IMG/VR virus record: IMGVR_UViG_3300027974_000020
Span: 105,198-169,197 of that record
Source of the DNA: a virus
Strand: one strand, 5' to 3'
Length of the DNA stretch: 64,000 nt
In this document: one piece after another, positions 1 to 64,000 of the stretch
How the letters are laid out: every line of letters starts with the position of its first letter
Numbering within the stretch: position 1 is the stretch's first letter
Program-made: the position numbers and the translations under genes
Notes under the pieces: model-generated
Told to the model about the DNA's origin: nothing
What the model saw: the letters and a program-made list of their open reading frames with translations, nothing else
Database searches by the model: none

Positions 1-90
1 CAGATTTAATGATACGAACTCATAGAAATGATGATCAATACAATTTAATACACACCTTAGCAAAAAAGAACCATGGAGTAATTTAATAAA

Positions 91-747
91 ATGAAAAAAA
101 TATACTTAATTGGAGACTGTCATTTATCTAGAGTTTCTGAACATTATGAAGAAGATAACAACCAAGTTGACATGACTTTTTGGGGCAAGGCAGCAAAGAA
201 AATTTGGGATCTAGATTTTCAAGAAATGTATAAAGAGGATGAATTGTCTTCTGGCAAAGAGTCACAAAAATTTCAAAATGATGGTGTTATTCCATTTTCT
301 GAAATAAAAGATGATGGAATATTATTTTCTTGGTTTGGATATGTAGATGTAAGAACATTCTTATCAGCATATGATAACGCAGAAACTGTGGCAAGAAAGT
401 ATATAGACCAATTAAAACAAAATTTTAATAATTCAAAAATAGTGATAATAGAACCACTCCCGCAGTTTACGGAGATGCTATTAAAGTATGAAGGGATCAG
501 CCCATCTTATACCTATGAGCAAAGATTGGAGCAGAATAGAAAGTTCTTAGACTCCATGCATGTGCATGCGCGTGAGGCTGGAATAACAGACTTTATTCTT
601 CAATCGGAGATACTGGATTCATTAGGTGTATCTAAGTTAATTCCTGAAATGACACATGATAAAGCTCCTCATCCAGTAGATGGCCTTCAAGACAAATATA
701 ATAAAAAAATATTAGATCTATTTATAAAAAAGGCATTAGAATTATAA
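91..747 (+). CDS. hypothetical protein, weak SGNH/GDSL-like pattern
   Basis: 218-aa ORF. N-terminal LIGDCH resembles GDS(H) block I, and C-terminal HPVDG resembles the DxxH-type block. Confidence 0.5.
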   Translation: MKKIYLIGDCHLSRVSEHYEEDNNQVDMTFWGKAAKKIWDLDFQEMYKEDELSSGKESQKFQNDGVIPFSEIKDDGILFSWFGYVDVRTFLSAYDNAETVARKYIDQLKQNFNNSKIVIIEPLPQFTEMLLKYEGISPSYTYEQRLEQNRKFLDSMHVHAREAGITDFILQSEILDSLGVSKLIPEMTHDKAPHPVDGLQDKYNKKILDLFIKKALEL

Positions 748-1290
748 ATGATTAAGTTAACTAAAGATATTTTATTATTTACAGATTTATTTGAAGATTT
801 AGATAAAATATTTTTAAATTTAACAGAACTAGACTGGAAAATGTGGGGTCGAAATAACAATGATCCAAACTACAGAATTGGCGAAACAGGCACAATAGAC
901 GATAACGAGTATTTATCTACTCAGATAAAATCTGCTACTCAAAAATGCCTAGATGATTATATGCTAAATTTGGGTATAGATAAAAATTTATATTATCATT
1001 ACCAACATGGTCTATATGTAAGAAAATGGGATTTTCCAATGGCCGGCATGAGTGCTCATAGAGATTACACTTATGATGATCAAGGTGGAATCAAAAAAGT
1101 TGCATATACAATATGCGGTTACCTTAATGATGATTATGAAGGTGGATTAATAGAATTTCCGGAACACGATCTTTCGATTAAACCGCCGGCTGGATCCGCA
1201 ATTGTTTTTAACTCAAATGAATTACATCTGGTAACAGACTTAAAAGATAAACACAGATACATGTGGTCTTGCTTTGTTTATAACAAATAA
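748..1290 (+). CDS. 2OG-Fe(II) oxygenase (prolyl-4-hydroxylase-like)
   Basis: HRD, YLNDDYEGG, LHLV and R-Y motifs give the HxD...H triad plus the 2OG-binding Arg. Confidence 0.85.
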   Translation: MIKLTKDILLFTDLFEDLDKIFLNLTELDWKMWGRNNNDPNYRIGETGTIDDNEYLSTQIKSATQKCLDDYMLNLGIDKNLYYHYQHGLYVRKWDFPMAGMSAHRDYTYDDQGGIKKVAYTICGYLNDDYEGGLIEFPEHDLSIKPPAGSAIVFNSNELHLVTDLKDKHRYMWSCFVYNK

Positions 1291-1386
1291 TCGACTCATG
1301 CTAATCCTTTGATCCCCCGCCCCAAATCCGCGGCGAATTATTTTTTTTATTTTTAATAATTTGTAGTATTATGATACTATAAGGGG

Positions 1387-1776
1387 ATGGAAGAAAAATA
1401 CTTATGGATACTTTTAGGGCTTATATTTGGAGTTACTATTAGACTTATGAATGAACACATCTTTAGAAAGATTCTATCCTTTTTTATGACCTCTAGAGAT
1501 CCGCACTATGACGAGTCTGGCCTCTGTTCATTTGCAGTTGGTGAATCTGAAGAGTTAACCAAGTTTATCACCATTCATGGAGACGCAAAAGGTAATCTTA
1601 TATTCTCTGCTTTTGAACCAGAAGAATGGGAGATGATGGTTGGTATGTGTGAAATTACCGGTAAAGACATTTCTCAGTTTATTGAAGAAATCCAAGAGGA
1701 TAATAAATCAAGAATGCTAGTAGTAGATCCAACTAAATTTACAGATGATGATGAGGATCCATTCGGAATGTTCTAG
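1387..1776 (+). CDS. hypothetical membrane-anchored protein
   Basis: N-terminal hydrophobic segment; AAGGGG SD; TGnTACTAT extended -10 upstream. Confidence 0.65.
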   Translation: MEEKYLWILLGLIFGVTIRLMNEHIFRKILSFFMTSRDPHYDESGLCSFAVGESEELTKFITIHGDAKGNLIFSAFEPEEWEMMVGMCEITGKDISQFIEEIQEDNKSRMLVVDPTKFTDDDEDPFGMF

Positions 1777-1799
1777 TAAGATATAAAAAGATATATAAA

Positions 1800-1835
1800 A
1801 AAAGACCCCTATCCATTCGGAGAAGGGTCTTTTTT
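1800..1835. terminator. bidirectional intrinsic terminator between convergent genes
   Basis: AAAAGACCC...TTCG...GGGTCTTTTTT hairpin with an A-tract and a T-tract, between 1387..1776(+) and 1851..2069(-). Confidence 0.75.
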
Positions 1836-1850
1836 AATTTATATAGGTTT

Positions 1851-2069
1851 TTAGAAGTCTGAGCTATATTCGTAGTTATCCATATCATAATTATCGTAAT
1901 TTACTCCAACTTGGGCTGAAGCGCCATAATAAGTCTTTACACTAAGAGCATCCTCAAATTCATCTTCAACCCACTGTAGACAGTCTGGACAACGTAGATT
2001 ATCATCATACATTCCCTCTGATACCACTATCTCTGATGAACAGTATGGGCAATCTATAAAGCTTGACAT
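1851..2069 (-). CDS. small acidic zinc-ribbon protein
   Basis: CPYC...CPDC pair; GGGAAG SD-like sequence upstream on the minus strand. Confidence 0.65.
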   Translation of the reverse strand: MSSFIDCPYCSSEIVVSEGMYDDNLRCPDCLQWVEDEFEDALSVKTYYGASAQVGVNYDNYDMDNYEYSSDF

Positions 2070-2473
2070 ATTCTTATCTTCCCTTCGCCTTATTAGGCAT
2101 TGTTGTTATGGATGTTTATTCTTCTTATTATATAACAGCTCAATCATAATACACATTTGTATAGATCAAAACAACTCCTGATCAAACTTTTTTTCTGCGG
2201 GCCAATTCTTATTCTCAACCTGTATAAACATATATAAAATTCCTATAAGCCTAAAAAATAGGTAAAAAATATAAGGGGGTAATAGTGAGTATATGTTGTG
2301 CTTCATAAGTTTTAACGAGGCCACCCCTGTATACCCCATCGCTCCTCTGTTTACAAGAGCTAACCGTTGACAATGAGGTTATAAAACACAATGTAAGTCT
2401 GACACTACATAGGCGAAGGTGATATGGATGCACCTACCAATACATCCCACTACATGTTCCTTAAGGAGGAGAC

Positions 2474-2767
2474 ATGTTTACATCAATCATTGAGTGGTTA
2501 GTATTCCTTACAGTAGTAGGCAGTATCGCAGCATCTGTAGGCCTGATGGTCTATGGTGTGTATGTGGTCGTGTCAGATATAAGTACTGTTAATGCAGTGC
2601 TGGTCTTGACAGGGCTATTTGGTACAGTGTTCTCACTGCTTGCGCCATTTATATTCAATGGTGTTATCCCAGCTAATAACTGGGGATTAATGGTTGGTTT
2701 TAGCTGCTGGTTGGTAGCTCTTCCTGCCTTTATAATACTGGGTGCTTGGGCTATAGAGCGCAAGTAA
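2474..2767 (+). CDS. hypothetical membrane protein (3 TM)
   Basis: TAAGGAGG SD; three hydrophobic stretches; followed by a terminator. Confidence 0.75.
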   Translation: MFTSIIEWLVFLTVVGSIAASVGLMVYGVYVVVSDISTVNAVLVLTGLFGTVFSLLAPFIFNGVIPANNWGLMVGFSCWLVALPAFIILGAWAIERK

Positions 2768-2781
2768 TCAGTTAATCAACT

Positions 2782-2852
2782 AAGAAGGCTCTTCCATGGT
2801 AGTGCATGGGAGAGCTTTCTTTTTTATGGCTAGGTATAAGACATCTAGCTAT
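2782..2852 (+). promoter_or_regulatory. terminator + CTAG element, copy 1
   Basis: GCTCTTCCATG/CATGGGAGAGC hairpin, T-tract, then ATGGCTAGGT-ATAAGAC-ATCTAGCTAT. Confidence 0.75.
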
Positions 2853-2905
2853 GTCTCATCAGATCGACATTAACTGTCTGTGACCCCAGCGTAGGTAGTG
2901 GCTGG
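2853..2905 (+). ncRNA. candidate pseudoknot leader RNA, copy A
   Basis: GTC..GAC stem; loop CAGAT pairs with downstream GTCTG; then TGACC and a hairpin. Homologous to copies at 7953, 8746 and 9460. Confidence 0.6.
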
Positions 2906-2967
2906 ACAACACACTGCTATGGAGACACGCGTGCCATATATAACAGCGTGTAATAAGGAGGTAGCTT

Positions 2968-3252
2968 ATCGCTGCTATAACACAAGGTAAGACAGTTACA
3001 TTCAAGCAAGTTGATGATATCATCAATTCTGCCGCTAAGGAATACCGGGTTTACCACTACAATGGTGGACAGGTCTTCATCCGTTTAAGCGCGTTGGATA
3101 ATATGATGATGGTTATCGACCATTCAACAGTAGACATTACAGTTGAGTTGTTTGACGGAACTGCATACTTGGCTGCATATGCCAATAACAACACTGAATA
3201 CAGCAACCGTTTTATTGCTGCGCCATCACAATTGGCTGTGTTGTTTGCTTAA
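2968..3252 (+). CDS. 94-aa hypothetical protein with putative ATC start (absent from ORF track)
   Basis: TAAGGAGG SD, 6 nt, then ATC. The frame (IAAITQGKTV...LAVLFA) is open to TAA at 3250-3252, just before the next terminator. Confidence 0.7.
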   Translation: MAAITQGKTVTFKQVDDIINSAAKEYRVYHYNGGQVFIRLSALDNMMMVIDHSTVDITVELFDGTAYLAAYANNNTEYSNRFIAAPSQLAVLFA

Positions 3253-3260
3253 GTAAGTAA

Positions 3261-3331
3261 TAAAGAAAGATACCCTGGGGTCTTCGGACCCTGGGGTTCT
3301 TTTTTTATGACTAGGACAAAGGTCTTATGTC
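3261..3331 (+). promoter_or_regulatory. terminator + CTAG element, copy 2
   Basis: cTTCGg-loop hairpin, T-tract, then GACTAGGAC-AAAG-GTCTTATGTC. Confidence 0.8.
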
Positions 3332-3356
3332 AATACTCTCTAGGAGGGGAGTAGAT

Positions 3357-3626
3357 ATGAATATGAAAGACAAACTAATAATGGCAATAATTGCAGTATT
3401 ATCAGTGCTTGCAATTGTTAGCTTTGTAGATGCAAGTAACAACCCAGTATCCTGCCAAGTTGACAGTTTGGTAGCGACATATGGAGATACCTATTGGACA
3501 TTGAGCAGTGATGCTGGTTGTGTTGGTGGGTATGATAAGCAAAGTAGGGTTGGGCAGATAATTGATCTTAATGGAGGTTCTGCGGATCTCCGTCATGGTC
3601 AATTGGTAATATTCCCAACTAAGTAA
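3357..3626 (+). CDS. membrane-anchored LysM-domain protein (YneA/ChiZ-like architecture)
   Basis: N-terminal TM or signal peptide, then a GDTYWTLS...IIDLN...LRHGQLVIFP LysM pattern; AGGAGGGG SD. Confidence 0.75.
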   Translation: MNMKDKLIMAIIAVLSVLAIVSFVDASNNPVSCQVDSLVATYGDTYWTLSSDAGCVGGYDKQSRVGQIIDLNGGSADLRHGQLVIFPTK

Positions 3627-3644
3627 ATTAAGTAAGTAAACCCA

Positions 3645-3718
3645 AAAAGAATTCCCCGAGCTGGTACCCTCTGCCAGCTTGGGGTTTTCTTTTTATGACT
3701 AGAGCTCAGGCTTTAGTC
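3645..3718 (+). promoter_or_regulatory. terminator + CTAG element, copy 3
   Basis: CCCCGAGCTGG/CCAGCTTGGGG hairpin, T-tract, then GACTAGAGC-TCAG-GCTTTAGTC. Confidence 0.8.
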
Positions 3719-3830
3719 GGGCTATAAGCGTTACGCCCTGAAAGTAATGCACCGGTCGTTGGCTACCGTAAAGCTAACACCTGTTGCGCAATTTGGGACT
3801 TTCTCTCCCAAAAAAACAGGAGGAATACTA

Positions 3831-4154
3831 ATGATTACAATGATCATTATCGCAACACTCATGGTTGTGGCTGCAGTTGCAGTTACAGTCTGCGTGATGC
3901 AGCAAAAGGCAATCGTTCTGATCAATCAGATCAAGAACCTCATCGTTCAATTGAGCGAAGAGAAAGCAAAAGCAGCCAAGGTTCTTTCCGAAAAGGAACA
4001 AGAACTGAGGGAAGCCAAGGATACAGCACGCCGTCATTTAAATGATTGGAATGCTCTCTACTTGGAGAAAAGGGCAGCTGAAGCCAAAAAGGCAGAAGCA
4101 GCAAAGAAGACAGAAGCGAAAGCTACTGTAAAGAAGACCAAAACAACCAAATAA
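3831..4154 (+). CDS. membrane-anchored coiled-coil protein with Lys/Ala-rich tail
   Basis: AGGAGG SD before ATG 3831; N-terminal TM followed by a charged helical region. Confidence 0.75.
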   Translation: MITMIIIATLMVVAAVAVTVCVMQQKAIVLINQIKNLIVQLSEEKAKAAKVLSEKEQELREAKDTARRHLNDWNALYLEKRAAEAKKAEAAKKTEAKATVKKTKTTK

Positions 4155-4188
4155 GACAAATTAGGGAAAGTCCTAATTGCGCAACAAC

Positions 4189-4250
4189 AAAAGATGCCCT
4201 GGGGGTTAACACCCCTGGGGTTTTCTTTTTATACCTAGAACATAGGTCCT
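4189..4250 (+). promoter_or_regulatory. terminator + CTAG element, copy 4
   Basis: Hairpin, T-tract, then ATACCTAG-AACATA-GG. Confidence 0.7.
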
Positions 4251-4279
4251 TATAATAAGTGAAGGGAGGTGAAATAGAA

Positions 4280-4453
4280 ATGGAAAACGCTAGGAATGGC
4301 ATATTCCCACATAAGTGTGGATGGCCATCCTGTGAGTTTGTAGTGGAATTGGACGATGAGCCCAATTGCTTTACTCATTCACCAGACAGCGGCAGTTCCG
4401 AGGTCGGCTACTCTGCAAGGAGAGATGCTGAACGCGGAATCGTACGGTTCTGA
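4280..4453 (+). CDS. small Cys/His (putative zinc-binding) protein
   Basis: GGAGGT SD before ATG 4280; C-x4-C...C-x2-H. Confidence 0.65.
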   Translation: MENARNGIFPHKCGWPSCEFVVELDDEPNCFTHSPDSGSSEVGYSARRDAERGIVRF

Positions 4454-4520
4454 TGGGATGGCAGCCAACTGACTAAGAGTCGGGGCAGATGAATAGTGCC
4501 TGGCAACAGAAACTATCATG

Positions 4521-4588
4521 AAAGAATAATCTCAGGGGTTAGCATCCCTGAGATTTTCTTTTTATGACTAGGGAAAAGGTCTCTAGTC
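4521..4588 (+). promoter_or_regulatory. terminator + CTAG element, copy 5
   Basis: AATCTCAGGG/CCCTGAGATT hairpin, T-tract, then GACTAGGGA-AAAGG-TCTCTAGTC. Confidence 0.8.
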
Positions 4589-4682
4589 TGGTTAGCAGAC
4601 CATAATCTGTTTAGCCGTAGCTGTACATACGGTGCCAGCGTGATGGGCGCATCCCATCTTTATGATTTCTTAAGGAGGAATC

Positions 4683-4973
4683 ATGTTCGGCATCATATTG
4701 CTACAAAACTGGTTGACTTTTGCGATATTCGCAATTTTGATATCAGTCTCGGTAATGATCATTATCGAGGAAACAAAAGGTAAAGGTATCATTAACACTA
4801 TCCTATACACTTTAGGATTTGTGTCACTGTTGTCTTTATGGCCTGTATTTAATATCTATACAGCCATACCTATCACAAACGATAATAATTTATTATTTAT
4901 AATAGCTTTATTTACAACATATTTTGCTCTGGTATTTGCTGGAACAGAGTTGATGGATAAAGCTACAAAATAA
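4683..4973 (+). CDS. hypothetical membrane protein (3 TM)
   Basis: TAAGGAGG SD; hydrophobic segments. Confidence 0.75.
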   Translation: MFGIILLQNWLTFAIFAILISVSVMIIIEETKGKGIINTILYTLGFVSLLSLWPVFNIYTAIPITNDNNLLFIIALFTTYFALVFAGTELMDKATK

Positions 4974-5025
4974 TAAAAAACTAGAATACTTTAGTTGTAC
5001 AGAGCTAAAGTTTTCTTACCAAACT

Positions 5026-5090
5026 AAGAAGTCCTTGGGGTTAGCATCCCAGGGATTTCTTTTTTATGCCTAGTGGATAGGTCACTAGGT
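5026..5090 (+). promoter_or_regulatory. terminator + CTAG element, copy 6
   Basis: Hairpin with GTTAGCA loop (as in copy 5), T-tract, then CCTAGTGG-ATAGG-TCACTAGG. Confidence 0.8.
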
Positions 5091-5139
5091 AGGCAATCTT
5101 ATTATGCCTACAAATAATAAGAGGAAGGGGAGCCTCATC

Positions 5140-5325
5140 GTGTCTGACACCTTGAAGCGCTTTCCTACCCTGACCTTACAATGCGCAGACACAATCTGCT
5201 TCATTTGTAAGACAGAAACCAAAGTCAATGGGGATACCAACCCCTATGACCTTGGTTTTGCCAGGGTAGGTGGCAACTCCGCCAACGGGTACGAGATCTA
5301 TCACATCTCGTGCTGCAACGGCTGA
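5140..5325 (+). CDS. small putative zinc-binding protein
   Basis: AAGGGGAG SD before GTG 5140; CFIC...HISC. Confidence 0.6.
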   Translation: MSDTLKRFPTLTLQCADTICFICKTETKVNGDTNPYDLGFARVGGNSANGYEIYHISCCNG

Positions 5326-5385
5326 GTTAGCCTAATACTGGCCACCTGTGCCTGTCTCATAACTGGGGGACATTAAACTACTCAG

Positions 5386-5455
5386 TGAGAGGGTAGCCCA
5401 AAGCATTAGCTAGGGCTACCCTCTTTTTATATGACTAGGAGAAAGGCTTCTGGTT
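5386..5455 (+). promoter_or_regulatory. terminator + CTAG element, copy 7
   Basis: GAGAGGGTAGCCC/GGGCTACCCTCT hairpin, T-tract, then GACTAGGAG-AAAGG-CTTCTGGTT. Confidence 0.8.
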
Positions 5456-5483
5456 AAACCAAACATACAACAAAGGAGAAACC

Positions 5484-5753
5484 ATGCGTACATCACCACG
5501 CTGTGTTGGTATAGTAAAACCAACAAGTAGGCGAGTGTTAAAGAAGGGGTTGGAGAGGTATCCTCAGATAAAGGGGGATGTAACTCAACAACGGTGCTTA
5601 AAAAGTATCAACTGCCCACACCACAGGGTTGCTAATGCTAGAATTATGGAGCTTCCATTAGAAGAACCATATGTAGAGCTAACAAGAGAGCAAATAAGGC
5701 AATTGATTAACATCGGTTACATGGCTGAAACAGGCCGTCCATACTACTTATAG
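5484..5753 (+). CDS. hypothetical basic protein
   Basis: AAGGAG SD; 89-aa ORF. Confidence 0.65.
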   Translation: MRTSPRCVGIVKPTSRRVLKKGLERYPQIKGDVTQQRCLKSINCPHHRVANARIMELPLEEPYVELTREQIRQLINIGYMAETGRPYYL

Positions 5754-5777
5754 ACCATAGGTCAAAGGAGAATAACA

Positions 5778-6905
5778 ATGAAATCATTAAAGCGTTTATT
5801 AATAATCTCTACTGTTGCAATTTCTTTTATTGGGGTCAATGAAAGTTCTGCTTCAGCTAGAAATAACAAATGTGTAAAAGTTGGCACATTTAAAACGGCA
5901 GTAAAAGTTAAGTACGAATGCAAGAGATTGACCACAGGTCTCAGATGGGTAAAGGTACAAACAAAAGTTGTACCAACAACACCTGCTGAAGTTATAATAC
6001 CAATACCAACTGATTGGTCAAATATTGAAAAGTATGCACAAAACATACCATACGCAGCATGGAAGGCAAGTGTTGGCGCGATCACCACTGGTATGCCTCA
6101 GATGCCAACAGTGAATATCATTAATGGACCAAATGCCCTTATAGCTTATTCAACTCCGGAAGTTAAGATTAATTTAACATCACGTTTATTTTCATCTGCA
6201 AAGCAACTTTCGCAGGTAAATATTATGCGTTTTGGGTATGATGATATTGGATGGGCTAATTCAAAGTGGTTAGAGCAATTTAATGGCCAAGATAATTCTG
6301 TTCCAAGAGAAATATTCGATACGTGTAAAACTACCACGACATGTTGGGGTGGCATTTCGCGCAATACCAAAAGTGGAATAGCTTGGTTTGCTTTGGCAAC
6401 AATGAAAGATAATCTATCTGAACCTAAACTTGTAAACGGGACTAACTACGCGCACTCATATGCTCATGCAATCCAATACGCAGCACTGTCTGAAATACCA
6501 GCACAAAGACTGCCAAGATGGTTGCTTGAAGGAGTTGCTACTTATTCACAAGCTGCTGTTGAAGGCATGGTAAGTTTTGATTTATACAAGTCTGAACGCA
6601 CAAGAGAAACAGGAGGATTAAATAACTCTCTTGAATGGCTTGAATCATTTCTTGCCCCAACAGGCAATGATTGGTCTCATTGGAACAAATATACTGGTAA
6701 TGATTCTTGGAGAGTTTATGATGTTGGTTTTATGGCAACCGAAGCGTTAGTAGCCCTCAGAGGACCAAACACTGTAATGAGTTTGTATACAAAAGTAGGA
6801 AGTGGTCAAACTTTTGATCAAGCGTTTAATGAGCTATATGGAATCTCTTGGGCTGAAGCTCACAAGATAATTGCTCGTGTAATTTCCTTACAAATTAACA
6901 AATAA
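5778..6905 (+). CDS. secreted gluzincin-like protein, catalytic Glu apparently lost
   Basis: Signal peptide; HSYAH in place of HExxH, followed by PRWLLEGVA and a YDVG motif. Confidence 0.6.
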   Translation: MKSLKRLLIISTVAISFIGVNESSASARNNKCVKVGTFKTAVKVKYECKRLTTGLRWVKVQTKVVPTTPAEVIIPIPTDWSNIEKYAQNIPYAAWKASVGAITTGMPQMPTVNIINGPNALIAYSTPEVKINLTSRLFSSAKQLSQVNIMRFGYDDIGWANSKWLEQFNGQDNSVPREIFDTCKTTTTCWGGISRNTKSGIAWFALATMKDNLSEPKLVNGTNYAHSYAHAIQYAALSEIPAQRLPRWLLEGVATYSQAAVEGMVSFDLYKSERTRETGGLNNSLEWLESFLAPTGNDWSHWNKYTGNDSWRVYDVGFMATEALVALRGPNTVMSLYTKVGSGQTFDQAFNELYGISWAEAHKIIARVISLQINK

Positions 6906-6912
6906 TCTTATT

Positions 6913-6973
6913 AAAGAATAGAGGGTCCTTCGGGGCCCTTTTTTCTTTATGACTAGTGGATAGGCCACTAGTC
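6913..6973 (+). promoter_or_regulatory. terminator + CTAG element, copy 8
   Basis: GGGTCC-TTCG-GGGCCC hairpin, T-tract, then a perfect 9-bp stem GACTAGTGG-ATAGG-CCACTAGTC. Confidence 0.85.
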
Positions 6974-6993
6974 TTTAGTTAAGGAGAAGAGTA

Positions 6994-7320
6994 ATGAAAG
7001 AAATGGAATGGTGTGGATGCATGGATGTGCGTTCATGGAAAGATGGCTTTGCTGATATTTTTAGCAGAGAGTTAGTAGAAGGTAAAAGAAAAGGTGAGTT
7101 GTATGAATTGTTTGAAGTTAAAAGCTTTGAAGAATTTAAGGATGAGTTAAGTGATATTGCATGGGGTGTAGGACGTATTGTTGGTGGTTTGGTTGGTAAG
7201 CCATATGTACGGATTATTGGTGATGCAATACATTACAATAAGGTTGTTTCTCGTATGAATGAATATGGTTGTATGAGGAGCAAGCGATTTCTTATTAAGG
7301 GTGAATGTCCTAATAAGTGA
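6994..7320 (+). CDS. hypothetical protein
   Basis: TAAGGAG SD. EELSD-like DELSDI motif is reminiscent of MazG-like helical proteins (weak). Confidence 0.65.
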   Translation: MKEMEWCGCMDVRSWKDGFADIFSRELVEGKRKGELYELFEVKSFEEFKDELSDIAWGVGRIVGGLVGKPYVRIIGDAIHYNKVVSRMNEYGCMRSKRFLIKGECPNK

Positions 7321-7350
7321 TTTAAGTTAATTAGTAAATAATTGACGGGG

Positions 7351-7413
7351 TATGCCCCTAGGGTCGTTTGATCCTAGGGGTATATTTTTTATGCCTAGTG
7401 GAATGGCCGCAGG
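7351..7413 (+). promoter_or_regulatory. terminator + CTAG element, copy 9
   Basis: CCCCTAGGGTC/GATCCTAGGGG hairpin, T-tract, then GCCTAG-TGGAAT-GG. Confidence 0.75.
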
Positions 7414-7436
7414 TTATAGATTATAGGAGAAGAGAA

Positions 7437-7868
7437 ATGAAAGAGAAAGCAATTATAGTTGATATTGATGGTACTTTGTTTGAAGAGGTGCCAGGTTGGA
7501 CAATGGAGACTGATGCATGGTGGGTGGAAGAAACACTTAAGATGCGTGAGTTGAAAGTTGGAATTGGATTAATTAAAGTATTTAAGGAAATGGGATTTAA
7601 GTTGGTTTTCTTGACAGCAAGAGGACAAAGCTGCAAGAAGAATACTTTGATTAAGTTTAAGGAAGCTGGTATTGATAACTTGGTAGATTCGATGTGGCAC
7701 AGGCCAGTTAAGTGGAATGGCGTGGCACCAGTTGAATATAAGAAGTTCATGATGCAACGGATTATGAAAAAGTATGATGTTGTGTTTGCTATGGATGATA
7801 GCGACAAGAACTTGGAAATGTTTAAGGGATTGGGTATCAAGGTATTTGATGCAAAGAGGTGGTGGTGA
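7437..7868 (+). CDS. HAD-family phosphatase (PNK 3'-phosphatase-like)
   Basis: DIDGT motif I, LTAR motif II, K, and MDDS motif IV; AGGAG SD. Confidence 0.8.
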   Translation: MKEKAIIVDIDGTLFEEVPGWTMETDAWWVEETLKMRELKVGIGLIKVFKEMGFKLVFLTARGQSCKKNTLIKFKEAGIDNLVDSMWHRPVKWNGVAPVEYKKFMMQRIMKKYDVVFAMDDSDKNLEMFKGLGIKVFDAKRWW

Positions 7869-7890
7869 GGTTATTGATAAACCTCAGACC

Positions 7891-7951
7891 AAAGAAACTA
7901 GGGTCCTTCGAGGCCCTTTTTTCTTTATGACTAGGACACAAGTCTTAAGTC
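7891..7951 (+). promoter_or_regulatory. terminator + CTAG element, copy 10
   Basis: GGGTCCTTCGAGGCCC hairpin, T-tract, then GACTAGGAC-ACAA-GTCTTAAGTC. Confidence 0.8.
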
Positions 7952-7952
7952 T

Positions 7953-8001
7953 GTCTATTGGTAGACATAAACTTCATGACCCCACTATTGGTAGTAGGTG
8001 G
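7953..8001 (+). ncRNA. candidate pseudoknot leader RNA, copy B (shorter)
   Basis: GTCTA-TTGG-TAGAC, ATAAAC, TTCATGACCCC, then a hairpin. Confidence 0.5.
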
Positions 8002-8054
8002 CAAATCATACTACCAGGGCACAGCCTTCACTGTGACTAATAAAGGAGAATAAA

Positions 8055-8735
8055 TTGGAAATGAACGAAGAGCCCAAAGCAATGCCAAAGTGGTTGGGTA
8101 AATTCCCAGCCTACATCAAACAATTGTGGTTGGATTCAAACAAAATTGAACCCACACCACCAGTGGAACCATCACTGCCAGCAGAAGGCGAATTTCGTTT
8201 TCTGTTGATTCCACAAAATGACACAAGCAACTCCGAGGCGGTACCGATGTTGGTGCTCATCCAGAAAGTACTTCAAGATGGGTACTTCCAGGTAATGCTT
8301 ACTCATTGTGAAGATGCAATGCAAACATACTCTGATCTTTACGTCACTAGTGGCGAAACAGGTTTGGGGTATGGTGTTTTCATTAGCACCGCAATACAAA
8401 ATCAAGCTAACGTGAATTGCTTGAGCGAAACTGCAGTTGGTAAGTTGATTCCTTCAATGGTACGAGCTAGGGGTACATACAATTTTGGACCTAATGATGA
8501 GTGGCGCAGAGGACGTCGCTTTTCTTCAGATCGATTTGTTGCACAACTAGATCCACGTTGGAAGTTCGTTAATGAACAACTTACTGCAATGCAATACCTA
8601 CTGGGCGCATATGAAGATGAAGGCGATACTCGTGACTCTGAATTGAGCGCAAAACACCAAGCAGAAGACATGAAATCGTTTTACCAAGTTGACCGTGACA
8701 ATGGTGAACTTCTTCCATCGCAGAAAAACAACTAA
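8055..8735 (+). CDS. hypothetical protein
   Basis: AAGGAG SD; 226-aa ORF with a TTG start, or ATG at 8061. Confidence 0.7.
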   Translation: MEMNEEPKAMPKWLGKFPAYIKQLWLDSNKIEPTPPVEPSLPAEGEFRFLLIPQNDTSNSEAVPMLVLIQKVLQDGYFQVMLTHCEDAMQTYSDLYVTSGETGLGYGVFISTAIQNQANVNCLSETAVGKLIPSMVRARGTYNFGPNDEWRRGRRFSSDRFVAQLDPRWKFVNEQLTAMQYLLGAYEDEGDTRDSELSAKHQAEDMKSFYQVDRDNGELLPSQKNN

Positions 8736-8745
8736 GTAAGTAATA

Positions 8746-8800
8746 GGTCTGATTGGATCGACCTTAACTGTCCATGAACCAACCGTTAACCAAGAGGTTG
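8746..8800 (+). ncRNA. candidate pseudoknot leader RNA, copy C
   Basis: GGTC-TGATTGGATC-GACC, TTAACT, GTCCA (pairs with loop TGGAT), TGAACC, then a CAACC/GGTTG hairpin. Confidence 0.6.
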
Positions 8801-8843
8801 TAATTCACATGGTTATTTAATCACAAACAAAAGGAGAAGGATA

Positions 8844-9362
8844 ATGTCAGATAACAAAAACAAATTCCAGTCAAGGCTGGATGCAATCTCAAAGGTTGCA
8901 ATTGTTTTACATGCCTTTGGCACATGGTATGAACTACAAATTGAATCCAGTGACAAAAATCGGTTGACTGATGGGGCACTGAAGTATACACAGCATGTTA
9001 GCTTGTTCCCAAGCAGCAGAACATTGTATTCTTTTGTTGGTGTTTCAGAAGATGGTGCAATTGTCAATGGTTTCATGCATGATGGAACAAGCAACGACAA
9101 TGGTGGTTATGGCAGTGATTCGTTTGAATTGACGATGAAAGATGGATCACACAAAGTCATAACAGGACCATGGAGCTCAAGACCAGGAGTTCATACTGTT
9201 AACAGCGGTATTCAATACACTGAAGTTAGAGTTGGTTATGGTATGTATGGATTCTCAAGGGAATTCATTGAAGCCATAATTGATCGATTTAACCTCGATG
9301 TAAATCTTGACTCAGTAACTTTGGAAGACAAAGAAATTAATCTGAAAGTAACACCTAAGTAA
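8844..9362 (+). CDS. hypothetical phage protein
   Basis: AAGGAG SD; 172 aa with GYG...GPWSS motifs. Confidence 0.7.
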   Translation: MSDNKNKFQSRLDAISKVAIVLHAFGTWYELQIESSDKNRLTDGALKYTQHVSLFPSSRTLYSFVGVSEDGAIVNGFMHDGTSNDNGGYGSDSFELTMKDGSHKVITGPWSSRPGVHTVNSGIQYTEVRVGYGMYGFSREFIEAIIDRFNLDVNLDSVTLEDKEINLKVTPK

Positions 9363-9400
9363 GTAGCAGCGGTGAGCCTGGAGTTAGGTTTCAGGCTAAG

Positions 9401-9458
9401 GAAATTAGGGTCCTTCGGGGCCCTTTTTTCTTTATGACTAGGAATAAGGTTCCAAGTC
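9401..9458 (+). promoter_or_regulatory. terminator + CTAG element, copy 11
   Basis: GGGTCCTTCGGGGCCC hairpin, T-tract, then GACTAGGAA-TAAGG-TTCCAAGTC. Confidence 0.8.
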
Positions 9459-9459
9459 C

Positions 9460-9513
9460 GTCTGATTGGATCGACGTAAAATGTCCATGACCCCTGGTTA
9501 TTGGTTACCCAGG
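9460..9513 (+). ncRNA. candidate pseudoknot leader RNA, copy D
   Basis: GTC-TGATTGGATC-GAC, GTAAAAT, GTCCA, TGACCC, then a CCTGG/CCAGG hairpin. Confidence 0.6.
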
Positions 9514-9576
9514 ACAACTACGTAACCAGAGAGACACTATCTCTCTATAATAAAAAGTGTAATAAGGAGGAATGTT

Positions 9577-9966
9577 ATCAAAGAGCAAATCAACAAAATC
9601 AACCAGGTCACTGATGGTGACAAGGTCAAGTGCGAGCCGTGCTTTGGCACAGGTAAGTACATGAGCAAAACCGTCATCGATGGAACATGTTTCCGTTGCA
9701 AAGGCACTGGTTCAGAAAAAGCAATGTCAATCAAGCAATACAATTTCATCAAGGAATTGTTCATGGCATTGGTGAAAATGAACATCATTGTGAAAGAGAA
9801 CAATGAATGGCATGAAATGGTTAACACCATGAACCAACACAAGGATGGAATTACATTGCGGTCATCCAAGTGGGCATCAGACAAGATTGAGGAATACAAG
9901 GCTCGCAAGAACCGTGTCCTCAAACCTAAGAGGCCAGTGTATTCAGTTACCCACTGTGGAATTTGA
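9577..9966 (+). CDS. DnaJ-type CxxCxGxG zinc-finger protein with putative ATC start
   Basis: TAAGGAGG SD, 6 nt, then ATC in frame with ORF 9661. The extension supplies the first CEPCFGTG, which pairs with CFRCKGTG. Confidence 0.7.
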   Translation: MKEQINKINQVTDGDKVKCEPCFGTGKYMSKTVIDGTCFRCKGTGSEKAMSIKQYNFIKELFMALVKMNIIVKENNEWHEMVNTMNQHKDGITLRSSKWASDKIEEYKARKNRVLKPKRPVYSVTHCGI

Positions 9967-10070
9967 GCAGTGGGATGAACCACAGTGGGTAACTGAAGAA
10001 TGGAAAGCTGGAGAAGATGCAGAGGCTGACATATACTAGCACCGCCAGGTGTATAGGTAGTCATCAAGTC

Positions 10071-10131
10071 AAAGAAGAGGGGGTCCTTCGGGGCCCTCTT
10101 TTCTTTTATGCCTAGGACACAGGTCTCAGGC
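10071..10131 (+). promoter_or_regulatory. terminator + CTAG element, copy 12
   Basis: GGGTCCTTCGGGGCCC hairpin, T-tract, then GCCTAGGAC-ACAG-GTCTCAGGC. Confidence 0.8.
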
Positions 10132-10157
10132 TAACACTCTCTAGGAGGGGAGTAATC

Positions 10158-11609
10158 ATGAAGAATAAACCAACAACAAACAAGGAGGAAACGGTGTATA
10201 AAGACACTGTCTACGCAAAACTGAGAAGGGCACTTTACAATGTCATTCTCGAAGGTAAATTCATGCAAGAAACTCAATGGGACGAGAATGGACGATGCCA
10301 CATGGTTCAGACATTTGGTGACCGTGGAATTATTGCAACAATGCAACGAAAAGCAAATAACAAAGGATGGGTTGTATTCTTTACTTTGTGCATGTACAAG
10401 CACGAGCAAAATCACATTCCATTCATGCGTGATTTGAAAGTTAGATTGACTATCAATGAAACTCCATCTGGAGTAAGATTATTGTGGTTTGTTAATGGTA
10501 AGCCACAATGGATGGTAGAAAGTAGTCAAATGGCTTTCTCAAATAAATTCCATCATACTGGACATATAGTTCAAGAAGTTATTAATCAGATCAAGAGTAT
10601 ATATTCTCCTGAAGATTTTATACCGATCTTGAAGTACATGCAAAATCCAACATGCAAAGAGTATACTTTGTATGGCCTTAACCAAAGGTGGATGAAAAAG
10701 TTATCAGGTGGAACAAACCCTAGGCAAATCTTGAATAAAATCTATGGCAAAGATGGGCAGGATGGGTTGAGCAGAAATGCTTTTGGTTCAAATATTGGCA
10801 AAAAGAGTTTTGCTACATTTGCTATAGCAGCTGAGCTAGTGCGATATTTGAAATCATTTCCTACATCATTCTTTGATAAAATCATTCTTGATGACTTTGC
10901 AGTACAAGATATTGCATACTTGGGGATGATGTATCAAGATGTAACTTACATCCAATATTTCATTAAGTACTTTAATCACAGTAAAATCCAACAAGATTTT
11001 ATTAATGCGATTAATAACTTTGAAATGTATCCACATTCTGATTATGACATTTCAGATGCTACAGAACGTTTCTTTAGGATGAGCATTTGGCAGGAAGCAC
11101 GTGATACCGGCAGGATGTTCAAGGAAATAAAGAACAGAGCTGTTCGGAGAAACATCATTGCACTTAAAGGCACGGTTCAAGAAACCCATGACCTTGTCAC
11201 TATCGAGAATGCAAAGCTAGCTCGAGAAGATAAGCAAATCAAATACAGTGATAAGAGCCTTATCCTGGATGGTCAACAGATAACAGATAATATTATTTCT
11301 GTTCTTCCGAAGACAACGTTTGATTTAATATTATGGGGTTCACAACAGCACAACTGCATAGGTAGCTATGGAGATCGTGTTGCTCGTGGCACAGGTGCGA
11401 TTGTTGTTGGATTCAAAGATGTGACAACAGATACTTGGGTCGGCCATGCTGAACTCAATAACTATTTCAACAGCTTTGGAAGTTCTTGGACAATCATGCA
11501 GTTGAGGGGCAAATATAACTCAAACCTTGATGAGTCAGATGAAACTACTATTCGTTTGTTTCTGGACAACATACTCAATGCTTGGAATGAAGAGTTAGTA
11601 TTGCCATAA
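10158..11609 (+). CDS. PcfJ-domain protein
   Basis: C-terminal HD...LPKT..DL..WG..QHNCIGSY...QLRGKYN pattern typical of PcfJ-like domains. Confidence 0.75.
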   Translation: MKNKPTTNKEETVYKDTVYAKLRRALYNVILEGKFMQETQWDENGRCHMVQTFGDRGIIATMQRKANNKGWVVFFTLCMYKHEQNHIPFMRDLKVRLTINETPSGVRLLWFVNGKPQWMVESSQMAFSNKFHHTGHIVQEVINQIKSIYSPEDFIPILKYMQNPTCKEYTLYGLNQRWMKKLSGGTNPRQILNKIYGKDGQDGLSRNAFGSNIGKKSFATFAIAAELVRYLKSFPTSFFDKIILDDFAVQDIAYLGMMYQDVTYIQYFIKYFNHSKIQQDFINAINNFEMYPHSDYDISDATERFFRMSIWQEARDTGRMFKEIKNRAVRRNIIALKGTVQETHDLVTIENAKLAREDKQIKYSDKSLILDGQQITDNIISVLPKTTFDLILWGSQQHNCIGSYGDRVARGTGAIVVGFKDVTTDTWVGHAELNNYFNSFGSSWTIMQLRGKYNSNLDESDETTIRLFLDNILNAWNEELVLP

Positions 11610-11628
11610 AGTTTTACCTCAGGTAAAT

Positions 11629-11703
11629 AAGAGAGAAGGGTCCTTCGGGACTCTTTTCTTTTATGCCTAGTTCACAGGTCTCAGATCACTGAGGTCGCTA
11701 GGC
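11629..11703 (+). promoter_or_regulatory. terminator + CTAG element, copy 13 (upstream of RNA polymerase gene)
   Basis: cTTCGg hairpin, T-tract, then GCCTAG-TTCACA-GG. The partner CTAGGC is at 11698-11703, beyond an inserted hairpin. Confidence 0.8.
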
Positions 11704-11739
11704 AAGTAATACAAACCAATAAACCCTTAAGGAGGGAAT

Positions 11740-14331
11740 ATGGAAGACCAACCGGTCAAACCGCCCGATGCAGCGGCCAATGCATCAACAAAGGAGAAGA
11801 AGATGCCAAAAGGTATCATCACTTTCCTGAAGGGGCGCTTTCGCGTTCTGACAAATAATCCAACTCCGAAAGAGGAGCAGGCATACAATTTGTCTCAGGA
11901 AACCAATAAGCCAGTCCCGTTTGGACGGATCAAGACTGTTACTGGATACAATTATGTCCAGGACGTCTACGCTGTTCAGACTGGTGACTTCACCTACTCC
12001 TTGTTGGAGAACAAACTTACTAAGCGGGGAATTAAGTTCCGTTTAGGAGTCGTCTCTAACAAGGATCTATCAGAGCTCGTAATCAAACACGAACTGTTCA
12101 GTCTTAATGACATGATCAGTAAGTGCAGGTTCGCATGGGCTAACGCATCATACACCTTCTTCCTGGAGGTTCAAGACAGTAAAGAAGCATCAAGCTTTGA
12201 TCTGTCTGATCTTGGGTTGGAGGTCTATGACTTCAAGAAGACCAGCAAACGTTTGCAGGAAGTGACTCGTATCACTCAAATGCATTCGTCTGGTCCGATT
12301 GGCAAACTTGATTATCGCATGTTGGAAGATCTTCCTGGTGAAGAACTTGCATATGATGGTCCAGTATTTGTCAGCGACTCATTTGCAGTGCGTTCTTGCT
12401 TTAGTATGACTGATGGTCCTGCTAAGAACAAGCACATTGCAATGATCAATCGCGGTAAGATCGGTCCAATGATTGGTCGTATTCTGATGGATCAAGGTGA
12501 AGTTAAGGGCCTTGTCCACGTTGTTCCACGACAACAGCTAGGTGCGGATGTGGTTTTCCACAAATCTGCTCTGAAGCGAGAGTTAAAGACTGACGATGGA
12601 CGTTGGCACTATACTGCCTTCAAACACAAGAACCTCCACACTGCTATGTGGGATATGCAAACTATGTTCAATAACCATACCTGGTTAATGACCAAAGAGC
12701 AATTCACACTGGACATGGAGTCTGTTATCACTGACTTTAACAAGTCTGTTGAGAATGGACAGCTTCCTGACTGGATTATCCACCAGGAAACTGACGGGCA
12801 CAAGGATGACTCAGCTCCACAAGTAGAGCATGTGACATCTGGCTGGAAGAAGAGTTACATCCGCTGGCAACAAGCTGGTTTGGATGTAACTGCATCTAGC
12901 AACCTCGTCTACATGGCTTTCGGATCATTGCTGAACCAAATGCGTTCTGCTTTGAAACGAAACACGTGGTGGGTTCCCATCTCTAATGCCTTTACGGCGA
13001 CAGTAACCACCTTCGATGCTTTGGAGGTCATGGGTAACTTTGAGCTGCCTCAGCACAAACGAGACATGGTGTTCTTTGATGAACGCTTTGGCTGTATTGT
13101 GCCGACTAAGCGGTTCATTGAGACTGCTGACCTTCATGACACGTGGGATCAGGACGGTGACCAAGCTAAGTTCATCCGCATTAAACTGTGGAGTTCTTCG
13201 CTTGTTATGAGCCTTGATGGATACAACCATCCGGAACTCAGGGAAACATATGTCATTCCTGCTGATTTGGTAGTGCCAAGCACTCCTGAAGAGGCAATTG
13301 ATATGTGTGTCGTTATCCGTTCACCAAACGGTCCTGGCGGTTACTCTATCGAACGGTTTGATGCTGAAACGATGCCATGGCTTCGTGTAGCGGAAGATCG
13401 TGTACAGGTAATTGATCTGGCCAAAGCACCAGCTGCAATGAGCACTTTGCTCGTTACAACTGAATGCGGTCAGATTAATAGCTCCACTACCTACAGCAAG
13501 GAATTGTTCAACCGGGATCATGCTCTTAATATGATCTTGGCACAGATGAATAACCCTGGTGTTGGTAGGTACGCTAATCTCATTATGGTTTGGGCTGCAA
13601 CATTTGGTCCAAGCTATCCTGATAAGTTGCCTGCAATTGGTAACGATGTCATTGACTGTGTTCAACAGACCGCAGACCTTGGTTCATTTGTTCAATTGCA
13701 AAGTGACTACTCAGAAATGGCTGAAAGCATTGCTCAGGCGATCATTGACAGCGGTTGTGGTATTGACCGTTATGTTCTTGAGACCCGGTTCCCTGCACTC
13801 AGCGATGAGACACGCCAAATGCTGGTAGATATTGCAGTAGACGGTCAGTTTACTGAGATGTACAACGCATACAATCAAACTATTACAAAGGTGCAAAATA
13901 TCGCATCCAAGGGTAGCTTTGATCTGCGTTTGACATCTGACACTCGTAACAAAGTGTACAATGCAATTCCAGCTATGAGGGAGTCAACCTCTGTTTGGTG
14001 CCGTGGCATCTGGTCAAAGTATGAACGTGAACTCTCAAGGGTTGACGGTAAGTACTCTGAACTGTCCAAGAATACCAATCGCTTTGTAAAGATGTCTGCT
14101 GTTGCACAACGCACAGAAGAAATCTCTACCATCATTGGTGCACTGTTGGATGAAGTCAAGGCAACATCACATCCTGAGCTCTATGCTCTTGCTATCTACC
14201 GTTGGATCATTGATCCGGAACTGACTCGCAGTAAGTATGGCGTGTCTGACCGTATCATCTTCCAGAACGGAATAGACGGACAAGAGACCATCATGGATCT
14301 CATTATCACAGCAATCAAGGACCTGAAGTAA
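11740..14331 (+). CDS. single-subunit two-barrel RNA polymerase (YonO / RNAi-RdRP-like), paralog 1
   Basis: DGPVFVS, GRILMDQGEVKGLV..SALK (DPBB-A lysines), DQDGD (13147-13161), IRSP, GVGRYAN and IDC motifs. Confidence 0.8.
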   Translation: MEDQPVKPPDAAANASTKEKKMPKGIITFLKGRFRVLTNNPTPKEEQAYNLSQETNKPVPFGRIKTVTGYNYVQDVYAVQTGDFTYSLLENKLTKRGIKFRLGVVSNKDLSELVIKHELFSLNDMISKCRFAWANASYTFFLEVQDSKEASSFDLSDLGLEVYDFKKTSKRLQEVTRITQMHSSGPIGKLDYRMLEDLPGEELAYDGPVFVSDSFAVRSCFSMTDGPAKNKHIAMINRGKIGPMIGRILMDQGEVKGLVHVVPRQQLGADVVFHKSALKRELKTDDGRWHYTAFKHKNLHTAMWDMQTMFNNHTWLMTKEQFTLDMESVITDFNKSVENGQLPDWIIHQETDGHKDDSAPQVEHVTSGWKKSYIRWQQAGLDVTASSNLVYMAFGSLLNQMRSALKRNTWWVPISNAFTATVTTFDALEVMGNFELPQHKRDMVFFDERFGCIVPTKRFIETADLHDTWDQDGDQAKFIRIKLWSSSLVMSLDGYNHPELRETYVIPADLVVPSTPEEAIDMCVVIRSPNGPGGYSIERFDAETMPWLRVAEDRVQVIDLAKAPAAMSTLLVTTECGQINSSTTYSKELFNRDHALNMILAQMNNPGVGRYANLIMVWAATFGPSYPDKLPAIGNDVIDCVQQTADLGSFVQLQSDYSEMAESIAQAIIDSGCGIDRYVLETRFPALSDETRQMLVDIAVDGQFTEMYNAYNQTITKVQNIASKGSFDLRLTSDTRNKVYNAIPAMRESTSVWCRGIWSKYERELSRVDGKYSELSKNTNRFVKMSAVAQRTEEISTIIGALLDEVKATSHPELYALAIYRWIIDPELTRSKYGVSDRIIFQNGIDGQETIMDLIITAIKDLK

Positions 14332-14349
14332 TAGGTTCTTCCGAGTAAA

Positions 14350-14452
14350 GAGAGAGAGCCCCTGGGGAAACCTAGGGGTTCTTTCTTTATTCCTAGATCC
14401 TAGGTCTTTAGTTATTATATTAATATTTTTTTTTCCTAGATCTTAGGACCCT
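14350..14452 (+). promoter_or_regulatory. terminator followed by two variant CTAG-N6-GG elements (copies 14 and 15)
   Basis: GCCCCTGGG-GAAA-CCTAGGGGTT hairpin, then TTCCTAG-ATCCTA-GG and TTCCTAG-ATCTTA-GG. Confidence 0.65.
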
Positions 14453-14675
14453 ATTCTAAAGTCACTCGGCGATTGCTTAGCCCTCAGACTCAAAATAGGC
14501 TGAGATTCTAAATCCTCTTTGGCTCATTTCCCTTGACGGGCTTGGGCTAAAAGGGGGGATTTTCTCTCTTCTTTGCTCAATGTCCCTAACGGGTCTGGGC
14601 CAAAAGGGGGGGATTATTCCCTATTATAAAGGCATTCTTGGGAGCCTACAATTCCAAGAGAACAAGGAGACGATT

Positions 14676-15188
14676 GTGACACTCACAGTCTACATTAATA
14701 CCCCTCCTGCTGTTCGGGAGAACAAGACCACAGGTGAGACTTTCTTCTCATCTTTGGTTGGCGTTTCTGCCGAACTCAGGGCAACACTTCCACAGGTGGA
14801 CGTTCTCAACTGGAACATCCAAAAGTGGGAAAACCTCACGCTTGACGCTGAAGTTGCTGCACTCATTGGCTACACCGCTGATGAGCCAGTTGACGAAGTG
14901 GTCATTCCAAAGCACGAAGCCATTGACGCCTTCTTCCAATCTGCTGTTGCAGGTGGACTGAAGTTGGCAATCGTTTGTGACTCCGTCCAGCACGGGAAAG
15001 TCACTGAAGGTGTTAACCCTAACACTAACAAGAACGAGCGCCGTATGGCTATCTGGCCTGAAGGTGAGTTCAGCATTGAACTGTTCAAGCCGACTGCAAA
15101 GGCTAAAGTCAGTGCTGCTACGGCAGACCGCTTGCGTAACAACAAGCAAGAAACAGCAGTAACTTCGGACGGAGATGCACCGTTCTGA
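14676..15188 (+). CDS. hypothetical protein with SSB-like acidic C-terminal tail
   Basis: AAGGAG SD before GTG 14676; ends in SDGDAPF. Confidence 0.7.
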   Translation: MTLTVYINTPPAVRENKTTGETFFSSLVGVSAELRATLPQVDVLNWNIQKWENLTLDAEVAALIGYTADEPVDEVVIPKHEAIDAFFQSAVAGGLKLAIVCDSVQHGKVTEGVNPNTNKNERRMAIWPEGEFSIELFKPTAKAKVSAATADRLRNNKQETAVTSDGDAPF

Positions 15189-15213
15189 GTTGACTGCTCA
15201 TTCCCCAAGGTGT

Positions 15214-15263
15214 GGAGTGTGGGACATTTGCTTCGGCGAGTGTCCTACACTCCCCCTTTTTTT
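15214..15263 (+). terminator. intrinsic terminator
   Basis: GGAGTGTGGGACA...cTTCGg...TGTCCTACACTCC, followed by a T-run. Confidence 0.75.
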
Positions 15264-15490
15264 ACTTAGTTCCTCGGCTACTCCTACGGAGTAGGCCTCA
15301 GAACTAATTCGCTGGCTGACGCCAGCTCAGACTCTTGCTATCCCCTCCTTGGATGTGCTAGCTCAGTAGTATAATAATATTGTATTACTGGGCTAGACAT
15401 TCTAAAAAAAAATTCAACTAGTACAATAGTCACCAAAACTCAACTACAAAAGGGGGGTTTTCTAAATATTCCTATCTTGAAAGGATTGTT

Positions 15491-15709
15491 ATGACATCAG
15501 AAGATACCGTATGGCACATCTCAAGTGCAATCATTGCTGCAATGTTTCCACCTAAATCATGGTGTGAAGAAGCAACCAACGATGAACTTGACAAAGCATT
15601 GTTCAGGGTCCTCAACAGTGAAGGGGAATCAAAAATCTCTCACATCAAAGGACTGAACAAGTTGGATGAAGTCCTTGCTACTCTTGCTAAAGAAGCAGGA
15701 ATAAAATAA
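15491..15709 (+). CDS. hypothetical protein
   Basis: AAGGA SD; stop overlaps the next start. Confidence 0.6.
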   Translation: MTSEDTVWHISSAIIAAMFPPKSWCEEATNDELDKALFRVLNSEGESKISHIKGLNKLDEVLATLAKEAGIK

Positions 15710-15930
15710 TGTCAACAATAAGAATTAACACAAACACGTGTTTGCATTGCAAGCAAGAAGGTTTCATCGAAATGTCAGAAGATGAATACAATCGAGGCAT
15801 CAATGCATTCAACGAAGGAGAATTAATTCAATGTGCATTCCCAGGTCTATCTGTAGATCAAAGGGAACAAGTCATTTCTGGAACTCATCCAGAGTGTTGG
15901 AATGAACTGTTCGCAGAAAAAGAACATTAG
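15709..15930 (+). CDS. small zinc-binding phage protein
   Basis: CLHC...IQCAFP...RE..ISGTHPECW. Confidence 0.7.
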   Translation: MSTIRINTNTCLHCKQEGFIEMSEDEYNRGINAFNEGELIQCAFPGLSVDQREQVISGTHPECWNELFAEKEH

Positions 15931-16210
15931 ATCTACGGGCATTTGTTTGTAAAAGCTGACCCTTTTTGGGTTGCGCAGACATTTGCGCCGTATACAGGTA
16001 ATCAACACCTGAAAACCCCTCGGTAGTCCTATCGAGATGAAGTTGATTATGGATAGACGAGCTATAGCGTCTTTAAACATTTAGGATAGCCTAGGCCACT
16101 GGTACAAGGGCGACACAAGAACACTGTCTGGTATATGCAGAAGAAGCGTTGTATCAATATACTTTTAAAAAATAAGACTAGTACCCTACGTAAAAGGGGG
16201 GAAGGGCAAT

Positions 16211-16312
16211 ATGAAAACAATAACATTAATATTAACATCATTCATCGCCGGCGGACTTACCATGATCGTATGGGTTCGCAGGATGTTCAAAACAATGGAA
16301 GGACAATTATGA
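16211..16312 (+). CDS. 33-aa hydrophobic peptide
   Basis: MKTITLILTSFIAGGLTMIVW...; ATGA overlap with the next gene. Confidence 0.5.
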   Translation: MKTITLILTSFIAGGLTMIVWVRRMFKTMEGQL

Positions 16313-16494
16313 GTTACAAAAAGTTATTTTGGGGCTATGTAACACTAAACGTTATTTGGGGATTTCTTTATGGAATCTACCTTGGTGGCAAACAAGTCCA
16401 AGCAAGCGACAGGATCAGTGAGTTCAAGTTCAGCGATAAAATGCAAGAAATGGTCAAGTACTACGAAAACAAGAATAAGGAACAAGTAGCATGA
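16309..16494 (+). CDS. small membrane protein
   Basis: GAAGGA SD; one TM; ATGA overlaps on both sides. Confidence 0.6.
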   Translation: MSYKKLFWGYVTLNVIWGFLYGIYLGGKQVQASDRISEFKFSDKMQEMVKYYENKNKEQVA

Positions 16495-16664
16495 TGATCC
16501 AAGTCATAGATGGTGAACTACGTACAGGCGTATGTGCAATATGTCACAAAAGAAAACCAACCATAACTGTATCAATAAACACTAAAGGAAGTCGGATACT
16601 CACCACTGAAGATTGGTGCTTAGAAGACTTTAATAGTCTAAAAGAAAGAATATCACTAAAATGA
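16491..16664 (+). CDS. 57-aa hypothetical protein (CxxC)
   Basis: AAGGA SD; ATGA coupled on both sides. Confidence 0.5.
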   Translation: MMIQVIDGELRTGVCAICHKRKPTITVSINTKGSRILTTEDWCLEDFNSLKERISLK

Positions 16665-16762
16665 AGAAACTCACAGCAATCACTACAGCAATAGCATTTG
16701 TTCTTGCCGGCTTAGCCGTATATCTCAAGAAAATGAGACTATTCAAAAAGGATAAATCATGA
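16661..16762 (+). CDS. 33-aa hydrophobic peptide
   Basis: MKKLTAITTAIAFVLAGLAVY...; ATGA coupled. Confidence 0.5.
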   Translation: MKKLTAITTAIAFVLAGLAVYLKKMRLFKKDKS

Positions 16763-16998
16763 ACTCAATACTTATTATTTCACTTGTATTGTCTCATCTA
16801 CTAGCCATAGCCATAAGCGCAAAATGGACATCTAAACTCATCTACACTGACATTAAAACTAATTACGATGTTATTGAGTTTGTGCGGGTGATAGAAGAAG
16901 TTCAATCTAGAAGAAACCACCCCACAGCTAGGCCTCAGTTCTATGATTGGGAAACGGAAGAAAAGTTCGAAAACATCATCGATCAATTCGACAAATAA
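16759..16998 (+). CDS. small membrane-anchored protein
   Basis: AAGGA SD; N-terminal TM. Confidence 0.6.
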   Translation: MNSILIISLVLSHLLAIAISAKWTSKLIYTDIKTNYDVIEFVRVIEEVQSRRNHPTARPQFYDWETEEKFENIIDQFDK

Positions 16999-17110
16999 TC
17001 ATTCTAAACCACCTCCTATAAAAGGGGGGCAATCATAGAAAGGGGTGATGAATGTTCGATTGGTTCTTTGATTTAATAGCTGATCTAATAGATGCAATAT
17101 TCGGAAACTA

Positions 17111-17338
17111 ATGAAAGGAAAAAGTATGCGTAAGCTTGGAGAACTGCTTGGTAAAACCACAGCAGGAAGTAAGGAACTGGTTAAAAGTTCAATTACTGGT
17201 TCTAAGAAAGTGGCTTCTGTCACTAAAACAGCAGTAGTCGATGCAAAATCTGACTTTGTTGCTGGCTTCAAAGCTACTTCTGGTACTCCTGTTGTTCCAA
17301 CAGTAGATACAATAGAAGTTATTGAAGTAACGGAGTAA
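17111..17338 (+). CDS. small Lys/Ala/Thr-rich protein
   Basis: 75-aa ORF; the likely start is ATG 17126, after AAGGA. Confidence 0.55.
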   Translation: MKGKSMRKLGELLGKTTAGSKELVKSSITGSKKVASVTKTAVVDAKSDFVAGFKATSGTPVVPTVDTIEVIEVTE

Positions 17339-17428
17339 ACCCAAAAGGGGGGATTGCGTATCTAGTGCAATCTCTTTATATAATATCACATAACAACATA
17401 TCCCATAATATCACAGAAAGATAATATC

Positions 17429-18472
17429 ATGTCAACACTAAGCAATATGTTTGGTATCAATAGCGATGATCTCGCTCTTGTTACCGAAAATCCCGATGCG
17501 TTCAAAAGCCAAAGCAATACCACGCTACTCCGTAAGGATAAGCGGGTAAAGGCAAAAGGCTCGATCAACAACATCGAAATCCCAACCTACGTCACACTTG
17601 AGAGTGCCTTCTGGACTCGTCTCACTGTGCGTGACCACTACATCAACCGTGCAGGCGCAGAAGCTCGTACCAGCCAAGTATTTGGTGGTGTCTTCAAGCC
17701 AGTCAAAATGAAGGTTGAAGTTGAAATCAACGGTAAAACTATGCTCTTGCAAGAGCTCATCCGCGACCTCATCGCTGAAACCTCTGCAGGCAAGTCAGCC
17801 GACGAAATCAATCGTATCATTGAAGATACAAATCTTCTTCGTGGCTTTGCCGATGGTATGCCGTTGATGTTCCAACAAATGGGTGCCAGCGAAAACGGCT
17901 TCCAGCATGCAATTGAAATCTTCCGTTCCGCAGGAGCAGTAGATGACCTTGCTTCATTGAAGGGTAACAGCCGATTCCACACCTGCTATGACATGAAACA
18001 GAAACAGGGTCTTGAAGTTGTAGCCTTTGAACTTGGTTCAGCAGACCGCACACAATCAAAAACAGGACAGGGCTTTACTGACATCATTGATGCAGTAATC
18101 AGCAATCTTGTTCGTGTCATCGGTCACAAAACAACTGCTGCTATTCTTCGTAAAGAAATTGAAGAAAAAGTTGCAAGTCTTTCGCAAGGTGACATCAAGG
18201 CTAAGCAGACTAAGATTGATTCTGAATTGGCAATGAGCCGTCAGTATCCAGTCATTTGGTCTGGTGCTGCGCGTCAGAAAGACACAACAGAAACTGGCGA
18301 TATGGTTACCCGTGATAAGTACAATGCTGTCAATGCACCTTGTGGTCGTTGGACTGTACTTCTCAATGGTCAAACAGAAGATCTGGATGTATGGTCAAAT
18401 TCGACCAAGCAACCAATCAATGCTGTAACCACCGCAACTGCAGTTGTAGATACAACGGTTAAACCGTTCTAA
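17429..18472 (+). CDS. hypothetical protein, 347 aa
   Basis: Long ORF followed by a long hairpin; no recognisable motif. Confidence 0.8.
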   Translation: MSTLSNMFGINSDDLALVTENPDAFKSQSNTTLLRKDKRVKAKGSINNIEIPTYVTLESAFWTRLTVRDHYINRAGAEARTSQVFGGVFKPVKMKVEVEINGKTMLLQELIRDLIAETSAGKSADEINRIIEDTNLLRGFADGMPLMFQQMGASENGFQHAIEIFRSAGAVDDLASLKGNSRFHTCYDMKQKQGLEVVAFELGSADRTQSKTGQGFTDIIDAVISNLVRVIGHKTTAAILRKEIEEKVASLSQGDIKAKQTKIDSELAMSRQYPVIWSGAARQKDTTETGDMVTRDKYNAVNAPCGRWTVLLNGQTEDLDVWSNSTKQPINAVTTATAVVDTTVKPF

Positions 18473-18581
18473 CTATAACCAACATTTAAGTTCTGCTCTG
18501 GAATATGTTAACCTCATTGCATATTCCAGAGTAGACTTAATTAAAAAAATAACACTAGACCTTTAATGAAAGGAAGGCTCT

Positions 18582-18863
18582 ATGTATATATTAGCATTAG
18601 CAATCCTTCTTGGACTCGCTGTGGCAACCGTCACAGAAATTGTCTATGAAGTTGCACCAGCTATAAGTAAGATTAAGTACCTCGGCAACCCAGATCTTCT
18701 GTTCCCACTGCTTGCAATCCTCGCAGTATGGGCAACTGATACATCTATCCTAGGTGCCTATGGTCTTAACGGTGCAGAATGGTTTGACGTTGTAGGTTCA
18801 GGTTTGGCTGTCGCCGCTGCAACCAAAGCAACTGATGCCGTAGTTAACTATCTTAACAAATAG
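18582..18863 (+). CDS. small multi-TM protein (holin-like)
   Basis: AAGGAAGG SD; three hydrophobic segments. Confidence 0.6.
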   Translation: MYILALAILLGLAVATVTEIVYEVAPAISKIKYLGNPDLLFPLLAILAVWATDTSILGAYGLNGAEWFDVVGSGLAVAAATKATDAVVNYLNK

Positions 18864-18965
18864 TAAACTATAAACAATGATGTTAGCGTGGGTGGTAGAA
18901 CTCTATCTCTATCACCCACACTAATCATAATATTATTTTTTTATTCTAACTCAAAAGGAAATAAG

Positions 18966-19229
18966 ATGAGCACACCAACTGAAGTAGTCGAAATCCAACG
19001 TTGGATGAAAGACGCAGCATGTAAGGGGAACACTGAAGGTGACTGGTTCCCAGAAGCCCCAGGCAATAACTCTGGAGTAAAAATAGCTTTAGCAATATGT
19101 AAAGATTGTCTAGTCAAACAAGAATGCTTTGACTATGCAATAACAAGACCAGAACTATCAGGTATCTGGGGTGGAGTAACATCACGCAAGCGTGGATCCT
19201 TACGAGCCGAAAGGAAAAAAGGTGAGTGA
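18966..19229 (+). CDS. whiB: WhiB-family transcription factor
   Basis: W...AAC...WFP...ICKDC..KQEC...GIWGG: four Cys plus the GIWGG turn. Confidence 0.92.
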   Translation: MSTPTEVVEIQRWMKDAACKGNTEGDWFPEAPGNNSGVKIALAICKDCLVKQECFDYAITRPELSGIWGGVTSRKRGSLRAERKKGE

Positions 19230-19599
19230 ATACCCAACAGATTATCCTCGCAATGGTTTCCATATCTGTCATGGGTGTGGGTCTATGGCTCCGCATCATA
19301 GTCAAGAAAGCCTTCCAGATAATGGATGGACATTCGATCTCAACCTATTCGGATACTATGGCGGTTTTACAGATCCCATTGGAGAAGAACCACAAAGAAT
19401 AAGGTTATGCCACGACTGTGTGCTTAAGTTTCTAAACACATTTCCTCTATTAGGAGTACTCATAGGATCAGGCTGTCATAGTATGTCTGGCCCCAATGAA
19501 AAACCATGCTGCAAATATGCATGGAAACTAGACTCCATAGAGAATAATCATATCACGTGGATAGCCACTGAAGATGGTGAATCTTGGACTGTGTTGTAA
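19222..19599 (+). CDS. Cys-rich hypothetical protein
   Basis: CHGC...GYYGGFTD...LCHDC; GTG start after AAGGA. Confidence 0.65.
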   Translation: MSEYPTDYPRNGFHICHGCGSMAPHHSQESLPDNGWTFDLNLFGYYGGFTDPIGEEPQRIRLCHDCVLKFLNTFPLLGVLIGSGCHSMSGPNEKPCCKYAWKLDSIENNHITWIATEDGESWTVL

Positions 19600-19883
19600 T
19601 GCTTCTTCCCTATAGGCTTATCTATATATGTCTATAGGGAATAAGTACCCTTTGCCCTTGTTTTCGGGGGGGACCCGCGAAGCGGGGGGGTCCCCGATAT
19701 TAAAATGACAACCCTTGTGGTTGTCTTAAAAAATAGAGGTAGTCTTTAGACTACCGAATAAAAAATAAGCCTAGGCTTTAGTCCGCCGGCTTAAAAAACT
19801 TTTTCTACTACGTGTTGTCATAGGCATGTTATACCTGCTATGATATACATATCAAGTAGTACACGACGATAGGAGTAATACAG

Positions 19884-20105
19884 ATGCCTCGGCAACATCA
19901 ATCAAAAGCAATCAAACGGGTCTTTTCAGAACTGACAAGACTCGGCTTTGTAGTAGAGCAAAAAAGATCAGGGTCGTATAGGATTGTACCCCCTTCAACA
20001 ATCCAAGGACCCGTATACACAACTCACGGTACAGAGTCGGCATTGCACCCAATGCGCCGTGACTTTAAAAAATATTATAATATAAACTTAAACTCTATCT
20101 CCTAG
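19884..20105 (+). CDS. HicA-like dsRBD-fold small protein
   Basis: L...GF.VEQKRSGSY.I...V pattern; the canonical HicA His is absent; AGGAG SD. Confidence 0.55.
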   Translation: MPRQHQSKAIKRVFSELTRLGFVVEQKRSGSYRIVPPSTIQGPVYTTHGTESALHPMRRDFKKYYNINLNSIS

Positions 20106-20409
20106 AGATGCGGTTTACTCCTTGTAGGGTGTAGGGTAATATCAGAGCAATCTGAGTTACCTTACACCTTAATAATAAGATTTAACTATAAGAATAAGAA
20201 TAAGAATTAACTTAAAATAAGAATAAATTGTTATCAATATAAAGAATTGGACCCCTCTCAGGGGTGGACCCATTTATAACATATATAAAGTATACAAAGT
20301 GTACATATATGTTCCCCCACATGTCCCCATTTATCCCCATTCTTCTATCGTTATGCACATAACTCAAAACAATGCTTAATTACTCCTAGAAAGAATATGA
20401 GGATTACTC

Positions 20410-20856
20410 ATGAATAACCCTAAGATTGTAGTAGAACAGTTCCTATCAGATCTAATCAATGATGTTTACCCTACCCTTAACAAAGATATGTCTTATCTCT
20501 ATGGAATAGAGAATAAGCAATGTTATGTTTCGGGGGCGGCTCAACTGTTAACTACAAAAAAAGACATATACCAAATACTAGAAGATGATGCGACAGAAGC
20601 TTATACAGCTATGTATGATATTCTCGCATTCTTCATTTGGGGATGGGCTGCACCCCTCCAATCAGATGAAGACCTCAACGTTCCACCTAGTCAACATCCA
20701 GACAAAGTAAGAATATTCTTATCTATGTTCTCCTATAGTGATGGAACTATAATGTCAGCGTTAAAACATTGTGAAGATCCAAATATGCAGTTGCAATTCC
20801 AATATGGAGAAACGCAAGGTCCATTATATGAAACCCTATCTCAACTATATAACTAA
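20410..20856 (+). CDS. hypothetical protein
   Basis: GAGG SD; GWAAP...PSQHPDKVR motif. Confidence 0.7.
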   Translation: MNNPKIVVEQFLSDLINDVYPTLNKDMSYLYGIENKQCYVSGAAQLLTTKKDIYQILEDDATEAYTAMYDILAFFIWGWAAPLQSDEDLNVPPSQHPDKVRIFLSMFSYSDGTIMSALKHCEDPNMQLQFQYGETQGPLYETLSQLYN

Positions 20857-20899
20857 TCTCTAAAACGTCAAAAAATTACAAAAAATTTTGCGGCGGATC

Positions 20900-20972
<73 letters not shown>

Positions 20973-21019
20973 CGAGGCATGGTAATCTAAAGCAATGGCT
21001 TATTACCAAGCCACCAGCA

Positions 21020-21156
21020 GTGTAATCCCCGGGCATGAATTGCCCTCGTGTGACAGTAACCAATCAAAGATTGAGTCTCTACCTCCAGTTAAGAATCTCT
21101 TTGTGTCCACCCAAATTACCCCATAATTGGGTGCCGGGGTTTACACCCCTTTTTTT
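21020..21156 (+). ncRNA. candidate structured ncRNA
   Basis: Closing stem GTGTAA-T-CCCCGG / CCGGGG-T-TTACAC enclosing internal hairpins, followed by a T-run. Confidence 0.4.
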
Positions 21157-21191
21157 AGAAAGGCAATATCTAGTATATTAGAAGGAATGAA

Positions 21192-21671
21192 ATGACTATC
21201 TTAGAACAAGAAAGTAAACTTAAGTCGTTAGGCACAAGAGTGCCTTTGACGGATGATCCTAAAATTAGGGGCATCTTAGCAGTCCATTACAGCCTTTGGC
21301 AGGGCCGCGAATCTATTGAGCATAATGGCAAACAACTGACGGTTTACCAGCCGGCACATAAAGGATATTCATCCGTAGTTATCCCTTCAGAATCGGGTTA
21401 TAATTTTCTGTGGATTACACAGAATATGGAACCCTCTAAAGATAGCTACGGTTCAATGGCTATCCGTAGATCTCAACAGCTTGGGGACAACAAAATGATC
21501 ACCTGGATTGTAGACAATACTGGTGGTAAATTTGTTTATGTAGGTAGCATACATACTACCCATTACTTCAACGGAGACCAAGATGTTATAATCGAAAGAT
21601 ACGTAGAAGGACAGACTGAAGTAGTCTACACAAACATGCCGTTCTATTATCAAGCTAAATCCAAATATTAA
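21192..21671 (+). CDS. hypothetical protein
   Basis: GAAGGA SD; 159 aa. Confidence 0.7.
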   Translation: MTILEQESKLKSLGTRVPLTDDPKIRGILAVHYSLWQGRESIEHNGKQLTVYQPAHKGYSSVVIPSESGYNFLWITQNMEPSKDSYGSMAIRRSQQLGDNKMITWIVDNTGGKFVYVGSIHTTHYFNGDQDVIIERYVEGQTEVVYTNMPFYYQAKSKY

Positions 21672-21764
21672 AATTGTTATACCCCTAAATTTATATAGGT
21701 TTGCATGCCAACCCTATATAATAATATATGAGTTGTAACAATAAAAAAAACATTATCAACAAAC

Positions 21765-21793
21765 TTGCTTAATTTTCATTTTTATACTATAAT
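21765..21793 (+). promoter_or_regulatory. sigma70/SigA-type promoter
   Basis: TTGCTT-17 nt-TATAAT upstream of ORF 21844. Confidence 0.65.
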
Positions 21794-21843
21794 ATTTATA
21801 TACCCTTATACACCTAAATAACCCACAGAAAACGGAGATTGAA

Positions 21844-22059
21844 ATGGCTAAGCCATCAAAAACCCCACTTATTAATCAATTCATTAATTCCAATACAGAC
21901 AAAATTTATTCCACAAAAGAAATGTGTGTACAAATTGGCGTTAGCCTTCCAACACTTCTTAGTTATATTAAGAGCAACACAGAGCGTTTTGAACTTGTTC
22001 AATACGGTGTTTACAAGATCGTTAAGAGTGGTCAACAACCTATTGCAGTTGAGATTTAA
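21844..22059 (+). CDS. small winged-HTH DNA-binding protein
   Basis: STKEMCVQIGVSLPTLLSYI HTH followed by a GVY wing. Confidence 0.7.
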   Translation: MAKPSKTPLINQFINSNTDKIYSTKEMCVQIGVSLPTLLSYIKSNTERFELVQYGVYKIVKSGQQPIAVEI

Positions 22060-22233
22060 TAGTTAGTTTATTTAAAAATAAAGTTACTATTATTGCATCA
22101 TCTATAAACATAGACGGTGCGCAGTCAAGTCTGCTTTAAAACAAGATCTTTTAAGTTAAAAGATTAAGTAGACCCAACCAAGGAGTATTGGTATAAATAC
22201 TTACAATAACAAGAAATGTGATATAATAAATAC

Positions 22234-22406
22234 AATGCCCGTAACATGCGGGCAGGGAAATAATCCCTAACGTAACAGAGTAATACTGTGAAGTCGGAGA
22301 TGGCTAACCTGCCAACTGTGACGGGCATTTCGTATCTGTCCGCACATCTTCGGTTTCGCAACCTGCGCCGTACTAATGGTGTTTCGCAACACCAGACAAA
22401 GACGAA
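22234..22406 (+). ncRNA. candidate structured 5' leader of the transglycosylase gene
   Basis: TGnTATAAT at 22219-22227. Stem AATGCCCGT/ACGGGCATT starts at the predicted TSS. A second domain carries two GTT-TCGC-AAC hairpins and ends at the SD. Confidence 0.45.
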
Positions 22407-22422
22407 AAGGAGCGAACACGAA

Positions 22423-23013
22423 ATGCAAGTAAAATACAAAAAAGCAATGCTAGTATCTATTGTTGCAGGAATATTCCTGTCTTCTGGTATAGCCAATTCT
22501 AGTGCTACTAGGATTGAACAACCAGTACAGGAACCTCCCAGTACCGTCAAGGTACTAACTGCACCCGATAGATTAGACAAATATAATGCAATTGATTCAA
22601 TTGTGTTTAAACATGGAGATATATCTTGGCTTCCATTATTAGCCAAAGAGGCTGGTTGGCCCCGTAAAACGTGGGACAAACTAGGCGATATTATTCTCCG
22701 TGAATCAGGTGGATGCCCCAATCGAATTGGTGGTTCCATAGTTGACAAAAATTGTAATGTAGTTGGGCACTCAGGTGCTGCAAATAAATCCGATTCAGGA
22801 TTGCTACAAATCAATGGAGTCAATTGGGATCCCAAAAGAGATGGCAGACAACTACTTTGTGCAGATTATAGAATCTGTACTCAAGAACAACTCCTGGATC
22901 CGGTTACCAACTTAGTTGCAGGCTATGTCCTGTATCAAAAATCTGGTTGGGATCCATGGGACCCATGTGCATGGGGGCCTAGTTTTGCCCATAGGTGTAA
23001 AACTGGCAAATAA
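22423..23013 (+). CDS. secreted lytic transglycosylase (SLT-like)
   Basis: Signal peptide; RESGG catalytic Glu, DSGLLQIN, LLDPVTN and W.PW motifs. Confidence 0.85.
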   Translation: MQVKYKKAMLVSIVAGIFLSSGIANSSATRIEQPVQEPPSTVKVLTAPDRLDKYNAIDSIVFKHGDISWLPLLAKEAGWPRKTWDKLGDIILRESGGCPNRIGGSIVDKNCNVVGHSGAANKSDSGLLQINGVNWDPKRDGRQLLCADYRICTQEQLLDPVTNLVAGYVLYQKSGWDPWDPCAWGPSFAHRCKTGK

Positions 23014-23034
23014 TTACAAATAAATATTATGAAT

Positions 23035-23064
23035 AAAAGGGGGGGCCTTGTGCCCCTCCTTTTT
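23035..23064 (+). terminator. intrinsic terminator
   Basis: AAAAGGGGGGGC-CTTGT-GCCCCTCCTTTTT. Confidence 0.7.
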
Positions 23065-23111
23065 GTTAATTCAAAACAAAGCATCCCATCGAACTAAAGA
23101 AAGGCTAGTTC

Positions 23112-23534
23112 ATGCTACTAACTATGATGTTAATCTTAGCTATCACTTCAACTCTAGTAGAGTTGTTGATTGCTTCTAAAGTTAAATGGTGGAGACAGAA
23201 GTCTCACGACAGCAAACTGTTCAACATGTTGAACTCGCTATTCCTATCATTCTTGATAGGTTTAGCATTCAGTGCCTCTGGCTTAATTGCCATGGGTGCT
23301 GGCGTAATATCAACCGTGTTGTCCGTTCCCGGCTATCAATTCCTGTATTGGAATTATGATGGCCCAATGGCACAAAAACATGGTGGTAATATGATGTTAC
23401 ATTTGAAATCTAAATGGTTTCAAACAATTAAGGATTTCTTTACACTTGTGTATAAAATCCTGAGAATAATCACATTCCCAATTTGGGGAACTAGATGGGC
23501 AGTAACTAAACTAAAGACAATCAAAACTAAATAA
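23112..23534 (+). CDS. hypothetical membrane protein
   Basis: Multiple hydrophobic segments. Confidence 0.65.
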   Translation: MLLTMMLILAITSTLVELLIASKVKWWRQKSHDSKLFNMLNSLFLSFLIGLAFSASGLIAMGAGVISTVLSVPGYQFLYWNYDGPMAQKHGGNMMLHLKSKWFQTIKDFFTLVYKILRIITFPIWGTRWAVTKLKTIKTK

Positions 23535-23562
23535 AAAAATCGAGTAGACCGTAGGAGGTAGC

Positions 23563-26124
23563 GTGTCACTAATCACATACAGACCAATTGTTCGGCTTCG
23601 CTCAGAAGCAAATGGGCCACTTCGCAGCATGAATGATTACCAGTTCGGATTTTACGATACTGGTTTTCTTCGTCAAGCTATGAAGTCTATCCCTAACGCA
23701 ACAAATTATCGAATGGCTACTATGCCCATTCCACAGAATCCACACGAAGCTCGGATTGCTGAACAGATTATTAAGCACCCCGATGTATGCTATGCCGTAG
23801 TTGATAAAAATAAGATTGCAATTGTTATCATAGAGAACAATCCAGGATGGTTGTCAATCTTTAAAGAAATGGGCTATGAAGTCTTTGCCGGCGATAAGAC
23901 TGGCAAACGACTCAAGACCTTTCATCGTCCAGCATTGTTGAACGCTCACTTTGAAAAAGATGAGATTAAAGTTCACGTTGCTGATTCAACAGACTATTGC
24001 TCATATGACTTTGAGAATGGAGAAGTTGCAAAACAATTTTGCGACCCATCCATTACTAAACGCCTTCTTGATGGCGGTTTTGTAATTTCTCGCAAGTTCG
24101 TTAAAAGAGCAATAGAAAATATTCCAATGTATCATCCAGAAGATACAACTGACAACAAAGAATATTATTATGATTGGCGTATTCGTAAGAAGCTTGTAAA
24201 GAATCTTATGAAAGCTCCAATCCTTAATGTTCGCATTGTCTTTGAAGGAGGCTTCCTCAAGGGCAATGCAATCGTTGTTGACGAAGAACAAATGCCAGAT
24301 GATATTGATATTATTACCAGTAGTGAAAATATTAAATCTGAAATAAAATATCACAATGGTTTTCAATTTCTGGCCGAACCTCAAGGTTCCCATGAACGAG
24401 TCATCACTGACGATCAAACTGTAATCAATTTGGATAATCTTTTCATCACATCCGATATGGATTTCTGGTTAACAGAAGAATATGAGAAGATGTTCAATGA
24501 TGCTATTAATTCTAAACTATTGACTAATTGGCAAGAAATTTACAAACGTCAGTTTCGTAATGTTGCATCAGCAGAAGATGAAGAAGCTAACTCTCGCATG
24601 TCCTATGTGGGATATCGTTGGGTGGCAAGCGGTATGAAAATTACCGATTCTCCATGGCTCTTTGAGACATTAGCAACAAGTCATGCAAAGCCATTTCAAA
24701 AGCGTATTCCAATTCCTTGCACAGTTTATGAGCAAGTAATTCCAGAATCTTTAGCTCGTGTGGCTGGCTATGACATTGATGTTGAGACAGAAACTATTCA
24801 GCGTATTAATGAACTTGGAGTTCATGTTGTCAATGATCTTGACTGGCTTGAGATGTATGAATCTCATGGCGGTCACGACGAGGACGACTACTTCAAATGC
24901 TTTTATCGCACAATGGTTGGTGGACAACAATTCGATGGCGAACGTGTCGTCATCATTTGTCGTTCTCCTAATGGCTATGGTGAGTATTCAATCTTTAGAT
25001 ATGTAGAAGGACAATGGTCTCCAACATGGCATAAAGCAGATGGTACTCCAATTCAGTTTCCTGAAGTTTCTGGACGTGGATGGCCAACTCGTTTGAGTGA
25101 AGCTATCTACCAGAATGAAGTTAAATATGACAAACTTCCATCTGAGTATCAAAATAAAGTAAAACCAAATGGTCATTATACTCCAGACGACGTTATCCAC
25201 GACATGCGTGTAGCTATGGGTGGTGGTAATGTCGGTGGATATGTAAACGCCGTTATGGCTCATTCCCTTGTTTTACACACTCATCGTCCAAACCAACTCT
25301 GCTCCATGGAGAAAGCAATCGACAAATGTATCAATCCAGATTATATCGAAGATGCTCTTGCTATCGATGCCGAAGCTAGAGCTATCGTTAGAGAAATCAT
25401 TGATTCTAAACAACCAATCGATTCTGAATTCTGGAGCCGCAGAGGCTTTTCACGTTATCTAAAAGATGGTGAAACAGTAGATCTTTTCGAAGGAAAGATG
25501 AGTCACATGAACACATTGTGTTCAGAAAAATATCGTGACTACTGTTCTCGAATTCGTGAATGGTCACAAGCAAATGCTGGCCCACCACAGATAGTTCATG
25601 ATCTTGGTAAGCGTTTGTATTTTCACGCACTGCCTATTGTAAGAAACTTTAGAAGTACTATTTATACAGTAAATACTTCTGAAGCTACTCAAGCAACAGG
25701 TACAATTGTTCGCAATTCTTGGGAAGAATTGTATTCTGATATTGTAAATATTGTTAATTCTTTTGATAGAGAAGAAGACAAGCATGATTTTATTATTGCT
25801 ATGTATTCTGTATCTTTAAAAGTACCAACTTCTAGTGGTAAAATAACAGATCAAATTGTTATGAATCGATTTGTATATCCTTATCTAGAAGCAGCTTTAC
25901 AATTTTATGGCATTGCAAATACCGTTGTATTTTCTCCTACCGAAGATGGAGACGTTGATATATTCAACGTTGAAAACAAAGAATGGAGATATCCTAATCC
26001 AAATGGAGATATTGTAGTTTACAATGATCCAATTGAATTTCAAAATGCTCATCGAATAGATAGCACAGTTGTTTTTACAACTCAAGAACCACCAGTCAGA
26101 CAATCTAATATATCCAAATATTAA
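23563..26124 (+). CDS. single-subunit two-barrel RNA polymerase-like protein, paralog 2
   Basis: DGGFVIS, VRIVFEGGFLKGN..SENIK, GGHDEDDYF (24868-24894), CRSPNG, NVGGYVN and AIDK motifs, colinear with paralog 1; AGGAGG SD with GTG start. Confidence 0.78.
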   Translation: MSLITYRPIVRLRSEANGPLRSMNDYQFGFYDTGFLRQAMKSIPNATNYRMATMPIPQNPHEARIAEQIIKHPDVCYAVVDKNKIAIVIIENNPGWLSIFKEMGYEVFAGDKTGKRLKTFHRPALLNAHFEKDEIKVHVADSTDYCSYDFENGEVAKQFCDPSITKRLLDGGFVISRKFVKRAIENIPMYHPEDTTDNKEYYYDWRIRKKLVKNLMKAPILNVRIVFEGGFLKGNAIVVDEEQMPDDIDIITSSENIKSEIKYHNGFQFLAEPQGSHERVITDDQTVINLDNLFITSDMDFWLTEEYEKMFNDAINSKLLTNWQEIYKRQFRNVASAEDEEANSRMSYVGYRWVASGMKITDSPWLFETLATSHAKPFQKRIPIPCTVYEQVIPESLARVAGYDIDVETETIQRINELGVHVVNDLDWLEMYESHGGHDEDDYFKCFYRTMVGGQQFDGERVVIICRSPNGYGEYSIFRYVEGQWSPTWHKADGTPIQFPEVSGRGWPTRLSEAIYQNEVKYDKLPSEYQNKVKPNGHYTPDDVIHDMRVAMGGGNVGGYVNAVMAHSLVLHTHRPNQLCSMEKAIDKCINPDYIEDALAIDAEARAIVREIIDSKQPIDSEFWSRRGFSRYLKDGETVDLFEGKMSHMNTLCSEKYRDYCSRIREWSQANAGPPQIVHDLGKRLYFHALPIVRNFRSTIYTVNTSEATQATGTIVRNSWEELYSDIVNIVNSFDREEDKHDFIIAMYSVSLKVPTSSGKITDQIVMNRFVYPYLEAALQFYGIANTVVFSPTEDGDVDIFNVENKEWRYPNPNGDIVVYNDPIEFQNAHRIDSTVVFTTQEPPVRQSNISKY

Positions 26125-26179
26125 TAACTAACAGTGTGAGTATATTCTGCTCACACTGTTAGTATAAATAAAGAAAGGA

Positions 26180-26566
26180 GTGCTCGTGAGCACTACTACA
26201 TCATATACCAATACACATCCAATTGATGAAATGTTTAATAATATTCGTAATATCATTTCATCTCAACCTATTAGGTCAGATTATATTCCATATGTTGAAG
26301 AAAGAAATTCTGTTTCTTACAAACTTGGAAAATATAGCCGCAAAACTGTATCTTACTTTAAGAGATCAGAGACAAAAGCCTCTATGTTAATTGCAACATG
26401 GGCTGTAGAGAGTTTAGCATACGCTCTTACATTCCTAGTTCTAGTAACTTCTGGAGCTTTTATCACTGCAGCTCTTTGGACAGCTCTTTATGGGTATATT
26501 TCATATGCATTCTTTGCTATGTTGCGCGACGCAGCTGTAGCAAATGTAATTTTTACAAAGAAATAA
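26180..26566 (+). CDS. hypothetical membrane protein
   Basis: AAGGAG SD; two C-terminal TM segments. Confidence 0.65.
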   Translation: MLVSTTTSYTNTHPIDEMFNNIRNIISSQPIRSDYIPYVEERNSVSYKLGKYSRKTVSYFKRSETKASMLIATWAVESLAYALTFLVLVTSGAFITAALWTALYGYISYAFFAMLRDAAVANVIFTKK

Positions 26567-26576
26567 TTACACAACA

Positions 26577-27179
26577 ATGAACTATTCTCAAATTAAATCC
26601 TATGTTTCTGATCCAGAACAAGAGATATTGTCAATAAAATCTTCTTTTGAAGAACACGTATCTTTAGCTGGAAAAGAAACTTATCGCCCAAGAGTTATGT
26701 TCTATAACTTTTTTGGCGAAAAACTTTTTGGCATAGTCTCTAGGCCATACGTTGATCAAACTGATTATATTAGTTCTATCGCAGAAATGATGTATTCTTA
26801 TACTGCTTTAACTGCATCTTCTGCTGTTATAGTTTTAGAAAGTAACATCACTAAAAATGGAAACCTAATTGGCAGTTGTCTAAATGCTTATTTGGTATCA
26901 TCAGATACTGCTCACGCAGTAACCATTCCTTATGATCATGCCCCAGATAATAAAGTTATTTGGAAATCTTCTGAAGAAATTATTAAAGAAGTAGATATGA
27001 ATACAAATTCAGGCATGCCTTTGGAAATGCTAGAATTATCATATGCTTTTTCGCATATTGATGATGCTCCATTTTCAATGCCAGAATTGTTATCGTATTA
27101 TACTTCTATGGGGTTTATATTTAAATCCTTTAAGAAACTTAATTATACATACATAGATTATGCAGAAAATAATACATAG
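26577..27179 (+). CDS. hypothetical protein
   Basis: 200-aa ORF in an operon. Confidence 0.65.
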   Translation: MNYSQIKSYVSDPEQEILSIKSSFEEHVSLAGKETYRPRVMFYNFFGEKLFGIVSRPYVDQTDYISSIAEMMYSYTALTASSAVIVLESNITKNGNLIGSCLNAYLVSSDTAHAVTIPYDHAPDNKVIWKSSEEIIKEVDMNTNSGMPLEMLELSYAFSHIDDAPFSMPELLSYYTSMGFIFKSFKKLNYTYIDYAENNT

Positions 27180-27351
27180 ATTATGTCTTACTCAAACTCC
27201 CCAGAAAAAAAGCAAAAGCTTTATTGCTCAATTAAAGATAAAACTGTTATAGTGTACACTAAAACAGAACCACTTACCGATGAACAATTAGAAGACATGA
27301 TGGTAGATTCTTTACCACATGGATATACGGAACCTTTTATCTAAGGAAAAC

Positions 27352-29043
27352 ATGACTATAACATTACGACCATACCAAACAGAAGCACTGCAGTCTATTG
27401 TAGATTATCTTGAAAAAGGAATAAATAAACAACTAGTAGTGCTACCAACTGGTTCTGGTAAAACTGTAATATTTAGTCATATCCCTCAGATCATACCTAA
27501 TAGTTTACCAATGTTAGTATTAGCTCACCGTGGTGAGCTATTAATCCAAGCAAAAGATAAGATATTAATATCTAATCCTCGTCTTGATGTACAAACAGAA
27601 AAAGCAGAAGATACCGCAGAGCTTAATGGCGATGTCGTTGTAGCTTCTGTCCCCACTTTGGGAAGAGCAGATTCTAAAAGATTATCTAAATTCCCTAAAG
27701 ATTATTTTAAAACTATAATTGTTGATGAAGCACATCACGCTTCTGCTGAATCATATAGAAGAATTCTAGATTATTTTAAACCAAACTTGTTGCTTGGTGT
27801 AACTGCTACTCCTCAAAGATCCGATTCTGTTCGTCTTACAGATGTCTTTGATGAAATTGTATATTATAAAAATATAATTGATCTTATTCAAGAAGGTTAT
27901 CTTTGTAGACTAGTAGGATACAGAGTTAAAACAGACACCGATATATCAGAAGTGGAGACTTCACATGGCGACTACATGGCTTCCCAATTGGAAGATACGA
28001 TTAACACTCCTAGGCGCAATGCTACTGTTGTTAAGTCTTATCTTGAGTTTGCTCCGAACAAAAAAGCAATCGTATTCGCATCCGGAGTTGCTCACGCCAA
28101 AGACTTGGCCACATCCTTTGCGCAAAAGCAGATACCTGTACGAGTAGTACTAGGTGAAACATCAGATGAAGAAAGAAAAGAAATCTTTTCTAAATTCTCA
28201 TCTGGTGAAATTAAAGTAATTGTTAACGTAGGTGTGCTCACTGAAGGATTCGATGAACCCTCTGTCGAATCAATCATATTGGCTAGACCTACTAGATCTT
28301 CACTTCTTTATACTCAAATAGTAGGACGTGGTACACGTTTATTTGAAGGTAAAGAAAACTGCATTATCATAGATATTGCGGACATGACCAAAGGTAAAAA
28401 GCCTCTAGGTTTGCCAACCTTATTGGGCATGCCTGCAGATTTTGATTTGCAGGGTAGTGATCTAGTAGACATCTCTGAAAAATATAAAGAGCTTGAAGCT
28501 TATTGTCCGGGAGAAGCAGTACGTGTACTTTCTCCTGATGACATAGACTTAGCTTATAAGCGTATTGATCTCTTCATGCCTCCTCCACCAAATGAATTCA
28601 TTATGCAATATTCCAGCTTTGTCTGGGCTGAAATTGCAGAAGGTGAATATCACCTTGGATTAAATAATAATGAATCATTAAAGATTTTTGCTGATACTTT
28701 AGGTAGAATAGTTGTATCTCATACACAAAAAACTACTGCTGGTAATCCTCCAAACATAACTATTCTAGGTTATCCAGATGATATTCGAGAAGCATTTGCG
28801 CGAAGCGATAGATGGGTGATGAACAATCGTCCAGTCTCAGTAAATCTTATTAACAATACTGCTGCTTGGAGAACTGATTATCCAACTGATAAACAAGTTA
28901 AACTACTCAAGCGCATTGGTGTACCAGTTACGTCAGACATGACCAAAGGAACAGCAAGCAATATTATTTCTAAATATTACGAAGCTAATCCTAAACCAAA
29001 ATGGCTTGAAAACAAAATAACTTATAACAAAAAATGGAATTGA
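27352..29043 (+). CDS. SF2 DEAH helicase (Irc3/RadD-like)
   Basis: LRPYQ, PTGSGKT, DEAHH, TATP, EGFD and QIVGRGTR motifs; AAGGA SD before ATG 27352. Confidence 0.92.
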   Translation: MTITLRPYQTEALQSIVDYLEKGINKQLVVLPTGSGKTVIFSHIPQIIPNSLPMLVLAHRGELLIQAKDKILISNPRLDVQTEKAEDTAELNGDVVVASVPTLGRADSKRLSKFPKDYFKTIIVDEAHHASAESYRRILDYFKPNLLLGVTATPQRSDSVRLTDVFDEIVYYKNIIDLIQEGYLCRLVGYRVKTDTDISEVETSHGDYMASQLEDTINTPRRNATVVKSYLEFAPNKKAIVFASGVAHAKDLATSFAQKQIPVRVVLGETSDEERKEIFSKFSSGEIKVIVNVGVLTEGFDEPSVESIILARPTRSSLLYTQIVGRGTRLFEGKENCIIIDIADMTKGKKPLGLPTLLGMPADFDLQGSDLVDISEKYKELEAYCPGEAVRVLSPDDIDLAYKRIDLFMPPPPNEFIMQYSSFVWAEIAEGEYHLGLNNNESLKIFADTLGRIVVSHTQKTTAGNPPNITILGYPDDIREAFARSDRWVMNNRPVSVNLINNTAAWRTDYPTDKQVKLLKRIGVPVTSDMTKGTASNIISKYYEANPKPKWLENKITYNKKWN

Positions 29044-29046
29044 TAA

Positions 29047-29508
29047 ATGACTAGAATATTAGCTAAACATCCAACAATTCAACCTGAGAATTATCAAAGA
29101 AGTAAAAATTCAAAAGATTTACGTGTTAAATCTTTGCTTCTTCCTTCTTCTGATTTAATGTATCCAGAATTAATTTTTGATTCTTCTTTAAATATAAAAG
29201 AAAAAGTATTTTATAATTTAGAGGATATTTACCTACTTCCATTACATCCTTATTATCATATCTATATTGATAAATCTGTACAGTATGATTTAAAAAATGT
29301 TAATCCTGTAGCTACTTACATTTATCGTCAATCTATTCGTTCTTTTATCGGCAAAAACAGTATCGAAACAATACATGGAGATGTATTATTTTTCGGTTCT
29401 GTTAATGCAGATACAAAAGAGAATGATGATATCGACTATTCTGTTCCTTACGAAATCGTAGAACAGATAGCTAGATATTATGATTTTAATATTTTCCCAT
29501 CTAGTTAA
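29047..29508 (+). CDS. hypothetical protein
   Basis: N..AT...IHGDVLF pattern seen in DUF3846-like phage proteins (weak). Confidence 0.6.
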   Translation: MTRILAKHPTIQPENYQRSKNSKDLRVKSLLLPSSDLMYPELIFDSSLNIKEKVFYNLEDIYLLPLHPYYHIYIDKSVQYDLKNVNPVATYIYRQSIRSFIGKNSIETIHGDVLFFGSVNADTKENDDIDYSVPYEIVEQIARYYDFNIFPSS

Positions 29509-29553
29509 AATAAAAAAATAGGGTTCGTCAGAATTCCTATAAAGGAGACATTC

Positions 29554-29778
29554 GTGTCACTAAGTATAATGATAAATCAAACATCAGAAGATATCAGCAT
29601 GATTTCTTCTATTAAAAGTTATCTGGTTCAACTCGATCATAATAGTTATGATGTATCTGAATTAGATCTAATACCTTTAGACAACACTATCAAGTGGTTA
29701 AACAATATATTATTAGTTCTTGATGATCCAGAATTTGGTCAGGAAGAACTTTATAATCCACTTGAAATATCTGGTTAA
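29554..29778 (+). CDS. small acidic protein
   Basis: AAGGAG SD with GTG start. Confidence 0.6.
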   Translation: MSLSIMINQTSEDISMISSIKSYLVQLDHNSYDVSELDLIPLDNTIKWLNNILLVLDDPEFGQEELYNPLEISG

Positions 29779-29783
29779 CATTA

Positions 29784-29869
29784 GCCCAGGTGGCGGAATT
29801 GGTAGACGCAAGGGGCTTAAACCCCCTCGGCTAGAAATGGCCGTACGGGTTCAATTCCCGTCTTGGGCA
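29784..29869 (+). tRNA. tRNA-Leu(TAA)
   Basis: Type II cloverleaf with long variable arm; anticodon loop CT-TAA-AC. Confidence 0.92.
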
Positions 29870-29890
29870 CATTAGATAGAAAGTTGAGTT

Positions 29891-30220
29891 ATGCGGCATA
29901 TCCCCAAAATCAAAAATGTATTATATAATGTTTCTTGGATGAATAAAGCCGCTTGCAAAGGTCTTACTCATATATTCTTTGGCAAATATGCAGAAAGACC
30001 ACAATCTACTGTAAGGAGAGAAGCCAGAGCTAAATCTATTTGTAGCCAGTGTTCTGTCTTTGATCAGTGCCGTCAATATGCTAGAGATAATATGGAACTT
30101 GGTTACTGGGCCGGCGAAAACGAATATGATAGATATTTAATTTCTCCTTCTGAAAAAGTTCCAAGCATACATGCTAGAGCTTTAAAAACTTATTCTAATA
30201 AATTAAATAAAAACAATTAA
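29891..30220 (+). CDS. whiB: WhiB-family transcription factor
   Basis: WMNKAAC...AKSICSQC..FDQC...GYWAG. Confidence 0.92.
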   Translation: MRHIPKIKNVLYNVSWMNKAACKGLTHIFFGKYAERPQSTVRREARAKSICSQCSVFDQCRQYARDNMELGYWAGENEYDRYLISPSEKVPSIHARALKTYSNKLNKNN

Positions 30221-30228
30221 AAAATTTA

Positions 30229-30301
30229 TGGCGAGTAGCTCAGTTGGCAGAGCAGCGGACTGTTAATCCGCTTGTCGTAGGTTCGAGCCCTACCTCGCCA
30301 G
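30229..30301 (+). tRNA. tRNA-Asn(GTT)
   Basis: Cloverleaf; anticodon loop CT-GTT-AA. Confidence 0.92.
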
Positions 30302-30303
30302 CT

Positions 30304-30450
30304 ATGACAAAACAAATTACAGACCTTATAGATAATGCTATTAAACAAATATCAGGAAGACAATTAGTTTCATCTTCCGAGATGACTGATCTTCTTCTTG
30401 ATATTAGACTTCATCTTATGATAGATGAAGAATTAATTAAGGTTAATTAA
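30304..30450 (+). CDS. 48-aa hypothetical protein
   Basis: ATG immediately after tRNA-Asn; LIDNA...R.LV...E..DLLLDIR amphipathic pattern. Confidence 0.55.
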   Translation: MTKQITDLIDNAIKQISGRQLVSSSEMTDLLLDIRLHLMIDEELIKVN

Positions 30451-30753
30451 TGAACCCTTTACTAAGAAAATGTTCATCGCTTACAATTAATAAAACTTCT
30501 TGTAAGCGTATAGCTTTAAGGTTTAGCTCTTATTGTAGAGCTCATGAACAACCACACAAAAGAAAGCATTCTTTATGATTTCTTCTATATTAAATCCTGG
30601 TGTATTTGAACCAGATTTTAGACCAATGATTATTTTAATATTAGCTATGACTTTTTCTATAGCTTATGTTATTAAAAAAAATTGGAATAATATTAAAGAT
30701 GATTTTGATGATGATTGGGAATCATAATATTATAATATAATACAAGGAGCAAT

Positions 30754-32163
30754 ATGAGAAAGTCTATTTCCTGGATTGTTTCCGCATCTTTGATCGGAAC
30801 ATTATTTTTTATAAACAGTCCTCAAGTTGATGCTAAGGTATCAATGGACGTAATGCAGGCCACTGGTCCTGTACAGTTTAAATTAAATTTAACTAAAGCT
30901 ATTCCTTACATCTCTGCAAACATCCCGTACGATTCGGGATACAAGGGACAAGGTAGCTACGTAGTAGTTATTGATTCTGGTGTGCAATCTGATCACCCAT
31001 TCCTTGCAGGCAAAGTAGCTCTTGAGGCATGCTTTGCTCCTGTATGCCCTAACGGTACCACTAAGCAGATTGGACCGGGAGCTGCTAAACCAGTTCACTG
31101 GCACGGCACTCACGTAGCTGGAATTATTGCAGGTTCCAATGCAACCATGCACGGTGTTGCACCAGAGGCAAAGATTATTGCTGTCAATATCTTTAATGCT
31201 GCTGGTTCAACTTACGATGAAAATATTATTGAAGCACTTACGTGGGTTGATTCAATATCTTCTGAGTATAATATCGCAGCGATAAATATGTCTTTGGGTA
31301 CTTCTCAAGTATTTAAAACTTCATGCAATAATTATATTCCAGCACTTACATCTATTATCTCTACGCTTAAATCAAAAAATATTGCTACTGTTGTTGCCGC
31401 AGGAAACGGCTATGCATACGGCATGAGTTCTCCTGCGTGCATTACTGACACTGTTAGTGTGGCAGCAACTTATTCTGACAGAGATCTTATTACAAACTTT
31501 TCTAATGTTCATGAAGATACAGATCTTTCTGCTCCCGGTAGTGGAATAAATTCTTCAGATTCTTATTCAAGCTATCGTGTAGCTTCAGGTACATCTATGG
31601 CCGCACCAATGGTTGCTGGTTCATATGCTGTATATCGATCTAAATTTGGCATTCAATCAGTTGATAAAGTCACTTCTGATTTTAGAACTACTGGTATTGA
31701 TGCCAAAGATGATTATACTTCTGTGATTACAAAACGTATAGATTTTAAATCTTTATTTAGTACTGGTTTACCTCCAACTACTACAACAATACCTCCAACA
31801 ACAACAACTACTTTACCCGGAGCAACCACTACAACAACCACAACAATACCTCCAACGGATGAAGAAGTAGAGTTTGGTTTATCAATTCCTTATATTGTAT
31901 CTTTAAAGAAATATAAACCTAATACATCTTATATGTATGTAGATTTTGTTTATAGATACAATGAAACTAAATTATCTTCTTTCATTCTTGATTGTAGATA
32001 TAACAATTTGCCAAATGCTACAAAAGAAGTTTCAGACCGTAATAAAAATTATAATAATTATTTTATTAAAATTTCTACTGCGTCTATTCGTTCATGCAGA
32101 ATGGCTGCAGTAGCTTACGATGGTACAATCGGCCAATATAGTAAATTTGTTTTAGTTAAATAA
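30754..32163 (+). CDS. secreted subtilisin-like serine protease (S8) with Thr-rich linker
   Basis: Signal peptide; IDSG, HGTHVAG, AAGN and GTSMAAP catalytic motifs. Confidence 0.93.
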   Translation: MRKSISWIVSASLIGTLFFINSPQVDAKVSMDVMQATGPVQFKLNLTKAIPYISANIPYDSGYKGQGSYVVVIDSGVQSDHPFLAGKVALEACFAPVCPNGTTKQIGPGAAKPVHWHGTHVAGIIAGSNATMHGVAPEAKIIAVNIFNAAGSTYDENIIEALTWVDSISSEYNIAAINMSLGTSQVFKTSCNNYIPALTSIISTLKSKNIATVVAAGNGYAYGMSSPACITDTVSVAATYSDRDLITNFSNVHEDTDLSAPGSGINSSDSYSSYRVASGTSMAAPMVAGSYAVYRSKFGIQSVDKVTSDFRTTGIDAKDDYTSVITKRIDFKSLFSTGLPPTTTTIPPTTTTTLPGATTTTTTTIPPTDEEVEFGLSIPYIVSLKKYKPNTSYMYVDFVYRYNETKLSSFILDCRYNNLPNATKEVSDRNKNYNNYFIKISTASIRSCRMAAVAYDGTIGQYSKFVLVK

Positions 32164-32189
32164 TTTTAACAAAAAACAATGACTTTGTT

Positions 32190-32265
32190 GCGCTTTTAGC
32201 TCAGCCGGTAGAGCACCGGACTTTTAATCCGTTGGTCCCGAGTTCGATCCTCGGAGGGCGCACCA
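32190..32265 (+). tRNA. tRNA-Lys(TTT)
   Basis: Cloverleaf; anticodon loop CT-TTT-AA; encoded CCA. Confidence 0.93.
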
Positions 32266-32335
32266 TACTAGAAATAATAACATACTGTGATATGTCTTTC
32301 TAGCTTTTTTAATTACAACAACATTAGGAGAATAT

Positions 32336-32680
32336 ATGCCACCATTTGGTAACAAACAAAAAAGAGCAGAAGACAAACGTTCTTCTAATGAAATCGCTAT
32401 AGATTCTGCTAAAACGTCTACCTATAATCTGTGTACTCCAATGTATAAAGCCGAACATATTCGTTTACGCAATCCCATTACTGGCTTAGACAAGCTGTAC
32501 TCTGTTTCTGATCCAGCATTTTATGAAGCTTTTTATGAACTTTCTCAATTGGGTCTTCAAGATAAACTCATGCTTGAAATTGAAACATTTACTGCATCTA
32601 TAGATCCCGACTGGCAACCAGTCTATGATTCTCTTCAAGGCTATTTAAAGGCTAAGGAAAAAGAAAACCAAAATGTTTAA
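32336..32680 (+). CDS. hypothetical protein
   Basis: AGGAG SD. Confidence 0.65.
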   Translation: MPPFGNKQKRAEDKRSSNEIAIDSAKTSTYNLCTPMYKAEHIRLRNPITGLDKLYSVSDPAFYEAFYELSQLGLQDKLMLEIETFTASIDPDWQPVYDSLQGYLKAKEKENQNV

Positions 32681-32873
32681 AAATATAGTTCTTAAAAATA
32701 TAGATTCAGCTCAAAAGAGAAGAGATTCTTTTATCAAAAAGACTCCAGATGATATCTCTAGTATTCGCTTTTGGGATGGATACATATACGCTTTAAATAC
32801 ACTTGTATCAGTTCTCCCCGAAGAGTCTGATCAACAGGATATCGAAGATGAATGGTGGCAGGCAATTAAATGA
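32673..32873 (+). CDS. hypothetical protein ending EDEWWQAIK
   Basis: AAGGA SD; paralogous to the C-terminus of 33568..34050. Confidence 0.65.
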   Translation: MFKNIVLKNIDSAQKRRDSFIKKTPDDISSIRFWDGYIYALNTLVSVLPEESDQQDIEDEWWQAIK

Positions 32874-33184
32874 AAATTAATAATATTAAACCTGGTAGTT
32901 CGACTATACTTATATTGAACTATCTTGGAATGAGAAAAAGAAACAAAAAACAATGGACTACTTTAAAGGAAATTGCAAACTTTTTTCCTCATAAGTTTAC
33001 AAGTAACACAAAAAAAACTGGTAATCTTTCTACTGCTATTAATCGTTTAGTTGAATCTAATTTTATTGTTAACAAAAAAATTAATAATGTAGATAACTAT
33101 TCTATTACTTCACTAGGTTCTGTTGTACCTTTTCAAGTTGCTTCCAATGCAAAAAAGAAATCAAAAGGTGTTATTTATGAATGA
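32870..33184 (+). CDS. winged-HTH protein (MarR/PadR-like)
   Basis: TLKEIA...LSTAINRLVE..FI...YSITSLG. Confidence 0.65.
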   Translation: MKINNIKPGSSTILILNYLGMRKRNKKQWTTLKEIANFFPHKFTSNTKKTGNLSTAINRLVESNFIVNKKINNVDNYSITSLGSVVPFQVASNAKKKSKGVIYE

Positions 33185-33635
33185 ACTACAATTACAGATA
33201 GAGGAACTTAAGAAAAAAATAGTTCCTGAATACTGGAAATCAATAGATGTTGACGAAGGCTGGTATCAAATTGTTATTGATTGCGATAAAGAACTAACAC
33301 AAATAGATCCTGACTATCAAATATATCAAATAAAAGAAAAGTTTGGTAGGCTTCGTTATTATCACAAGGCTTCTCAACCATTTGAAGAAAAAATTTATTT
33401 AAAACTAGCATCTATCGTAAGTAAATATGAAGCTCTTTCTAGTTGCACTTGTGAAGCCACTGGTCTTCCCGGTTTACTTATGAAGTCTCCAAATGGATAC
33501 TACAAAACATTAAATCCACAATGGACTTCTACATCTGAAGTTTATAGTAAATATACTATAGTTAAACATGATACTTATAAACAAACAGATGACATGTTAC
33601 CTTGGCAGCATTCTGATGATAGTGACTACATCTGA
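33177..33635 (+). CDS. conserved phage protein (QIKEKFGRLRYY family)
   Basis: GW...QIKEKFG.LR.Y...CE.TG.PG pattern. Confidence 0.7.
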   Translation: MNELQLQIEELKKKIVPEYWKSIDVDEGWYQIVIDCDKELTQIDPDYQIYQIKEKFGRLRYYHKASQPFEEKIYLKLASIVSKYEALSSCTCEATGLPGLLMKSPNGYYKTLNPQWTSTSEVYSKYTIVKHDTYKQTDDMLPWQHSDDSDYI

Positions 33636-34050
33636 TATGGATACTGTAGATTGGTATAAAGTTTCTCAAGATTGGAAAAAAACAGCAGAACTTTTAGCAA
33701 TAAATATTGGCAATGTTAAATCTGCTCAAGAAATTTATCAGGATATTGCTGATGGTTTATATGATAGAGTTCGCGAAAAAATGGCTATTGAAAAAAATAC
33801 TCAAAATACATTTGATTCCATTCATGATTATGTAAATGTAATTTCTCAAAAAACTTTAATGGCAGAAGCCCAAAGATCGTTAGCAGAAGCTGATGGCACT
33901 AGTGATTATTATTACTGGGAGGGTTATGTTGACGCATTAGATTATGCTATCGATCTAGTCCCTAATTATAATGATTCTCCAGAAACTGAATCACCCGCCG
34001 TAAAAGCTGCTTATGATCTTGAAGAAGATTGGTGGCAAGCAATAAAATAA
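33568..34050 (+). CDS. hypothetical protein ending EEDWWQAIK
   Basis: ORF whose true start is probably further downstream; paralogous C-terminus. Confidence 0.6.
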   Translation: MILINKQMTCYLGSILMIVTTSDMDTVDWYKVSQDWKKTAELLAINIGNVKSAQEIYQDIADGLYDRVREKMAIEKNTQNTFDSIHDYVNVISQKTLMAEAQRSLAEADGTSDYYYWEGYVDALDYAIDLVPNYNDSPETESPAVKAAYDLEEDWWQAIK

Positions 34051-34055
34051 TAAGA

Positions 34056-34128
<73 letters not shown>

Positions 34129-35111
34129 CTATATCTATAATTAACAAAGGATACTATATGAAAAAAATAAACGGTAATAAGCTGCGTAAAAAGCTGCACA
34201 AAATTCTTCCTAATTCTTCTTTTGATAAAGATAATGAAGGTCAGGTTATTATTTACACAGGTTTAAAAGAAACCAAAAACCAAAATTACAAGGTAAAAAA
34301 ATGAACAAGAAAAACTTTATTTCTTTATATAAGATGAATCGCCTATGGGGCGACAGTAGACTTGAAGCAGCATACTGGGCATTGCGCGGTAAAGCATTTC
34401 TTACTTCTTTTGAAGGTCGTCTATTAGAAGACCAAATAGTACAATATGAGAATTGGGGCGATTAAATATTGTGTCTCAAGGAATAAACTGCAATCCTAAA
34501 AAAATTATTCAATGGTTTACTGATAGCGAAAAATGTTTAATGCATTCAAATACATCGTTTCTTGAAGTTGTTGAGATTACTTTATCCAATGATCAATTAG
34601 ACGCATTGATTAAACAGGGAGAGAAAGTTACTAATCAACTTAAAGAAGATAAAAGAAACCCAAAATTATGTTGACCGATTACATTGCCCACACATTAACA
34701 AAATTTAAAAAACAAAAATATGAAAACAAACGCAAAGATTCACACTCTATACACATGCGTATACGTCGTCATCAATCTAAGCGTAGGATAGACGGAGACT
34801 TCAATGCTTAATAGTAAATTTAAAATTGCAGTTTATATCACCATAGCTACTATGTATATGTTTTTTATGATTTCACTAATTGCTTCTTGCGTTGAAAGTT
34901 TATAATGAGTGATCAAATTAAAAATACAGAATCATTTAAACTTATTCAACAAATGCCAAGAGGAGAATGCTCTTATTGTGACCTAGAGTATGACAAGCCT
35001 ACTGGCTTCTTTCCGCCTCACACAGCGTCTCCTAGGTGCCAATCAGGGCATTATAATCACTGTACATGTGATACTTGTTTTTAAACAATATTAAACAACA
35101 AAGGATATATT

Positions 35112-35354
35112 ATGACAACTTTACCAGCTATAGAATTACCGCTTAATCCTGAATCTTATTACGGTCAAAGCAGCACTATACCAAACCTCATGCCTAATTC
35201 TTATATATATATTGGCCCTTCCCGCACTGCTACAGCTGTTCTTGTAAATCATATTAATTACAACCCACAAGGGTGGCATGAATTATACACAGATCATGCT
35301 GTTTATATTGCCTTACCAAATACTAGAGTAGCTTTTAAAAATGATAACTTATAA
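35112..35354 (+). CDS. hypothetical protein
   Basis: AAGGA SD. Confidence 0.55.
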   Translation: MTTLPAIELPLNPESYYGQSSTIPNLMPNSYIYIGPSRTATAVLVNHINYNPQGWHELYTDHAVYIALPNTRVAFKNDNL

Positions 35355-35365
35355 GGAGATTTACT

Positions 35366-35860
35366 ATGGGCATGGATGTCTATGGAAGAGAACCAATCAG
35401 TGAGGTTGGATCTTATTTTAGAAATAATGTTTGGTGGTGGCGGCCACTTTGGAATTATTGCATAACTCAATATCCAGAATTAACTGAAGAAGTTGCAGAC
35501 AATGGTCACAGTAATTCTGGAGATGGATTAGATGCAAAGAAAGCTTATGAATTAGGTAAGAAGTTACAAGAAGATATAGATTCAGGAGTTGTTCTTCAGT
35601 ATAAAGAAGAATATATGCAATATATAGAATCTTTACCTATGTTAGATTGCGAATATTGTGAAGGCACTGGAACAAGACGTGACAAATTAATTGCTACTGA
35701 CACTCCTACTGTGCCTTGCGGTTCTGCTCCGGTTAATTGCAACGTATGCAGTGGTGCCGGTAAGGTTAAAGATTTTTCCGCAAATTATCCATTTTCTGTT
35801 GAGAACGTTCAAGAATTTTCTAAGTTCCTTGTTTGTTCTGGTGGATTTAATATATGGTAG
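35366..35860 (+). CDS. phage protein with CxxCxGxG zinc finger
   Basis: MGMDVYG...YFRNNVWWWRPLW; CEYCEGTG and CNVCSGAG. Confidence 0.75.
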   Translation: MGMDVYGREPISEVGSYFRNNVWWWRPLWNYCITQYPELTEEVADNGHSNSGDGLDAKKAYELGKKLQEDIDSGVVLQYKEEYMQYIESLPMLDCEYCEGTGTRRDKLIATDTPTVPCGSAPVNCNVCSGAGKVKDFSANYPFSVENVQEFSKFLVCSGGFNIW

Positions 35861-36055
35861 ACAAGTCAATTCTTACTGTTCCTCCAGTTCATTTTATGAC
35901 AAAAATACTGGAACGTTATCAACAACAGCTCAAAACATTGGGTTATATAGATGCTCTTGTAAATTATAAAAACTCAATGCAGAATTTGTATATTAGATAC
36001 AATCCTCATATCAGGAGAAGATTTATCACTAGAGATAATGTTCTTCCTAATTGAC

Positions 36056-36127
36056 GCCCGTTTAGCTCAGTGGTAGAGCTCTGCACTTGTAATGCAGTGG
36101 TCCTCGGTTCAATCCCGAGAGCGGGCT
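36056..36127 (+). tRNA. tRNA-Thr(TGT)
   Basis: Cloverleaf; anticodon loop CT-TGT-AA. Confidence 0.92.
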
Positions 36128-36252
36128 CTAGACAGCAGCGTGTCTTACTGGAAACAGTGGGTGAACCTAATGATGTAATTAGCACGTGAGACACATATTC
36201 TCTTGGCATCACTGCTGTCTTTTATCTTTGATAATGATATGATAGGATCAAT

Positions 36253-36459
36253 ATGTTTTTTAAAAAAACTGTCAAAGTAGTATTGATATCTGATTCTACT
36301 GATAGAATTATAGATACAATAAAGTTTTCTAAAAAAGAATTTGATCTATTTAAACAATTGGCAGAAAACAACAATATGACCATTGATCAGTTTTTTTCAT
36401 TTGCTTTAAACAATGCTTTAAAACAGCACCCATTAGATTTAGAAGGAAAGTTACAATGA
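36253..36459 (+). CDS. small ribbon-helix-helix-like protein
   Basis: IKFSKKEF..FKQLA...MTIDQF pattern; AGGA SD. Confidence 0.5.
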   Translation: MFFKKTVKVVLISDSTDRIIDTIKFSKKEFDLFKQLAENNNMTIDQFFSFALNNALKQHPLDLEGKLQ

Positions 36460-36490
36460 CGATTAATCGAATAGGCAGCATATAAGACAC

Positions 36491-36566
36491 AGGGCGGTAT
36501 ACCCTCACTCTTATAAGGTGTTGAAAGGTTAGTTGGTTCACGTGGGTTCAATCCCCACCCGCCCTA
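36491..36566 (+). tRNA. non-canonical tRNA-Ile(TAT)-like RNA lacking a normal D-arm
   Basis: Acceptor AGGGCGG/CCGCCCT+A; T-arm GTGGG-TTCAATC-CCCAC; anticodon arm CACT-CTTATAA-GGTG. A D-loop-like AGTTGGT lies 3' of the anticodon arm. Confidence 0.7.
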
Positions 36567-36580
36567 CTAGAAAGAATTTT

Positions 36581-36862
36581 ATGAAGAAAAATCAAGTTGA
36601 TCAGTTATTTGAGGAAACTTATTCTTCTTATAGCAATAAAATAAACGATAAAGTTATTGAAATACAATCTATTATTATGGAGATAACAGATACTACTTCA
36701 AAGTATTCTTCATTAAAAGAAACTCTTACTTCTCTTTTTGTAAATGAAGATTTTGATGACAATGACACGTTACAAGTTTATGAACTTTTTTCTGCTATAA
36801 TAAGAGATATTAATAGATTGAATCAAGATCTATTTAACATCATGCAAAAAGAAATTAAATAA
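36581..36862 (+). CDS. hypothetical helical protein
   Basis: ATG just after the tRNA-like element. Confidence 0.6.
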   Translation: MKKNQVDQLFEETYSSYSNKINDKVIEIQSIIMEITDTTSKYSSLKETLTSLFVNEDFDDNDTLQVYELFSAIIRDINRLNQDLFNIMQKEIK

Positions 36863-36867
36863 TTTTA

Positions 36868-37182
36868 ATGTTAAATCAAAATCCTAATGAACAAGATTTT
36901 ACTTGGCACAATAAAGCTGCATGTAAAGACCTCCCTGCAGATGTATTTTTTCCACTTAACTATAATGCCTCTTCTTTAGAACAAGCAAAACAAATATGTT
37001 CTAGTTGTCCTGTCAAGGTTGAATGTTTTCAAGATGCAATTAGCAACAACGTTTACGGTATATGGGCCGGCACTACAGAATACCAAAGAAGAAATATTGT
37101 AAATAATTATTACAATGGTGAATATAAAGTAATTACTTTAAAAGAAGCTAAGTATATTTTAAATTCAATAATAAAATCTTAA
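36868..37182 (+). CDS. whiB: WhiB-family transcription factor
   Basis: WHNKAAC...FFP...AKQICSSCPVKVEC...GIWAG. Confidence 0.92.
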   Translation: MLNQNPNEQDFTWHNKAACKDLPADVFFPLNYNASSLEQAKQICSSCPVKVECFQDAISNNVYGIWAGTTEYQRRNIVNNYYNGEYKVITLKEAKYILNSIIKS

Positions 37183-37227
37183 ATCTAATTCAAAGTACTA
37201 GACCTACCTTAGTAAGGATGTACTCCC

Positions 37228-37980
37228 ATGAGCGAGAATTCATATTCTCAAAGCGATGATGATCTTTTCGATTACGATCCTTCTATCGAAAAACCAAAAG
37301 AACAATTATATAATCCGGTTTCAGATATTAAATCAGATAACACACTTCTTAGTGATTTATCCCGGAATATAAAAAATAATGATGACCAAACTTTTGATGG
37401 TCACACGGAAATACGTGTAAAATTAGCTGAAGCAATTCTTGGTTCTTACGACAAATGGATTAATAACGCTAGTTCTGTAGCCTATTTTAGCACCTTAAAC
37501 ACAATGCTTGACGAACTAACAAATGGTCGTTTTAGTGTTATGTATTTCTATAACACAATAGAACAAAAGATACTTCGTCGGATTAATATTAACACTTTAA
37601 TAGGTGAATCTTTTATTGTTAAAAATGACAACACTAAAGATAGTTTAAAAGATTTCTTAGGCAGAATAGGCATCTCTTATGATGGCCCTTATCTTTCAAC
37701 CTATGTAGGAACATTGGTTAGAATATCTAATCACATTCTTATACGGGAAAGAGCAATGTATCTTTCTTTGTCTGAAAGACTTCAGCTTCCTTGTAATCCT
37801 TTAATTTCTCAAGATAGTCCAAACTTTGAAGAAGTTATTGCACTAAGCCAATTTACTGTTACTGATCAACAAGAGAAAATTATTCAAAATCAATTTATCC
37901 ATAATTCTGACGAATACTTTTTAGAAAAACTTAACAATATTAATTTATCTAATATTAACTTTAAAATTAGATCTATATGA
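37228..37980 (+). CDS. hypothetical protein
   Basis: AAGGA SD; 250 aa. Confidence 0.7.
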   Translation: MSENSYSQSDDDLFDYDPSIEKPKEQLYNPVSDIKSDNTLLSDLSRNIKNNDDQTFDGHTEIRVKLAEAILGSYDKWINNASSVAYFSTLNTMLDELTNGRFSVMYFYNTIEQKILRRININTLIGESFIVKNDNTKDSLKDFLGRIGISYDGPYLSTYVGTLVRISNHILIRERAMYLSLSERLQLPCNPLISQDSPNFEEVIALSQFTVTDQQEKIIQNQFIHNSDEYFLEKLNNINLSNINFKIRSI

Positions 37981-38426
37981 ATTCAAAATTTAAGTCTATT
38001 TTTATGTTAATAATTACAGCTTCAGCCCTTGCTGCGATAAATTATACTATTGTTCATTCACCAACAGTATTTATTATCACTGCTGTACTTATTGCTCATG
38101 AATTGGGACATTATTTTGCTGCTATTTCTAATGGCGCAAAAGCAGACATCCCATATATTATACCTTTTCCATTTTTTGGAATAGGAATAACAAGAATTAA
38201 AAACTTTAAAAAATTAGATCCACAGGTTAGAAAGTCCATACTTCTGTTTGGACCTACTGCTGGTGTATTTACTGCTATTATAATTTTATTATTGTCTTTT
38301 ATAACTTCTCTTATAACTCCAATTTCAATTTTAATTATAGCATTGTTTGAAATCTTGTTTAATTACTTTGGTTCTGACGGAAAAAAGTACCGTCAAGCTG
38401 AAAAAGATATAGTGTTTGCTGCTTGA
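37977..38426 (+). CDS. minimal site-2 (M50) intramembrane metalloprotease
   Basis: AHELGH within a TM segment; LFGP; N....DG. Confidence 0.78.
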   Translation: MNSKFKSIFMLIITASALAAINYTIVHSPTVFIITAVLIAHELGHYFAAISNGAKADIPYIIPFPFFGIGITRIKNFKKLDPQVRKSILLFGPTAGVFTAIIILLLSFITSLITPISILIIALFEILFNYFGSDGKKYRQAEKDIVFAA

Positions 38427-38691
38427 TATATTATCATATCCCACACTTATCTCACAGAAAGATCTAACAATGAAAAATGAACAGGAACTTCGCAATACAA
38501 TATCTGAATACCTTGATGATTGTTGTTTTGATATTCACGGAATATCCTCTTCATCTTCTCTATCTTCTGCTTCCGAAGTTCAGCTTGCTAGAATTCTAAC
38601 AAAAATAGCCATAGGAACTGCTTCCATATGGTGGTCTGTAATTGAGTTTAGAGATTTTATATCTAACAGAAAAATATCGAAAGGGTTGTAA
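38416..38691 (+). CDS. hypothetical protein
   Basis: Coupled ORF in an operon; start uncertain. Confidence 0.5.
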   Translation: MLLDILSYPTLISQKDLTMKNEQELRNTISEYLDDCCFDIHGISSSSSLSSASEVQLARILTKIAIGTASIWWSVIEFRDFISNRKISKGL

Positions 38692-39050
38692 TGACTAATA
38701 TTGATAGATTTCATTTTTCATTTGAAATGGCTTCTAAAGTAAAAAAACAATTGGAAGATGAAGCTTTTATTTTAAAGCAAAGAATTGATAAAATTGTTGA
38801 TCATTTTACAATAAGCGACACACCCATATTGAGGTTTATTCTTAATATGGAACCTAATAGAGATGACTTAAAAAAATTATCTAAAGCCTTAGATCGCTTG
38901 GCTGATATAGTCCAAGTTTATGAAGGCATTATGACAAAGCTTTCTGTTGTTAAAGCAGCGGAATCAGATCCAAATTGGTTTGCTTTGGCATTTGGTGATT
39001 TTGAAAAAGAGATTGATCAAGATATAGAAACGTTCTTTAACGCAAATTAA
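38691..39050 (+). CDS. hypothetical helical protein
   Basis: TAATG coupling with the upstream gene. Confidence 0.65.
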   Translation: MTNIDRFHFSFEMASKVKKQLEDEAFILKQRIDKIVDHFTISDTPILRFILNMEPNRDDLKKLSKALDRLADIVQVYEGIMTKLSVVKAAESDPNWFALAFGDFEKEIDQDIETFFNAN

Positions 39051-39054
39051 TATA

Positions 39055-40137
39055 TTGAAAGGTTGCAGCATAGTGAATTCTAAAGCTGATTATACATTCG
39101 TCCAGGAAAATGATTCTATTGTTTTTCGTTCTAAAGTAAAGTCGTTTGATCTTGATCATGTTACCGATAAAGATTTAGCGTCTTTTTATTTTAGCTTCTC
39201 TAAATATGCCACTATGGATACAGGTTTACTTCCCCTTGATGGAACAGGTCTTCTTGGTATACGTAAAGCCGGCGATCATACTCAGGTGATATACCAGCAT
39301 AAGCCTGGTACATATTACGTTAATTGGGGCCAGTACGAAAGAGATGTTAATGCTAAAAAATATTATCTTGCTCAACCTTATAGAATTATAATTGTAGATT
39401 TTATCAATGACAATTTACTAGGTGCAAGAACTTTTTATTCCCCAATCCCAGCTACACATCCGGATATCCCTTTGTACCATGTTAATCTTCCTAACATAAA
39501 TTGCAGAGGATATCGAGGCAATGCTGTTGGTTGGATTTGCTTGTATCACAATGAAGATTGGTCTAATCTTCCATTTAACGAAAGACTTGTAAAAGCTATT
39601 GATCGCTGTTCTGGCACAGAAGCTTACAATGATGGAAACATGAGTGAGACTGATGGTCCAGGTTTTTATCGTGATCACCATAGAGATAATTCTGATTACC
39701 AGTATTTGTGGAATCCACAAGAATGGGAGAGAAAAACTTCTCAAGAAGGTTTTCTTTGGACCTTAGATGAAGATGCTTGGATTCCAGTTCATGTTGATTC
39801 AATTGATTCACAATCTCAACACAATCCAAAAGGAGAAGTTCTTACTCTTAAGATGGCTATTTTTGGAAATTATAAAGCCTATTATGACGATCAATATATT
39901 CCCAAACCAATTAATGCAATTCAACGTAATGAATTTAACAATGGAATTAAATTAATAACCAGTTGGTTTACACGAGCTTTTGTTACTGCAAAAACTAAGT
40001 ATAGTGGTTTAGATTTATTTTCTGAAAGTTCTAAAGTTAGACAAGAAAATATTAAAAATGTTTATGATCTTCAAACTGAACACGAAGAAGATGAACCAGA
40101 TGAAGATCACAACGAAGATGACGAAGGACCATTTTAG
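39055..40137 (+). CDS. prokaryotic E2 (ubiquitin-conjugating-like) protein
   Basis: P..LYHVNLPNI...GWICL UBC-fold catalytic-Cys pattern; directly upstream of JAB-E1-Ubl. The start may be GTG 39073. Confidence 0.72.
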   Translation: MKGCSIVNSKADYTFVQENDSIVFRSKVKSFDLDHVTDKDLASFYFSFSKYATMDTGLLPLDGTGLLGIRKAGDHTQVIYQHKPGTYYVNWGQYERDVNAKKYYLAQPYRIIIVDFINDNLLGARTFYSPIPATHPDIPLYHVNLPNINCRGYRGNAVGWICLYHNEDWSNLPFNERLVKAIDRCSGTEAYNDGNMSETDGPGFYRDHHRDNSDYQYLWNPQEWERKTSQEGFLWTLDEDAWIPVHVDSIDSQSQHNPKGEVLTLKMAIFGNYKAYYDDQYIPKPINAIQRNEFNNGIKLITSWFTRAFVTAKTKYSGLDLFSESSKVRQENIKNVYDLQTEHEEDEPDEDHNEDDEGPF

Positions 40138-40201
40138 TTCTTTAAAATCTAAATATAGAATTTCTTAATAATTTATTTAATTTTAATATGAAAGGAATGT
40201 T

Positions 40202-41956
40202 ATGTCTCAAGTAACTATGGACCAATTAAAACATTTTTGGATGCCCTCAGGGGTCCCATGTTTTATCGCAGATCGTTCAGACATCTGCGACTTAGTAGAG
40301 GGTATGGGTTTCCAAATTTATTACCTTTTGGCTAATGATATTAAAGAAACTAAAGTAACACCTAATACTGCTCACCAAGGAAAATCTTATGGATATGGTG
40401 CAACTACATATACTTATAATTCTCCAGCCGCTCCTCCACCTCCAATCATTACAAAAAATACAAAATTATTTAAAGTAGTTAATAATTTTGTTGGAAGATC
40501 AATAGCTATTTCCGCCGACCCTATGCCAGATGAGTTTTTGTCAATTAACGAATCTTGCGAATACTGCATGCCCCCAATTCCTAATGTAATCATTGATAAA
40601 CTTGATCAATTCTTTAGACTTGTTCATAGTCAACATGGTACAGAATCAATTGTTATTCTTACTTACAATATGAATGCAACTGGCTCAGAAGGTTGGGGCG
40701 TTCTTGTTCCAGATCAAACAAACACTCCAGCACATTGCAAATACGATGCTGACAGCATTGCTGAATTAAAACCTGAAGATGTTATGATTGTCGGATCTGT
40801 TCATAGCCATCCAGAAATGAGTGCTTATGCTTCTGGCACAGATCATGCAGACCAAGCAGATTTTGATGGTTTACATATTACTTATGGTTGGCAGAAGTCT
40901 CAAAACAATGGTGCAACTCAGTACCATCTTGAACTTCAAATGTCTGGTCAAAATTATATTCTTAAACCAGAAGATGTTTTTGAAGATATTTCACTTTTAA
41001 AAGATCCTGATCCAGACGTTGTAGAATGGTCCAATAAAGTAAAAAAAGTTCACCCCCCGTATTCAGCGGGGGTCCCGTCACAAATAACTCAGCAACAATT
41101 TCAGGCTACCCCTCAACGAGCTATACAACAAACGGCTGGGGACTTTAAATCTTTTCACAGTAGTACCCCTCAAATGCAAGAGGCACTATTGAATTTAAAG
41201 CTTCCCTCAGATGCTATTGTTGCTATTGAAATTCAACTTGAATCAGACAATAAAAGCTCTTGCCCATGTTGTGAATATGAAATTGATATTCATGATGTAA
41301 ACAGTGGAGCTTGTACTGTTTGTGATATTCCTTTAGTTTCTACTACTGATTCTATAAATCAAATGTGTTTAAAAATTCATGATTATATTTCCAAAAGAAA
41401 GATTAGTCATACTTCAGCAGTATATCTTTGGGGTTACGATGATAAAGACACCAGAGATTTTATTATAAACATTACTGAAGAATATGAATTTCATGCTTCT
41501 AAATATTCTACTAGTTATTTAGATTTAGGTAATTCCGTTGTACCGGTTACTTCTTCTCACTGGGATTATTGGAGAGATGACGTTGATGATGATGACTTTT
41601 TATTCAACAGTCTTCAGCATGCAACTGCCTGTTGCAACACTCCGATGACTAATGCTCACAGCCAATGCGAATGTCCTGTTATGCTGTTTAAAGAAGATTT
41701 AGTTGATTTTGATATTTATGTAAATAAAATAGAATCTGACATATATAGTTATGACGGAAATTGTTTTAATTGTTCATATTATCACACTACTGAATGCCCT
41801 GCTTTCTACAGTTTAGTTTCTGCATTTGTAACTGATAAAAGTAAATTTCTTTTAGATGAAAACACTCCTAAGATAACTGATTGTTCAAAATTTAAATTTT
41901 TTACTTACGAAGATGAAAGTTTACAAAATCAAACTATTGATATAACAAAAGAATAG
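40202..41956 (+). CDS. JAB/MPN+ isopeptidase with Cys-rich C-terminal region
   Basis: E...VPDQ...GSVHSHPEMSAYASGTD..D (HxH-x7-S-x2-D); several CxxC motifs. Confidence 0.85.
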   Translation: MSQVTMDQLKHFWMPSGVPCFIADRSDICDLVEGMGFQIYYLLANDIKETKVTPNTAHQGKSYGYGATTYTYNSPAAPPPPIITKNTKLFKVVNNFVGRSIAISADPMPDEFLSINESCEYCMPPIPNVIIDKLDQFFRLVHSQHGTESIVILTYNMNATGSEGWGVLVPDQTNTPAHCKYDADSIAELKPEDVMIVGSVHSHPEMSAYASGTDHADQADFDGLHITYGWQKSQNNGATQYHLELQMSGQNYILKPEDVFEDISLLKDPDPDVVEWSNKVKKVHPPYSAGVPSQITQQQFQATPQRAIQQTAGDFKSFHSSTPQMQEALLNLKLPSDAIVAIEIQLESDNKSSCPCCEYEIDIHDVNSGACTVCDIPLVSTTDSINQMCLKIHDYISKRKISHTSAVYLWGYDDKDTRDFIINITEEYEFHASKYSTSYLDLGNSVVPVTSSHWDYWRDDVDDDDFLFNSLQHATACCNTPMTNAHSQCECPVMLFKEDLVDFDIYVNKIESDIYSYDGNCFNCSYYHTTECPAFYSLVSAFVTDKSKFLLDENTPKITDCSKFKFFTYEDESLQNQTIDITKE

Positions 41957-41967
41957 GAGTAAATTAC

Positions 41968-42729
41968 ATGACTGATAATAAACGTTTTGTTGTCATTGGT
42001 GCTGGCGGAATAGGCACTTGGCTTATCGCTGGTCTTGTTAGGCTCTTGGAATGGAAACTTCCTGGTTCAGGTTTAATTATAGTTGATGGTGATAACTATG
42101 AAGAGAAAAATAAAGAGCGTCAAGATTTTGGAAAATTAGGTAATAAAGCAGTTGTTAAAGCAGCTGAACTTACTTCTCAATTTCCTTCTACCACTATTAT
42201 TCCAGTTCCTAAATGGGTTGTTTCTGACGAAGATACGGGTGTATCTGCAGATGACGATGCACCAAGGATTAAAGCATCTCAGCTTATCCGCGAAGACGAT
42301 GTAGTGTTTGCGGTAGTAGACAATTTTGCAGCACGGAAGATTCTATTTGATGCAGCCGCTAAATTAGACAATATTGATGTTTTTACTGGCGGCAATGATG
42401 ATTTATTGTTTGGTTCTGTTTATCATTATCAAAAAAGAAACGGTATACAAGTAACAGAACATCCCGTTACGTTTCACCCTGAATACGAGAATCCACCAGA
42501 TAAAAATCCTGGTGAACTTTCTTGTCAAGAAAGATCTAAACTTGAAGGTGGCACTCAGCTATTGGCTACAAACATGGCTGTTGCGTCCTTTATTTTAGGA
42601 AGAGTCCATAAGACAATAGTGCTAGATCAAAGTCCTGACGAGACCGAAATCTATTTTGACTTAGGACTTGGTAAAGCTGAACCATACAACAGAACAGTTT
42701 CTCAGGTTACACAACCTGTGATGATATAA
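41968..42729 (+). CDS. E1-like ThiF-family Ubl-activating enzyme
   Basis: VIGAGGIG, DGD..E.KN..RQ, NKA, VDN..AR and SCQE (candidate catalytic Cys). Confidence 0.88.
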   Translation: MTDNKRFVVIGAGGIGTWLIAGLVRLLEWKLPGSGLIIVDGDNYEEKNKERQDFGKLGNKAVVKAAELTSQFPSTTIIPVPKWVVSDEDTGVSADDDAPRIKASQLIREDDVVFAVVDNFAARKILFDAAAKLDNIDVFTGGNDDLLFGSVYHYQKRNGIQVTEHPVTFHPEYENPPDKNPGELSCQERSKLEGGTQLLATNMAVASFILGRVHKTIVLDQSPDETEIYFDLGLGKAEPYNRTVSQVTQPVMI

Positions 42730-42745
42730 AAAAAGGAGATATAAC

Positions 42746-42997
42746 ATGGATCAATCATCCAATCAACAGCAGCCATCTGCTGGAAATGGAATGGCAAACG
42801 TTAGATTTGGCGTTTACAATCAACCAGGCAATATCGCTGGTAAGTCTGTAAAAGACGCTAGAGACCAGTTTTCACGCCTTTGGGGAATTCCTCAAGATGC
42901 AGTTGCCTACAAAGGCAAAGATAAACTCGACGAAAACTATGTCATTCAAGCAGGCGACAACGTGGAATTCCACCGTCGTGCCGGCGAGAAGGGTTAA
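42746..42997 (+). CDS. ubiquitin-like (beta-grasp) protein
   Basis: 83 aa; GKSV...YVIQAGDNVEF.R.AGEKG with a C-terminal Gly; follows E1. Confidence 0.85.
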   Translation: MDQSSNQQQPSAGNGMANVRFGVYNQPGNIAGKSVKDARDQFSRLWGIPQDAVAYKGKDKLDENYVIQAGDNVEFHRRAGEKG

Positions 42998-43014
42998 TTA
43001 GTTTTTAAGATCGT

Positions 43015-43061
43015 GGGGGAATCCGTGCGCCTTTCTCATGGGTTCCCCCACACATTTTTTT
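43015..43061 (+). terminator. intrinsic terminator after Ubl
   Basis: GTGGGGGAATCC/GGTTCCCCCAC hairpin followed by a T-run. Confidence 0.65.
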
Positions 43062-43094
43062 ACAAGGCACTGATCTATTCATAGAAAGAATATT

Positions 43095-44696
43095 ATGCTC
43101 TTTAATCAAATAAAATTAGGCTATCCATCTTTATGGATTAAATCAACAGAGTTTGATAGATTAATTAATTCAATTGTTCAATATAATTTTAGAGAGTATT
43201 TTACAATTGATACTGAAAAAGGATTTTCTCAGTACATTGATGGATCTTGGAAACCAGTTCTTGTAGACATTCCAGATCCAGAACAGGGTGGGACTATATT
43301 AACTACCCCATTTGATTTGTCTTTGTGTTACGAATATATTAATAAATATATTGAATCTTCTAATAAACAAGTTAGTCTTATTATTAAAGTTTTTGGCAAG
43401 CCTGAATCAATAATGAATTATGTTCCTTTAATATCATCTCTCCAATCCAAGCACCGTAATATGTTTTGGAGTGATGAAATTGCAAGCTATCCTCAAATTA
43501 TATTTTTATCTTCTTTTGATGTTCCAGAAGATTATTCTTATTTATTTAAATCTTCTAATTTTGCATTTCCAAACGCGCAAGAATTATACCAAATCATTGA
43601 TCATATTAATGTTTCTTCTGAAGGCAAGTTTGTTGCTCAAGATTCTATTAAAGAAGTAGTTAGATCTGGTTTAGGTCTTAATGAATCTGAATTTATAGAT
43701 TATTGCTTACAGTCTGTAGTCGAAAATGGAACTGTTGATCCTAAATATATTTATGATAATAAAATGCGTTCCATTAAACAGCATGGAATTCTTGAAATTA
43801 TTAAGCCAACAATGTCTTTTGATAACATTGGTGGTTTAGATAATATTAAAGACATAATCAGAAGAACTGCTTTTCTACGCGCAAATAAAGATCAAGCTGA
43901 TAAGTTCGGGGTAGTTCCAATCCGCAGAGTATTGATGGTGGGTATACCTGGTACTGGTAAATCTGCTATTTGTCAAGCTACTGCTAACGAGCTTCAACTT
44001 GACCTTGCTAGAACTGGTATAAGCCAAGTAATGAATTCTTTTGTTGGTCAATCAGAAGCTAATATGCGTGCAGTATTTAATCAGATTAAAGCAATGAATC
44101 CTCTTTGTGTTTGGATTGACGAGTTTGGTCGCGACCTTTCTGGTGGTGCTTCTTCTGCTTCTGTTGACGCTGGCACTACAGACAGAGTTCATGGTGAGTT
44201 TTTGACTGGTCTTCAAGAGTTGCCAGAAGAAACATTTTTGATGTGTGCTGCCAATCAATTGGATAATCTTCGTCCAGAAATGTTACGCGCAGATAGATTT
44301 GATAAGATTATATTTGTTGGTATGCCTTCGCTTAATGAGAGATTAGATATTCTCAAAATTTATCTTAAAGAGATCAACACTGATCACCAATTTGATTATT
44401 ATGCTCTTGCAGAATCAACTGAATATTTTACCGGTGCAGAAATTTCTTCTTTAATTCGAGAAGTAAAATTCTTTGTTGTTTCTCAAGATTTTAGACCTAT
44501 TAATACTCAAGATATTATATCTTATGTTCCAAAAATTAGAAATACAATTTGGAACAAACACAGAGACATGGTTCAGTCTATGTATCAGTTCGCTCTCGAA
44601 CAATGGGACTGGGCCTCGACAGAACAATATAATGATGCTAATATGATTATATCTGGCAGATCTTCGGTATCCCCTGAAGTATCTTGGAAAATATAG
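43095..44696 (+). CDS. AAA+ ATPase (Ycf46/CDC48-like)
   Basis: IGGLDNIK; Walker A GIPGTGKS; Walker B VWIDE; SRH AAN...PEMLRADRFD. Confidence 0.9.
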   Translation: MLFNQIKLGYPSLWIKSTEFDRLINSIVQYNFREYFTIDTEKGFSQYIDGSWKPVLVDIPDPEQGGTILTTPFDLSLCYEYINKYIESSNKQVSLIIKVFGKPESIMNYVPLISSLQSKHRNMFWSDEIASYPQIIFLSSFDVPEDYSYLFKSSNFAFPNAQELYQIIDHINVSSEGKFVAQDSIKEVVRSGLGLNESEFIDYCLQSVVENGTVDPKYIYDNKMRSIKQHGILEIIKPTMSFDNIGGLDNIKDIIRRTAFLRANKDQADKFGVVPIRRVLMVGIPGTGKSAICQATANELQLDLARTGISQVMNSFVGQSEANMRAVFNQIKAMNPLCVWIDEFGRDLSGGASSASVDAGTTDRVHGEFLTGLQELPEETFLMCAANQLDNLRPEMLRADRFDKIIFVGMPSLNERLDILKIYLKEINTDHQFDYYALAESTEYFTGAEISSLIREVKFFVVSQDFRPINTQDIISYVPKIRNTIWNKHRDMVQSMYQFALEQWDWASTEQYNDANMIISGRSSVSPEVSWKI

Positions 44697-44704
44697 GAGT
44701 TAAA

Positions 44705-45325
44705 ATGGATTTTGAAAACATCGATGAGTTTATAGAAACGGTTGAACAACCAACTGTAACAGATACTCTACAAAAAGAATACGATAAAGACCTTTATAAA
44801 AAATGGTTTCGTTCTAAAACTCAGAGTGGATTTTTGTCCATTAAGCCTTGGTATCAGGGTTTAAAATTTAAAGTTGATATTGGCAAAACTTCTATCGATG
44901 GCAAATTATTGTCTAGCACAATGGTTTATTTAGACGCTATAGATTTTTCTGCTTATCTTAATTCTGTTGCTAATGGCACTGGTAAATTAAATTATATTCA
45001 GAATGATAAAAGTGGTGTACCAACAACTGAAGGATTTGTATCTTACGGTGGCGGCATTATAGAATCAAAGCCTATATCAAGAATATTTAAATCTCATTAC
45101 TGGCAGAATTCAGACCAGTCTTATGATGATTCTGCTTTTGTATGGAAGTGCGGTCATTTTGCTGCTCGAAAAACTGAATCAGGAGCTTTTATACCAGACA
45201 TGAAAACATCTCTGTCTGTAGATAGTATCAAAGTTACAAGAGCTGAACTATGCAGCATTGCAAATATTATTAACCTATCTTTAATATCTCATGTTACCAA
45301 TAAGTCTGATTGGTACGCAGTATGA
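44705..45325 (+). CDS. hypothetical protein
   Basis: AGGAG SD before ATG 44705. Confidence 0.7.
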   Translation: MDFENIDEFIETVEQPTVTDTLQKEYDKDLYKKWFRSKTQSGFLSIKPWYQGLKFKVDIGKTSIDGKLLSSTMVYLDAIDFSAYLNSVANGTGKLNYIQNDKSGVPTTEGFVSYGGGIIESKPISRIFKSHYWQNSDQSYDDSAFVWKCGHFAARKTESGAFIPDMKTSLSVDSIKVTRAELCSIANIINLSLISHVTNKSDWYAV

Positions 45326-45690
45326 TTTACGATAACGATAATGATACTCTCCAGGCTACTTTAAACACTATGCTTGATACTTTAAATAAAACTGTTCAAA
45401 ATTCTTTTTCTGATTTAGACAATCGTATTGAATCTTTAGAAAAACAAATGGCTACTTTAGTATTGGCTTACGGCGAGCAAGCTGTTTTTATGGAAGCTTT
45501 AATTTCTCAAATTTCTTTTGCTTCTGAACAGGCTCAAAAGTCTTTTCATGAGACTCTTAAAGAAGCTAGAAAGTCTATGTTAGAGGTGATGAAAGATGGA
45601 GCAGAAAATCTTGTGGCCCCAAGCGATCCAGTCCTTGGACAAGCCATTGTCAATATGGCTTCTGAAAAGTTATCTGACATTAATAAATGA
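45322..45690 (+). CDS. coiled-coil protein
   Basis: ATGA coupling; heptad pattern. Confidence 0.65.
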   Translation: MIYDNDNDTLQATLNTMLDTLNKTVQNSFSDLDNRIESLEKQMATLVLAYGEQAVFMEALISQISFASEQAQKSFHETLKEARKSMLEVMKDGAENLVAPSDPVLGQAIVNMASEKLSDINK

Positions 45691-45879
45691 TAACGAATGT
45701 GCTCTGTTTGTTGACAAGCAAAATTACGAGTTACTGAATAGTTTCGAGTATTTATCTAAAATATATGGGTGTGCTAAACAAGTTTACCCTTCTTTTAAAT
45801 CAATGCATTTTATTAATTCAAACTTTTTAGAACATCTTAGATCAAATAAAATAGAACTATATTCAATAGAGGTCCTTTA

Positions 45880-46602
45880 ATGTCAATTATATCTTCTCCA
45901 ATATCTAAAGCTGATTTTAATGAATTGTACACTCAACGGATACAAAATTATAATCAGTTATTAAAGCTTAATCCTGTTACATATTTTGCTGCTTCTGTAG
46001 GGTCTCGTTCCTATCTTAGGATGCTTGTTTCTGGACAAGCACAGGATCATGTTCCGGAAACTCTTAGACAATCAGAAATTGAAGTTATTTTAAATCATAT
46101 AGATAAAGGTAGAACTGTTACTCCATTAGCTATTGAAAAGATTATAAATGAATATCCCCATGTACAGGTTGATCATTCTGGCCAATATGTATTTCCTGGA
46201 GATATAGAAGAATTTTCTTCGACATTTTTTCCCGGTATGCTTCCATCTATAAATAAAGTTATTATTGAACATTTGTTATTTAATAAAGTTATAAACGTTT
46301 TTGGTTCTTCAGCAAAACGATTTTTATTACTTAAAAATTACGATATTTCTGATATATCAATTACCGTAATTCAAAATAAAATAAATTCATGTTCTTATGA
46401 TAAACAAAGCTATGATAATTATTCTAATGTTTTAGAAAAGTATATCGCTACCATTGATGAATCATTAAAGAATTATCAGGTCGATCAACAGTATTTACTT
46501 GATATAGTTGATCGTTTATCTAAACGTGTTTTTGAACTGGAAACTGCTTTGGAAACTCAACAAAAAGAAGGTGTCAGTGGATATCTTCTCAGTTGGCATT
46601 AA
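45880..46602 (+). CDS. hypothetical protein
   Basis: GAGG SD; C-terminal coiled coil. Confidence 0.65.
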   Translation: MSIISSPISKADFNELYTQRIQNYNQLLKLNPVTYFAASVGSRSYLRMLVSGQAQDHVPETLRQSEIEVILNHIDKGRTVTPLAIEKIINEYPHVQVDHSGQYVFPGDIEEFSSTFFPGMLPSINKVIIEHLLFNKVINVFGSSAKRFLLLKNYDISDISITVIQNKINSCSYDKQSYDNYSNVLEKYIATIDESLKNYQVDQQYLLDIVDRLSKRVFELETALETQQKEGVSGYLLSWH

Positions 46603-46625
46603 ATTGAAAGGTATTTATAAAAACT

Positions 46626-47873
46626 ATGGATTCATTTACTAATAAAGAATATTATCAAAAAATACTTCAGTATTTTTATTCTAAAAAAACTGCTCAATAT
46701 CAATTAATCCCATCGGAAAAAATAAACACAAAGGTATGTCAATTAAGTGTTTCTTTGCCCGATATTCCACCGTTTACATATGGTGTCATGCTTAACGGCA
46801 GAGAGAATTTATCAGATAACCACATTGTTATTTGGGATGTTTTTAATACTGGTGAGTTTTATGTCAGCGATGGAGTTTACAATGCTGTAACTTACTTTAA
46901 GGGATTATTTCCTGTATTTTATATTCATAATCTTAGTGATCAAAATACTGGTGTTTTTAATCCAAGTTTAGGAAATTCTTCTGCTGATTCACCAATTGCT
47001 CAAAATATAGGAGAAAAAACTTTTATATATTATAGATATAAAGATAATAATTATGATGGTTGGGCTTTTACCTGGACTTCATTGTTCAGTAATGAACCAA
47101 TAGATCCTACAGATTTTTCAGATAGTGATGAAAACAATTCTCAACTTGAAATTCCATTTGAAGTTGATAGCAATATAGACGTTAACAATGTCAGCAACGA
47201 TATCTTAGCTAATCTTTTCTCTGCGCTTTCAACTAACCAAAGTGCTTCTATGACAAATGAAAAGATTACTAAATTAATTAAAACTATCAAAATTGGCAAA
47301 CAAGCTAAAAATCTTTTGTCTCAAATAGATGAACTTTCTTCTGATTCTAAGAGTTCATCTTCTTGTATTTGTTCTAATTTTACTTGTGTATCAAAATCTT
47401 CTTCTATAAATATAGTTTCAAAAGATCATGCTTTTGCTAATGCACCAGAGGGGTTTAGTTATTGTTCACACAAAAATGCAGAAAAGTCCTTTAACGGAAC
47501 TGTTGCAGTTTGTGCTTGGCCCACTGGTAGCCAGCCTAGATGTTCTTTGTATAGTCCAAAAACTGAATTAGTTGAAAGAAGAAATTCTTTAGATACTTTT
47601 GGGAATATTTTATATGATTTTGAAGTTTCATTAAATACATTATCTAATTTTGATAATGTTATTTTTATTAAAAATATGATTAACAATGAAGTTGTTAATA
47701 CAATTACTTACCCAGCCAATGCTAAAAAAGAAGATGTAATAGCTGAATCTATTCGTGTTCTTGAAGAGTTAATTTTAGCTTGGACAGATCTTCCTCAAGA
47801 AAATAAAAATATTATTTTTCCACAAGTTGAGTCTAGACCAAAGAAAGAAAGTTATATACTTTCATTGGCATAA
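46626..47873 (+). CDS. hypothetical protein with Cys cluster
   Basis: 415-aa ORF. Confidence 0.7.
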   Translation: MDSFTNKEYYQKILQYFYSKKTAQYQLIPSEKINTKVCQLSVSLPDIPPFTYGVMLNGRENLSDNHIVIWDVFNTGEFYVSDGVYNAVTYFKGLFPVFYIHNLSDQNTGVFNPSLGNSSADSPIAQNIGEKTFIYYRYKDNNYDGWAFTWTSLFSNEPIDPTDFSDSDENNSQLEIPFEVDSNIDVNNVSNDILANLFSALSTNQSASMTNEKITKLIKTIKIGKQAKNLLSQIDELSSDSKSSSSCICSNFTCVSKSSSINIVSKDHAFANAPEGFSYCSHKNAEKSFNGTVAVCAWPTGSQPRCSLYSPKTELVERRNSLDTFGNILYDFEVSLNTLSNFDNVIFIKNMINNEVVNTITYPANAKKEDVIAESIRVLEELILAWTDLPQENKNIIFPQVESRPKKESYILSLA

Positions 47874-47885
47874 GAAAGGTTTAAT

Positions 47886-49403
47886 ATGATAAATATCTTA
47901 AATTACGATAGTCAGTATACTGAGTTGGTTACTCTTAATTTTACTAAATATTCTGAAGATTATTGTTACGTAAAAGATTCATATTACCATAATACAAGAA
48001 GTATTCTTCCTTCTATTTTTAATCTTTTTATAGATGCTAGTTATCAAGTTCCAACTCGTTATATAGATCACGACAGGTCTATGAAGAGTACAATTGTTAA
48101 TCCGAATAGTTTGTATCCTATTGCTGTTCGGTATGTAACTACAGATAATGTTTACGTAATTGAACGACCTCCTTTTAAGCTATCTGTTGATTTTAAAAAT
48201 TCTCGAGCTGCTCATAATTCTCCAAAAGTAGAACCTGTTGAAATTTGGATTCCTTGGACTGTAATGGTTCTTCCTTGGAATCAAGTAGTTAATGGTGATC
48301 CTAGCAATTTAAGACTCTATTTTAATGATGGTCCAATACAATCCTTAGATGATTGTGTAGTAGCACCTTATCTTCCTAATTCTTATTCAGATGGAAGAAT
48401 ATGCTGGTCTCATTCTTATAATCAGCTCTTAACTCAGCTTAATGTTTCTGAACCAAATACTGTAGATGTTAATTATTTATATTCCTCTATACTTAATGAT
48501 TATTTAATGGGTGGATGGAACACGGATCTAAATTTTCATTATCGTTATCTTCAGTATAGAGATTCTCACACATTTAATGCACAACTTGAATCTAACAATT
48601 ATCCAATGATTTCTTTATTTGTTGATACATTAAAAACAAATTTAGATTTTTCAAATAAAGTTAGGTCAATTCTTGAAAGTAAGTTTGGATTAACTAAACG
48701 CAGAAGTCTTTCTTGTGTTGATGGTTCTATAATAAAAGATAAAAATAATGTTCCTTGTTCTAAAGATATATACCTTAAATTATTTGCTTTTATGTCTGCA
48801 GCGTCTCTTTCTGATACTCTTGCTTTTGTTTCTGAACTAAAAAGTATTTCACATTCTTCAAAAAGTATTTATAATAAAAAAAATACTATTTTAGAAATAT
48901 CTTCCGTTAATCAAAATGCACACAATAATGATGATAGCATTACTTTATTAGCTTCTACATCCCCGATTAGAAGTGCCGCTGTTAATAATTCTATAGACCC
49001 AGAATTGCGAACAATGAATGCTATCGTAGTTTATGCTAAAGATTATACTCCTGAGGAATCTGGATTTGTATCTTATGCTTCAAGAAGAGGTGATAATCTT
49101 GAGGCTATTTTAAGTGCGGATTTTGCATCGGAAAGTGATTTGCATGAGCTTATATATTTGTCAATGTATAAATTATGTAAACATAGATATAGTTATGAAA
49201 CACAAGATGAGCATAAGCCTTTTGTTGTTGTTATAAATGGTAACACTGGGACATTATCCATATATGATACTGACTATTTAGATGTTTTATTTTCTCAAGT
49301 ATCCAGTAGAATAAAAGAATCTATGTCTAAAAACACTCATTTGAAATCTAATATTCGTGTATCAACCTATGTTGAACAGCATCTAAAGGAGCAAAATGCT
49401 TGA
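47886..49403 (+). CDS. prokaryotic E2-like protein
   Basis: IERPP...IPWTV...LYF...PYLPNSYSDGRICW. Confidence 0.68.
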   Translation: MINILNYDSQYTELVTLNFTKYSEDYCYVKDSYYHNTRSILPSIFNLFIDASYQVPTRYIDHDRSMKSTIVNPNSLYPIAVRYVTTDNVYVIERPPFKLSVDFKNSRAAHNSPKVEPVEIWIPWTVMVLPWNQVVNGDPSNLRLYFNDGPIQSLDDCVVAPYLPNSYSDGRICWSHSYNQLLTQLNVSEPNTVDVNYLYSSILNDYLMGGWNTDLNFHYRYLQYRDSHTFNAQLESNNYPMISLFVDTLKTNLDFSNKVRSILESKFGLTKRRSLSCVDGSIIKDKNNVPCSKDIYLKLFAFMSAASLSDTLAFVSELKSISHSSKSIYNKKNTILEISSVNQNAHNNDDSITLLASTSPIRSAAVNNSIDPELRTMNAIVVYAKDYTPEESGFVSYASRRGDNLEAILSADFASESDLHELIYLSMYKLCKHRYSYETQDEHKPFVVVINGNTGTLSIYDTDYLDVLFSQVSSRIKESMSKNTHLKSNIRVSTYVEQHLKEQNA

Positions 49404-50523
49404 TACAATCAGTGTTGTAACTGTTAATTCCCCTTATAATTCAATATATTCTGTTGCTAAAGTTGTTACTCAATATGGCAGTGAGTATGTTTTGAATCAA
49501 GAGCAGACAAGAGATTATTTACTTAATCATTATTCTTTGGGATATACTACTTTTTCTTCTCATTCTAAACCTACTGGCCTTATGCCTCCTGGTGTAAAGG
49601 CTATTTTCCCTAATGTAGTTGTTTTTGAGCGTCCGCCAACTTATCAGAATGTATTCTATATTGCAGATACAGTATCTGAACGAATGTCTGAAGAACAACA
49701 TGTTTATAGAGTTGCTCTTCCTTGGCAGCTTTATGTTGCTGTTTATAATTCTGATTTTTATTTAACTAATGTTTATATGTATTTTATGGATGCGCCTCTT
49801 ACTTCTATACAGCAGAATATTTATGCTCCAAACATTCCCAATTTCTTTGCAAATGGATTATTGTGTAGGCCTAATTTTTCAACAATGGATGAAGTAGAAA
49901 GATATTCAAAAGATGTTTCTGGTATTATTCATTCTACTTTTGATTGGGTTTGGAATAACGGAACCAATCACGATTTAACTGAATCAATGGTTCTACTTCC
50001 AAAATATACTAAAGATCTTTCTACTACAGTAATCGGTGGCTTACCTATATCTGGTCATTATTTTGATAAAAGCTACTGCAATGGTTATAAGCTTTCTGTA
50101 GCACAAGTTAAAACAGCTTTTGCTTCTTGGGAAAAAATTGAAATTAAAGATATTTTAAATTATAAATGGGTTTCTCCATCTACCCAACTTCATGATGTCA
50201 ACAGTGATAATTATATGTCTTCTATTCAAGAGTCTGCTCCTTATTCTGATAATGTTTATAGTTGGTTATCTGACCATTATTCCGATGAAGATGAAGACGA
50301 TATTATTAATAGAATGGATAATGGAGAATATGATATAGCTGAATATATTTCTTATCTTATAGATAATAATTATGTTTCTCCTCCATTTAATAAAAGAGCT
50401 GATTTTTCTTATGAGCAAATGTTAAATGTTATTTTTTCAGAAAACAATACTTTAAGAAGAAAAACAGTAGGTATTTTGTCTGATATTAAAAAAATAACTG
50501 AGATACTTCAACCTGTTTCTTGA
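49396..50523 (+). CDS. prokaryotic E2-like protein
   Basis: GLMPPG...FERPP...LPWQ...MYF...PNIPNFFANGLLC. Confidence 0.68.
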   Translation: MLDTISVVTVNSPYNSIYSVAKVVTQYGSEYVLNQEQTRDYLLNHYSLGYTTFSSHSKPTGLMPPGVKAIFPNVVVFERPPTYQNVFYIADTVSERMSEEQHVYRVALPWQLYVAVYNSDFYLTNVYMYFMDAPLTSIQQNIYAPNIPNFFANGLLCRPNFSTMDEVERYSKDVSGIIHSTFDWVWNNGTNHDLTESMVLLPKYTKDLSTTVIGGLPISGHYFDKSYCNGYKLSVAQVKTAFASWEKIEIKDILNYKWVSPSTQLHDVNSDNYMSSIQESAPYSDNVYSWLSDHYSDEDEDDIINRMDNGEYDIAEYISYLIDNNYVSPPFNKRADFSYEQMLNVIFSENNTLRRKTVGILSDIKKITEILQPVS

Positions 50524-50548
50524 CACATTTTTCTTTTAATGCTACTAT
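50520..50548 (+). promoter_or_regulatory. sigma70/SigA-type promoter with extended -10
   Basis: TTGACA-17 nt (ending TGC)-TACTAT. Confidence 0.75.
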
Positions 50549-50583
50549 ATATAGATATATAAACTTAAATAAAGGTAGATAAA

Positions 50584-50878
50584 ATGGTCAAAAATGCTAT
50601 TACCGAGCCAATATTTAATAGGTCCGAAGTTGCTCAAATTCTTAATGTATCTACTTTAACCGTTTCTAATAGGGAAAAAAATCGGTAAATATCCTCAAGC
50701 TAAAAGAGATTTAAATAATTATAGAGTATATACTCTAAATGATTTATTTAATCTTCAATTAATTACATATAGTCATGTAGATCCCAAGCCTATTATATCT
50801 ATATTGTATGACAAAGGATATCAAAATATAAAAGTCTTGGGTCAAATGATTGATGATATCTTATCAAAGAGGGTGTGA
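50584..50878 (+). pseudogene. MerR-type HTH gene split by a +1 frameshift at an A7 run
   Basis: FNRSEVAQILNVSTLTVSNREK continues as GKYPQAKRDLNNYRVYT only if one A of 50675-50681 is removed. Confidence 0.7.
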
Positions 50879-51123
50879 TGGACAAAGAACGTTCTAATTC
50901 AGAGTCATACAGTTTAGTAGATGAAGTCCCCGAAGAAATATCGACTGATGTTATAACCGACCTTAAATCAGGTATTTATAATTTATTTATATCATTATAC
51001 AGTCACCTCGTAATTGATTTTGGTGTTGACGAAGCAGTCAATCAATCAACTGCTTTTATCGACGACATATCACTAAACTTTAAACAAATAACCAATAAAA
51101 ACACAGAAAGCCAAACAACATGA
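50875..51123 (+). CDS. hypothetical protein
   Basis: Coupled to the flanking genes. Confidence 0.55.
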   Translation: MMDKERSNSESYSLVDEVPEEISTDVITDLKSGIYNLFISLYSHLVIDFGVDEAVNQSTAFIDDISLNFKQITNKNTESQTT

Positions 51124-51563
51124 TAGATCCAAAAAACATAATAAATATTACCGGTGGAGTCGTTGCTGATCCAGAACTAGTAAACGATGGAAAGATTGCT
51201 AACTTTACCCTTGCAGTTGACTACGCTGGTTCAGAAAAAGGCTCTGATAACAATACAGGTTATTTTGATATAGTTTACTACCTCAAAGATGGAAGTGCTT
51301 TTGCTAGCAAAAATGCATCTTTTATTCATAATCAAATTTCTGAGTCTAAAATCAAAAAAGGTGCTAGACTTTCAATTGTTGGTCGCGTAGTCCAGCAACG
51401 TTGGAAACAAGATGACAAAACTAGAACTAAAATAGTTATCATTGCAGAGCACATTGCTTACGCAGTCACGTCAGGTGCAAAGCCAGCAAATGGTTCAACT
51501 ACTTCTTCAGATGCAAAAGAAACAACTTCTGCTTCAGCCGCTTCGGTTCCAGATAGCTTTTAA
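51120..51563 (+). CDS. ssb: single-stranded DNA-binding protein
   Basis: ITG.V.ADPE...FTLAV...KKG..L.IVGR...W OB-fold pattern. Confidence 0.85.
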   Translation: MIDPKNIINITGGVVADPELVNDGKIANFTLAVDYAGSEKGSDNNTGYFDIVYYLKDGSAFASKNASFIHNQISESKIKKGARLSIVGRVVQQRWKQDDKTRTKIVIIAEHIAYAVTSGAKPANGSTTSSDAKETTSASAASVPDSF

Positions 51564-52297
51564 TGGAAGAAGAATTTGACGAAGCGTATTTAGCTTCTTT
51601 AATTGAAGAAGCTTTAGGCGATAAAGGCAATAACCAAATGCATCCGTCTTCTGGCATGCATCTTGGTTTTGCCGAGTCGAATTTGATGTCTTTGGTTTAT
51701 GATAAATTAACTAAGTATTTTCCTGAGTCTAATTTAAATTCTTTTTTTCAAGATTTTAGATCTGATTTAACATCAAGAAAAGTTTCTTTGTCTATCAAAG
51801 AATTGCATACTATAACCAAAAATTGCAAGAAGTGTTCTTTACTTTCGGCTGCAGAGCTTCCAAAATGGAATGTTGTAGATCCTGATGTTTTAATAATATT
51901 AGAATCTCCAAATATACAATCGGATGCTGTAGATCTCTTGGTTAAAAAAATAAAATCAATTGGATTTACGTCTTCACAGATGTGTTTGACCTATGTCAAT
52001 AGGTGTCCAAAATATGGTAAGTATGAAAATAAAGAAATAATTAATTGTTCTCCTTATTTGCATAACGAAATACAATTACTTAATCCCAAAGTCATTGTGC
52101 CAATGGGTTCTTTAGTTACATCTGTTTTATTAAATTCAGACATAAAAATTAAGGACTATCGTGGTAATTTAGTTTGGCTAGGACATTGGCCTATAGTACC
52201 AACGTATTCTCCTTCATATGCTTTGCGCTCTGGTTCAACCGCGCTGCAGAGTTTTGAAAATGATTTATCTTATGTTTATAAATTTATAAATACATGA
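51563..52297 (+). CDS. uracil-DNA glycosylase family 4-like protein
   Basis: CKKC, ESP, TYVNRCP, C.PYL..EI.LLNPKVIV.MG and TYSPS (catalytic His replaced by Ser). Confidence 0.78.
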   Translation: MEEEFDEAYLASLIEEALGDKGNNQMHPSSGMHLGFAESNLMSLVYDKLTKYFPESNLNSFFQDFRSDLTSRKVSLSIKELHTITKNCKKCSLLSAAELPKWNVVDPDVLIILESPNIQSDAVDLLVKKIKSIGFTSSQMCLTYVNRCPKYGKYENKEIINCSPYLHNEIQLLNPKVIVPMGSLVTSVLLNSDIKIKDYRGNLVWLGHWPIVPTYSPSYALRSGSTALQSFENDLSYVYKFINT

Positions 52298-52307
52298 CAG
52301 GAAAAAT

Positions 52308-52682
52308 ATGACATTACATACTATCTACAATAGAAATGAATTATCTGCATTTGAAGCTTTAGTCACTAAAGATGTTAAATCTCAAATATCTGATTCAGAG
52401 ATGGATACACTTGTTCTAAACATTGATAAGTGGTTATATTGTTTATATGTAATGAAGAGAGATGTGGAATATTATCTTTCTTCTAGAGTTTCTACCAGAA
52501 AAATTTCTACACAACAAATGAAAGATAGATCTGCTCCCCAAGAGGAGCTGACTGTTTTTCTTGCTTCTGAATCTCTTTGGAAAGTTAATACTTTAAAGTT
52601 TTTAAATTCTTTAGAAAAGAAGATTTTGTTTGTTAAATTTTTATCTAAAGAATTATCTAATTCTAAAACATTAGAAGCTTAA
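52308..52682 (+). CDS. hypothetical protein
   Basis: AGGA SD; operonic. Confidence 0.6.
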   Translation: MTLHTIYNRNELSAFEALVTKDVKSQISDSEMDTLVLNIDKWLYCLYVMKRDVEYYLSSRVSTRKISTQQMKDRSAPQEELTVFLASESLWKVNTLKFLNSLEKKILFVKFLSKELSNSKTLEA

Positions 52683-53135
52683 ATGTCAGAATCACTTCTT
52701 CATACTCCAGAACTATTGTTTTCAATAGATTCTACTGTAGATGAAGAATCTTCCTATAATTTAGTTTCTTTGTATAGGTCTACTTTTATTCTAAATAATT
52801 ATTATGATTCAAAAGAATATACTTTAGAACAAATTTTGTATTTATGCACACAATTTGCATTATTTTCTGGTAGAGTAAAAATTGCTTCCAAACAGGATTC
52901 TCCCACTATAGCCTCTAAAATACCTTTAGAGGTTTTTAGATATAAGATGTTAGATGATGGTTCTTGGTATTATGCTAAAACCACACCTAGAAATCATAAA
53001 CCTGGATATATAGTAGAAGGTGCTCTATGGACAAATGGCATGTTCTATTTAACCAGAACTGAAGATACTAAACAGATTTTAGAAGCCACTCTATCCGTTG
53101 ATCAATATACAAAGGATTTACACGGTTACCCATGA
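52683..53135 (+). CDS. hypothetical protein
   Basis: Operonic ORF. Confidence 0.6.
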   Translation: MSESLLHTPELLFSIDSTVDEESSYNLVSLYRSTFILNNYYDSKEYTLEQILYLCTQFALFSGRVKIASKQDSPTIASKIPLEVFRYKMLDDGSWYYAKTTPRNHKPGYIVEGALWTNGMFYLTRTEDTKQILEATLSVDQYTKDLHGYP

Positions 53136-53392
53136 CAATTAAAACAACTTTTTACCGGTCGAGTTCATTTATTACGAATGTCTCTTGGGACGATGATACC
53201 GAAACTTTACTTGTACAGTTTATCAGCGGAACTACTTGGTTATATCATGATGTACCTCAAGATACGTACAACCGTTTAGTTCGTTCTCCTTCTGTCGGAC
53301 AATTTTTTAATAAAAATATTAGAGACAAATATCCAAGCGAAGTAATAAATAGAGCATCTCAGCAGGTGGTGAAAAATGGGGAAGAAAAATAA
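53132..53392 (+). CDS. KTSC-domain protein
   Basis: SSFI..V.WD...L.V.F.SG..W.Y.DVP...Y..L..SPSVGQFFN..IR. Confidence 0.88.
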   Translation: MTIKTTFYRSSSFITNVSWDDDTETLLVQFISGTTWLYHDVPQDTYNRLVRSPSVGQFFNKNIRDKYPSEVINRASQQVVKNGEEK

Positions 53393-53576
53393 AAATAAAC
53401 GTTTTAAAAACTATGGTTATAATTATAGAAACCAGCATTTCTATGAGAATTTTTCCACAAATACCACTGGTTATATCGCTAAATCAGACCAAATAAATAA
53501 AATTGCTTTAGAAGTTTTTGGTTCTTTACATTTTCAAGTCACTGCAGAAGACTAGAATATCTGCTATAATGTTATT

Positions 53577-54185
53577 ATGACTACCATAGTTGCCCTCCAA
53601 GGTGACGGCTTTGCTTTAGTTTCTTGTGATTCCCGTATATCAGATGTAGACAGTAGCGGTTATATTTCACAAGTTAGCACCTTAAAAGAAGGTACTGCAA
53701 AGGTTGCTTTAAACGGCAAATATCTTTTGGGTGCTGCTGGCGATCTTAGGGCAATAAACATTCTTCATCATGCCTTTACTCCTCCTCCACCACCTGCTGG
53801 AATAAAGGGTAAGAAACTCGATCAGTTTTTTACTGTTAAGTTTATTCCTGCACTTCGTGAATGTTTTGAATCTCAAGGCTATGCTACTCCAGACAAAGAC
53901 GAGAAAATGCATATGGCTGAACATGATTCATTATTGATTGTTGCTGTATGCGGGAATATTTATGTTGTTGACGGCGATTATTCTTGGCTATCTGATACAT
54001 CCGGAGTCTATGCTCTTGGTAGTGGTTCTTCTTATGCTCTTGGAGCATTAACCGCGTTAATGCCAAAGACTGCACTAACGGTGCAAACAGCAAAAAAAAC
54101 CGCACTTAAAGCAATGAGTATAGCTTCTAGATTTGACCCTCACACTGGATCTCCATTTCATACTTTTGTTCAGGAAAATCAATAG
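53577..54185 (+). CDS. proteasome-beta / HslV-like Ntn threonine protease
   Basis: M-TTIVA start (Thr1), DSR, K, AG, GSGSSYALG and D..TG motifs; TGCTATAAT extended -10 close upstream (possibly near-leaderless). Confidence 0.85.
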   Translation: MTTIVALQGDGFALVSCDSRISDVDSSGYISQVSTLKEGTAKVALNGKYLLGAAGDLRAINILHHAFTPPPPPAGIKGKKLDQFFTVKFIPALRECFESQGYATPDKDEKMHMAEHDSLLIVAVCGNIYVVDGDYSWLSDTSGVYALGSGSSYALGALTALMPKTALTVQTAKKTALKAMSIASRFDPHTGSPFHTFVQENQ

Positions 54186-54259
54186 CTTATAAATTGTTTA
54201 TAATACGTTTTTATTGATTATTATATTCTTTAACTACATTATTGATTTTAAGGTCTAAC

Positions 54260-54637
54260 ATGAACGAAACTTTAGTTTGCACAGTGTGTGACAAGAAATG
54301 GCAAAGATTACGTGCCCGTGGCAGAAAACCAATTGTTTGCCCTGCATGCGTTGTCCAAGAAGCTTCTGACAATAAAGAACTTCTTACTACCCCTAAAGTT
54401 GAAACTCATAATAATGATTTAACTTCTGATGTAAAAAGCATTCTTTGTAACGTATATAGTGCTTATTATCCGAAAGATATTAATGTTTACAAAATAACAG
54501 AATCTAAACCCAAGGTAAAATGGGTTTGTGTTCATTGTAATTTTGAAATGGTTAGTGTTATACCATTAACTGCTGTGCCTTTGCACAAGTGTTCCAAAAA
54601 CACCTCTTCTCTTACTGAACTATCCTTAGCTAAGTAA
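54260..54637 (+). CDS. zinc-binding protein
   Basis: CTVC...RGRKP..CPAC...CVHC. Confidence 0.65.
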   Translation: MNETLVCTVCDKKWQRLRARGRKPIVCPACVVQEASDNKELLTTPKVETHNNDLTSDVKSILCNVYSAYYPKDINVYKITESKPKVKWVCVHCNFEMVSVIPLTAVPLHKCSKNTSSLTELSLAK

Positions 54638-54935
54638 GTTATATATTATATTAATATATCACTCATTTCATAGCTCAAAAGGATTATATGGAGACTCAAG
54701 AACAAATTAATACACCATTAGATAAGATAAAATATTTTTTATTAAATTTAATTAAAAAGTTATCTGATTTTAAAGTTTTTGTTAGAATAACTGAACTTAT
54801 ATTATCTTTATTATTTACTTTTATTTATGGCAGGAAACCTATAGTATCCTGGTAATCCAGAATATTGGATTTTATCTAATTTTATAATTTATTATATTTT
54901 TTTTATTTACCTATTTACCACAACAGGAGTTTGTC

Positions 54936-55286
54936 ATGTCTACCGCAGCCGTTTCTACTGAAACACAAGTTCATTTAGTCCCAAAAAGGTTTGCAATTGC
55001 TGAACCATCAAAACTTCTCACCTTTCTCAAGGGAGAACCACCAGTAAACGCAGGCAAAGGCCGCAGGCGCAATCCAGTTATCACCCAGATCTACAACTCA
55101 CTTATCGAGAACCGTAATGTATGGGCACACATCAACATACCAATTACAAGCAAAGAGCAGCTTGCATCGCTTCGTGCAGCACTGTACTCAAGAGCAGAAA
55201 AAGATAATTTAACAACTCAGACTTCATCATTGTTTAACGATCAAACAAAAATGTATGACGTTTGGGTAATGCTCACAAACCGATAA
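54936..55286 (+). CDS. hypothetical basic protein
   Basis: AGGAG SD. Confidence 0.7.
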   Translation: MSTAAVSTETQVHLVPKRFAIAEPSKLLTFLKGEPPVNAGKGRRRNPVITQIYNSLIENRNVWAHINIPITSKEQLASLRAALYSRAEKDNLTTQTSSLFNDQTKMYDVWVMLTNR

Positions 55287-55574
55287 TAAAGTTTTACCGT
55301 AAAAGTTTAAATGCTTTTTATGTTGCAAGCATAAAATAGCTCCTTTCGTTAGACTTTTACGGTAATTAAGTTTTACTATGGGGTTAATCTTATTATTTGT
55401 AAATACTTATTGTACTCATTTGTATTTATGCCTATAAGATTAACCTCATGGTAAGCCAAATTCTTTTTTTTTATTTTAATTCAAAAAGTCTTTTTTTATA
55501 CTAGTTCCTCAAGTCGTAACTTTAATGTGGTATAATAGATGTTTAAAGTCCATAAAACAAAGGATGCATAGAAT

Positions 55575-56384
55575 ATGGAATATACTGAACTTTATCCAAA
55601 AGTAGATGTTTATACCGGGCTCTTGCCTGACGCAGATGAATTATATAGAATAATGAAACAGTCTGAAACTGATGCCGATGGAAGATTCTATTTAAGAAAA
55701 TGGGATCAATGGTCCGTATTCGGAACATATACATTGCCAAAAGACAGTGATCTAGAACCAAGAGAATTTGGACAAAGATGCGATGAAGAAAAATATTTAA
55801 GCGATAGAGTATACGAAGCATATAAATCAGCCATAGATGATTACGTTGCTCGTCATAATATTGAACTTCCAGAAGGATCTCATTTAATGACTTCGTCATT
55901 TTCTAAATACAATGATCAGATTGATTATCTAGACAATGACCTAACCATGCAGTACCATACCGATTTTATAATTTGCGAAAAAGACATGCCTGGAGATAAG
56001 TTCTTTTTGACCTGCACTACATATATTAATGATGATTACGATGGCGGAGATATTTGTTTTTACATAGATGGAAAATTTATTAATCATAAACCAAAAGCTG
56101 GAGATATATTAATATTTCCATCAACCGAACCTTATTACCATGGAGTTAAATCAATTACAAAAGGCAATAAGTTTTTTGTAAGAAATTTTATTGTTTATAA
56201 TTTTAATGGAACTGAAGAATGGTTAAAGAATCAAAGATTCTATGGTGCTCATAGGTGGGGCAAAGTAGAACAAGAAAGAGTTGAGCATGAGATGGCCCGC
56301 AGCATGCTTTACATCGTTGATGGTAAAGTGGTACCCTTCGAAGAAGCAAGACCAGATCCAAGATATAAAAATTTAAAAAAATAA
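55575..56384 (+). CDS. 2OG-Fe(II) oxygenase
   Basis: HTD...YINDDYDGG...YHGV...K; TGGTATAAT upstream. Confidence 0.85.
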   Translation: MEYTELYPKVDVYTGLLPDADELYRIMKQSETDADGRFYLRKWDQWSVFGTYTLPKDSDLEPREFGQRCDEEKYLSDRVYEAYKSAIDDYVARHNIELPEGSHLMTSSFSKYNDQIDYLDNDLTMQYHTDFIICEKDMPGDKFFLTCTTYINDDYDGGDICFYIDGKFINHKPKAGDILIFPSTEPYYHGVKSITKGNKFFVRNFIVYNFNGTEEWLKNQRFYGAHRWGKVEQERVEHEMARSMLYIVDGKVVPFEEARPDPRYKNLKK

Positions 56385-56398
56385 TATCAAACAAAATT

Positions 56399-57739
56399 AT
56401 GAACAATAGATTATTTATATTTGATTTAGATGGTGTTTTAGTGGATAGTAAAAAAATTCACTACGATGCTCTAAATGAGGCTTTATTTACCGTTGGTGAA
56501 AAATATATCATTTCATTAAATGAACAGAAAGAATTTTTTGAAGGCCTAACAACAAATCAAAAGTTACAAATACTAACGCAAACTCGTGGGCTTCCTGAAT
56601 ATAAATACGATTTAATTTGGAAACAAAAACAATTAAATTCAATAAGTTTTTTTCAAGAATTAAAAACAGATACTGAATTAATAAATATTTTTAAAACTAT
56701 TAAAAATAATAATATTAAAATTTGTGTTGCCAGTAATAGTATAGAGTTAACAGTTAAAACATGTTTAGAATCTCTCGGATTAATGGATTTTATAGACTTT
56801 TATATAAGCAACGAGAGTGGTATTTCCCCTAAGCCAAGTCCAGATATGTACATCAAGTGTATGGAGCATTGCGCAGTAAGCACTAGCGATACGGTAATTT
56901 TTGAAGATAGTTACATCGGAAGATTAGGCGCTTTTAAAAGTGGAGCAAGAGTTGTTTCTATTGAAAATAGGATAGATTTAACTATAGAAAAAATTACAGA
57001 TGAAATAAATAAACAAGTTAAAAAAATTAATGTATTAATACCTATGGCTGGAGAAGGCTCTAGATTTAAGGCTGCGGGATTTGATTTGCCTAAACCACTT
57101 ATTGACGTTAACGGCATTAGCATGATAGAAACAGTGTACAAAAATATAGGCATTAGTGCTCACTATATTTTTATCGCGCAAAAAAAAGACATTGATAAAT
57201 ATGAAATCAAAGAACATTTATCAAAATTCTGCATGGATTTTACCTTAGTCGAACAAGATGGTAAATTAGACGGAGCAACTAAAAGCTGTCTTTTAGCCAA
57301 GAATATCATTGATAATGATAGTCCGCTTGTAATAGCTAATTCAGATCAATATGTTAAATGGAATCCTAATTTTGTTATACATCAATTTATTAATTCTGGA
57401 ATTGATGGATCAATACTTACATTTCATTCAACCGACACAAAATGGTCGTATGCCAAAAACAATGAGCAGGGTGTTGTCTCAGCTGTAGCAGAAAAAAATG
57501 TCATTAGTGATCAAGCTACATGTGGAATTTACTACTGGAAAAAGGGTAGTGATTTTGTTAATTATGCGGAAAAAATGATACAAAAAAACATTAAAACCAA
57601 TAATGAATTTTATGTTTGCCCTACTTATAATGAAGCTATTGAAGACGAAAAAATTATTATTACTCATAAAGTAGAAGAAATGCACGGTCTTGGCACCCCC
57701 GATGATTTAAAAACTTTTTTAGAAAATCATAGTATTTGA
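56399..57739 (+). CDS. HAD phosphatase fused to sugar-phosphate nucleotidyltransferase-like domain
   Basis: FDLDGVL...KPSP...FEDS; IPMAGEGSRF...PKPLI...GLGTPDDL. Confidence 0.88.
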   Translation: MNNRLFIFDLDGVLVDSKKIHYDALNEALFTVGEKYIISLNEQKEFFEGLTTNQKLQILTQTRGLPEYKYDLIWKQKQLNSISFFQELKTDTELINIFKTIKNNNIKICVASNSIELTVKTCLESLGLMDFIDFYISNESGISPKPSPDMYIKCMEHCAVSTSDTVIFEDSYIGRLGAFKSGARVVSIENRIDLTIEKITDEINKQVKKINVLIPMAGEGSRFKAAGFDLPKPLIDVNGISMIETVYKNIGISAHYIFIAQKKDIDKYEIKEHLSKFCMDFTLVEQDGKLDGATKSCLLAKNIIDNDSPLVIANSDQYVKWNPNFVIHQFINSGIDGSILTFHSTDTKWSYAKNNEQGVVSAVAEKNVISDQATCGIYYWKKGSDFVNYAEKMIQKNIKTNNEFYVCPTYNEAIEDEKIIITHKVEEMHGLGTPDDLKTFLENHSI

Positions 57740-59376
57740 CCATGCATCTTATATCTCATAGGGGAAATATTAATGGAAAAATACCAGATAAGGAAAATAG
57801 TCTTCGCTATATAGAGTCGGCTATAAATCTTGGATATGAAGTAGAAATAGATATTTGGTATTTAGTCGATGAGCGTAAATACTATTTGGGCCATGACAAA
57901 CCAGAGTACCATGTTGATCTATGGTTTATAGATAATATAAAAGATAAACTTTGGCTTCATTGTAAAAATAAAGATGCTCTTTCATATCTCAGAGATGATT
58001 TTGATAATATTAATTTTTTTTGGCATCAAGAAGACAGTTACACGATAACCAGCAAGGGATACGTATGGGCTTTCCCTGGTGAAAAATTAGTAAAAAATTC
58101 AATTATTTTATTTCCAGAAAATTATCCAGATGATAGAAACAAGTTAATTTTATCTTCTGGCATTTGTAGCGACTATATCTCTGATTATGAAACTTATAAG
58201 AATATAGAAAAAATTGAACACAATGAAAACGAGATTATTTTAAAATTAAAAAACCCAGTCTATAATTTTTTTAGTCATAAATTTAATATAAATACAAAAT
58301 ATGAAAATGAATTAAAACTAGCGAGCGATGAAGAGTTTGCTGGATTTAGCATGGGCGTGTCCGGGGACCCATCTATTGATCGTTTATTGCCGATAGTAAC
58401 TGAATTAACAAGTATCGAAAAATATTATGAATACTATAATCACATATCTGATGAAGCTTCTATGAAAATAGAAAATGTTTTTATTTATCCATTTACTGTA
58501 AGATATCACCATAATTTAATGGAACTTTTTCCTAAATTAATTAAATTAAAAAACATTGATCCAAATTTTACATTTTTATTAGCTTCTTGGGCACACGAAG
58601 AAGATATAAAAGAATCTAGTAAACATAGGGATAAAAATAATAAAGATTTATATTTTAATTATTTAATTGAATTTTTAAATGTATTAAATATAAAATATAA
58701 ATTTATTTATAAAGAAAATTTTAATGAAATAATTTTTAAAAATAGTTATATATTTTATGAAAAACAAATTTCTGTTAATCAAAACTTAATTAATAATAAT
58801 GATTCACCACATAATTTTCTTGAAAAAAAATGGGATGAAAAACTTTCCATTTATGGCTATTCCCATAGCCAATTATTCTACAATTTTCACCCAAGCAATA
58901 ATCAGTATCGATTAAAATATATAAATGATTATATTAATAATAACTTAAATTTAAAACAAGATAATTATCCTAAAAAAATATTTATATCAAGAAAAAATTT
59001 TTCTGTAAGAAAAAATATTAATATTATAAATATTGACAATACTAAAGAAAAAAACGTAGAAAAAGTTTTTGAAAAAAATGGATACCATGTTATTAACATG
59101 GAAGATTTTAATTTTTTAGAACAATTAAAATTTTCTTACAACGCATTAGTGATAGCCTGTTTTGTTGGTTCATCAATTTTAAACGCATTTTTTTCTCATA
59201 AAGATGTAAAAATTTTTTATTTAAACCCAATAAATGAAGAATACAACAATGAACCTCACTTAAAGCGTTATTATGATTTTATCCTTGGGGATGCCAAAGT
59301 GCAGCACAGTAGTTACGATATAGACATGAATAGTGAAAACTTTATTGAATTAGAAAATATAATAGAAAATTTATAA
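57736..59376 (+). CDS. glycerophosphodiesterase-like domain fused to GT61-like glycosyltransferase
   Basis: ISHRGN...EIDIW...LGHD...HCKN; then YHH...IFISR...MED.NF.EQ...GS. Confidence 0.72.
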   Translation: MTMHLISHRGNINGKIPDKENSLRYIESAINLGYEVEIDIWYLVDERKYYLGHDKPEYHVDLWFIDNIKDKLWLHCKNKDALSYLRDDFDNINFFWHQEDSYTITSKGYVWAFPGEKLVKNSIILFPENYPDDRNKLILSSGICSDYISDYETYKNIEKIEHNENEIILKLKNPVYNFFSHKFNINTKYENELKLASDEEFAGFSMGVSGDPSIDRLLPIVTELTSIEKYYEYYNHISDEASMKIENVFIYPFTVRYHHNLMELFPKLIKLKNIDPNFTFLLASWAHEEDIKESSKHRDKNNKDLYFNYLIEFLNVLNIKYKFIYKENFNEIIFKNSYIFYEKQISVNQNLINNNDSPHNFLEKKWDEKLSIYGYSHSQLFYNFHPSNNQYRLKYINDYINNNLNLKQDNYPKKIFISRKNFSVRKNINIINIDNTKEKNVEKVFEKNGYHVINMEDFNFLEQLKFSYNALVIACFVGSSILNAFFSHKDVKIFYLNPINEEYNNEPHLKRYYDFILGDAKVQHSSYDIDMNSENFIELENIIENL

Positions 59377-59496
59377 AAACCTAGGCCTCAGGTTACTTCT
59401 TTCAAAAACATATATGCTATACTAGAGGAACGAAGTCAGATGCTCTCCACGGGCAGGGTTAGCAATAGCTCTGCCCGTTGAGTTACAGGAGATATT

Positions 59497-59868
59497 GTGG
59501 GATTATACGACTCAATTCACTTAGAATATAAAAACATTCCGATGCCCCTCAATGCCAATGAGGAAGAAATAGAGTTTATTAAGCAGGCGGTTTATACTGA
59601 TTCTTTTCAGACAAAAGATCTCGCCAACTGCCTTGATCATTTTTTAATTGATGAATATGGAAGATTTTTTAGCCTAAATGTTTCTGAATTTGACCAAACA
59701 ATTGACAAAGAAGAATATATACATCAACATATAGAGTGTTATATGGTGGTAAATGTTGATGATGACAAACACTGGTTAAACTACGACATCAAATTTACTG
59801 ATGGAATTGTGTCAGATATAAAAGTTTTGGAATGGAAAAAGATGAAGATGGGCCTTCAAAAGGGATAA
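59497..59868 (+). CDS. conserved phage protein (MGLYD...FQTKDL...KFTDG)
   Basis: AGGAG SD with GTG start; motif pattern. Confidence 0.7.
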   Translation: MGLYDSIHLEYKNIPMPLNANEEEIEFIKQAVYTDSFQTKDLANCLDHFLIDEYGRFFSLNVSEFDQTIDKEEYIHQHIECYMVVNVDDDKHWLNYDIKFTDGIVSDIKVLEWKKMKMGLQKG

Positions 59869-59878
59869 GTAATGATTT

Positions 59879-59954
59879 GCGGTTGTAACTTAACAGTAGA
59901 GTACATGAGTTTCCGATCCATGGTGTGAGGGTGCAATTCCCTTCAACCGCTCCA
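59879..59954 (+). tRNA. tRNA-Gly(TCC), divergent
   Basis: Acceptor GCGGTTG/CAACCGC, U73 and CCA; loop TT-TCC-GA; T-loop TGCAATT. Confidence 0.82.
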
Positions 59955-59962
59955 ACACTGTT

Positions 59963-61117
59963 ATGTTTGAACGACCTAATTTTATTAAAAATTATTATGA
60001 TGATTTAATAATAATAAAATTTAAAAATCCAAATTTTTCTTTATTTAAGATAAAAAATTCCCCAACTTCTCCTGTTCCATTGCCAATAAGCGCAGAAATA
60101 AATCTGAATAAACATATAAATAAAACTGTTTTTGTTACAGCATTTACGCCTAGATATTTTCATCTACTTCTAGAATGTTTTCCATTAATTCTTGAATTAA
60201 AAAATAAAGTTAATTTATCTGATTTAGTTATTGTGTCACCAATGCCTTTGGATGAGGAAACTGGTTTATTCAAACATTTTACAAATAAATATCAATATCC
60301 ATACTATGATATAAATAATCCAGAAGATACAAAAGTTTTTAGCTTTACTTCTTTATATGGTATTAAAAGCAATTTTAGTATAATACCAGATTTTTGTAAA
60401 TATTTTGGGATTAACTTAATCTGCATTCCTGAACACGAATTCAATAACACATCTTTCGATTATGCGTATTTTATCTATGGAGAAAAAAATCAATATGTTG
60501 ATGATGAATTTGTTTTTATAAGTGAAGAAATGTTTAATCGTGGAACTGTACAGGCAGTTGATCCACCACGTGTTTTAGTGCCTATAAAAATTAGAAAAGA
60601 ATATGGAATAATTTGTCCAGAAATTATACAAAAAGAATATATTGACTACCACATGCTTCTTCCTCATAAAACAAGAAAAGATGATTCGTTTAATTCTTTT
60701 AAATTACTTATAGATAGTTATCCAAAATTTAGTATTATACCAGGAAAAAAAATATATGTATCTAGAAAAAATTTTCCAGATAGAAATGTTTATGAAGAAA
60801 AATATGTAGAAGAATATTTTAAAAAATTAAATTATGAAATAGTATATTTTGAAAATTTGAATATATTTGATCAGTCTAGGATTTGTCAGGAATCAGAAAA
60901 GATAGTTTGCTTGTATGGAACAAGTTTATTAAATTGTGGATTTTGTTCAGATAAAACTATTGTAATTTCAATAAAATATAATATGCCAAAAAATGATTAT
61001 ACAATTAACAGCGCCTACAATTCTATCTTTAGGGGAAATTCAATAGAACATATTGAGCTAGATTACAATGGTGATGATCTACTTGGTTTTATCCAAGATC
61101 AAAAAGACTTGTGGTAA
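59963..61117 (+). CDS. GT61-like glycosyltransferase
   Basis: YFHLLLE..P...KIYVSRK...RNV..E...FENL.I.DQ...GTSL.N. Confidence 0.75.
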   Translation: MFERPNFIKNYYDDLIIIKFKNPNFSLFKIKNSPTSPVPLPISAEINLNKHINKTVFVTAFTPRYFHLLLECFPLILELKNKVNLSDLVIVSPMPLDEETGLFKHFTNKYQYPYYDINNPEDTKVFSFTSLYGIKSNFSIIPDFCKYFGINLICIPEHEFNNTSFDYAYFIYGEKNQYVDDEFVFISEEMFNRGTVQAVDPPRVLVPIKIRKEYGIICPEIIQKEYIDYHMLLPHKTRKDDSFNSFKLLIDSYPKFSIIPGKKIYVSRKNFPDRNVYEEKYVEEYFKKLNYEIVYFENLNIFDQSRICQESEKIVCLYGTSLLNCGFCSDKTIVISIKYNMPKNDYTINSAYNSIFRGNSIEHIELDYNGDDLLGFIQDQKDLW

Positions 61118-61131
61118 TAAAAGGAACTACT

Positions 61132-61536
61132 ATGAAAGAAAAGAAAATAAAGAGCCACGAAGAACGCAGAGAAATATATTTGAAGCGTAGAGAATATATG
61201 AAAGCTTATCAAAATAAATGGATGCAAGATCGTCGTACTGAATGGCTTCAGGAAAATGGACCATGTAAACAGTGTGGTTCTTGGGAAAATTTAGAGATTG
61301 ATCACATAGATCCAAATCAAAAAAAATATAATATATCTACTTTATGGAGTAGAAAAAAAGAGTTTAGAGAAAAAGAATTGGCTAAATGCCAAGTTCTTTG
61401 CAAGTCATGCCACTTCATGAAAACAAACCGAGAAGCCAAAGAATTCGGTCACGGCACGCCCGTAAAATATGCTACCTGTAAATGTGTTCTTTGCAATCAG
61501 ATGAAAAAATTTCATCAAAAGAATATTATCAAGTAA
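61132..61536 (+). CDS. HNH endonuclease
   Basis: CKQCG...LEIDHIDP...KCQVLCKSCH..KT; C-terminal HGT...Y..C.C..C. Confidence 0.85.
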   Translation: MKEKKIKSHEERREIYLKRREYMKAYQNKWMQDRRTEWLQENGPCKQCGSWENLEIDHIDPNQKKYNISTLWSRKKEFREKELAKCQVLCKSCHFMKTNREAKEFGHGTPVKYATCKCVLCNQMKKFHQKNIIK

Positions 61537-63190
61537 TTGCCCTTAGAATAGTTGCTGCGGCTGCAGCCTCTCTTAGCAGGCCAGATTTTGCTGCTCCGCC
61601 GGCAACATGGGCCGATGCTTCAGTCGCAGCACCAAGTAACCTACTAGTTGCTCCAGATCTTTGAACAACTTTTTCAACATTATCCTCAATTGTTTCCATT
61701 GCTATTGAGCCAGCTATCTTTGCTTGTGTAGCTGCAGTAGCTCTTTGTATTGGCATTCTTCTTGGAGCACCAGCAATTGTTTTCATTTCTGCGGGAGAAC
61801 CGACTGCTAATCCCTGCATAGGGAGTCTTCCTGAATTAGTTTTTAAAACATCATCTATTGTTCCAGTAAAACCAATCCCCTTTGCTCGGCCATATTCTTC
61901 TAAATGACTTCCAATTTCTTTTGAAACAAATTGCCTATCCCCTTCAATCATGGCATCTAATCCAGGGATTTTTGATGATTCTACGCCAGAATCAATAGCT
62001 TTTTTTGTACTATGCAAATAGGCTTCAAATGGTGTAGCGCTTTTTGGCAATTCGTCCATAGTAACAGGCACGGGTAAACGACTACCTGGGCCGCCAATAA
62101 ACGTCTCGGTCATTGCTGGGTTATGCATTTCAACATTAAATCCTCTGTTATCTTGGACATAATCTATTCCATAACGAGCTGCTTTCATTCTCTCTCCTGA
62201 TTGATGCATCATTGTGCCAATATCAAGCGCTCTTCCATACTTTTGATTCATCCCAGATATTCTTCTTAGCGGATCGGATAAACTTTCTACGCCTATATGC
62301 TGCGGTTGAACAATCATAGCCTCAATATCGTGCATTCCTACACCAAGTGTCATGGTTTCAAATTGACGAAAATTATTAACAGAACCTCTACCTGGTATAA
62401 AATCGTTTGCAGATTTAATGTGCTCCAAACCTGAGCGACTAGCCTGAGCGGATATATGTTCTGCATCGGTGCCAACAAGAACGGATGCTTGAGCGCCTTC
62501 CGATATTTGAGATAATGGAATTGTAGGATTTTTATGACCTAAGTAATCTCCGGAGGTTATTCTAGTTCTATCAGCAACTTCTCGTCTAAGAATTATTTTT
62601 TCACCCTCCAAACGCGTTTCTGTATCATAACCAAAAGCAGAGAATGCCGTTTGTCCCTTCTCGACGGTCGCCCCATAGGCATATCTGTGCATGATGGGGA
62701 TGTTCTCCCCATAAGTAGCTCTAAGTTCATTTGCGCGAACTTCAGATAAACTTCTTGGAATATTTTCTCCACTTGTAGGCCTTAGCCCAGGTATTGGATC
62801 CTTTTGTCCTTGTGTTGCATTGTAGTATGGTAATCCTTGTTCAAGTTCTGCATTAGCACGTATTTCTGCTAAACTAATTTCGTCAACCAAACCCCCAGTG
62901 TGGCCAACGCCCTTAAGGTCATGGGGTGTCAAAACAACTCCAGAAGCTAATATTTTTCCTGATGTACCACGCCTAGCGTGAACTAAAGATCTTTCATCAC
63001 GACTTGCAGCCCATTGCCCTAATGCATTCTTTAGCCCGGGATCTGGGGCTTGAGGGATTAACCTTTTAGCTGCTTCAGATAACTCAGAATAACCTGGGGC
63101 TGAGACTGAAAGAGCTTGTCTGATAGCGGAGGTTCTTCTAGATGAAATCTGAGATGCACTATTATAGAACTGGTCAATTGTTGCTGCCAT
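61529..63190 (-). CDS. hypothetical Ala/Gly-rich protein, 553 aa
   Basis: Long minus-strand ORF with AAGGA SD; the start is probably ATG at 63190. Confidence 0.75.
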   Translation of the reverse strand: MAATIDQFYNSASQISSRRTSAIRQALSVSAPGYSELSEAAKRLIPQAPDPGLKNALGQWAASRDERSLVHARRGTSGKILASGVVLTPHDLKGVGHTGGLVDEISLAEIRANAELEQGLPYYNATQGQKDPIPGLRPTSGENIPRSLSEVRANELRATYGENIPIMHRYAYGATVEKGQTAFSAFGYDTETRLEGEKIILRREVADRTRITSGDYLGHKNPTIPLSQISEGAQASVLVGTDAEHISAQASRSGLEHIKSANDFIPGRGSVNNFRQFETMTLGVGMHDIEAMIVQPQHIGVESLSDPLRRISGMNQKYGRALDIGTMMHQSGERMKAARYGIDYVQDNRGFNVEMHNPAMTETFIGGPGSRLPVPVTMDELPKSATPFEAYLHSTKKAIDSGVESSKIPGLDAMIEGDRQFVSKEIGSHLEEYGRAKGIGFTGTIDDVLKTNSGRLPMQGLAVGSPAEMKTIAGAPRRMPIQRATAATQAKIAGSIAMETIEDNVEKVVQRSGATSRLLGAATEASAHVAGGAAKSGLLREAAAAATILRAIT

Positions 63191-63248
63191 GAGAATCCTT
63201 ACGGGGTTACTACTATATGTTTATAGTAGCACATCTAGGAGGTGTATC

Positions 63249-63464
63249 GTGGCCGGTAAAAAACCAGCAAAAGTTAATTCTGGTGGGAAAATTAAACAAG
63301 AAGATAGACCAGGTAAAGCTACTCTTTACGTAGCTGGATTCAAGGCGGAGAGAAACATATGTCCAAATTGCAAAAAAGAAACACGAAAAGGCATTGTTTA
63401 TGAGCATCAATCATTGTTGTATTGCAGTAGAGGTTGCATAGCAGCTAGTGGAGTGGTACTATAG
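63249..63464 (+). CDS. small zinc-finger protein
   Basis: AGGAGGT SD with GTG start; CPNC...YCSRGC. Confidence 0.7.
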   Translation: MAGKKPAKVNSGGKIKQEDRPGKATLYVAGFKAERNICPNCKKETRKGIVYEHQSLLYCSRGCIAASGVVL

Positions 63465-63468
63465 CACT

Positions 63469-63849
63469 ATGCAAAATTACTGGCTTTCAGATATTGACTA
63501 TCAAAAATCGTTAGTTAAAAATATTAACGAGATGAAAGATGGGCAGATGCAGGGCAAGGTCGCTCCAGCTGAAAGAGAATTCGCTGATTCTTTATTATCA
63601 ATTGCAAAAAAATACGGCAAGCTTTCGGATAATGACGGTAACGGGATTTGGGTTGGTTACGTCCCTGAAGCAGAAAATGACAACTACGAAATTGGAGTAC
63701 GTTGCGAAAATTGCATTCTTCATGAATCAAAGTCAGTTTGTAAAATTATCAAACAAAGAATCCAACCTGGAGGATATTGCAGACTAGCTGCTATACCAGA
63801 CGGAGTTGTAGGATCATCTAAAAATGATGATGATTCAGATGAAGAATAA
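63469..63849 (+). CDS. protein with HiPIP-like Cys motif
   Basis: RCENC...C.I....I.PGGYC. Confidence 0.6.
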   Translation: MQNYWLSDIDYQKSLVKNINEMKDGQMQGKVAPAEREFADSLLSIAKKYGKLSDNDGNGIWVGYVPEAENDNYEIGVRCENCILHESKSVCKIIKQRIQPGGYCRLAAIPDGVVGSSKNDDDSDEE

Positions 63850-63864
63850 GTTTATAAATAAACA

Positions 63865-63897
63865 ATGAAAGTGTGGATTGACCAAGACCTATGTTGA
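63865..63897 (+). pseudogene. truncated ferredoxin N-terminus
   Basis: MKVWIDQDLC followed by TGA; typical start of actinobacterial single-cluster ferredoxins. Confidence 0.6.
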
Positions 63898-64000
63898 GCG
63901 TTCCTGACCACATTGTGAAGCCGCCGTACGCAGAGACTGGCAAGGTCACGCGCTGGCAGGAATCTGCTGTGAAGTCCCCTGAAATTATTGAACGCATGCG
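63891..64000 (+). other. map: fragment of host-like methionine aminopeptidase (type I) N-terminal region, running off the window
   Basis: MLSVPDHIVKPPYAETG...VKSPEIIERM; abruptly GC-richer codon style. Confidence 0.6.

Follow-up and report, generated by a model that had tools for sequence, protein, structure and literature searches.

In an uncultured lake phage, ATC is very probably the start codon of two genes, a reading offered by the first-pass annotation and supported by the leaders of relatives and by conserved protein sequence that begins at that codon. The window we analysed is a stretch of 64,000 nucleotides of this phage, whose whole IMG/VR record is 169 kb long and about 80% complete. 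The two ATC codons, at 2968-2970 (ORF1) and 9577-9579 (ORF2), each lie 6 nt past GGAGG. Sequence comparisons indicate that both probably serve as true initiation codons, within a conserved module for translation initiation that a clade of large freshwater phages shares, and the weak start appears to be under selection. The leader and the weak codon together suggest that protein synthesis is subject to a built-in brake or switch, which gene finders overlook.

Sequence inspection finds GTGTAATAAGGAGG-N4-TT-ATC exactly at 2948-2970 and 9557-9579, behind a pseudoknot motif at both sites, as first described. The window has the 14-nt GTGTAATAAGGAGG only at 2948-2961 and 9557-9570, and the full 169-kb record adds no further copy. 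The identity of this block stands, but its earlier label as a Shine-Dalgarno block does not: GTGT supplies the 3′ strand of an H-type pseudoknot, TAAGGAGG(T) forms a Shine-Dalgarno sequence (SD) of 8-9 nt, and together they end a structured leader of ~115 nt that is homologous between the two sites; the block is not a stand-alone repeat. Both leaders score highly with a covariance model (128 bits for copy 1 and 131 bits for copy 2), which attributes the repetition to homology and not to chance. This leader, termed type A, contains in order the hairpins P0 (at the 5′ end, with a conserved 11-nt loop), P1 and P2 (with the conserved loop GAGACAC), the pseudoknot and the SD, and the start codon comes after it. 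The P2 loop pairs with GUGU just downstream to form the pseudoknot. The SD lies 5-7 nt beyond the pseudoknot, is 8-10 nt long (UAAGGAGGU/G), and is followed by a spacer of 6-7 nt that ends in U and then by a weak start codon (AUC, AUU or UUG).

All features described here are on the + strand. Leader copy 1 (2853-2967) contains P0 (2860-2864/2876-2880), P1 (2886-2890/2901-2905), P2 (2918-2922/2934-2938), a pseudoknot between ACACGC (2925-2930) and GCGUGU (2946-2951), and the SD UAAGGAGGU (2954-2962). Leader copy 2 (9460-9576) contains P0 (9467-9471/9483-9487), P1 (9493-9497/9509-9513), P2 (9528-9533/9541-9546), a pseudoknot between ACACU (9534-9538) and AGUGU (9556-9560), and the SD UAAGGAGG (9563-9570). 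A promoter-like motif or second hairpin (TTTATGGCTAGG...CTAG, 2823-2852) opens the ORF1 cassette, and it is one of 13 + strand copies, all within 2823-14386 of the window. A sigma-70 promoter scan found none inside either type-A leader. The window also holds two relatives of the leader. A type-B leader (8742-8858, 47 bits with the covariance model) shares the 5′ module (P0) with type A, lacks the GAGACAC loop and the pseudoknot, and precedes an ordinary ATG at 8844. A diverged relative (7948-8069, 22.6 bits, E about 1e-3) has the SD AAAGGAG, then 6 nt and TTG at 8055, with ATG coming next at 8061.

The leader is a covariation-supported RNA motif without a match in Rfam. For P0, P2 and the pseudoknot together, 95.9% of cells are paired, compared with 81.7% in shuffles and 23-56% in slid controls, and 77 cells carry double changes, compared with 27.9 in shuffles. 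P1 adds four covarying arm pairs. The pseudoknot columns (88-93/115-120) are 94.6% paired, two of the pairs being changed on both sides, and the extension of the pseudoknot covaries as well (ACACGC/GCGUGU, ACACU/AGUGU, and ACACUAU/AUAGUGU). In leaders with GUGUGU downstream, our script registers only a 4-bp pseudoknot core; we read these as a probable 6-bp pairing of ACACAC with GUGUGU. Single-sequence folds of the whole leader, which cannot model the pseudoknot, give unremarkable z-scores of 0.35 to -1.7. A search of Rfam 15 returned no family at gathering score, and nothing over 2853-2967 or 9460-9576 even with E up to 10. Two other readings of the leader were dropped: a uORF at a conserved (A/G)UG, which is explained by P0 pairing, and a hammerhead-like core, which is broken by variants.

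Most start regions also fold as a small hairpin, P3, in which the spacer pairs with codons 2-4 and the start sits in the loop. In copy 1, this hairpin is GGUAGC [UUAUC] GCUGCU (2960-2976, -7.3 kcal/mol), with the AUC start in the loop. Folds of the region from -13 to +20 have a median of -7.3 kcal/mol, compared with -1.0 for 53 SD-bearing ATG genes of the same phage (p = 6e-8), and at least four unrelated stem sequences yield the same P3 design. P3 is not obligatory, since copy 2 (ORF2) in the window lacks it. At contig joints in two other samples, X4 and X16, the ORF2 SD immediately follows a short leader that has no pseudoknot; if these joints keep ATC, the start would not strictly depend on the pseudoknot.

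Relatives came to light only through scans with DNA patterns of the leader, which gave 37 type-A leaders, 31 of them distinct, in IMG/VR and JGI metagenomes. In contrast, protein-pattern scans of IMG/VR with either ORF gave no relatives, tblastn of both ORFs against INPHARED phages gave no match, and neither did megablast of the region. Six ORF families, defined by sequence clustering, stand behind the type-A leader, one of them being the lone ATG case described below; Pfam and PHROGs assigned no function to their representatives, and the ESM Atlas gave no usable match. We note that the leaders, being homologous, do not give independent counts, and that a start codon could move with its leader as a single mobile unit.

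The codon 6-7 nt past GGAGG in the 31 distinct leaders is ATC in 16, ATT in 8, TTG in 6, and ATG in 1 (L123, where the spacing to GGAGG is 5 nt). AUG is therefore nearly absent, and a check of start codons in homologues, as the first-pass annotation had proposed, finds non-AUG in 30 of 31. Most leaders have an in-frame stop 1-4 codons upstream, either TAG straight after the SD or TAA within it. Leaders with only the 5′ module start with ATG in eight cases and TTG in one; the difference from type A has p = 1e-6 by Fisher's exact test, uncorrected for relatedness. Both ATC and ATT are present in each of two deep leader clades, and the leader tree requires at least eight start-codon changes. The earlier idea of deliberate weak initiation is supported as far as a selected weak start is concerned, on the comparative evidence of these codon counts.

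The same counts could be read in another way, which we consider unlikely but the best of the alternatives. The leader may make AUY initiation efficient, the pseudoknot, the 9-10-nt SD and U(-1) fully compensating for the mismatch, so that non-AUG would be a neutral hitch-hiker of a mobile cassette and no brake. The first 2-4 codons do move with the leader between unrelated ORFs (IATY..., IAA...). The leader and the ORF recombine at the 14-nt block, as seen in contigs from other samples and in the leader tree, so that the block appears to be a recombination junction as well. Extended SDs are also reported to aid recognition of weak starts (PMC13009471). However, a neutral passenger fits poorly with the codon counts: ATC needs one change to become ATG, yet ATG appears in only 1 of 31 leaders, while changes between ATC and ATT recur and TTG occurs at the same site. 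The unusually structured start region should lower, not raise, initiation. Moreover, AUU and AUA starts in Staphylococcus aureus, all with extended SDs, still give about 10% of AUG output (PMC13009471).

Both ORFs support translation from the ATC codons. The ORF1 cassette lies between an intrinsic terminator of the preceding cassette (2782-2821), followed by a T-run, and a closing terminator (3272-3297), both from a terminator scan. It has no second substantial ORF, in agreement with the earlier description of a 94-codon ORF in an otherwise empty cassette. ORF1 (2968-3252, 94 codons) follows an in-frame TAG at 2962-2964, so only CTT, ATC and ATA (2977) precede its first canonical start, TTG 3094. 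Termination-reinitiation at this TAG was rejected, as there is no upstream ORF. ORF1 is a single-domain member of ORF family 1, and an AlphaFold model made with the family alignment as input has a pLDDT of 42.7. ORF2 (9577-9966, 129 codons) is preceded by a terminator (9407-9424), with the promoter-like motif next, at 9431. Between its ATC and ATG 9661, 28 codons further on, no ATG, GTG or TTG occurs. The 28-codon extension supplies the first CxxCxGxG motif, as noted from the translation in the first-pass annotation. The two zinc knuckles of ORF2 are CEPCFGTG and CFRCKGTG, both motifs of the DnaJ-type zinc finger PF00684 being present at 18.8 bits, below the Pfam cut-off of 32.7. Another candidate start, ATG 9572, was rejected, because it lies 1 nt past the SD, opens a frame of 30 codons, and is not conserved.

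It is very unlikely that translation starts instead at the internal canonical codons TTG 3094 and ATG 9661, leaving the upstream frame as untranslated leader. Gene callers do pick these two codons, and a weak AGGU stands about 8 nt ahead of ATG 9661, but there is no SD before TTG 3094, and the conserved protein sequence begins well upstream. The conserved core of ORF1, KQVDDIINSAAKEYRVYHYNGG, precedes TTG 3094, as the family 1 core RVISAA.EGRYY.GNG precedes the first canonical start in ATC members, and the N-terminal indels of the family are in frame. L121 (ATC, IATLTNNAHVLSD) and L101 (TTG, LATYTTNKHVLSD) are orthologous from codon 1. Orthologues with TTG in place of ATC are full length in public gene calls (MATYTTNK), whereas an ATC member is shortened to VLSD.... 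For ORF2, the first zinc knuckle is upstream of ATG 9661 and conserved in relatives. Three of these relatives (L113, L121 and P0006) share the leader and have Ile where the start codon would be; L113 and L121 lack Met at the position equivalent to 9661, and in P0006 the frame continues across the leader, giving ...CVIRRWLIATENN, in which Ile follows the SD.

Two further explanations are both highly improbable. One is that the ATC codons arose through faulty sequencing or assembly, or that these are decaying pseudogenes whose ATG has been lost. A 10-nt insertion specific to the window truncates the C-terminus of ORF2, which suggests that this copy may be damaged; against decay and error, however, the ORFs are still open and conserved, and ATC or ATT is found in dozens of independent contigs from various lakes and years. 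The stretch is present in runs from 11 studies, and among the differences listed for assembled contigs from three other studies, none falls on either ATC. This comparison used assembled (Logan) contigs, and the little that an RNA run (X20) contributed, in short pieces, lies elsewhere than at the two starts. The argument that repetition speaks against sequencing error is strengthened by the many independent metagenome contigs that carry ATC at the homologous codon. The other, in the manner of the dicistrovirus intergenic IRES, is that the leader mimics a P-site tRNA-codon duplex and decoding begins, with no initiator tRNA, from the next codon (often GCU, Ala). The pseudoknot adjoins the start and 21 of 31 leaders have GCU or GCA as codon 2, but the P3 stem accounts for this conservation, the SD at canonical spacing points to ordinary 30S initiation, and leader loops covarying with AUC, AUU or UUG were looked for and none were found.

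We suggest that weak initiation at the ATC codons may proceed as follows. The long SD-antiSD helix would hold the 30S subunit, and the initiator tRNA would read AUY with a third-position mismatch, aided by a fourth pair, U(-1):A37, of a kind documented before (PMC10018350). The weak codon and P3 would then give a low yield, or a yield set by conditions, for example by how much IF3 is present or by a factor that binds the leader or opens it. U is found at -1 in 23 of 24 AUY starts, compared with 15 of 53 controls, and the output of AUA, AUC and AUU in Escherichia coli is 1-2% of that of AUG (bioRxiv 10.1101/063800). The sequences show the anatomy of the module, its covariation, the point at which coding begins and how nearly AUG is absent, while how efficient initiation is, whether it depends on IF3 and what the pseudoknot does are inferred. 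For SD complementarity and the efficiencies of start codons, we extrapolate to this phage from E. coli and S. aureus. A search of the 169-kb record (about 80% complete) for the IF3 (IF3_C), bS21 and IF1 families found no homologue, and no candidate for a regulatory protein of the leader was identified. No tRNA-Ile was found in the phage, and its tRNA-Met(CAU) was ruled out as an initiator by its G1:C72 pair.

A bolder reading, which we offer tentatively, is that the type-A leader could be a new class of cis-regulatory RNA of phages, built on non-AUG initiation. The pseudoknot would lie beside the SD-antiSD helix or stack on it, P3 would present AUC or AUU, and the gate, which might be a phage or host factor, IF3 during takeover, or a ligand, would time several early proteins together. 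Standard gene callers miss or shorten such genes, leading to their systematic loss from phage annotation; in many lake phages a whole set of genes is concerned, all with the same conserved RNA surroundings and with AUC, AUU or UUG as the start. The module also offers a natural system of about 140 nt in which SD strength, the fourth codon-anticodon pair, local structure and IF3 can be set against start-codon choice.

To our knowledge, few documented bacterial start codons are rarer than AUC, and only two non-canonical starts are confirmed in E. coli, both of them AUU. H-type pseudoknots adjacent to the ribosome-binding site (RBS) are known from the T4 gene 32 leader and E. coli rpsO (S15), where initiation from AUG is controlled by a protein. 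The type-A leader likewise has an H-type pseudoknot adjoining the RBS, formed by a loop that pairs with an RBS-adjacent downstream strand and supported by covariation. However, its pseudoknot stops 5-7 nt before the SD and leaves the SD outside, and the Rfam 15 search found no sequence or Rfam relationship to either system.

Like E. coli infC (IF3) and pcnB, the genes described here have an SD followed by a near-cognate AUH start. Their conserved coding sequence reaches further upstream than any ATG, GTG or TTG, the ATC stands 6 nt past GGAGG in both, within the 5-9 nt of a functional SD spacing and with no alternative start in the open frame, and homologues conserve a non-canonical codon. Unlike in infC and pcnB, the codon is mostly AUC, for which E. 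coli has no confirmed case, one module stands in front of several unrelated phage ORFs, and the leader has a pseudoknot and a start-presenting hairpin. The weak codon is conserved in the E. coli genes too, and that of infC underlies IF3 autoregulation (bioRxiv 10.1101/063800; PMC7797042). There is also a likeness to cvfC1 (AUU), ccpN (AUA) and infC (AUA) of S. aureus, which combine a conserved AUH start with a strong extended SD at fixed spacing; these are cellular cases with one gene per context, and they are not described as having an upstream pseudoknot or a hairpin at the start codon (PMC13009471). AUU and AUA starts with extended SDs are already known in bacteria, and the new element is a modular leader coupled to weak starts.

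Within the window, exactly two copies of the 14-nt block GTGTAATAAGGAGG occur (2948-2961 and 9557-9570); the 169-kb record has no other. N4-TT-ATC follows both copies, so that an ATC codon lies 6 nt past GGAGG. At the first site, ATC 2968 opens ORF1 (+ strand), a frame of 94 codons ending at 3252. An in-frame TAG lies two codons before this ATC, and the frame has no canonical start until TTG 3094, 42 codons downstream. Intrinsic terminators flank this cassette (2782-2821 and 3272-3297), and there is no other credible ORF between them. At the second site, the 28 codons from ATC 9577 up to ATG 9661 include no ATG, GTG or TTG, and this N-terminal extension of ORF2 (9577-9966, + strand) supplies the first of its two CxxCxGxG motifs, CEPCFGTG. 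The first-pass annotation described both sites accurately, including the exact repeat, the length of ORF1 and the ORF2 extension with its motif. It called the repeat an identical 14-nt SD block; the identity holds, but the block is not merely an SD. It combines a pseudoknot strand, GTGT, with the SD, and its two copies are the 3′ termini of two copies of an RNA leader of ~115 nt.

A scan of IMG/VR with the 14-nt block gave mostly chance matches, and five loci had the entire upstream leader in common. Scans with the leader 5′ module (IMG/VR) and with a pattern specific to type A (JGI metagenomes) enlarged the set to 37 leaders, of which 31 are distinct; type A denotes leaders with the pseudoknot. 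The codon 6-7 nt past GGAGG in the 31 distinct type-A leaders is ATC in 16, ATT in 8, TTG in 6 and ATG in one, the ATG being spaced 5 nt from GGAGG. Start codons in homologues are thus in line with the starts first proposed for the window, with ATC, ATT or TTG in 30 of 31 leaders and ATG in 1 of 31. In most type-A leaders, a stop codon (TAG just past the SD, or TAA within it) closes the frame 1-4 codons upstream, and therefore no alternative near-cognate codon is available there. Leaders with the 5′ module only carry ATG in eight cases and TTG in one (Fisher's exact p = 1e-6 against type A, a test that ignores kinship among leaders), and all leader statistics are influenced by shared descent. 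A tree computed from the leader columns only has ATC as well as ATT in each of its two deep clades and requires 8 or more changes of start codon; the weak codon has therefore survived divergence and leader/ORF recombination. It is possible that the non-AUG codon is a neutral hitch-hiker, but this is hard to square with how seldom ATG appears when ATC/ATT changes recur.

The leader helices were tested by pair counts on the leader alignment. Hairpin P0 shows perfect covariation at two pairs (CG 17/UA 14 and GC 20/AU 11), hairpin P1 has four covarying arm pairs (CCUGG/CCAGG, CCAGC/GCUGG, CUUGG/CCAAG, and CAUGC/GCAUG), and hairpin P2 has two pairs with changes on both sides. The GUGU of the block pairs with the invariant ACAC of the P2 loop, and the extension of this pseudoknot covaries (ACACGC/GCGUGU, ACACU/AGUGU, and ACACUAU/AUAGUGU). 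In rows with a downstream GUGUGU, the pair-counting script registered only the 4-bp core; by our reading of these sequences, a 6-bp ACACAC/GUGUGU pairing would form. Overall, 95.9% of cells are paired, compared with 81.7% in shuffles and 23-56% in slid controls, and double-change cells number 77 versus 27.9 in shuffles. Because the alignment and pair counts support the helices, we assign the GTGT of the block to the pseudoknot. The adjoining TAAGGAGG(T/G) would be complementary over 8-10 nt to the canonical 16S 3′ end. The leader has no match in Rfam. With a covariance model derived from the alignment, four related sequences were identified in the phage: both ATC leaders (131 and 128 bits), one type-B leader (8742-8858, 47 bits), which lacks the pseudoknot and has an ordinary ATG start, and a diverged copy in front of TTG 8055 (22.6 bits). 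Behind the diverged copy, AAAGGAG is followed by 6 nt and then TTG GAA ATG (8055-8063), and by its spacing TTG 8055 is likely another weak start of the leader family. We also note that every type-A leader has ATG or GTG on the 3′ side of P0 (alignment columns 33-35; 9483-9524 in the window). The frames these codons open are short (4-12 codons), variable and without an SD, and their conservation is best explained by P0 base pairing, a leader peptide being less likely.

About 18 of the 23 distinct start regions fold into a hairpin (P3) whose 5-8-bp stem joins the spacer to codons 2-4 and whose loop contains the start codon, as in GGUAGC[UUAUC]GCUGCU, UGUUGC[UAUC]GCAACA, UUGCU[AUUUC]AGCAA, GUAGA[UUAUU]UCUAC, and GGCC[UUACUU]GGCU. 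The stem extends into the SD in some copies, and ORF2 is without P3. The P3 stem accounts for the first codons common to unrelated ORFs (GCU ACU, GCU GCU, and GCA ACA). The median local stability of the start regions is -7.3 kcal/mol, compared with -1.0 for 53 ATG genes of the same phage with an SD (p = 6e-8). The base at -1 is U in 23 of 24 AUC or AUU starts, versus 15 of the 53 controls. In E. coli, U(-1) is documented to form a fourth pair with A37 of the initiator tRNA (PMC10018350), and such a pair would leave a mismatch at the third codon position only. IRES-like initiation from the leader finds no supporting covariation.

Sequence clustering places the downstream ORFs in six families. 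Family 1 (n=24) consists mostly of two-domain proteins of ~190 aa, with ORF1 as a one-domain form; family 2 has seven members; family 3 (n=3, ATC in all) comprises the zinc-finger proteins, ORF2 among them; and three are singletons, including the lone ATG case. Initiation at internal canonical codons is contradicted by protein conservation extending upstream of them: in the ATC members of family 1, the conserved core lies upstream of the first canonical start, and N-terminal indels are in frame. The same aligned codon is ATC in one orthologue (L121, IATLTNNAHVLSD) and TTG in another (L101, LATYTTNKHVLSD). In public gene calls, TTG members are full length (MATYTTNK...) and one ATC member is shortened to VLSD..., which confirms the consequence of ATC starts for gene calling. 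An ORF2 homologue, P0006, is called from a spurious upstream ATG whose frame continues across the leader; the read-through ...WRHACH..CVIRRWLIATENN corresponds to P2, pseudoknot, SD and then an Ile codon, and the first zinc knuckle is retained. At its 3′ end, ORF2 has 10 extra nt (ACCCACTGTG, 9949-9958) relative to contigs of three other studies and homologues P0003 and P0004. The resulting frameshift replaces the conserved C-terminus ...VEFEQWDEPQWVTEEW...ADIY with THCGI*; the truncation may be genuine or may stem from faulty assembly.

The stretch is present in 11 studies (2016-2025) of freshwater, lake and river metagenomes. Assembled contigs from three other studies span both sites, and among the differences listed, none falls on either ATC. 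The homologous codon is ATC in many independent metagenome contigs, which agrees with the earlier argument from repetition against a sequencing error; their breadth rules out error or a pseudogene. Contig joints indicate that leaders and ORFs recombine at the SD block. At joint 2948/9556, ORF1 stands behind a copy-2-type leader in three other samples, joined exactly at the 14-nt block, and L047 and L124 have the same join. At joint 6979/9563, two samples (X4 and X16) have the ORF2 SD straight after the short leader of cassette 6946, without a pseudoknot. Each terminator is followed by a promoter-like motif, TTTATGACTAG...CTAGTC, that is itself an inverted repeat or hairpin (e.g., GACTAGTGG-ATAG-CCACTAGTC, 6950-6972). 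Its 13 + strand copies all lie within the 2823-14386 array, and the array stops at the phage RNA polymerase gene. In relatives such as L049 and L051, GGGGTATACCCC stands in front of the leader instead. Cassette 5063 (5104-5325) has the SD GGAAGGGGAG and then CCTC ATC GTG, and the start is likely GTG 5140 (or ATC 5137), versus ATG 5104 under the longest-ORF rule. Short contigs of a lake metatranscriptome (X20) match 4939-5337 and 9055-9213, which is no proof of transcription, as RNA libraries may contain DNA.

Leader anatomy, covariation, the position of the coding start and the near-exclusion of AUG are shown by these comparisons. For the mechanism, we propose ordinary SD-led 30S initiation, with fMet-tRNA presumably decoding AUC or AUU at a low basal yield. 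In E. coli, AUA, AUC and AUU give 1-2% of AUG (bioRxiv 10.1101/063800), and in S. aureus extended-SD AUU/AUA sites give ~10% (PMC13009471). P3 would reduce the yield still more, and part of that loss would be made good by the long SD and U(-1). A weak, structured start with a long-lived SD-antiSD helix is what would be expected of a standby, regulated site. The candidate discriminator is IF3, by analogy with infC (PMC7797042); a protein binding to the pseudoknot or to the conserved loop of P0 is equally possible. No homologues of IF3, bS21 or IF1, and no initiator-type tRNA or tRNA-Ile, were found in the 169-kb record. The phage has seven tRNAs, tRNA-Ile(GAU) not among them. In its tRNA-Met(CAU) (34056-34129), G1 pairs with C72 and A31 with U39, so this tRNA is of the elongator or Ile2 type, not an initiator.

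Non-canonical AUH starts with strong SDs are known from infC and pcnB and from S. aureus cvfC1, ccpN and infC. What is new here is that one modular, recombining leader with a pseudoknot, an extended SD and a start-codon hairpin is tied, nearly without exception, to AUC, AUU or UUG in several ORF families of a clade of large lake phages. Also new are AUC as the most frequent start choice behind the leader, and the leader itself as a covariation-supported RNA motif outside Rfam.

Follow-up and report, generated by a model that had tools for sequence, protein, structure and literature searches.

Gene A very probably codes for a single-chain RNA polymerase whose catalytic core is that of cellular RNA polymerases. 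On balance, we favor a reading in which it is a catalytically complete, RNA-making two-barrel transferase that, together with a distant paralogue (gene B), serves as a sigma-independent transcriptase of a jumbo phage resembling 0305phi8-36. Among the relatives of the cellular transcription enzyme, single-chain two-barrel RNA polymerases are the minimal ones, and studies cover only a few of them (QDE-1/RDR2, YonO, crAss gp66, and P23-45 gp64 and gp96). The family of A and B is large, yet it was missed by searches of Pfam, PHROGs, PDB sequences and all GenBank phage genomes searched, and it departs from the characterized enzymes in two supposedly universal features: how long the metal loop is and where the Pro-gate loop lies. 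Should A and B prove active, it would follow that this ancient active site can be rewired, that environmental jumbo phages of a whole group carry out their own transcription with a pair of such enzymes, and that an 863-aa polymerase is available together with a conserved candidate promoter/terminator cassette.

All coordinates are positions in the window, the whole 64,000-nt stretch of DNA that was analyzed, and residues of gene A follow the numbering of its ORF. The source is an uncultured phage of ~200 kb. An ORF check found the 863-aa frame of gene A open throughout, and the following features were assigned within it:

11740–14331, + strand: gene A (P0001), very probably an 863-aa single-chain two-barrel polymerase (open ORF, homologues, fold matches)
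12238–12270, + strand: basic helix K167-x2-K170-R171-x2-E174-x2-R177, ahead of barrel 1 (conservation and a helix in the model)
12277–12624, + strand: barrel 1 (DPBB1, beta-like), residues 180–295, with D206-G207, R247-x8-K256-G257 and K279 (DPBB matches)
12976–13419, + strand: predicted barrel 2 (DPBB2, beta′-like), residues ~413–560 (whole-protein alignments to RDR2 and QDE-1)
13135–13161, + strand: predicted metal-binding loop H466-x3-D470-Q-D472-G-D474 (three Asp invariant)
13318–13341, + strand: R527-S-P529-N-G-P-G-G, the invariant R-x-P motif, after the metal loop
13543–13578, + strand: Q602-x2-N-P-G-x-G609-x3-N613, a conserved helix-loop-helix and, following the earlier note, a candidate bridge-helix-like element

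An earlier note, made from the DNA letters, had listed a series of polymerase motifs running from DG.x.VS to ID, and all of them were found in gene A in the order claimed: D206-G207-x3-V211-S212, R247-x8-K256-G257, S276-x2-K279, D470-Q-D-G-D474, R527-S-P529, G607-x-G609-x3-N613 and I638-D639. Two details required correction: its R-x6-KG was a miscount of R-x8-KG (R247 to K256), and the lysine barrel that it called DPBB-A is properly DPBB-B/DPBB1 when the nomenclature of Chaban et al. 2024 (PMC10770324) is read with the QDE-1 paper (PMC9508822). Across an alignment of 33 sequences spanning 29–95% identity, D206, G207, R247, K256, G257, D470, D472, D474, R527, P529, N530, G609 and N613 were invariant, and a superfamily alignment of 61 sequences, going down to 15% identity, left K170, R171, G207, K256, K279, D470, D472, D474, R527, P529, G609, D639 and D837 invariant. 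Taking both alignments together, R247, K256 and K279 of barrel 1 were invariant or nearly so, and D206, as well as K167 and R177 of the basic helix, nearly invariant. Given this invariance, the motif set exceeds chance at the level of sequence comparison.

The earlier note had also asked for structure prediction and structural search, and the top matches of an AlphaFold2 model of gene A (pLDDT 86.8, pTM 0.83) bore out its assignment at the level of the fold. Foldseek returned ZmRDR2 (E 2e-7), QDE-1, AtRDR2, P74-26 gp62, P32 gp64, P23-45 gp96 and crAss phi14:2 gp66, and VIA-align, an independent aligner, gave maize RDR2 (7w84; Z 12.7 over 556 residues), QDE-1 (7y7p; Z 9.0 over 621 residues) and gp62 (8f5m; Z 8.8 over 406 residues); with both, the best matches were single-chain two-barrel RNA polymerases only. 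A fungal RdRP cluster in the ESM Atlas matched with a TM of 0.53 over 588 residues, BFVD matches comprised P23-45 gp64 and an annotated phage RdRP, and language-model features pointed to PF05183 clusters too. The VIA-align alignments to gp62 and gp96 extend to residues 666–736, and in the model long helices follow barrel 2, in the part of the chain where a bridge helix and trigger loop would be expected. Shorter helices were modeled at 168–176, within the basic-helix motif, and at 592–603 and 609–622, at the Q602…N613 motif.

According to the earlier note, the assignment would fall if the predicted structure lacked two double-psi barrels. Barrel 1 was recovered directly, with isolated DPBB domains aligning to residues 180–296 at Z 4.6–5.3 (VIA-align). 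The region of barrel 2 is covered by the whole-protein VIA-align alignments to RDR2 and QDE-1. Folded alone (pLDDT 87.9), this region returned no match in Foldseek and weak matches in VIA-align (Z 2.0–2.4; 6 of 10 were beta′-type RNAP barrels), so the predicted second barrel is seen only through whole-protein alignments. The weak stand-alone match might be taken to mean that A has a polymerase fold without activity, as a structural or binding protein. We consider this very improbable, as the acidic and basic residues of the active site are all invariant among sequences 15–20% identical, a pattern unexpected for a dead enzyme.

The conserved residues of gene A mirror both the eight residues invariant among two-barrel enzymes (three Asp, one Asp, two basic residues and R-x-P; PMC2919709) and the contacts of QDE-1 (D709, R738, K743, K767 and R962-S-P964; PMC9508822), and K256 and K279 are 23 residues apart, compared with 24 for K743 and K767 of QDE-1. 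QDE-1 and plant RDR2 (2J7N, 7Y7P, 7W82, 7W84; PF05183), the best structural matches at 556–621 residues, share with gene A its predicted domain order of basic helix, lysine barrel and aspartate barrel. They also share its kit of residues, in which barrel 1 supplies an Asp and three basic residues, joined by a loop with three Asp and a loop with R-S-P. The basic helix of gene A is probably the counterpart of D1AH, the product-binding auxiliary helix of QDE-1 (PMC9508822). Unlike QDE-1 and RDR2, gene A is a phage gene, has no RNAi context and shows no sequence similarity to them, and most of its family has D-x-D-D at the metal loop.

By analogy with QDE-1 and cellular RNAP, D470, D472 and D474 of barrel 2 and D206 of barrel 1 would hold two Mg ions. 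R247, K256 and K279 of barrel 1, together with the K167/K170/R171 helix, would on the same grounds bind the NTP phosphates and the 3′ end of the RNA, and the R527-S-P529 loop would gate the NTP and sense 2′-OH groups. The product would presumably be RNA rather than DNA.

Gene A has 77 homologues, and A-like sequences form at least 115 clusters at 50% identity. The single protein gave no match in Pfam (E up to 1), PHROGs or PDB sequences, the 61-sequence family profile found nothing in the PDB, and tblastn searches of 50,697 GenBank phage genomes with A and with B found no match. The ‘YonO / QDE-1 class’ proposed in the earlier note therefore holds as a fold class and fails at the sequence level: PF05183 was silent in genomes G000–G004, whereas gp99 of 0305phi8-36 scored E 1e-20 in the same search. 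The family profile found nothing in 0305phi8-36, and hhalign of family alignment A2 against gp99 produced an alignment of 21 columns, confined to the metal loop, at a non-significant probability of 0.4%. Judged by sequence, the gene A protein falls outside PF05183, the YonO/RdRP family; A and B are part of a large family unnamed in the databases searched, which may have a place among the 23 two-barrel families that Chaban et al. 2024 (PMC10770324) described. The absence of a sequence-level link from A to any characterized polymerase counts against the transcriptase reading.

A fold class is nonetheless common to gene A, YonO of SPbeta and gp99 of 0305phi8-36. The latter phage has one such RNAP gene, compared with two here. 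Its putative RdRP-like RNAP likewise comes from a monocistronic gene that stands amid short early transcripts, together with candidate promoters specific to the phage, and its genome has no sigma factor (PMC2147016).

The R-x-P motif also counts against a transcriptase by its non-canonical position in the sequence. R527-S-P529, invariant in the 61 sequences, lies 53 residues C-terminal to the metal loop, whereas R-x-P in QDE-1, gp99 and E. coli beta′ lies 35–43 residues ahead of it (43 in QDE-1, from R962-S-P964 to the loop at D1007); in gp99, R-S-P comes before DxDGD, as is canonical, and in gene A the two are reversed. Alternatively, R527-S-P529 could match the beta′ segment L-S-P-A-N-G-E-P, which follows the loop. 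A circular permutation may be involved; a simple swap of barrel halves does not fit paralogue B, where only ~24 residues separate the metal loop from R-S-P. The metal loop itself is the shorter D-x-D-D, with one residue less, in most of the superfamily, and D-Q-D-G-D in the gene A clade.

Gene A is not the only enzyme of this kind predicted from the phage sequence, as a second, distant paralogue lies downstream:

23563–26124, + strand: gene B (P0189), 853 aa, a distant paralogue of A with metal loop D-E-D-D and its own RSPNG motif (BLASTP)

A and B match at E 2e-6 over 639 columns (BLASTP) with their motifs aligned, and gene B has >226 homologues. Both genes lie within a non-structural + strand block, and both occur together in 4 of 4 complete relative genomes, as in the phage itself; no further DxDGD motif was found in the contig beyond gene A. 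Two paralogous RNAPs per genome, a feature common to the virion/non-virion RNAP pairs of phiKZ, AR9 and P23-45, have a counterpart here in the homologous A and B.

Thermus phage P23-45 offers a parallel in organization: it has two paralogous single-chain two-barrel RNAPs that go back to an ancient duplication, as well as phage-specific promoter motifs, with terminators of an unusual kind close to its early genes. Its gp64 (P74-26 gp62) is a non-virion RNAP and its gp96 a virion RNAP fused to the tape measure (Chaban 2024, PMC10770324); as fold matches to gene A, these proteins (8F72, 8F5M, 8H2N) score Z 8.8 and 7.5. The phage described here differs in that no virion protein is fused to A or B, there is no sequence similarity, and the lineage is another, that of a jumbo myovirus-like relative of 0305phi8-36. 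crAss phi14:2 gp66 (6VR4), also a two-barrel single-chain RNAP, matches much more weakly (Z 5.5 over 496 residues) and, unlike gene A, has ~2,180 residues and is virion-packaged, with no sequence relation. The precedent of two paralogous phage RNAPs in P23-45, the early RNAP gene of 0305phi8-36, the joint occurrence of A and B and the absence of Sigma70_r2 from four complete relatives speak for the transcriptase reading. Going by P23-45 and phiKZ, A and B might divide their labor in time.

Upstream of gene A, the earlier note had described a putative promoter array. A repeated, conserved element was indeed found there, with gene A as its last unit; that the enzyme reads it as a promoter is a proposal.

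3272–11670, + strand: array of 11 units, each with terminator hairpin, T-run, ATG(A/C)CTAG and covarying hairpin (motif counts, layout)
11630–11692, + strand: last array copy, hairpin, T-run and ATGCCTAG, ending 70 nt before the gene A start codon

The ATG(A/C)CTAG motif occurs 13 times where 3.9 would be expected, always on the + strand, and terminator-like sites number 38 against 13.8 expected. The element sits directly after terminators in a strand-specific manner, and the array hairpins (mean z −3.6) are stabler on the + strand. Each unit precedes a small gene, a PcfJ-like gene or gene A, and folding indicated that the last copy, before gene A, is without the usual second hairpin. The PcfJ-like gene adjoins gene A. 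In relatives, the ATGMCTAG element is kept upstream of A even where A is only 37–43% identical. Sigma-70-like sites were not enriched in the array region (44 versus 46.5 expected). Host RNAP clearly plays some part, since good extended −10 sequences occur at several genes farther downstream. A or B may read the ATGMCTAG elements preceding the early cassettes and gene A itself, presumably on a DNA template and as a transcriptase. Because gene A lies behind an element that it might read, its first transcript would need another polymerase.

More speculatively, A and B could form an unnamed two-barrel branch wired unlike every characterized member (R-S-P after the loop, ancestral D-x-D-D) and drive a cascade of transcription that does not depend on the host. 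The terminator-linked ATGMCTAG hairpins, possibly a single-stranded + strand signal, would be read by one paralogue to express the early cassettes and the other paralogue, which would then read a late motif such as TACTATAA; we regard this fuller scheme as possible but doubtful.

The same surroundings could instead mark A as an accessory early or counter-defense enzyme (e.g., decoy or regulatory RNA, modified nucleic acid), with general transcription left to host RNAP. Such a role would suit a gene that ends an array of small early-type cassettes beside a PcfJ-like gene, and relatives of A are fused to or adjoin the ADP-ribose-reversing domains NADAR, DUF4326 and Macro. A also appears from sequence identities to evolve faster than B (the value for A given above compares with 61–69% for B between the same genomes), and host-type extended −10 promoters occur elsewhere. 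We nevertheless hold an accessory role to be improbable: all complete genomes examined retain A and B, a very large family conserves the entire catalytic set, and these phages have no sigma factor with which to redirect host RNAP.

The phage’s giant virion protein matches 0305phi8-36-type jumbo phages, and on this ground, and for want of any DxDGD motif in the contig outside gene A, a crAss-like identity was rejected; by the virion protein, 0305phi8-36 is the nearest cultured relative at ~31% identity. Four complete relatives encode their own Pol III alpha and DnaB, so the role of replicative DNA polymerase is already filled and was ruled out for A or B. DnaG_N, Prim-Pol, Toprim, Toprim_2 and Toprim_4 were not found in these four genomes, and A (or B) might accordingly act on ssDNA or RNA independently of promoters, either priming at the fork or making RNA on helicase-exposed ssDNA as QDE-1 does. 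QDE-1 and RDR2, the closest folds, copy ssDNA or RNA; distant family members with an N-terminal PIF1-like helicase have the classic helicase-primase layout; gene B lies ~1.2 kb upstream of a SNF2/ResIII helicase gene; and the + strand bias of the array hairpins is as expected of a single-stranded signal. In genome G003, however, a 324-aa ORF between Pol III alpha and DnaB has two independent weak AEP primase matches (PF01896, E 7e-4; PriS 1zt2, the AEP primase small subunit, E 0.77), so a divergent primase is probably present in that replication module, and the primase role for A or B was downgraded. Moreover, A and B lie ~140 kb from the replication module in G003, and helicase fusions are confined to distant clades of the family. 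We thus regard the ssDNA or RNA reading as unlikely and retain that of a transcriptase pair. The PIF1, NADAR and DUF4326 fusions of distant relatives fit ssDNA-templated or counter-defense roles as well as they fit transcription.

The product of gene A (P0001; window 11740-14331, + strand), a single ORF of 863 aa, is predicted to fold as a single-chain two-barrel RNA polymerase. An AlphaFold2 model was built from 33 sequences (pLDDT 86.8, pTM 0.83), and its best 25 Foldseek matches in the PDB were all enzymes of this kind, among them maize and Arabidopsis RDR2, QDE-1, P74-26 gp62 and P32 gp64, followed by P23-45 gp96 and crAss phi14:2 gp66. VIA-align, which is independent of Foldseek and compared 48,161 chains with the model, returned the same proteins in its top ranks.

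VIA-align matches to the model of A (PDB entry, protein, score, residues aligned)
7w84, maize RDR2, Z 12.7, 556
7y7p, QDE-1, Z 9.0, 621
8f5m, P74-26 gp62, Z 8.8, 406
8h2n, P23-45 gp96, Z 7.5, 312
6vr4, phi14:2 gp66, Z 5.5, 496

Furthermore, residues 180-295, the beta-like first double-psi beta-barrel (DPBB), matched isolated DPBB domains in VIA-align (for example VAT-N, designed DPBBs and formate dehydrogenase barrels), the ESM Atlas matched A to a fungal RdRP cluster (TM 0.53), and language-model features pointed to PF05183 clusters. Folded alone (pLDDT 87.9), residues 400-600 gave no Foldseek match and only weak structural matches in VIA-align (Z 2.0-2.4), six out of ten being beta'-type RNA polymerase barrels (phiKZ nvRNAP, ASFV, Sulfolobus, plastid PEP, gp96 and gp62); this marks the second barrel as very divergent, and its predicted identity rests on whole-protein alignments.

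Sequence searches found no match for A in Pfam, PHROGs or PDB sequences, none for a 61-sequence family profile in the PDB, and none for A or its distant paralogue B by tblastn against 50,697 GenBank phage genomes. In metagenomic protein collections the family has 77 close matches, all labelled "hypothetical", and 115 clusters at 50% identity; two uncharacterised UniProt proteins from "uncultured Caudovirales phage" also belong to it, and we found no name for it in the literature or databases. The fold class and chemistry of A are those of known two-barrel single-chain RNA polymerases, and the assignment to the YonO / QDE-1 class made in an earlier note thus stands as a fold class and falls as sequence membership of PF05183/YonO-like.

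Every motif listed in that note was found in A in the order described (D206-G-x3-V-S, R247-x8-K256-G257, S276-x2-K279, D470-Q-D-G-D474, R527-S-P529, G607-x-G609-x3-N613 and I638-D639), the R-x6-KG spacing having been a miscount for R247-x8-K256-G257. The motif positions are invariant in 33 homologues (29-95% identity), and K170, R171, G207, K256, K279, D470, D472, D474, R527, P529, G609, D639 and D837 are still invariant in 61 superfamily members (down to 15% identity); judged from sequence conservation, the motifs are not chance matches. All two-barrel polymerases share eight invariant residues, namely three Asp, R-x-P, one more Asp and two Lys (Ruprich-Robert and Thuriaux, PMC2919709). In QDE-1 complexes, two cations are bound by D709 and D1007/1009/1011, product and NTP are held by R738, K743, K767 and an auxiliary helix (R671), and 2'-OH groups are sensed by the Pro-gate loop R962-S963-P964 (PMC9508822). 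Each of these elements has a conserved counterpart in A, with equivalences inferred from order, spacing and conservation, and an inactive A appears very improbable.

Proposed active-site equivalences (A, QDE-1)
K167/K170/R171 helix, auxiliary helix with R671
D206, D709
R247, R738
K256, K743
K279 (23 residues past K256), K767 (24 residues past K743)
D470/472/474, D1007/1009/1011
R527-S-P529, R962-S963-P964

The family departs from the canonical enzyme in two respects. Most superfamily members have H-G-G-W-D-x-D-D as their metal loop, which lacks one residue relative to D-x-D-x-D; the canonical-looking DxDGD is confined to the A clade and a second small clade, both of which nest among D-x-D-D sequences. 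R-S-P, which is invariant, comes 53 residues past the metal loop in A and ~24 past it in B, but precedes the loop by 43 residues in QDE-1, by 42 in 0305phi8-36 gp99 and by 35 in E. coli beta'. A circular permutation made by simply exchanging the barrel halves misfits B, which has a single hairpin between metal loop and R-S-P. Alternatively, R-S-P-N-G-x-G-E may match the E. coli beta' segment L-S-P-A-N-G-E-P, 23 residues past the metal loop.

Three genes in the neighbourhood of A are listed here (window coordinates).
10158-11609, +, PcfJ-like protein (PF14284, E 2e-11), directly upstream of A
17429-18472, +, 347-aa ORF between A and B, no name by sequence
23563-26124, +, gene B (P0189), 853 aa

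B aligns with A over 639 columns (E 2e-6, 18% identity), keeps all motifs with a D-E-D-D metal loop, and has >226 homologues. It was found in all four complete genomes with A, usually 9-10 kb downstream, and between the same genomes is 61-69% identical, compared with 37-43% for A. A midpoint root places the two on opposite sides of the family tree and therefore indicates an ancient duplication, for which the P23-45 pair gp96/gp64 is a published precedent. The 347-aa ORF, with no match in Pfam, PHROG or PDB, is present in all relatives at 33-69% identity, a conservation above that of A; its language-model features weakly suggest a capsid fold of the HK97 type (GP7), which would be odd for a non-structural block. 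The PcfJ-like gene also precedes A in three related loci (L018, L015 and L022; 25-44% identity).

The source contig is a 169,197-bp IMG/VR phage of 80% estimated completeness, with the window as its right-hand 64 kb; complete relatives in IMG/VR span 205-231 kb. Its 2,206-aa virion protein shares ~31% identity with virion proteins from Bacillus phage 0305phi8-36 and jumbo phages like it, which places the phage in that broad lineage and rules out a crAss-like phage.

Upstream of A, 11 copies of a composite element occupy window 3272-11670, all on the + strand, each standing before a small gene, the PcfJ-like gene or A. The element runs from a GC-rich terminator hairpin through a T-run and ATG(A/C)CTAG to a second hairpin, an 8-10 bp covarying stem with an A-rich loop ending in GG. 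ATG(A/C)CTAG occurs 13 times (3.9 expected) and terminator-like sites 38 times (13.8 expected), with sigma-70-like sites at chance level. The second hairpin (mean z -3.6; + strand more stable, -9.6 vs -7.2 kcal/mol) is formed by 20 of 25 copies examined and is missing from the copy nearest A (11663-11692), as in the relative L022 (9978-10007). In relatives with A at only 37-43% identity, the 10-kb stretch upstream of A likewise contains 7-8 copies of the 11-nt core; the earlier placement of A at the end of an array is borne out, A being its last unit and the element being conserved.

We favour, with some reservation, a transcriptase. Counted towards this role are the presence in the complete relatives of their own replicative DNA polymerase (Pol III alpha, with DnaB), the pairing of A with B, which would parallel other self-transcribing phages, and the RdRP-like putative RNA polymerase in a comparable early region of 0305phi8-36. 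It is also favoured by a search for Sigma70_r2 that found none in the four complete relatives. Action on an ssDNA/RNA template or in priming is unlikely, and an accessory or counter-defence RNA-making role somewhat more so. Non-transcription roles draw on the nearest folds, which copy ssDNA or RNA, on DnaG, TOPRIM and PrimPol primases not being found in the four complete genomes, and on distant family members (L034, L035; P0129, P0167, P0144, P0049) that carry an N-terminal fusion to PIF1-like helicase, NADAR or DUF4326 and have Macro and HAD/PNKP-like genes among their neighbours, a setting suggestive of a connection with ADP-ribosylation counter-defence cassettes. What weakens the primase reading is a 324-aa ORF in one complete relative (G003:C1:11907-12881, L036 4908-5882, - strand) between Pol III alpha and DnaB, whose weak but concordant, sub-threshold matches to AEP primase small subunits (PF01896, E 7e-4; PDB 1zt2 PriS, E 0.77) make it probably the phage's divergent primase.

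Elsewhere on the contig, many minus-strand structural genes have TACTATAA / TTACTAT(A/T) 30-60 nt upstream (for example, minus strand, at genome 48658, 52418, 52745, 54631, 66874, 66899, 79893 and 86521, left of the window). Eight of 21 copies of TACTATAA fall in intergenic DNA, which makes up 6.5% of the genome, and the motif is a candidate for a late promoter separate from the ATGMCTAG element. A 3,503-aa ORF (genome 21350-31864, - strand; L003 1350-11861) matches phrog_20474, annotated endolysin (E 5e-124), close to further giant virion-type ORFs of 2,206, 1,921 and 1,509 aa. GC content is 0.39-0.46 over window 1-26000, comprising the cassette array and both polymerase genes, and 0.27-0.36 over 26000-62000, the remaining + strand block. 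Within window 39055-44696 (+), Pfam matches were confined to two proteins, one with a JAB domain (PF14464) and one an AAA ATPase. Seven tRNA genes (Arg-tct, Leu-taa, Asn-gtt, Lys-ttt, Met-cat, Thr-tgt and Gly-tcc) lie at 20900-59954, all on the + strand.

Follow-up and report, generated by a model that had tools for sequence, protein, structure and literature searches.

A phage family of predicted two-barrel RNA polymerases in which the metal-binding loop precedes the R-x-P motif

Two distant paralogs at the locus

The DNA analysed here, called the window, is a stretch of 64,000 nucleotides and forms part of an IMG/VR virus record (IMGVR_UViG_3300027974_000020) of 169,197 bases that is estimated to be 80% complete. 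Its source is an uncultured phage of about 200 kb. Nearly all genes of the window are carried on the + strand, to which all coordinates below refer. P0001 (11740 to 14331, 863 amino acids, paralog 1) encodes a predicted single-chain two-barrel RNA polymerase, and P0002 (23563 to 26124, 853 amino acids, paralog 2) a second predicted polymerase of the same family, of which the record holds these two copies only. The two are very distant paralogs, with 18% identity over 639 residues (E 2e-6); a profile of the paralog-1 family recovers P0158, a relative of paralog 2, at E 2.6e-22.

In P0001, barrel 1 (residues 180-296, 12277 to 12627) has the canonical double-psi fold, corresponds to the beta/Rpb2 barrel and contains D206 (12355-12357), R247 (12478-12480) and K256 (12505-12507). 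It is followed by an inter-barrel connector (residues 297-412, 12628 to 12975) which, according to DSSP assignments on the structure model, consists of a short strand (299-303) and otherwise of helices across 304-412. Connectors of comparable size, about 140 residues, are present in QDE-1 and gp66. The catalytic barrel region (residues 413-560, 12976 to 13419) has a non-canonical motif order. It contains the metal-binding loop DQDGD (D470, D472, D474; codons 470-474, 13147 to 13161), a strand at 475-484 (13162 to 13191; DSSP and coevolution ladder) that we take as beta6, and a subfamily-specific insertion at the hairpin tip (485-519, 13192 to 13296) that is missing from P0002 and from the majority of distant relatives. 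Strand 520-526 and the RSPNG motif (527-531, with R527 and P529; together 13297 to 13332) are taken as beta3 and the Pro-gate loop; the longer string VVIRSPNG begins at codon 524 (position 13309). In P0002, the metal-binding loop reads DEDD (codons 439-442, 24877 to 24888), and RSPNG (R467-G471, 24961 to 24975) starts 28 residues past the first Asp, within IICRSPNG (first codon 464, position 24952).

Family size and sequence searches

Word-index searches with P0001 and P0002 returned 77 and 226 clusters, respectively (90% identity). An exhaustive profile search yielded 353 clusters at 50% identity, and the family comprises at least this number of clusters at that level; a third word-index search, carried out to enlarge the coevolution alignment, added four new sequences only. 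None of the matched clusters bears a polymerase name or a polymerase Pfam family, and the sole Pfam family on record, PF08719, occurs on three relatives with N-terminal extensions.

The initial reading of the DNA, made from the sequence alone, had suggested that profile searches could miss such proteins, and those of Pfam, PHROG and PDB indeed do. Neither P0001 nor P0002 matched an entry in Pfam or PHROGs, phmmer and family-profile searches of the PDB sequences gave nothing relevant, and tblastn against GenBank phages found no match. A Pfam scan of 146 catalytic domains of the family did not return a polymerase family either. PF05183, the family of the eukaryotic-type RdRP, matched neither P0001 nor P0002 at E<=1, nor any of the 146 domains; language-model features showed a likeness to PF05183-bearing clusters (scores 0.88-0.90), which is to be read as a lead only. 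When the family profiles were aligned by hhalign with P23-45 gp64 and with YonO, the probability was <1%, and the motif strings are absent from the supplementary alignments of PMC10770324.

Overall fold of the proteins

For P0001, an AlphaFold2 model based on 31 relatives reached a pLDDT of 87 and a pTM of 0.85. In a structure search of the PDB it matched plant RDR2 and Neurospora QDE-1 across about 600 residues, and there was a weak match to the crAss-like gp66. The sequence-only reading had taken both proteins for two-barrel polymerases, and these structure matches support it. The fold as a whole resembles that of solved members of the superfamily, with a barrel on either side of the active site, and barrel 1, which corresponds to barrel B of the superfamily, is a regular double-psi barrel. 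Because a confident model matches RDR2 and QDE-1 over such a length, P0001 and P0002 are predicted to be single-chain two-barrel RNA polymerases. Their architecture would be that of QDE-1, RDR2 and YonO, namely an auxiliary helix, barrel 1, a helical connector, the catalytic barrel, and bridge- and trigger-like helices.

Reversed motif order and its conservation

In the known enzymes QDE-1, yeast Rpb1, YonO and P23-45 gp64, the R-x-P motif precedes the Asp loop, as had been assumed. In QDE-1, R962-S963-P964 (the Pro-gate) is followed by D1007-D1011 (PMC2919709, PMC9508822), and in yeast Rpb1, R446/P448 is followed by DFDGD (479-483 in the numbering of PMC2919709). In both phage paralogs the order is reversed, with DQDGD at 470-474 before RSPNG at 527-531 in P0001 and DEDD at 439-442 before RSPNG at 467-471 in P0002. 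The motif positions on which this observation was originally based (13147, 13309, 24877 and 24952) proved exact. The colinear arrangement of barrel A, in which R-x-P at the end of beta3 comes before DxDGD on a regular path from beta1 to beta6, is not found in the family.

As a lone R-x-P tripeptide has little meaning, we tested its conservation. The reversal is family-wide: the Asp loop lies ahead of R-x-P in all 291 full-length relatives in which both motifs could be found by pattern, at a distance of 22-67 residues (median 27). An alignment of the 146 catalytic domains, in which all pairs are less than 80% identical and the mean column identity is 21%, has only five invariant columns, D470, D472, D474, R527 and P529. 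N530 and G533 are kept in at least 90% of the domains (N in 133 of 146). The majority form of the Asp loop is DxDD (112/146); the Gly of DxDGD occurs in just 34. Judged by this conservation, the reversal of the motif order is far beyond chance.

No conserved Arg is present upstream of the Asp loop, either in the 146-domain alignment or in the P0002 family, which agrees with the initial reading. P0001 contains two R-x-P tripeptides in all, RSP at 527 and RFP at 683, none of them upstream of DQDGD. P0002 does have an upstream RIP at 381, in which the Arg is unconserved among P0002's own relatives. None of the upstream positions is an invariant Arg in the 146 domains; position 409 has K or R in 103/146, and R458 occurs in 83/146.

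Eight residues are reported to be invariant in two-barrel polymerases (PMC2919709): barrel B contributes an Asp and two basic residues, barrel A the Asp triad together with the R and P of R-x-P. All eight are present and invariant in both paralog families, as D206/R247/K256 or D170/R224/K233, the Asp triad and R-x-P. The invariant residues of the P0001 family include D206, R247, K256, D470, D472, D474, R527 and P529; those of the P0002 family are K115, R116, D170, G171, R224, K233, D439, D441, D442, R467 and P469. We infer that these eight residues occupy the same places in space as in the known polymerases.

These observations bear on the possibility that the catalytic barrel is canonical and that RSPNG is not the Pro-gate. 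RSPNG would then correspond to the "h-h-S-P-x-x-G-x-P ... D" segment of multisubunit enzymes, and the active-site Arg would come from elsewhere or be dispensable. A conserved segment of this kind follows the catalytic loop of multisubunit polymerases (ILSPANGEP in E. coli beta', IVSPQSNKP in Rpb1), and the phage motif resembles it superficially, with a conserved Asp (D541) at similar spacing. Dispensability of the Arg would find a parallel in yeast, where rpb1-R446A causes no growth defect (PMC2919709). However, there is no Arg in the multisubunit segment, while all 146 domains have R527 and P529, and position 409, R458 and all other upstream positions fall short of an invariant Arg. With the structural evidence given below, we regard this explanation as very unlikely.

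The catalytic domain and its hairpin

An isolated-domain model (residues 403-595), built on the 146 sequences, had a pLDDT of 93. Order-dependent structure aligners did not recognise the isolated catalytic domain as a regular double-psi barrel, yet they recognised barrel 1, which bears out the earlier view that the catalytic barrel is not a regular one. In the ESM Atlas there was no match to the domain model above TM 0.30. The only order-dependent matches were multisubunit beta'/Rpb1 barrels. They begin at beta1 and run through the Asp loop, and as they are weak only their ranges are used here; the Rpb1 alignment stops near P0001 residue 510, short of RSPNG. Two of these results also count against the canonical barrel with a reinterpreted RSPNG, in that regular double-psi barrels fail to match the isolated domain and the Rpb1 alignment ends ahead of the motif. 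Moreover, apart from one short strand, the model shows nothing but helices from barrel 1 to residue 413, and a canonical first half of the barrel upstream of 413 is thus impossible. The wiring of the catalytic barrel very probably differs from that in its described relatives.

In P0002 and most of the 146 relatives, just 8-14 residues or so separate the Asp-loop strand from the RSP strand, and the two therefore form a tight hairpin. Coevolution was analysed by mean-field and pseudolikelihood DCA with about 140 effective sequences, an alignment depth at which the hairpin emerges clearly and other strand pairs are suggestive only, several non-adjacent pairs scoring as ladders with z 3-4. The hairpin appears as an antiparallel ladder between 475-484 and 517-527 (register i+j=1001, z 5.7), which extends into both loops and pairs D474 with R527; since the register continues into the loops, D474 would lie opposite R527. 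D467 and G534 are coupled with a z of 10, one of the highest values in the domain. An acidic residue alternates between these positions, 534 being Gly where the acid is at 467 and 467 being Gly where it is at 534, as would be expected if the Asp-loop flank and the RSP turn touch. The strongest coupling of all connects D426 and T456 (z 15).

The initial reading had attributed the reversed order to a circular permutation in which the two halves of the barrel are swapped, giving beta4-beta5-alpha2-DxDGD-beta6 and then beta1-beta2-alpha1-beta3-RxP. The motif order is indeed reversed, and since the halves of double-psi barrels are pseudo-symmetric and the termini of homodimeric ones lie close together (PMC11258233), the geometry would allow such a permutant. 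In P0001, taken by itself, the two strands are 35 residues (485-519) apart. But this segment is the subfamily insertion, and the swap would have to fit beta6, beta1, beta2, alpha1 and beta3 into the stretch from the Asp loop to R-x-P; the 8-14 residues found in P0002 and most relatives are too few for beta1, beta2 and alpha1. Nor does any circular permutation of 1-2-3-4-5-6 put the R-x-P strand directly behind beta6, and the swap is thus an unfit description of the domain. In addition, strand 413-424 directly follows the connector, as beta1 does in QDE-1, and behaves as beta1 rather than beta4, and the order-dependent alignments begin at beta1 of Rpb1 and beta'. The combination of 413-424 at beta4 with 475-484 at beta6 occurs in none of the twelve best threading assignments listed (see below). 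The claim of a half-swap is therefore abandoned as highly improbable.

A model for the path of the chain

The wiring that we prefer is one in which the chain path is altered such that the Asp-loop strand (beta6) would pass straight into the RSP strand (beta3) as a hairpin. The order of elements would be beta1(413-424) - beta2(444-447) - beta5(451-454) - alpha2(456-461) - DxD(G)D - beta6(475-484) - beta3(520-526)-RSP - beta4(535-540). Compared with a regular barrel, the beta3/Pro-gate/beta4 hairpin would have been relocated from between beta2 and beta5 to behind beta6, leaving one psi-loop instead of two. The geometry of the active site would be retained and the connectivity altered.

The strand adjacency of an ordinary barrel was taken from the coevolution signal of barrel 1, in which the pairs 3-4 (hairpin), 4||2, 2-5, 5||1, 1-6 and 6-3 were all found in the expected orientation. 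From this it follows that beta6 and beta3 are antiparallel neighbours in an ordinary barrel, and a hairpin between them would therefore keep the Arg beside the third Asp while reversing the order in the sequence. The adjacency fits the placement of Rpb1-R446, which immediately adjoins an Asp of the MgA loop (PMC2919709). When the catalytic region's seven strands were threaded onto this scheme, the preferred wiring came first of 5040 assignments with both DCA methods, by a margin of 0.7 units. As a control, the true assignment of barrel 1 was ranked 50th of 20,160, and the first rank of the catalytic barrel is for this reason suggestive only. Two further assignments were tried and rejected, a regular sequential double-psi barrel with the Asp loop before beta3' (rank 44-474) and one in which 553-561 takes the place of beta1 (rank 125-147).

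The preferred wiring keeps three canonical local connections, which are the beta1-beta2 crossing loop, beta5-alpha2-Asp loop-beta6, and beta3-RxP-beta4. Only two new junctions are needed, each a tight hairpin joining strands that lie side by side anyway. The coupling of D426 with T456 fits a beta1-beta2 loop that crosses the top of beta5/alpha2. Left unexplained is a parallel pairing of strand 553-561 with 517-527 (z 4.1); in sequence, this strand and helix 565-571 resemble a beta5-alpha2 unit.

The same two elements are accounted for if the barrel instead runs canonically through beta1-beta2-alpha1...beta3-RSP-beta4-beta5(553-561)-alpha2(565-571), with an extra "Asp loop + beta6" inserted between alpha1 and beta3 and with loss of the Asp loop and beta6 that originally stood at the C-terminal end. 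Strand 553-561 and helix 565-571 come after beta4 as beta5 and alpha2 would, and couplings connect the helix to the flank of the Asp loop and to the RSP loop (D467-M567, G534-M567, L465-A566). Large insertions at the alpha1-beta3 connection are a feature of multisubunit polymerases (Rpb1 and beta' sequences), which lends the arrangement a precedent, and the ranges of the isolated-domain matches fit it equally well. On the other hand, D426-T456 and T424-F459 set helix 456-461 at the C-terminal end of 413-424, which makes it alpha2 and not alpha1, and the distance from 451-454 to the first Asp is 15 residues, as in a canonical beta5-alpha2-Asp loop. In the threading, the arrangement ranked 28-44th or 498-654th, depending on the strand chosen as beta2. 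An inserted second Asp loop is thus unlikely, if less so than the half-swap or the canonical barrel.

The exact strand assignment of the preferred wiring, with 475-484 leading directly into 520-526, is proposed on the basis of the couplings and the threading. That a large unannotated family has its strands in double-psi positions but connected in another order, with beta3-Pro-gate-beta4 behind beta6 and a single psi-loop, is a tentative proposal to which we give somewhat less than even chances. The broader statement, that both ORFs are two-barrel polymerases with the usual catalysis whose catalytic chain path is altered by the beta6-beta3 hairpin, is the best explanation of the data, and we consider it rather probable.

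Catalysis would most likely proceed as in all two-barrel polymerases in these predicted enzymes. D470, D472 and D474 would hold Mg-A, and D206 of barrel 1 would help to hold Mg-B, while R247 and K256 may touch the 3' end of the RNA and the phosphates of the NTP. R527 would be located at the NTP site, where R527-S-P529 may act as the "Pro-gate" loop by which the incoming NTP is read at its 2'-OH and minor groove.

Comparison with known polymerases

The tripeptide RSP of P0001 and P0002 is the same as that of the QDE-1 Pro-gate (PMC9508822) and of YonO, and both proteins share the residues of the Asp triad and of R-x-P with the catalytic barrel of multisubunit beta'/Rpb1. In QDE-1 (PDB 2J7N, 7Y7P-7Y7T) and RDR2 (7W82, 7W84, 7EU0, 7ROZ), R-x-P lies about 45 residues before DxDGD, whereas in the phage family it lies 22-67 residues after the Asp loop. 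Both have DxDGD where most phage-family members have DxDD, and no sequence similarity to the phage family was detected (PF05183 and PDB profile searches). The phage proteins are probably DNA-dependent transcriptases rather than RNAi enzymes.

Among phage enzymes, YonO of Bacillus phage SPbeta (PMC5467207) shares several traits with the new family: it is phage-encoded, has a single chain of about 840 amino acids with two barrels, and contains RSP and DxDGD motifs. In YonO, however, the order is canonical (RSP, then DNDGD), hhalign with the family profiles stayed <1%, and P0001 and P0002 show neither the detectable similarity nor the canonical bipartite domain of YonO-like proteins. YonO is a single-chain processive DNA-dependent RNA polymerase for the late SPbeta genes (PMC5467207). 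Thermus phages encode a non-virion polymerase (P23-45 gp64, P74-26 gp62) and a virion polymerase fused to the tape measure protein (gp96) (PMC10770324; PDB 8F72, 8F5M, 8H2M). Gp64 of P23-45 has a canonical RRP followed by DYDGD and is much smaller (about 590-620 amino acids). With the purified proteins, template-dependent RNA synthesis has been shown for YonO and gp64 (PMC5467207, PMC10770324). The virion polymerase gp66 of the crAss-like phage phi14:2 (PDB 6VR4) is 2180 residues long, of which about 1600 belong to unrelated domains. A search of the open literature found no paper on a two-barrel polymerase with the order described here or with a rewired catalytic barrel.

Function and significance

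By analogy, YonO is the most likely functional counterpart, and the phage proteins would be transcriptases for part of the phage genome. Given the example of YonO and of the virion/non-virion pair of P23-45 (PMC5467207, PMC10770324), a division of labour is most likely, in which each paralog would transcribe a different temporal class of the genes of the phage itself.

The catalytic double-psi barrel is regarded as the most conserved part of transcription enzymes, its residues being reported as invariant across the superfamily (PMC2919709). If these residues are kept but the path of the chain is altered, the active site tolerates rewiring, and the phage family would present a natural two-barrel polymerase active site on a rewired barrel. 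It would then also be a natural test case for the interconversion of cradle-loop barrels (PMC11258233). Such a rewiring would explain how abundant phage polymerases have escaped the Pfam, PHROG and PDB profile searches, and the family would represent a separate, old lineage of RNA polymerases beyond the reach of sequence-profile linkage to the known ones. With its two divergent paralogs, it would be one more phage transcription system besides those of YonO, P23-45 and crAss. For annotation, the consequence is immediate, as the aquatic phages of about 200 kb that carry these genes currently appear to have no RNA polymerase at all.

Conserved residues in and beyond the catalytic barrel

P0001, the predicted single-chain RNA polymerase designated paralog 1, carries an aspartate at position 467 (D467; window 13138-13140) and a glycine at position 534 (G534; window 13339-13341). 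Alignment of 146 catalytic domains of the family revealed two states at these positions, D467 with G534 or G467 with E534, such that the acidic residue changes position. D467 was found in 38 and G534 in 35 of the 146 domains, while G467 and E534 occurred in 107 and 108, respectively. Across the same domains, this swap correlates with the form of the Asp loop, DxDGD versus DxDD. The acidic residue is possibly an additional metal or NTP ligand.

A second Arg-x-Pro-like element (D676-P686 of P0001, window 13765-13797; consensus VD...TRxP) is conserved in the helical region C-terminal to the barrel, and its D676 and R683 are invariant across the paralog-1 family. It possibly represents the counterpart of the RdRP trigger-loop region (‘AVD’ motif).

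Genomic surroundings

Directly 5' of paralog 1 lies a 483-aa ORF (window 10158-11609) that matches phrog_16315 (E 4e-13); all of its PHROG matches are to families of unknown function. Further genes in the neighbourhood match PHROG families of a DNA helicase (window 27319-29043, E 6.5e-93), a protease (window 30754-32163, E 3.3e-46) and an ATPase-like family (window 43095-44696). The G+C content is 0.452 at window 12001-16000, which covers the paralog-1 gene, and 0.29-0.41 in the remaining window; the difference could point to another history or another expression class of this gene.

Extended relatives

Part of the polymerase relatives found in database searches carry an N-terminal PF08719 domain (named ‘ribA/ribD-fused’ in the source), and further relatives comprise 1400-1975 residues, with the polymerase part C-terminal or central. 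The relatives with this domain or with extra length are P0050, P0054 and P0066, and P0242, P0244, P0255, P0263, P0295 and P0316. Both kinds may be fusions, and the fused relatives are perhaps virion-borne forms.

Follow-up and report, generated by a model that had tools for sequence, protein, structure and literature searches.

Background

The metal-binding motif of two-barrel polymerases has been described as DxDxD or DFDGD (PMC10770324). Phage enzymes of the single-chain two-barrel type include the non-virion gp64 and the tape-measure-fused virion polymerase gp96 of P23-45, and gp62 of P74-26 (PDB 8F72, 8F5M, 8H2M). The loop of gp96 reads DFDGD and gp64 is described with a DxDxD motif, the signature through which the P23-45 virion polymerase was found; these distant paralogs act at successive stages in one phage, and the host RNAP is used for the late genes (PMC10770324). 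The virion RNAP gp66 of the crAss-like phage phi14:2 (PDB 6VR4) is active with a DFDID loop, of which all three aspartates are required (10.1101/2020.03.07.982082), and since position 4 of this loop differs from that of DFDGD, the glycine is not essential. YonO of SPbeta and the YonO-like proteins of 0305phi8-36 and c-st are single-peptide DNA-dependent RNAPs of roughly 100 kDa that belong to the RdRP-like clade (PMC5467207, PMC7824862). Jumbo phages of the phiKZ and AR9 type, finally, carry two polymerase sets (PMC7824862), which are paralogous and serve early and middle/late transcription independently of the host RNAP (PMC7598289, PMC4666361).

The DNA analysed here comes from an uncultured lake phage of about 200 kb that encodes three related RNA-polymerase-like enzymes. 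Its sequence record has 169 kb and is only 80% complete; all positions refer to the stretch of 64,000 nucleotides that was analysed, called the window below. The record contains two mid-size paralogs only, A and B, both encoded in the window (Table 1), and a third paralog, C, which lies outside it.

Results and discussion

Homology and predicted fold of paralogs A and B

A was initially annotated as a second polymerase paralog that resembles B in length and in the order of its motifs, and this is borne out by alignment and by structure prediction. In the alignments A and B are distant but clear homologues, far beyond chance: BLASTP aligns them over 639 columns with 18% identity (E 7e-10), and profile-profile comparison with hhalign over 687 colinear columns (probability 99.9%, E 3.6e-35). 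Foldseek searches with the AF2 model of A (pLDDT 85.7, pTM 0.82) returned QDE-1 first (E 2.5e-10, probability 1.0), followed by RDR2 and gp64, and the model of B (pLDDT 87.1) gave the same outcome with RDR2/QDE-1 at probability 1.0 and gp66 as a weak match (E 0.19). VIA-align gave the A model Z scores of 11.8 (564 residues aligned), 10.1 (581) and 9.4 (386), with the cellular matches at Z 10-11.8 over 545-593 residues and the P23-45 and P74-26 enzymes at Z 9.3-9.4. As modelled, A and B share the two-DPBB fold of the single-chain QDE-1/RDR/gp64 clade, and since both resemble QDE-1, the objection that they might lack structural homology to one another falls away.

Like QDE-1 and RDR2 (PDB 2J7N, 7Y7T, 7W82, 7EU1), A is a single-chain two-barrel protein, colinear with them over about 550-590 residues, with a short helix before and a strand after its acidic loop. 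The match to QDE-1 is one at the level of the fold, and the correspondence of D439, D441 and D442 to the QDE-1 aspartates is putative. A differs from these cellular enzymes in that it has no detectable sequence similarity to them, carries a DxDD instead of a DxDGD loop, is phage-borne and likely uses a DNA template. Searches of the PDB sequences with single sequences, with the profiles of the families and with one built from the catalytic barrel only found no polymerase, and thus no link to a solved structure at the level of sequence. Pfam scans of A and B gave no relevant match at E up to 1, the RdRP family (PF05183) included, nor did PHROG give any; 50,697 GenBank phage records contained no match to gene A (megablast) or to A and B (tblastn); and an RSPNG-type pattern run over 185,579 species genomes met no relative, which speaks only for that narrow pattern. 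The ESM Atlas held nothing informative for A (by shape) or C (by features). YonO, which is near A in size and is compared here by its description only, is described with a canonical aspartate triad; it does not appear among those BFVD matches that carry a name.

The best structural matches of A being cellular RNA-dependent RNA polymerases, A might itself copy RNA, as QDE-1 and RDR2 do, and yield dsRNA or antisense RNA with a function in regulation or counter-defence; QDE-1 indeed has both activities (PMC9508822). We regard this as very unlikely, because the characterised phage members of the clade, gp64, gp96, YonO and crAss gp66, use DNA templates (PMC10770324, PMC5467207, 10.1101/2020.03.07.982082), and because transcription accounts better for three paralogs, promoter-like motifs and the finding of no other phage RNA polymerase. 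Most probably, A is a DNA-dependent RNA polymerase.

The DxDD loop and its distribution

Residues 435-445 of A (HGGHDEDDYFK) correspond to residues 466-477 of B (HDTWDQDGDQAK). That the loop of A is one residue shorter, as had been noted, is confirmed by hhalign and MAFFT, which both open a one-residue gap opposite the glycine when HGGHDEDD of A meets HDTWDQDGD of B and thereby pair D439, D441 and D442 of A with D470, D472 and D474 of B; the BLASTP alignment of the loop, unlike these two, is ungapped. B (DQDGD) thus has the DxDxD spacing (DFDGD or DbDGD) and A (D439-E-D441-D442) has not.

The shortened metal loop had been read as an alteration in A, a reading that would fall if the homologues all carried DxDGD and this copy were decaying. 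The opposite was found. DxDD is invariant in all 120 listed homologues of A. In the superfamily, which comprises about 580 clusters at 50% identity, 140 of 147 representatives have it, and so does B', the second paralog of the more distant sister phages; family C has an invariant LGGFDLDD loop. DxDGD is limited to two small lineages, to one of which B belongs. On the sequences compared, it is the textbook DxDGD of B that is rare, and DxDD is what this large, unannotated family of phage enzymes normally carries. A is a central and highly conserved member of this unnamed hGGxDxDD polymerase family: it carries the signature of the loop followed by R(S/N)PN(G/D)xG(E/G)(Y/W)S, and its profile E-value lies far below the threshold. 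For the family as such, we found neither a Pfam or PHROG entry nor a functional name or a publication. Within it, DxDD and DxDGD have replaced one another at least two times while the other core residues were kept. The family tree is unrooted, as hmmalign put only fragments of family C on the profile, and the change may be a gain or a loss of the glycine.

QDE-1 is a homodimer. By this analogy, and given that its loop departs from the canonical spacing, A could be a catalytically dead or autoinhibited partner in a heterodimer with B. The conservation of A makes such a role highly improbable. H435, G436, G437, D439, D441 and D442 are invariant across 36 A homologues, which together with the 120 listed DxDD homologues rules out decay, and the three aspartates are invariant throughout A, B and B'. 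The retention of basic residues and of the RSP motif, also remarked on initially, holds for K112, K115, R116, R122, R224, K233, R467, P469 and N470, which are invariant in the 47 sequences of the A and B families over which the core residues were scored. Candidate basic residues of the other barrel (R224, K233 and K258, also K112, K115 and R116), assigned from sequence rather than from their placement in the model, are invariant or nearly so. As all other core residues are invariant, A is not decaying and not likely to be a non-catalytic partner, and the earlier suggestion of an autoinhibited or non-catalytic form finds no support. DxDD is, moreover, the norm even where both paralogs of a phage carry it, and genes A and B lie behind different motif classes. 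Finally, in sister phages the B slot is variable, holding B, B' or a KLGGADLDDE type (G009), while A stays 50-88% identical, which argues against an obligate, co-evolving A/B pair.

Table 1. Positions in the window of genes A and B, their motifs and the associated sequence elements
Feature	Position	Strand	Basis and remarks
Class I array: terminator and TTTATG(A/C)CTAG-N6-GG promoter-like motifs	2823..14396	+	motif search
Gene of paralog B (P0002, 863 aa)	11740..14331	+	ORF, AF2, Foldseek; canonical DxDGD loop
D470-Q-D472-G-D474 codons of paralog B	13147..13161	+	translation and alignment
Class II: seven AAAAGGGGGG motifs	14549..23045	+	motif search; occupy the stretch from gene B to gene A
G/C hairpin and T-tract (terminator-like), then TTAATTCAAA	23035..23075	+	sequence; 45 nt before the 140-aa ORF preceding A
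140-aa ORF directly upstream of A	23112..23534	+	ORF list
Shine-Dalgarno AGGAGG (23553-23558) and GTG start codon (23563-23565)	23553..23565	+	sequence read; Shine-Dalgarno six bases before GTG
Gene of paralog A (P0001, 853 aa)	23563..26124	+	ORF and translation; single-chain two-barrel polymerase homologue, DxDD loop
Basic motif K112-x2-K115-R116-x5-R122	23896..23928	+	invariant in A, B and B' sequences
R224-x8-K233-G234 motif (R..G..KG type), first barrel	24232..24264	+	invariant in A, B and B'; aligns with family C counterpart
Catalytic-loop codons H435-G-G-H-D439-E-D441-D442 (HGGHDEDD)	24865..24888	+	conservation; local pLDDT 90-94
R467-S-P469-N470 (RSPN) motif after the metal loop	24961..24972	+	R467, P469, N470 and G473 invariant in 47 sequences

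Genomic context and the third paralog

Gene A is part of the non-structural + strand arm, with an SF2 helicase gene 1.2 kb downstream. Its homologues start at the same position, and the conserved C-terminal coding sequence of the 140-aa ORF is present upstream of A in relatives; this ORF and gene A are probably co-transcribed. Related phages likewise keep, ahead of gene A, the arrangement of terminator, T-tract and TAATTCAAA or ATACAAA. Genome-wide, TAATTCAAA is not significantly enriched, and TTAATTCAAA, considered as a third promoter class in a de novo k-mer search, is not enriched either (4 copies versus 0.85 expected, with a maximum of 4 in simulations). Class I motifs occur in 12 strict copies on the + strand (0.65 expected), one of them 80 nt ahead of gene B and another just after it, and class II motifs in 7 copies on the + strand (0.02 expected); TTACTATAAA has 7 copies on the late strand versus about 1 expected. 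RNA contigs from four lake RNA libraries map to parts of both gene A and gene B; they leave most of the class I array uncovered, and such contig gaps are not evidence of silence.

C is far more divergent, a giant protein that is split in this genome. It is encoded in the structural arm, which also holds the portal, terminase and tail-fibre genes, and is next to a protein of 3504 aa for which PHROG gave an endolysin-like match; Pfam gave no match for family C and the neighbours of C. Its RQP(T/S)G motif aligns with the RSPN motif of A. C is present in 15 of 16 related genomes, and two mid-size paralogs are found in all nine related genomes that are at least 96% complete; among the three paralogs, A is conserved best. 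The view that two such paralogs in one phage are unusual does not stand, given gp96 and gp64 of P23-45, the two sets of phiKZ- and AR9-type phages and the three homologues of the present clade. The likeness to P23-45 extends to a large virion-associated form that adjoins tail/ejection genes, here putatively C, whereas the present phage differs in having three paralogs and a DxDD loop that is one residue shorter. The phiKZ and AR9 enzymes differ in being homologues, in split form, of beta and beta-prime from the cellular clade, and no beta-prime domain was detected in our record. A search for T7-type RNAP (PF00940) was uninformative, its control having matched in no genome.

Could A be the polymerase that enters the cell with the DNA? 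It would then be packaged in the virion, injected and start infection on the class I motifs, and an early-made B would take over, mirroring phiKZ, where the non-virion polymerase genes are early and the virion ones later. B, not A, does sit behind a class I motif in the early-looking array, and A is the most conserved paralog. We nevertheless think this improbable, since A is encoded in the non-structural arm beside a helicase gene, whereas it is C that lies among giant virion-type proteins of the structural arm and is kept in nearly all relatives. A has neither the setting of a structural/ejection module nor the large multidomain build of virion-packaged RNAPs, and it lacks the extra domains of the known injected polymerases crAss gp66 and P23-45 gp96; gp66, in comparison, is a virion-packaged protein of 2180 aa with five-residue spacing in its loop.

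The helicase gene downstream of A also bears on a role in replication, in which A or another paralog would act much like a primase, as an RNA polymerase that cooperates with a DNA helicase. Several distant subfamilies of the family carry N-terminal PIF1-type helicase fusions, and G000 and five complete relatives have a DnaB-like helicase and no Toprim_2 (PF13155) or Prim-Pol (PF09250), so that some family members could serve replication rather than transcription; PolD is a two-barrel enzyme that does so (PMC4996933). For A itself we consider this unlikely. It has no helicase fusion, the absence of a primase covers these two families only, the strand-specific classes of promoter-like motifs call for phage-specific transcription, and the nearest characterised enzymes (gp64, gp96, YonO and crAss gp66) are transcriptases.

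Proposed role of A

Most likely, A is an active RNA polymerase of the phage that stays outside the virion and takes part in a multi-polymerase programme. Our explanation of the whole, which we hold to be reasonably probable, is that A is an active DxDD two-barrel polymerase acting after B in a staged programme of three homologues. D439, D441 and D442 of its hGGxDxDD loop would take over from the DxDxD triad the binding of the catalytic Mg2+. C, encoded among giant virion proteins, would be the likeliest injected polymerase; the gene of B stands at the end of the early-looking cassette array, behind one of its promoter-like motifs; and that of A is preceded by its own terminator and the clade-conserved motif. 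Transcription would then be staged and largely independent of the host, with A following B on middle and/or late genes.

A bolder proposition goes beyond this, and we put it forward tentatively, as less likely than not. The DxDxD loop, treated as universal, may be replaceable by a shorter DxDD that is the working centre of a very large phage family, in which the glycine was gained or lost at least two times without other change to the active site; and this clade may complete its entire programme on three such polymerases, one injected, one early and one later, and no host RNAP, or else one of them may be a new kind of primase.

Implications

As searches for divergent RNAPs often rely on the DxDxD signature, a DxDD family of hundreds of clusters would be missed by them. 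Should DxDD be catalytic, the metal-A site would tolerate more in its geometry than is currently accepted, and the natural occurrence of DxDD (A) and DxDGD (B) in one phage makes this directly testable by insertion or deletion of a single residue. Three homologous polymerases beside distinct classes of promoter-like motifs would, in addition, be a compact model of staged, host-independent transcription.

Homology and predicted fold of the two paralogs

On sequence comparison the proteins of genes A and B (P0001 and P0002) are true yet very remote homologues, BLASTP finding 18% identity (E 7e-10) and hhalign, in a comparison of the two family profiles, lining up 687 colinear columns (probability 99.9%, E 3.6e-35). 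Both hhalign and MAFFT set a one-residue gap in the A loop (residues 435-445, HGGHDEDDYFK) against the glycine of the B loop (residues 466-477, HDTWDQDGDQAK), and D439, D441 and D442 of A pair with D470, D472 and D474 of B. This bears out the initial annotation of A as a second polymerase paralog that is one residue shorter at the catalytic loop, DxDD instead of DxDGD. In both paralogs an R-S-P-N motif comes after the acidic loop (window 24865-24972 and 13135-13330), which may have a colinear equivalent in the S-P-x-N-G segment after NADFDGD in beta-prime.

Neither protein matched a relevant Pfam family, a PHROG family or a PDB sequence. AlphaFold2 models made from the family alignments (pLDDT 85.7 and pTM 0.82 for A; 87.1 and 0.84 for B) both match, at a Foldseek probability of 1.0, QDE-1 of Neurospora and Thielavia, RDR2 of maize and Arabidopsis, and gp64/gp62, which are non-virion RNA polymerases from Thermus phages similar to P23-45. 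By VIA-align the A model gives Z 11.8 with RDR2 (564 residues), 10.1 with QDE-1 (581 residues, model 15-804 versus chain 484-1346) and 9.4 with gp62, as compared to Z < 6.5 for unrelated rows; the closest BFVD models come from uncultured Caudovirales and represent uncharacterised proteins. Because of these matches we assign A and B, as modeled, to the QDE-1/RDR/phage clade of single-chain two-barrel polymerases, in agreement with the QDE-1 type initially proposed. A could also be an RNA-dependent RNA polymerase (RdRP).

The DxDD loop is the rule in this family

Two-barrel polymerases have been described with a DxDxD triad (PMC10770324, PMC7824862). Position 4 was glycine in all enzymes studied before that of crAss, which has Ile or Val at this position and is still active (10.1101/2020.03.07.982082). 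We found no published report of DxDD in a two-barrel polymerase context, and the family carries no functional name in databases, where its members appear as 'hypothetical protein' (JGI, some members) or 'Uncharacterized protein' (BFVD/UniProt).

The initial annotation considered an altered metal loop in A as one possibility. A 90%-clustered database holds 226 homologues of A at E <= 0.001, and G(H/M)DxDD(F/Y)F is kept in 120/120 A homologues among the matches listed (52-88% identity), with H435, G436, G437, D439, D441 and D442 invariant in an alignment of 36 A homologues. DxDGD is found in 72 of 77 B-family homologues, the other five, which are the most distant, having HG(T/G)WDxDD. When 1.84 billion representatives were searched with a joint A/B/B' profile (B' being the DxDD second paralog of more distant sister phages), 580 clusters matched at E <= 0.001; among the matches listed, the representatives spanning the loop carry DxDD in 140/147 cases and DxDGD in 7/147. 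Residues K112, K115, R116, R122, D170, G171, R224, K233, G234, D249, D283, H435, D439, D441, D442, R467, P469, N470, G473, G558, D620 and R627 are invariant across A, B and B'.

Since DxDD is the family norm and the core residues are invariant, the earlier premise is reversed. By these counts the shorter loop is the standard form and the canonical-looking DxDGD of B the exception, and the conservation points to strong purifying selection on A, the opposite of a decaying copy among DxDGD homologues. The initial observation of a shorter loop and homology thus stands, together with the fold and paralogy; an altered or dead copy is not supported. That A is a dead partner of B is the least likely reading because every catalytic residue is invariant. 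A would rather be an active polymerase in which the three invariant aspartates bind the catalytic metal and the hGG glycines just before the loop may supply the flexibility otherwise given by the lost Gly. A is a typical and well-conserved representative of a family that is itself unusual, and the interest lies in the family and its loop, not in a defect of A.

Second and third paralogs in related phages

A-type genes occur at 44 IMG/VR loci, mostly on contigs of ~200 kb, and two mid-size paralogs are present in 9/9 related genomes that are >= 96% complete, the second gene being on the strand of A, 9-16 kb upstream of it. A retains 47-88% identity across relatives and the second slot is variable: it holds B (DxDGD) in the closest relatives, B' (~790 aa, HGGxD(L/E)DD) in G010, G011, G012, G014 and G016, and a 926-aa KLGGADLDDE-type protein, of a subfamily that is PIF1-fused elsewhere, in G009. 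One related genome, G007 (267,766 bp), has two A-type genes that differ from each other (845 and 850 aa), and its assembly may be chimeric or double. Two such paralogs in one phage had been regarded as unusual; P23-45, phiKZ and AR9 likewise have two paralogous polymerases each.

Giant ORFs matched weakly by the A/B/B' profile led to a third family, C (1250-2070 aa, invariant LGGFDLDD), which is present in 15/16 relatives and aligns by hhalign with the A/B profile (97.2%, E 3e-11, 303 columns) from the first barrel as far as the R(Q/S)P(T/N)G motif. C is one ORF in most relatives; G001, G003 and G009 have it split elsewhere along its length, and in our record (G000) it consists of two halves overlapping by ~29 nt in different frames. 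It is flanked here by a protein of 2161 aa and by one of 3504 aa whose PHROG match is endolysin-like, and its surroundings are giant virion-type proteins. Its location and size make C the leading candidate for an injected polymerase, comparable to gp96 of P23-45 (PMC10770324) or gp66 of crAss (10.1101/2020.03.07.982082). Alternatively, A itself could be the virion enzyme.

Genome layout and the proposed role of A

The window is the final 64 kb of a 169,197-bp record (completeness 80%, CheckV estimate), and near-identical DNA recurs in metagenomes that many studies obtained from freshwater and lakes. Nearly all window genes are on the + strand; the leftmost 100 kb of the record, its structural arm, run on the minus strand and include several giant ORFs besides the genes for portal, large terminase and tail fibre. 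A beta-prime domain was not detected in the record. RNA-library contigs that differ in their flanks accumulate at the tRNA-Arg site.

Features of the window, of the rest of the record (G000:C1) and of distant family members
Feature	Location	Strand	Remarks
Class I array	window 2823-14396 (11.6 kb)	+	terminator fused to TTTATG(A/C)CTAG-N6-GG before nearly every small gene, ~14 copies
483-aa protein	window 10158-11609	+	PcfJ-like domain (PF14284, E 2e-11); gene immediately upstream of B
Gene B, 863 aa	window 11740-14331	+	ORF
Class II motifs	window 14549-23045	+	seven AAAAGGGGGG upstream of genes, block between B and A; 7 versus 0.02 expected
Seven tRNA genes	window 20900-59954	+	Arg-tct, Leu-taa, Asn, Lys, Met, Thr, Gly
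Gene A, 853 aa	window 23563-26124	+	ORF; GTG start at usual distance after AGGAGG
JAB-domain protein	window 40202-41956	+	within 39055-44696
AAA+ ATPase	window 43095-44696	+	within 39055-44696
Family C, split	G000:C1 ~32335-36991 (locus L053:536-5192), outside window	minus	754-aa + 762-aa adjacent ORFs; LGGFDLDD
TTACTATAAA	G000:C1, e.g. 66907, 48666, 78718, 78425	minus (late arm)	seven copies versus ~1 expected
PIF1/NADAR-fused members	P0244, P0251, P0255, P0312, P0335 (loci L077-L081); P0170, P0174, P0186		

Strict class I copies number 12 on the + strand versus 0.65 expected, in a region with a G+C content of 0.41-0.46 as compared to ~0.30-0.35 elsewhere in the window; gene B closes the array, with one copy 80 nt upstream of it. 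In the terminator hairpin ahead of the A operon, the last class II copy makes up the 5' arm, and the order upstream of A is hairpin terminator, T-tract, TTAATTCAAA and a 140-aa ORF. The two motif classes are not conserved in relatives, around whose gene A the class I motif was not found; what they do conserve upstream of A is a T-rich TAATTCAAA or ATACAAA element, which shows no genome-wide enrichment. In the late arm TTACTATAAA frequently sits 55-100 nt ahead of structural genes; we regard it as a candidate late promoter. RNA-library contigs from four lake libraries of three studies fall on the 14.5-23.0 kb block and parts of the A and B genes, some starting near the first class II motif (14537, 14593) or stopping at ~23003-23013; they are compatible with expression of the A/B region and cannot rank or time it.

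What, then, would A do in the phage? The order of the genes, the classes of motif and parallels in P23-45, N4 and phiKZ suggest a C -> B -> A programme, in which A would most likely be a non-virion RNA polymerase that follows B. A could instead be a helicase-coupled, primase-like enzyme. Distant DxDD-family members, located in phage-like contigs of many small ORFs, have PIF1-type DNA helicase and/or ADP-ribose-processing NADAR domains fused N-terminally, and a DnaB-like helicase is present in G000 and the complete relatives G001, G003, G009, G011 and G014, yet Toprim_2 and Prim-Pol domains were not detected in these genomes.

History of the glycine

In an IQ-TREE phylogeny of 47 sequences, calculated with the loop columns taken out, the DxDGD sequences form a single clade (SH-aLRT 100) amid DxDD lineages. 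Once 36 wider-family representatives are added there are two separate, strongly supported DxDGD clades, the B group including P0002 and the pair P0268 and P0314, and FastTree with 125 representatives has the same outcome. Because the B group is nested in a 99%-supported clade whose other members are 15 DxDD sequences, at least two switches between DxDD and DxDGD are needed, in a direction that depends on the root of this unrooted tree; rooting with family C was unsuccessful, C being too divergent to align with the A/B/B' family. Loop length has evidently been crossed more than once without change in the other conserved residues. In this phage one paralog has the rare DxDGD form, and within the family the Gly has toggled at least two times; such toggling with the other residues kept is the strongest indirect argument we have for both loop forms being functional.
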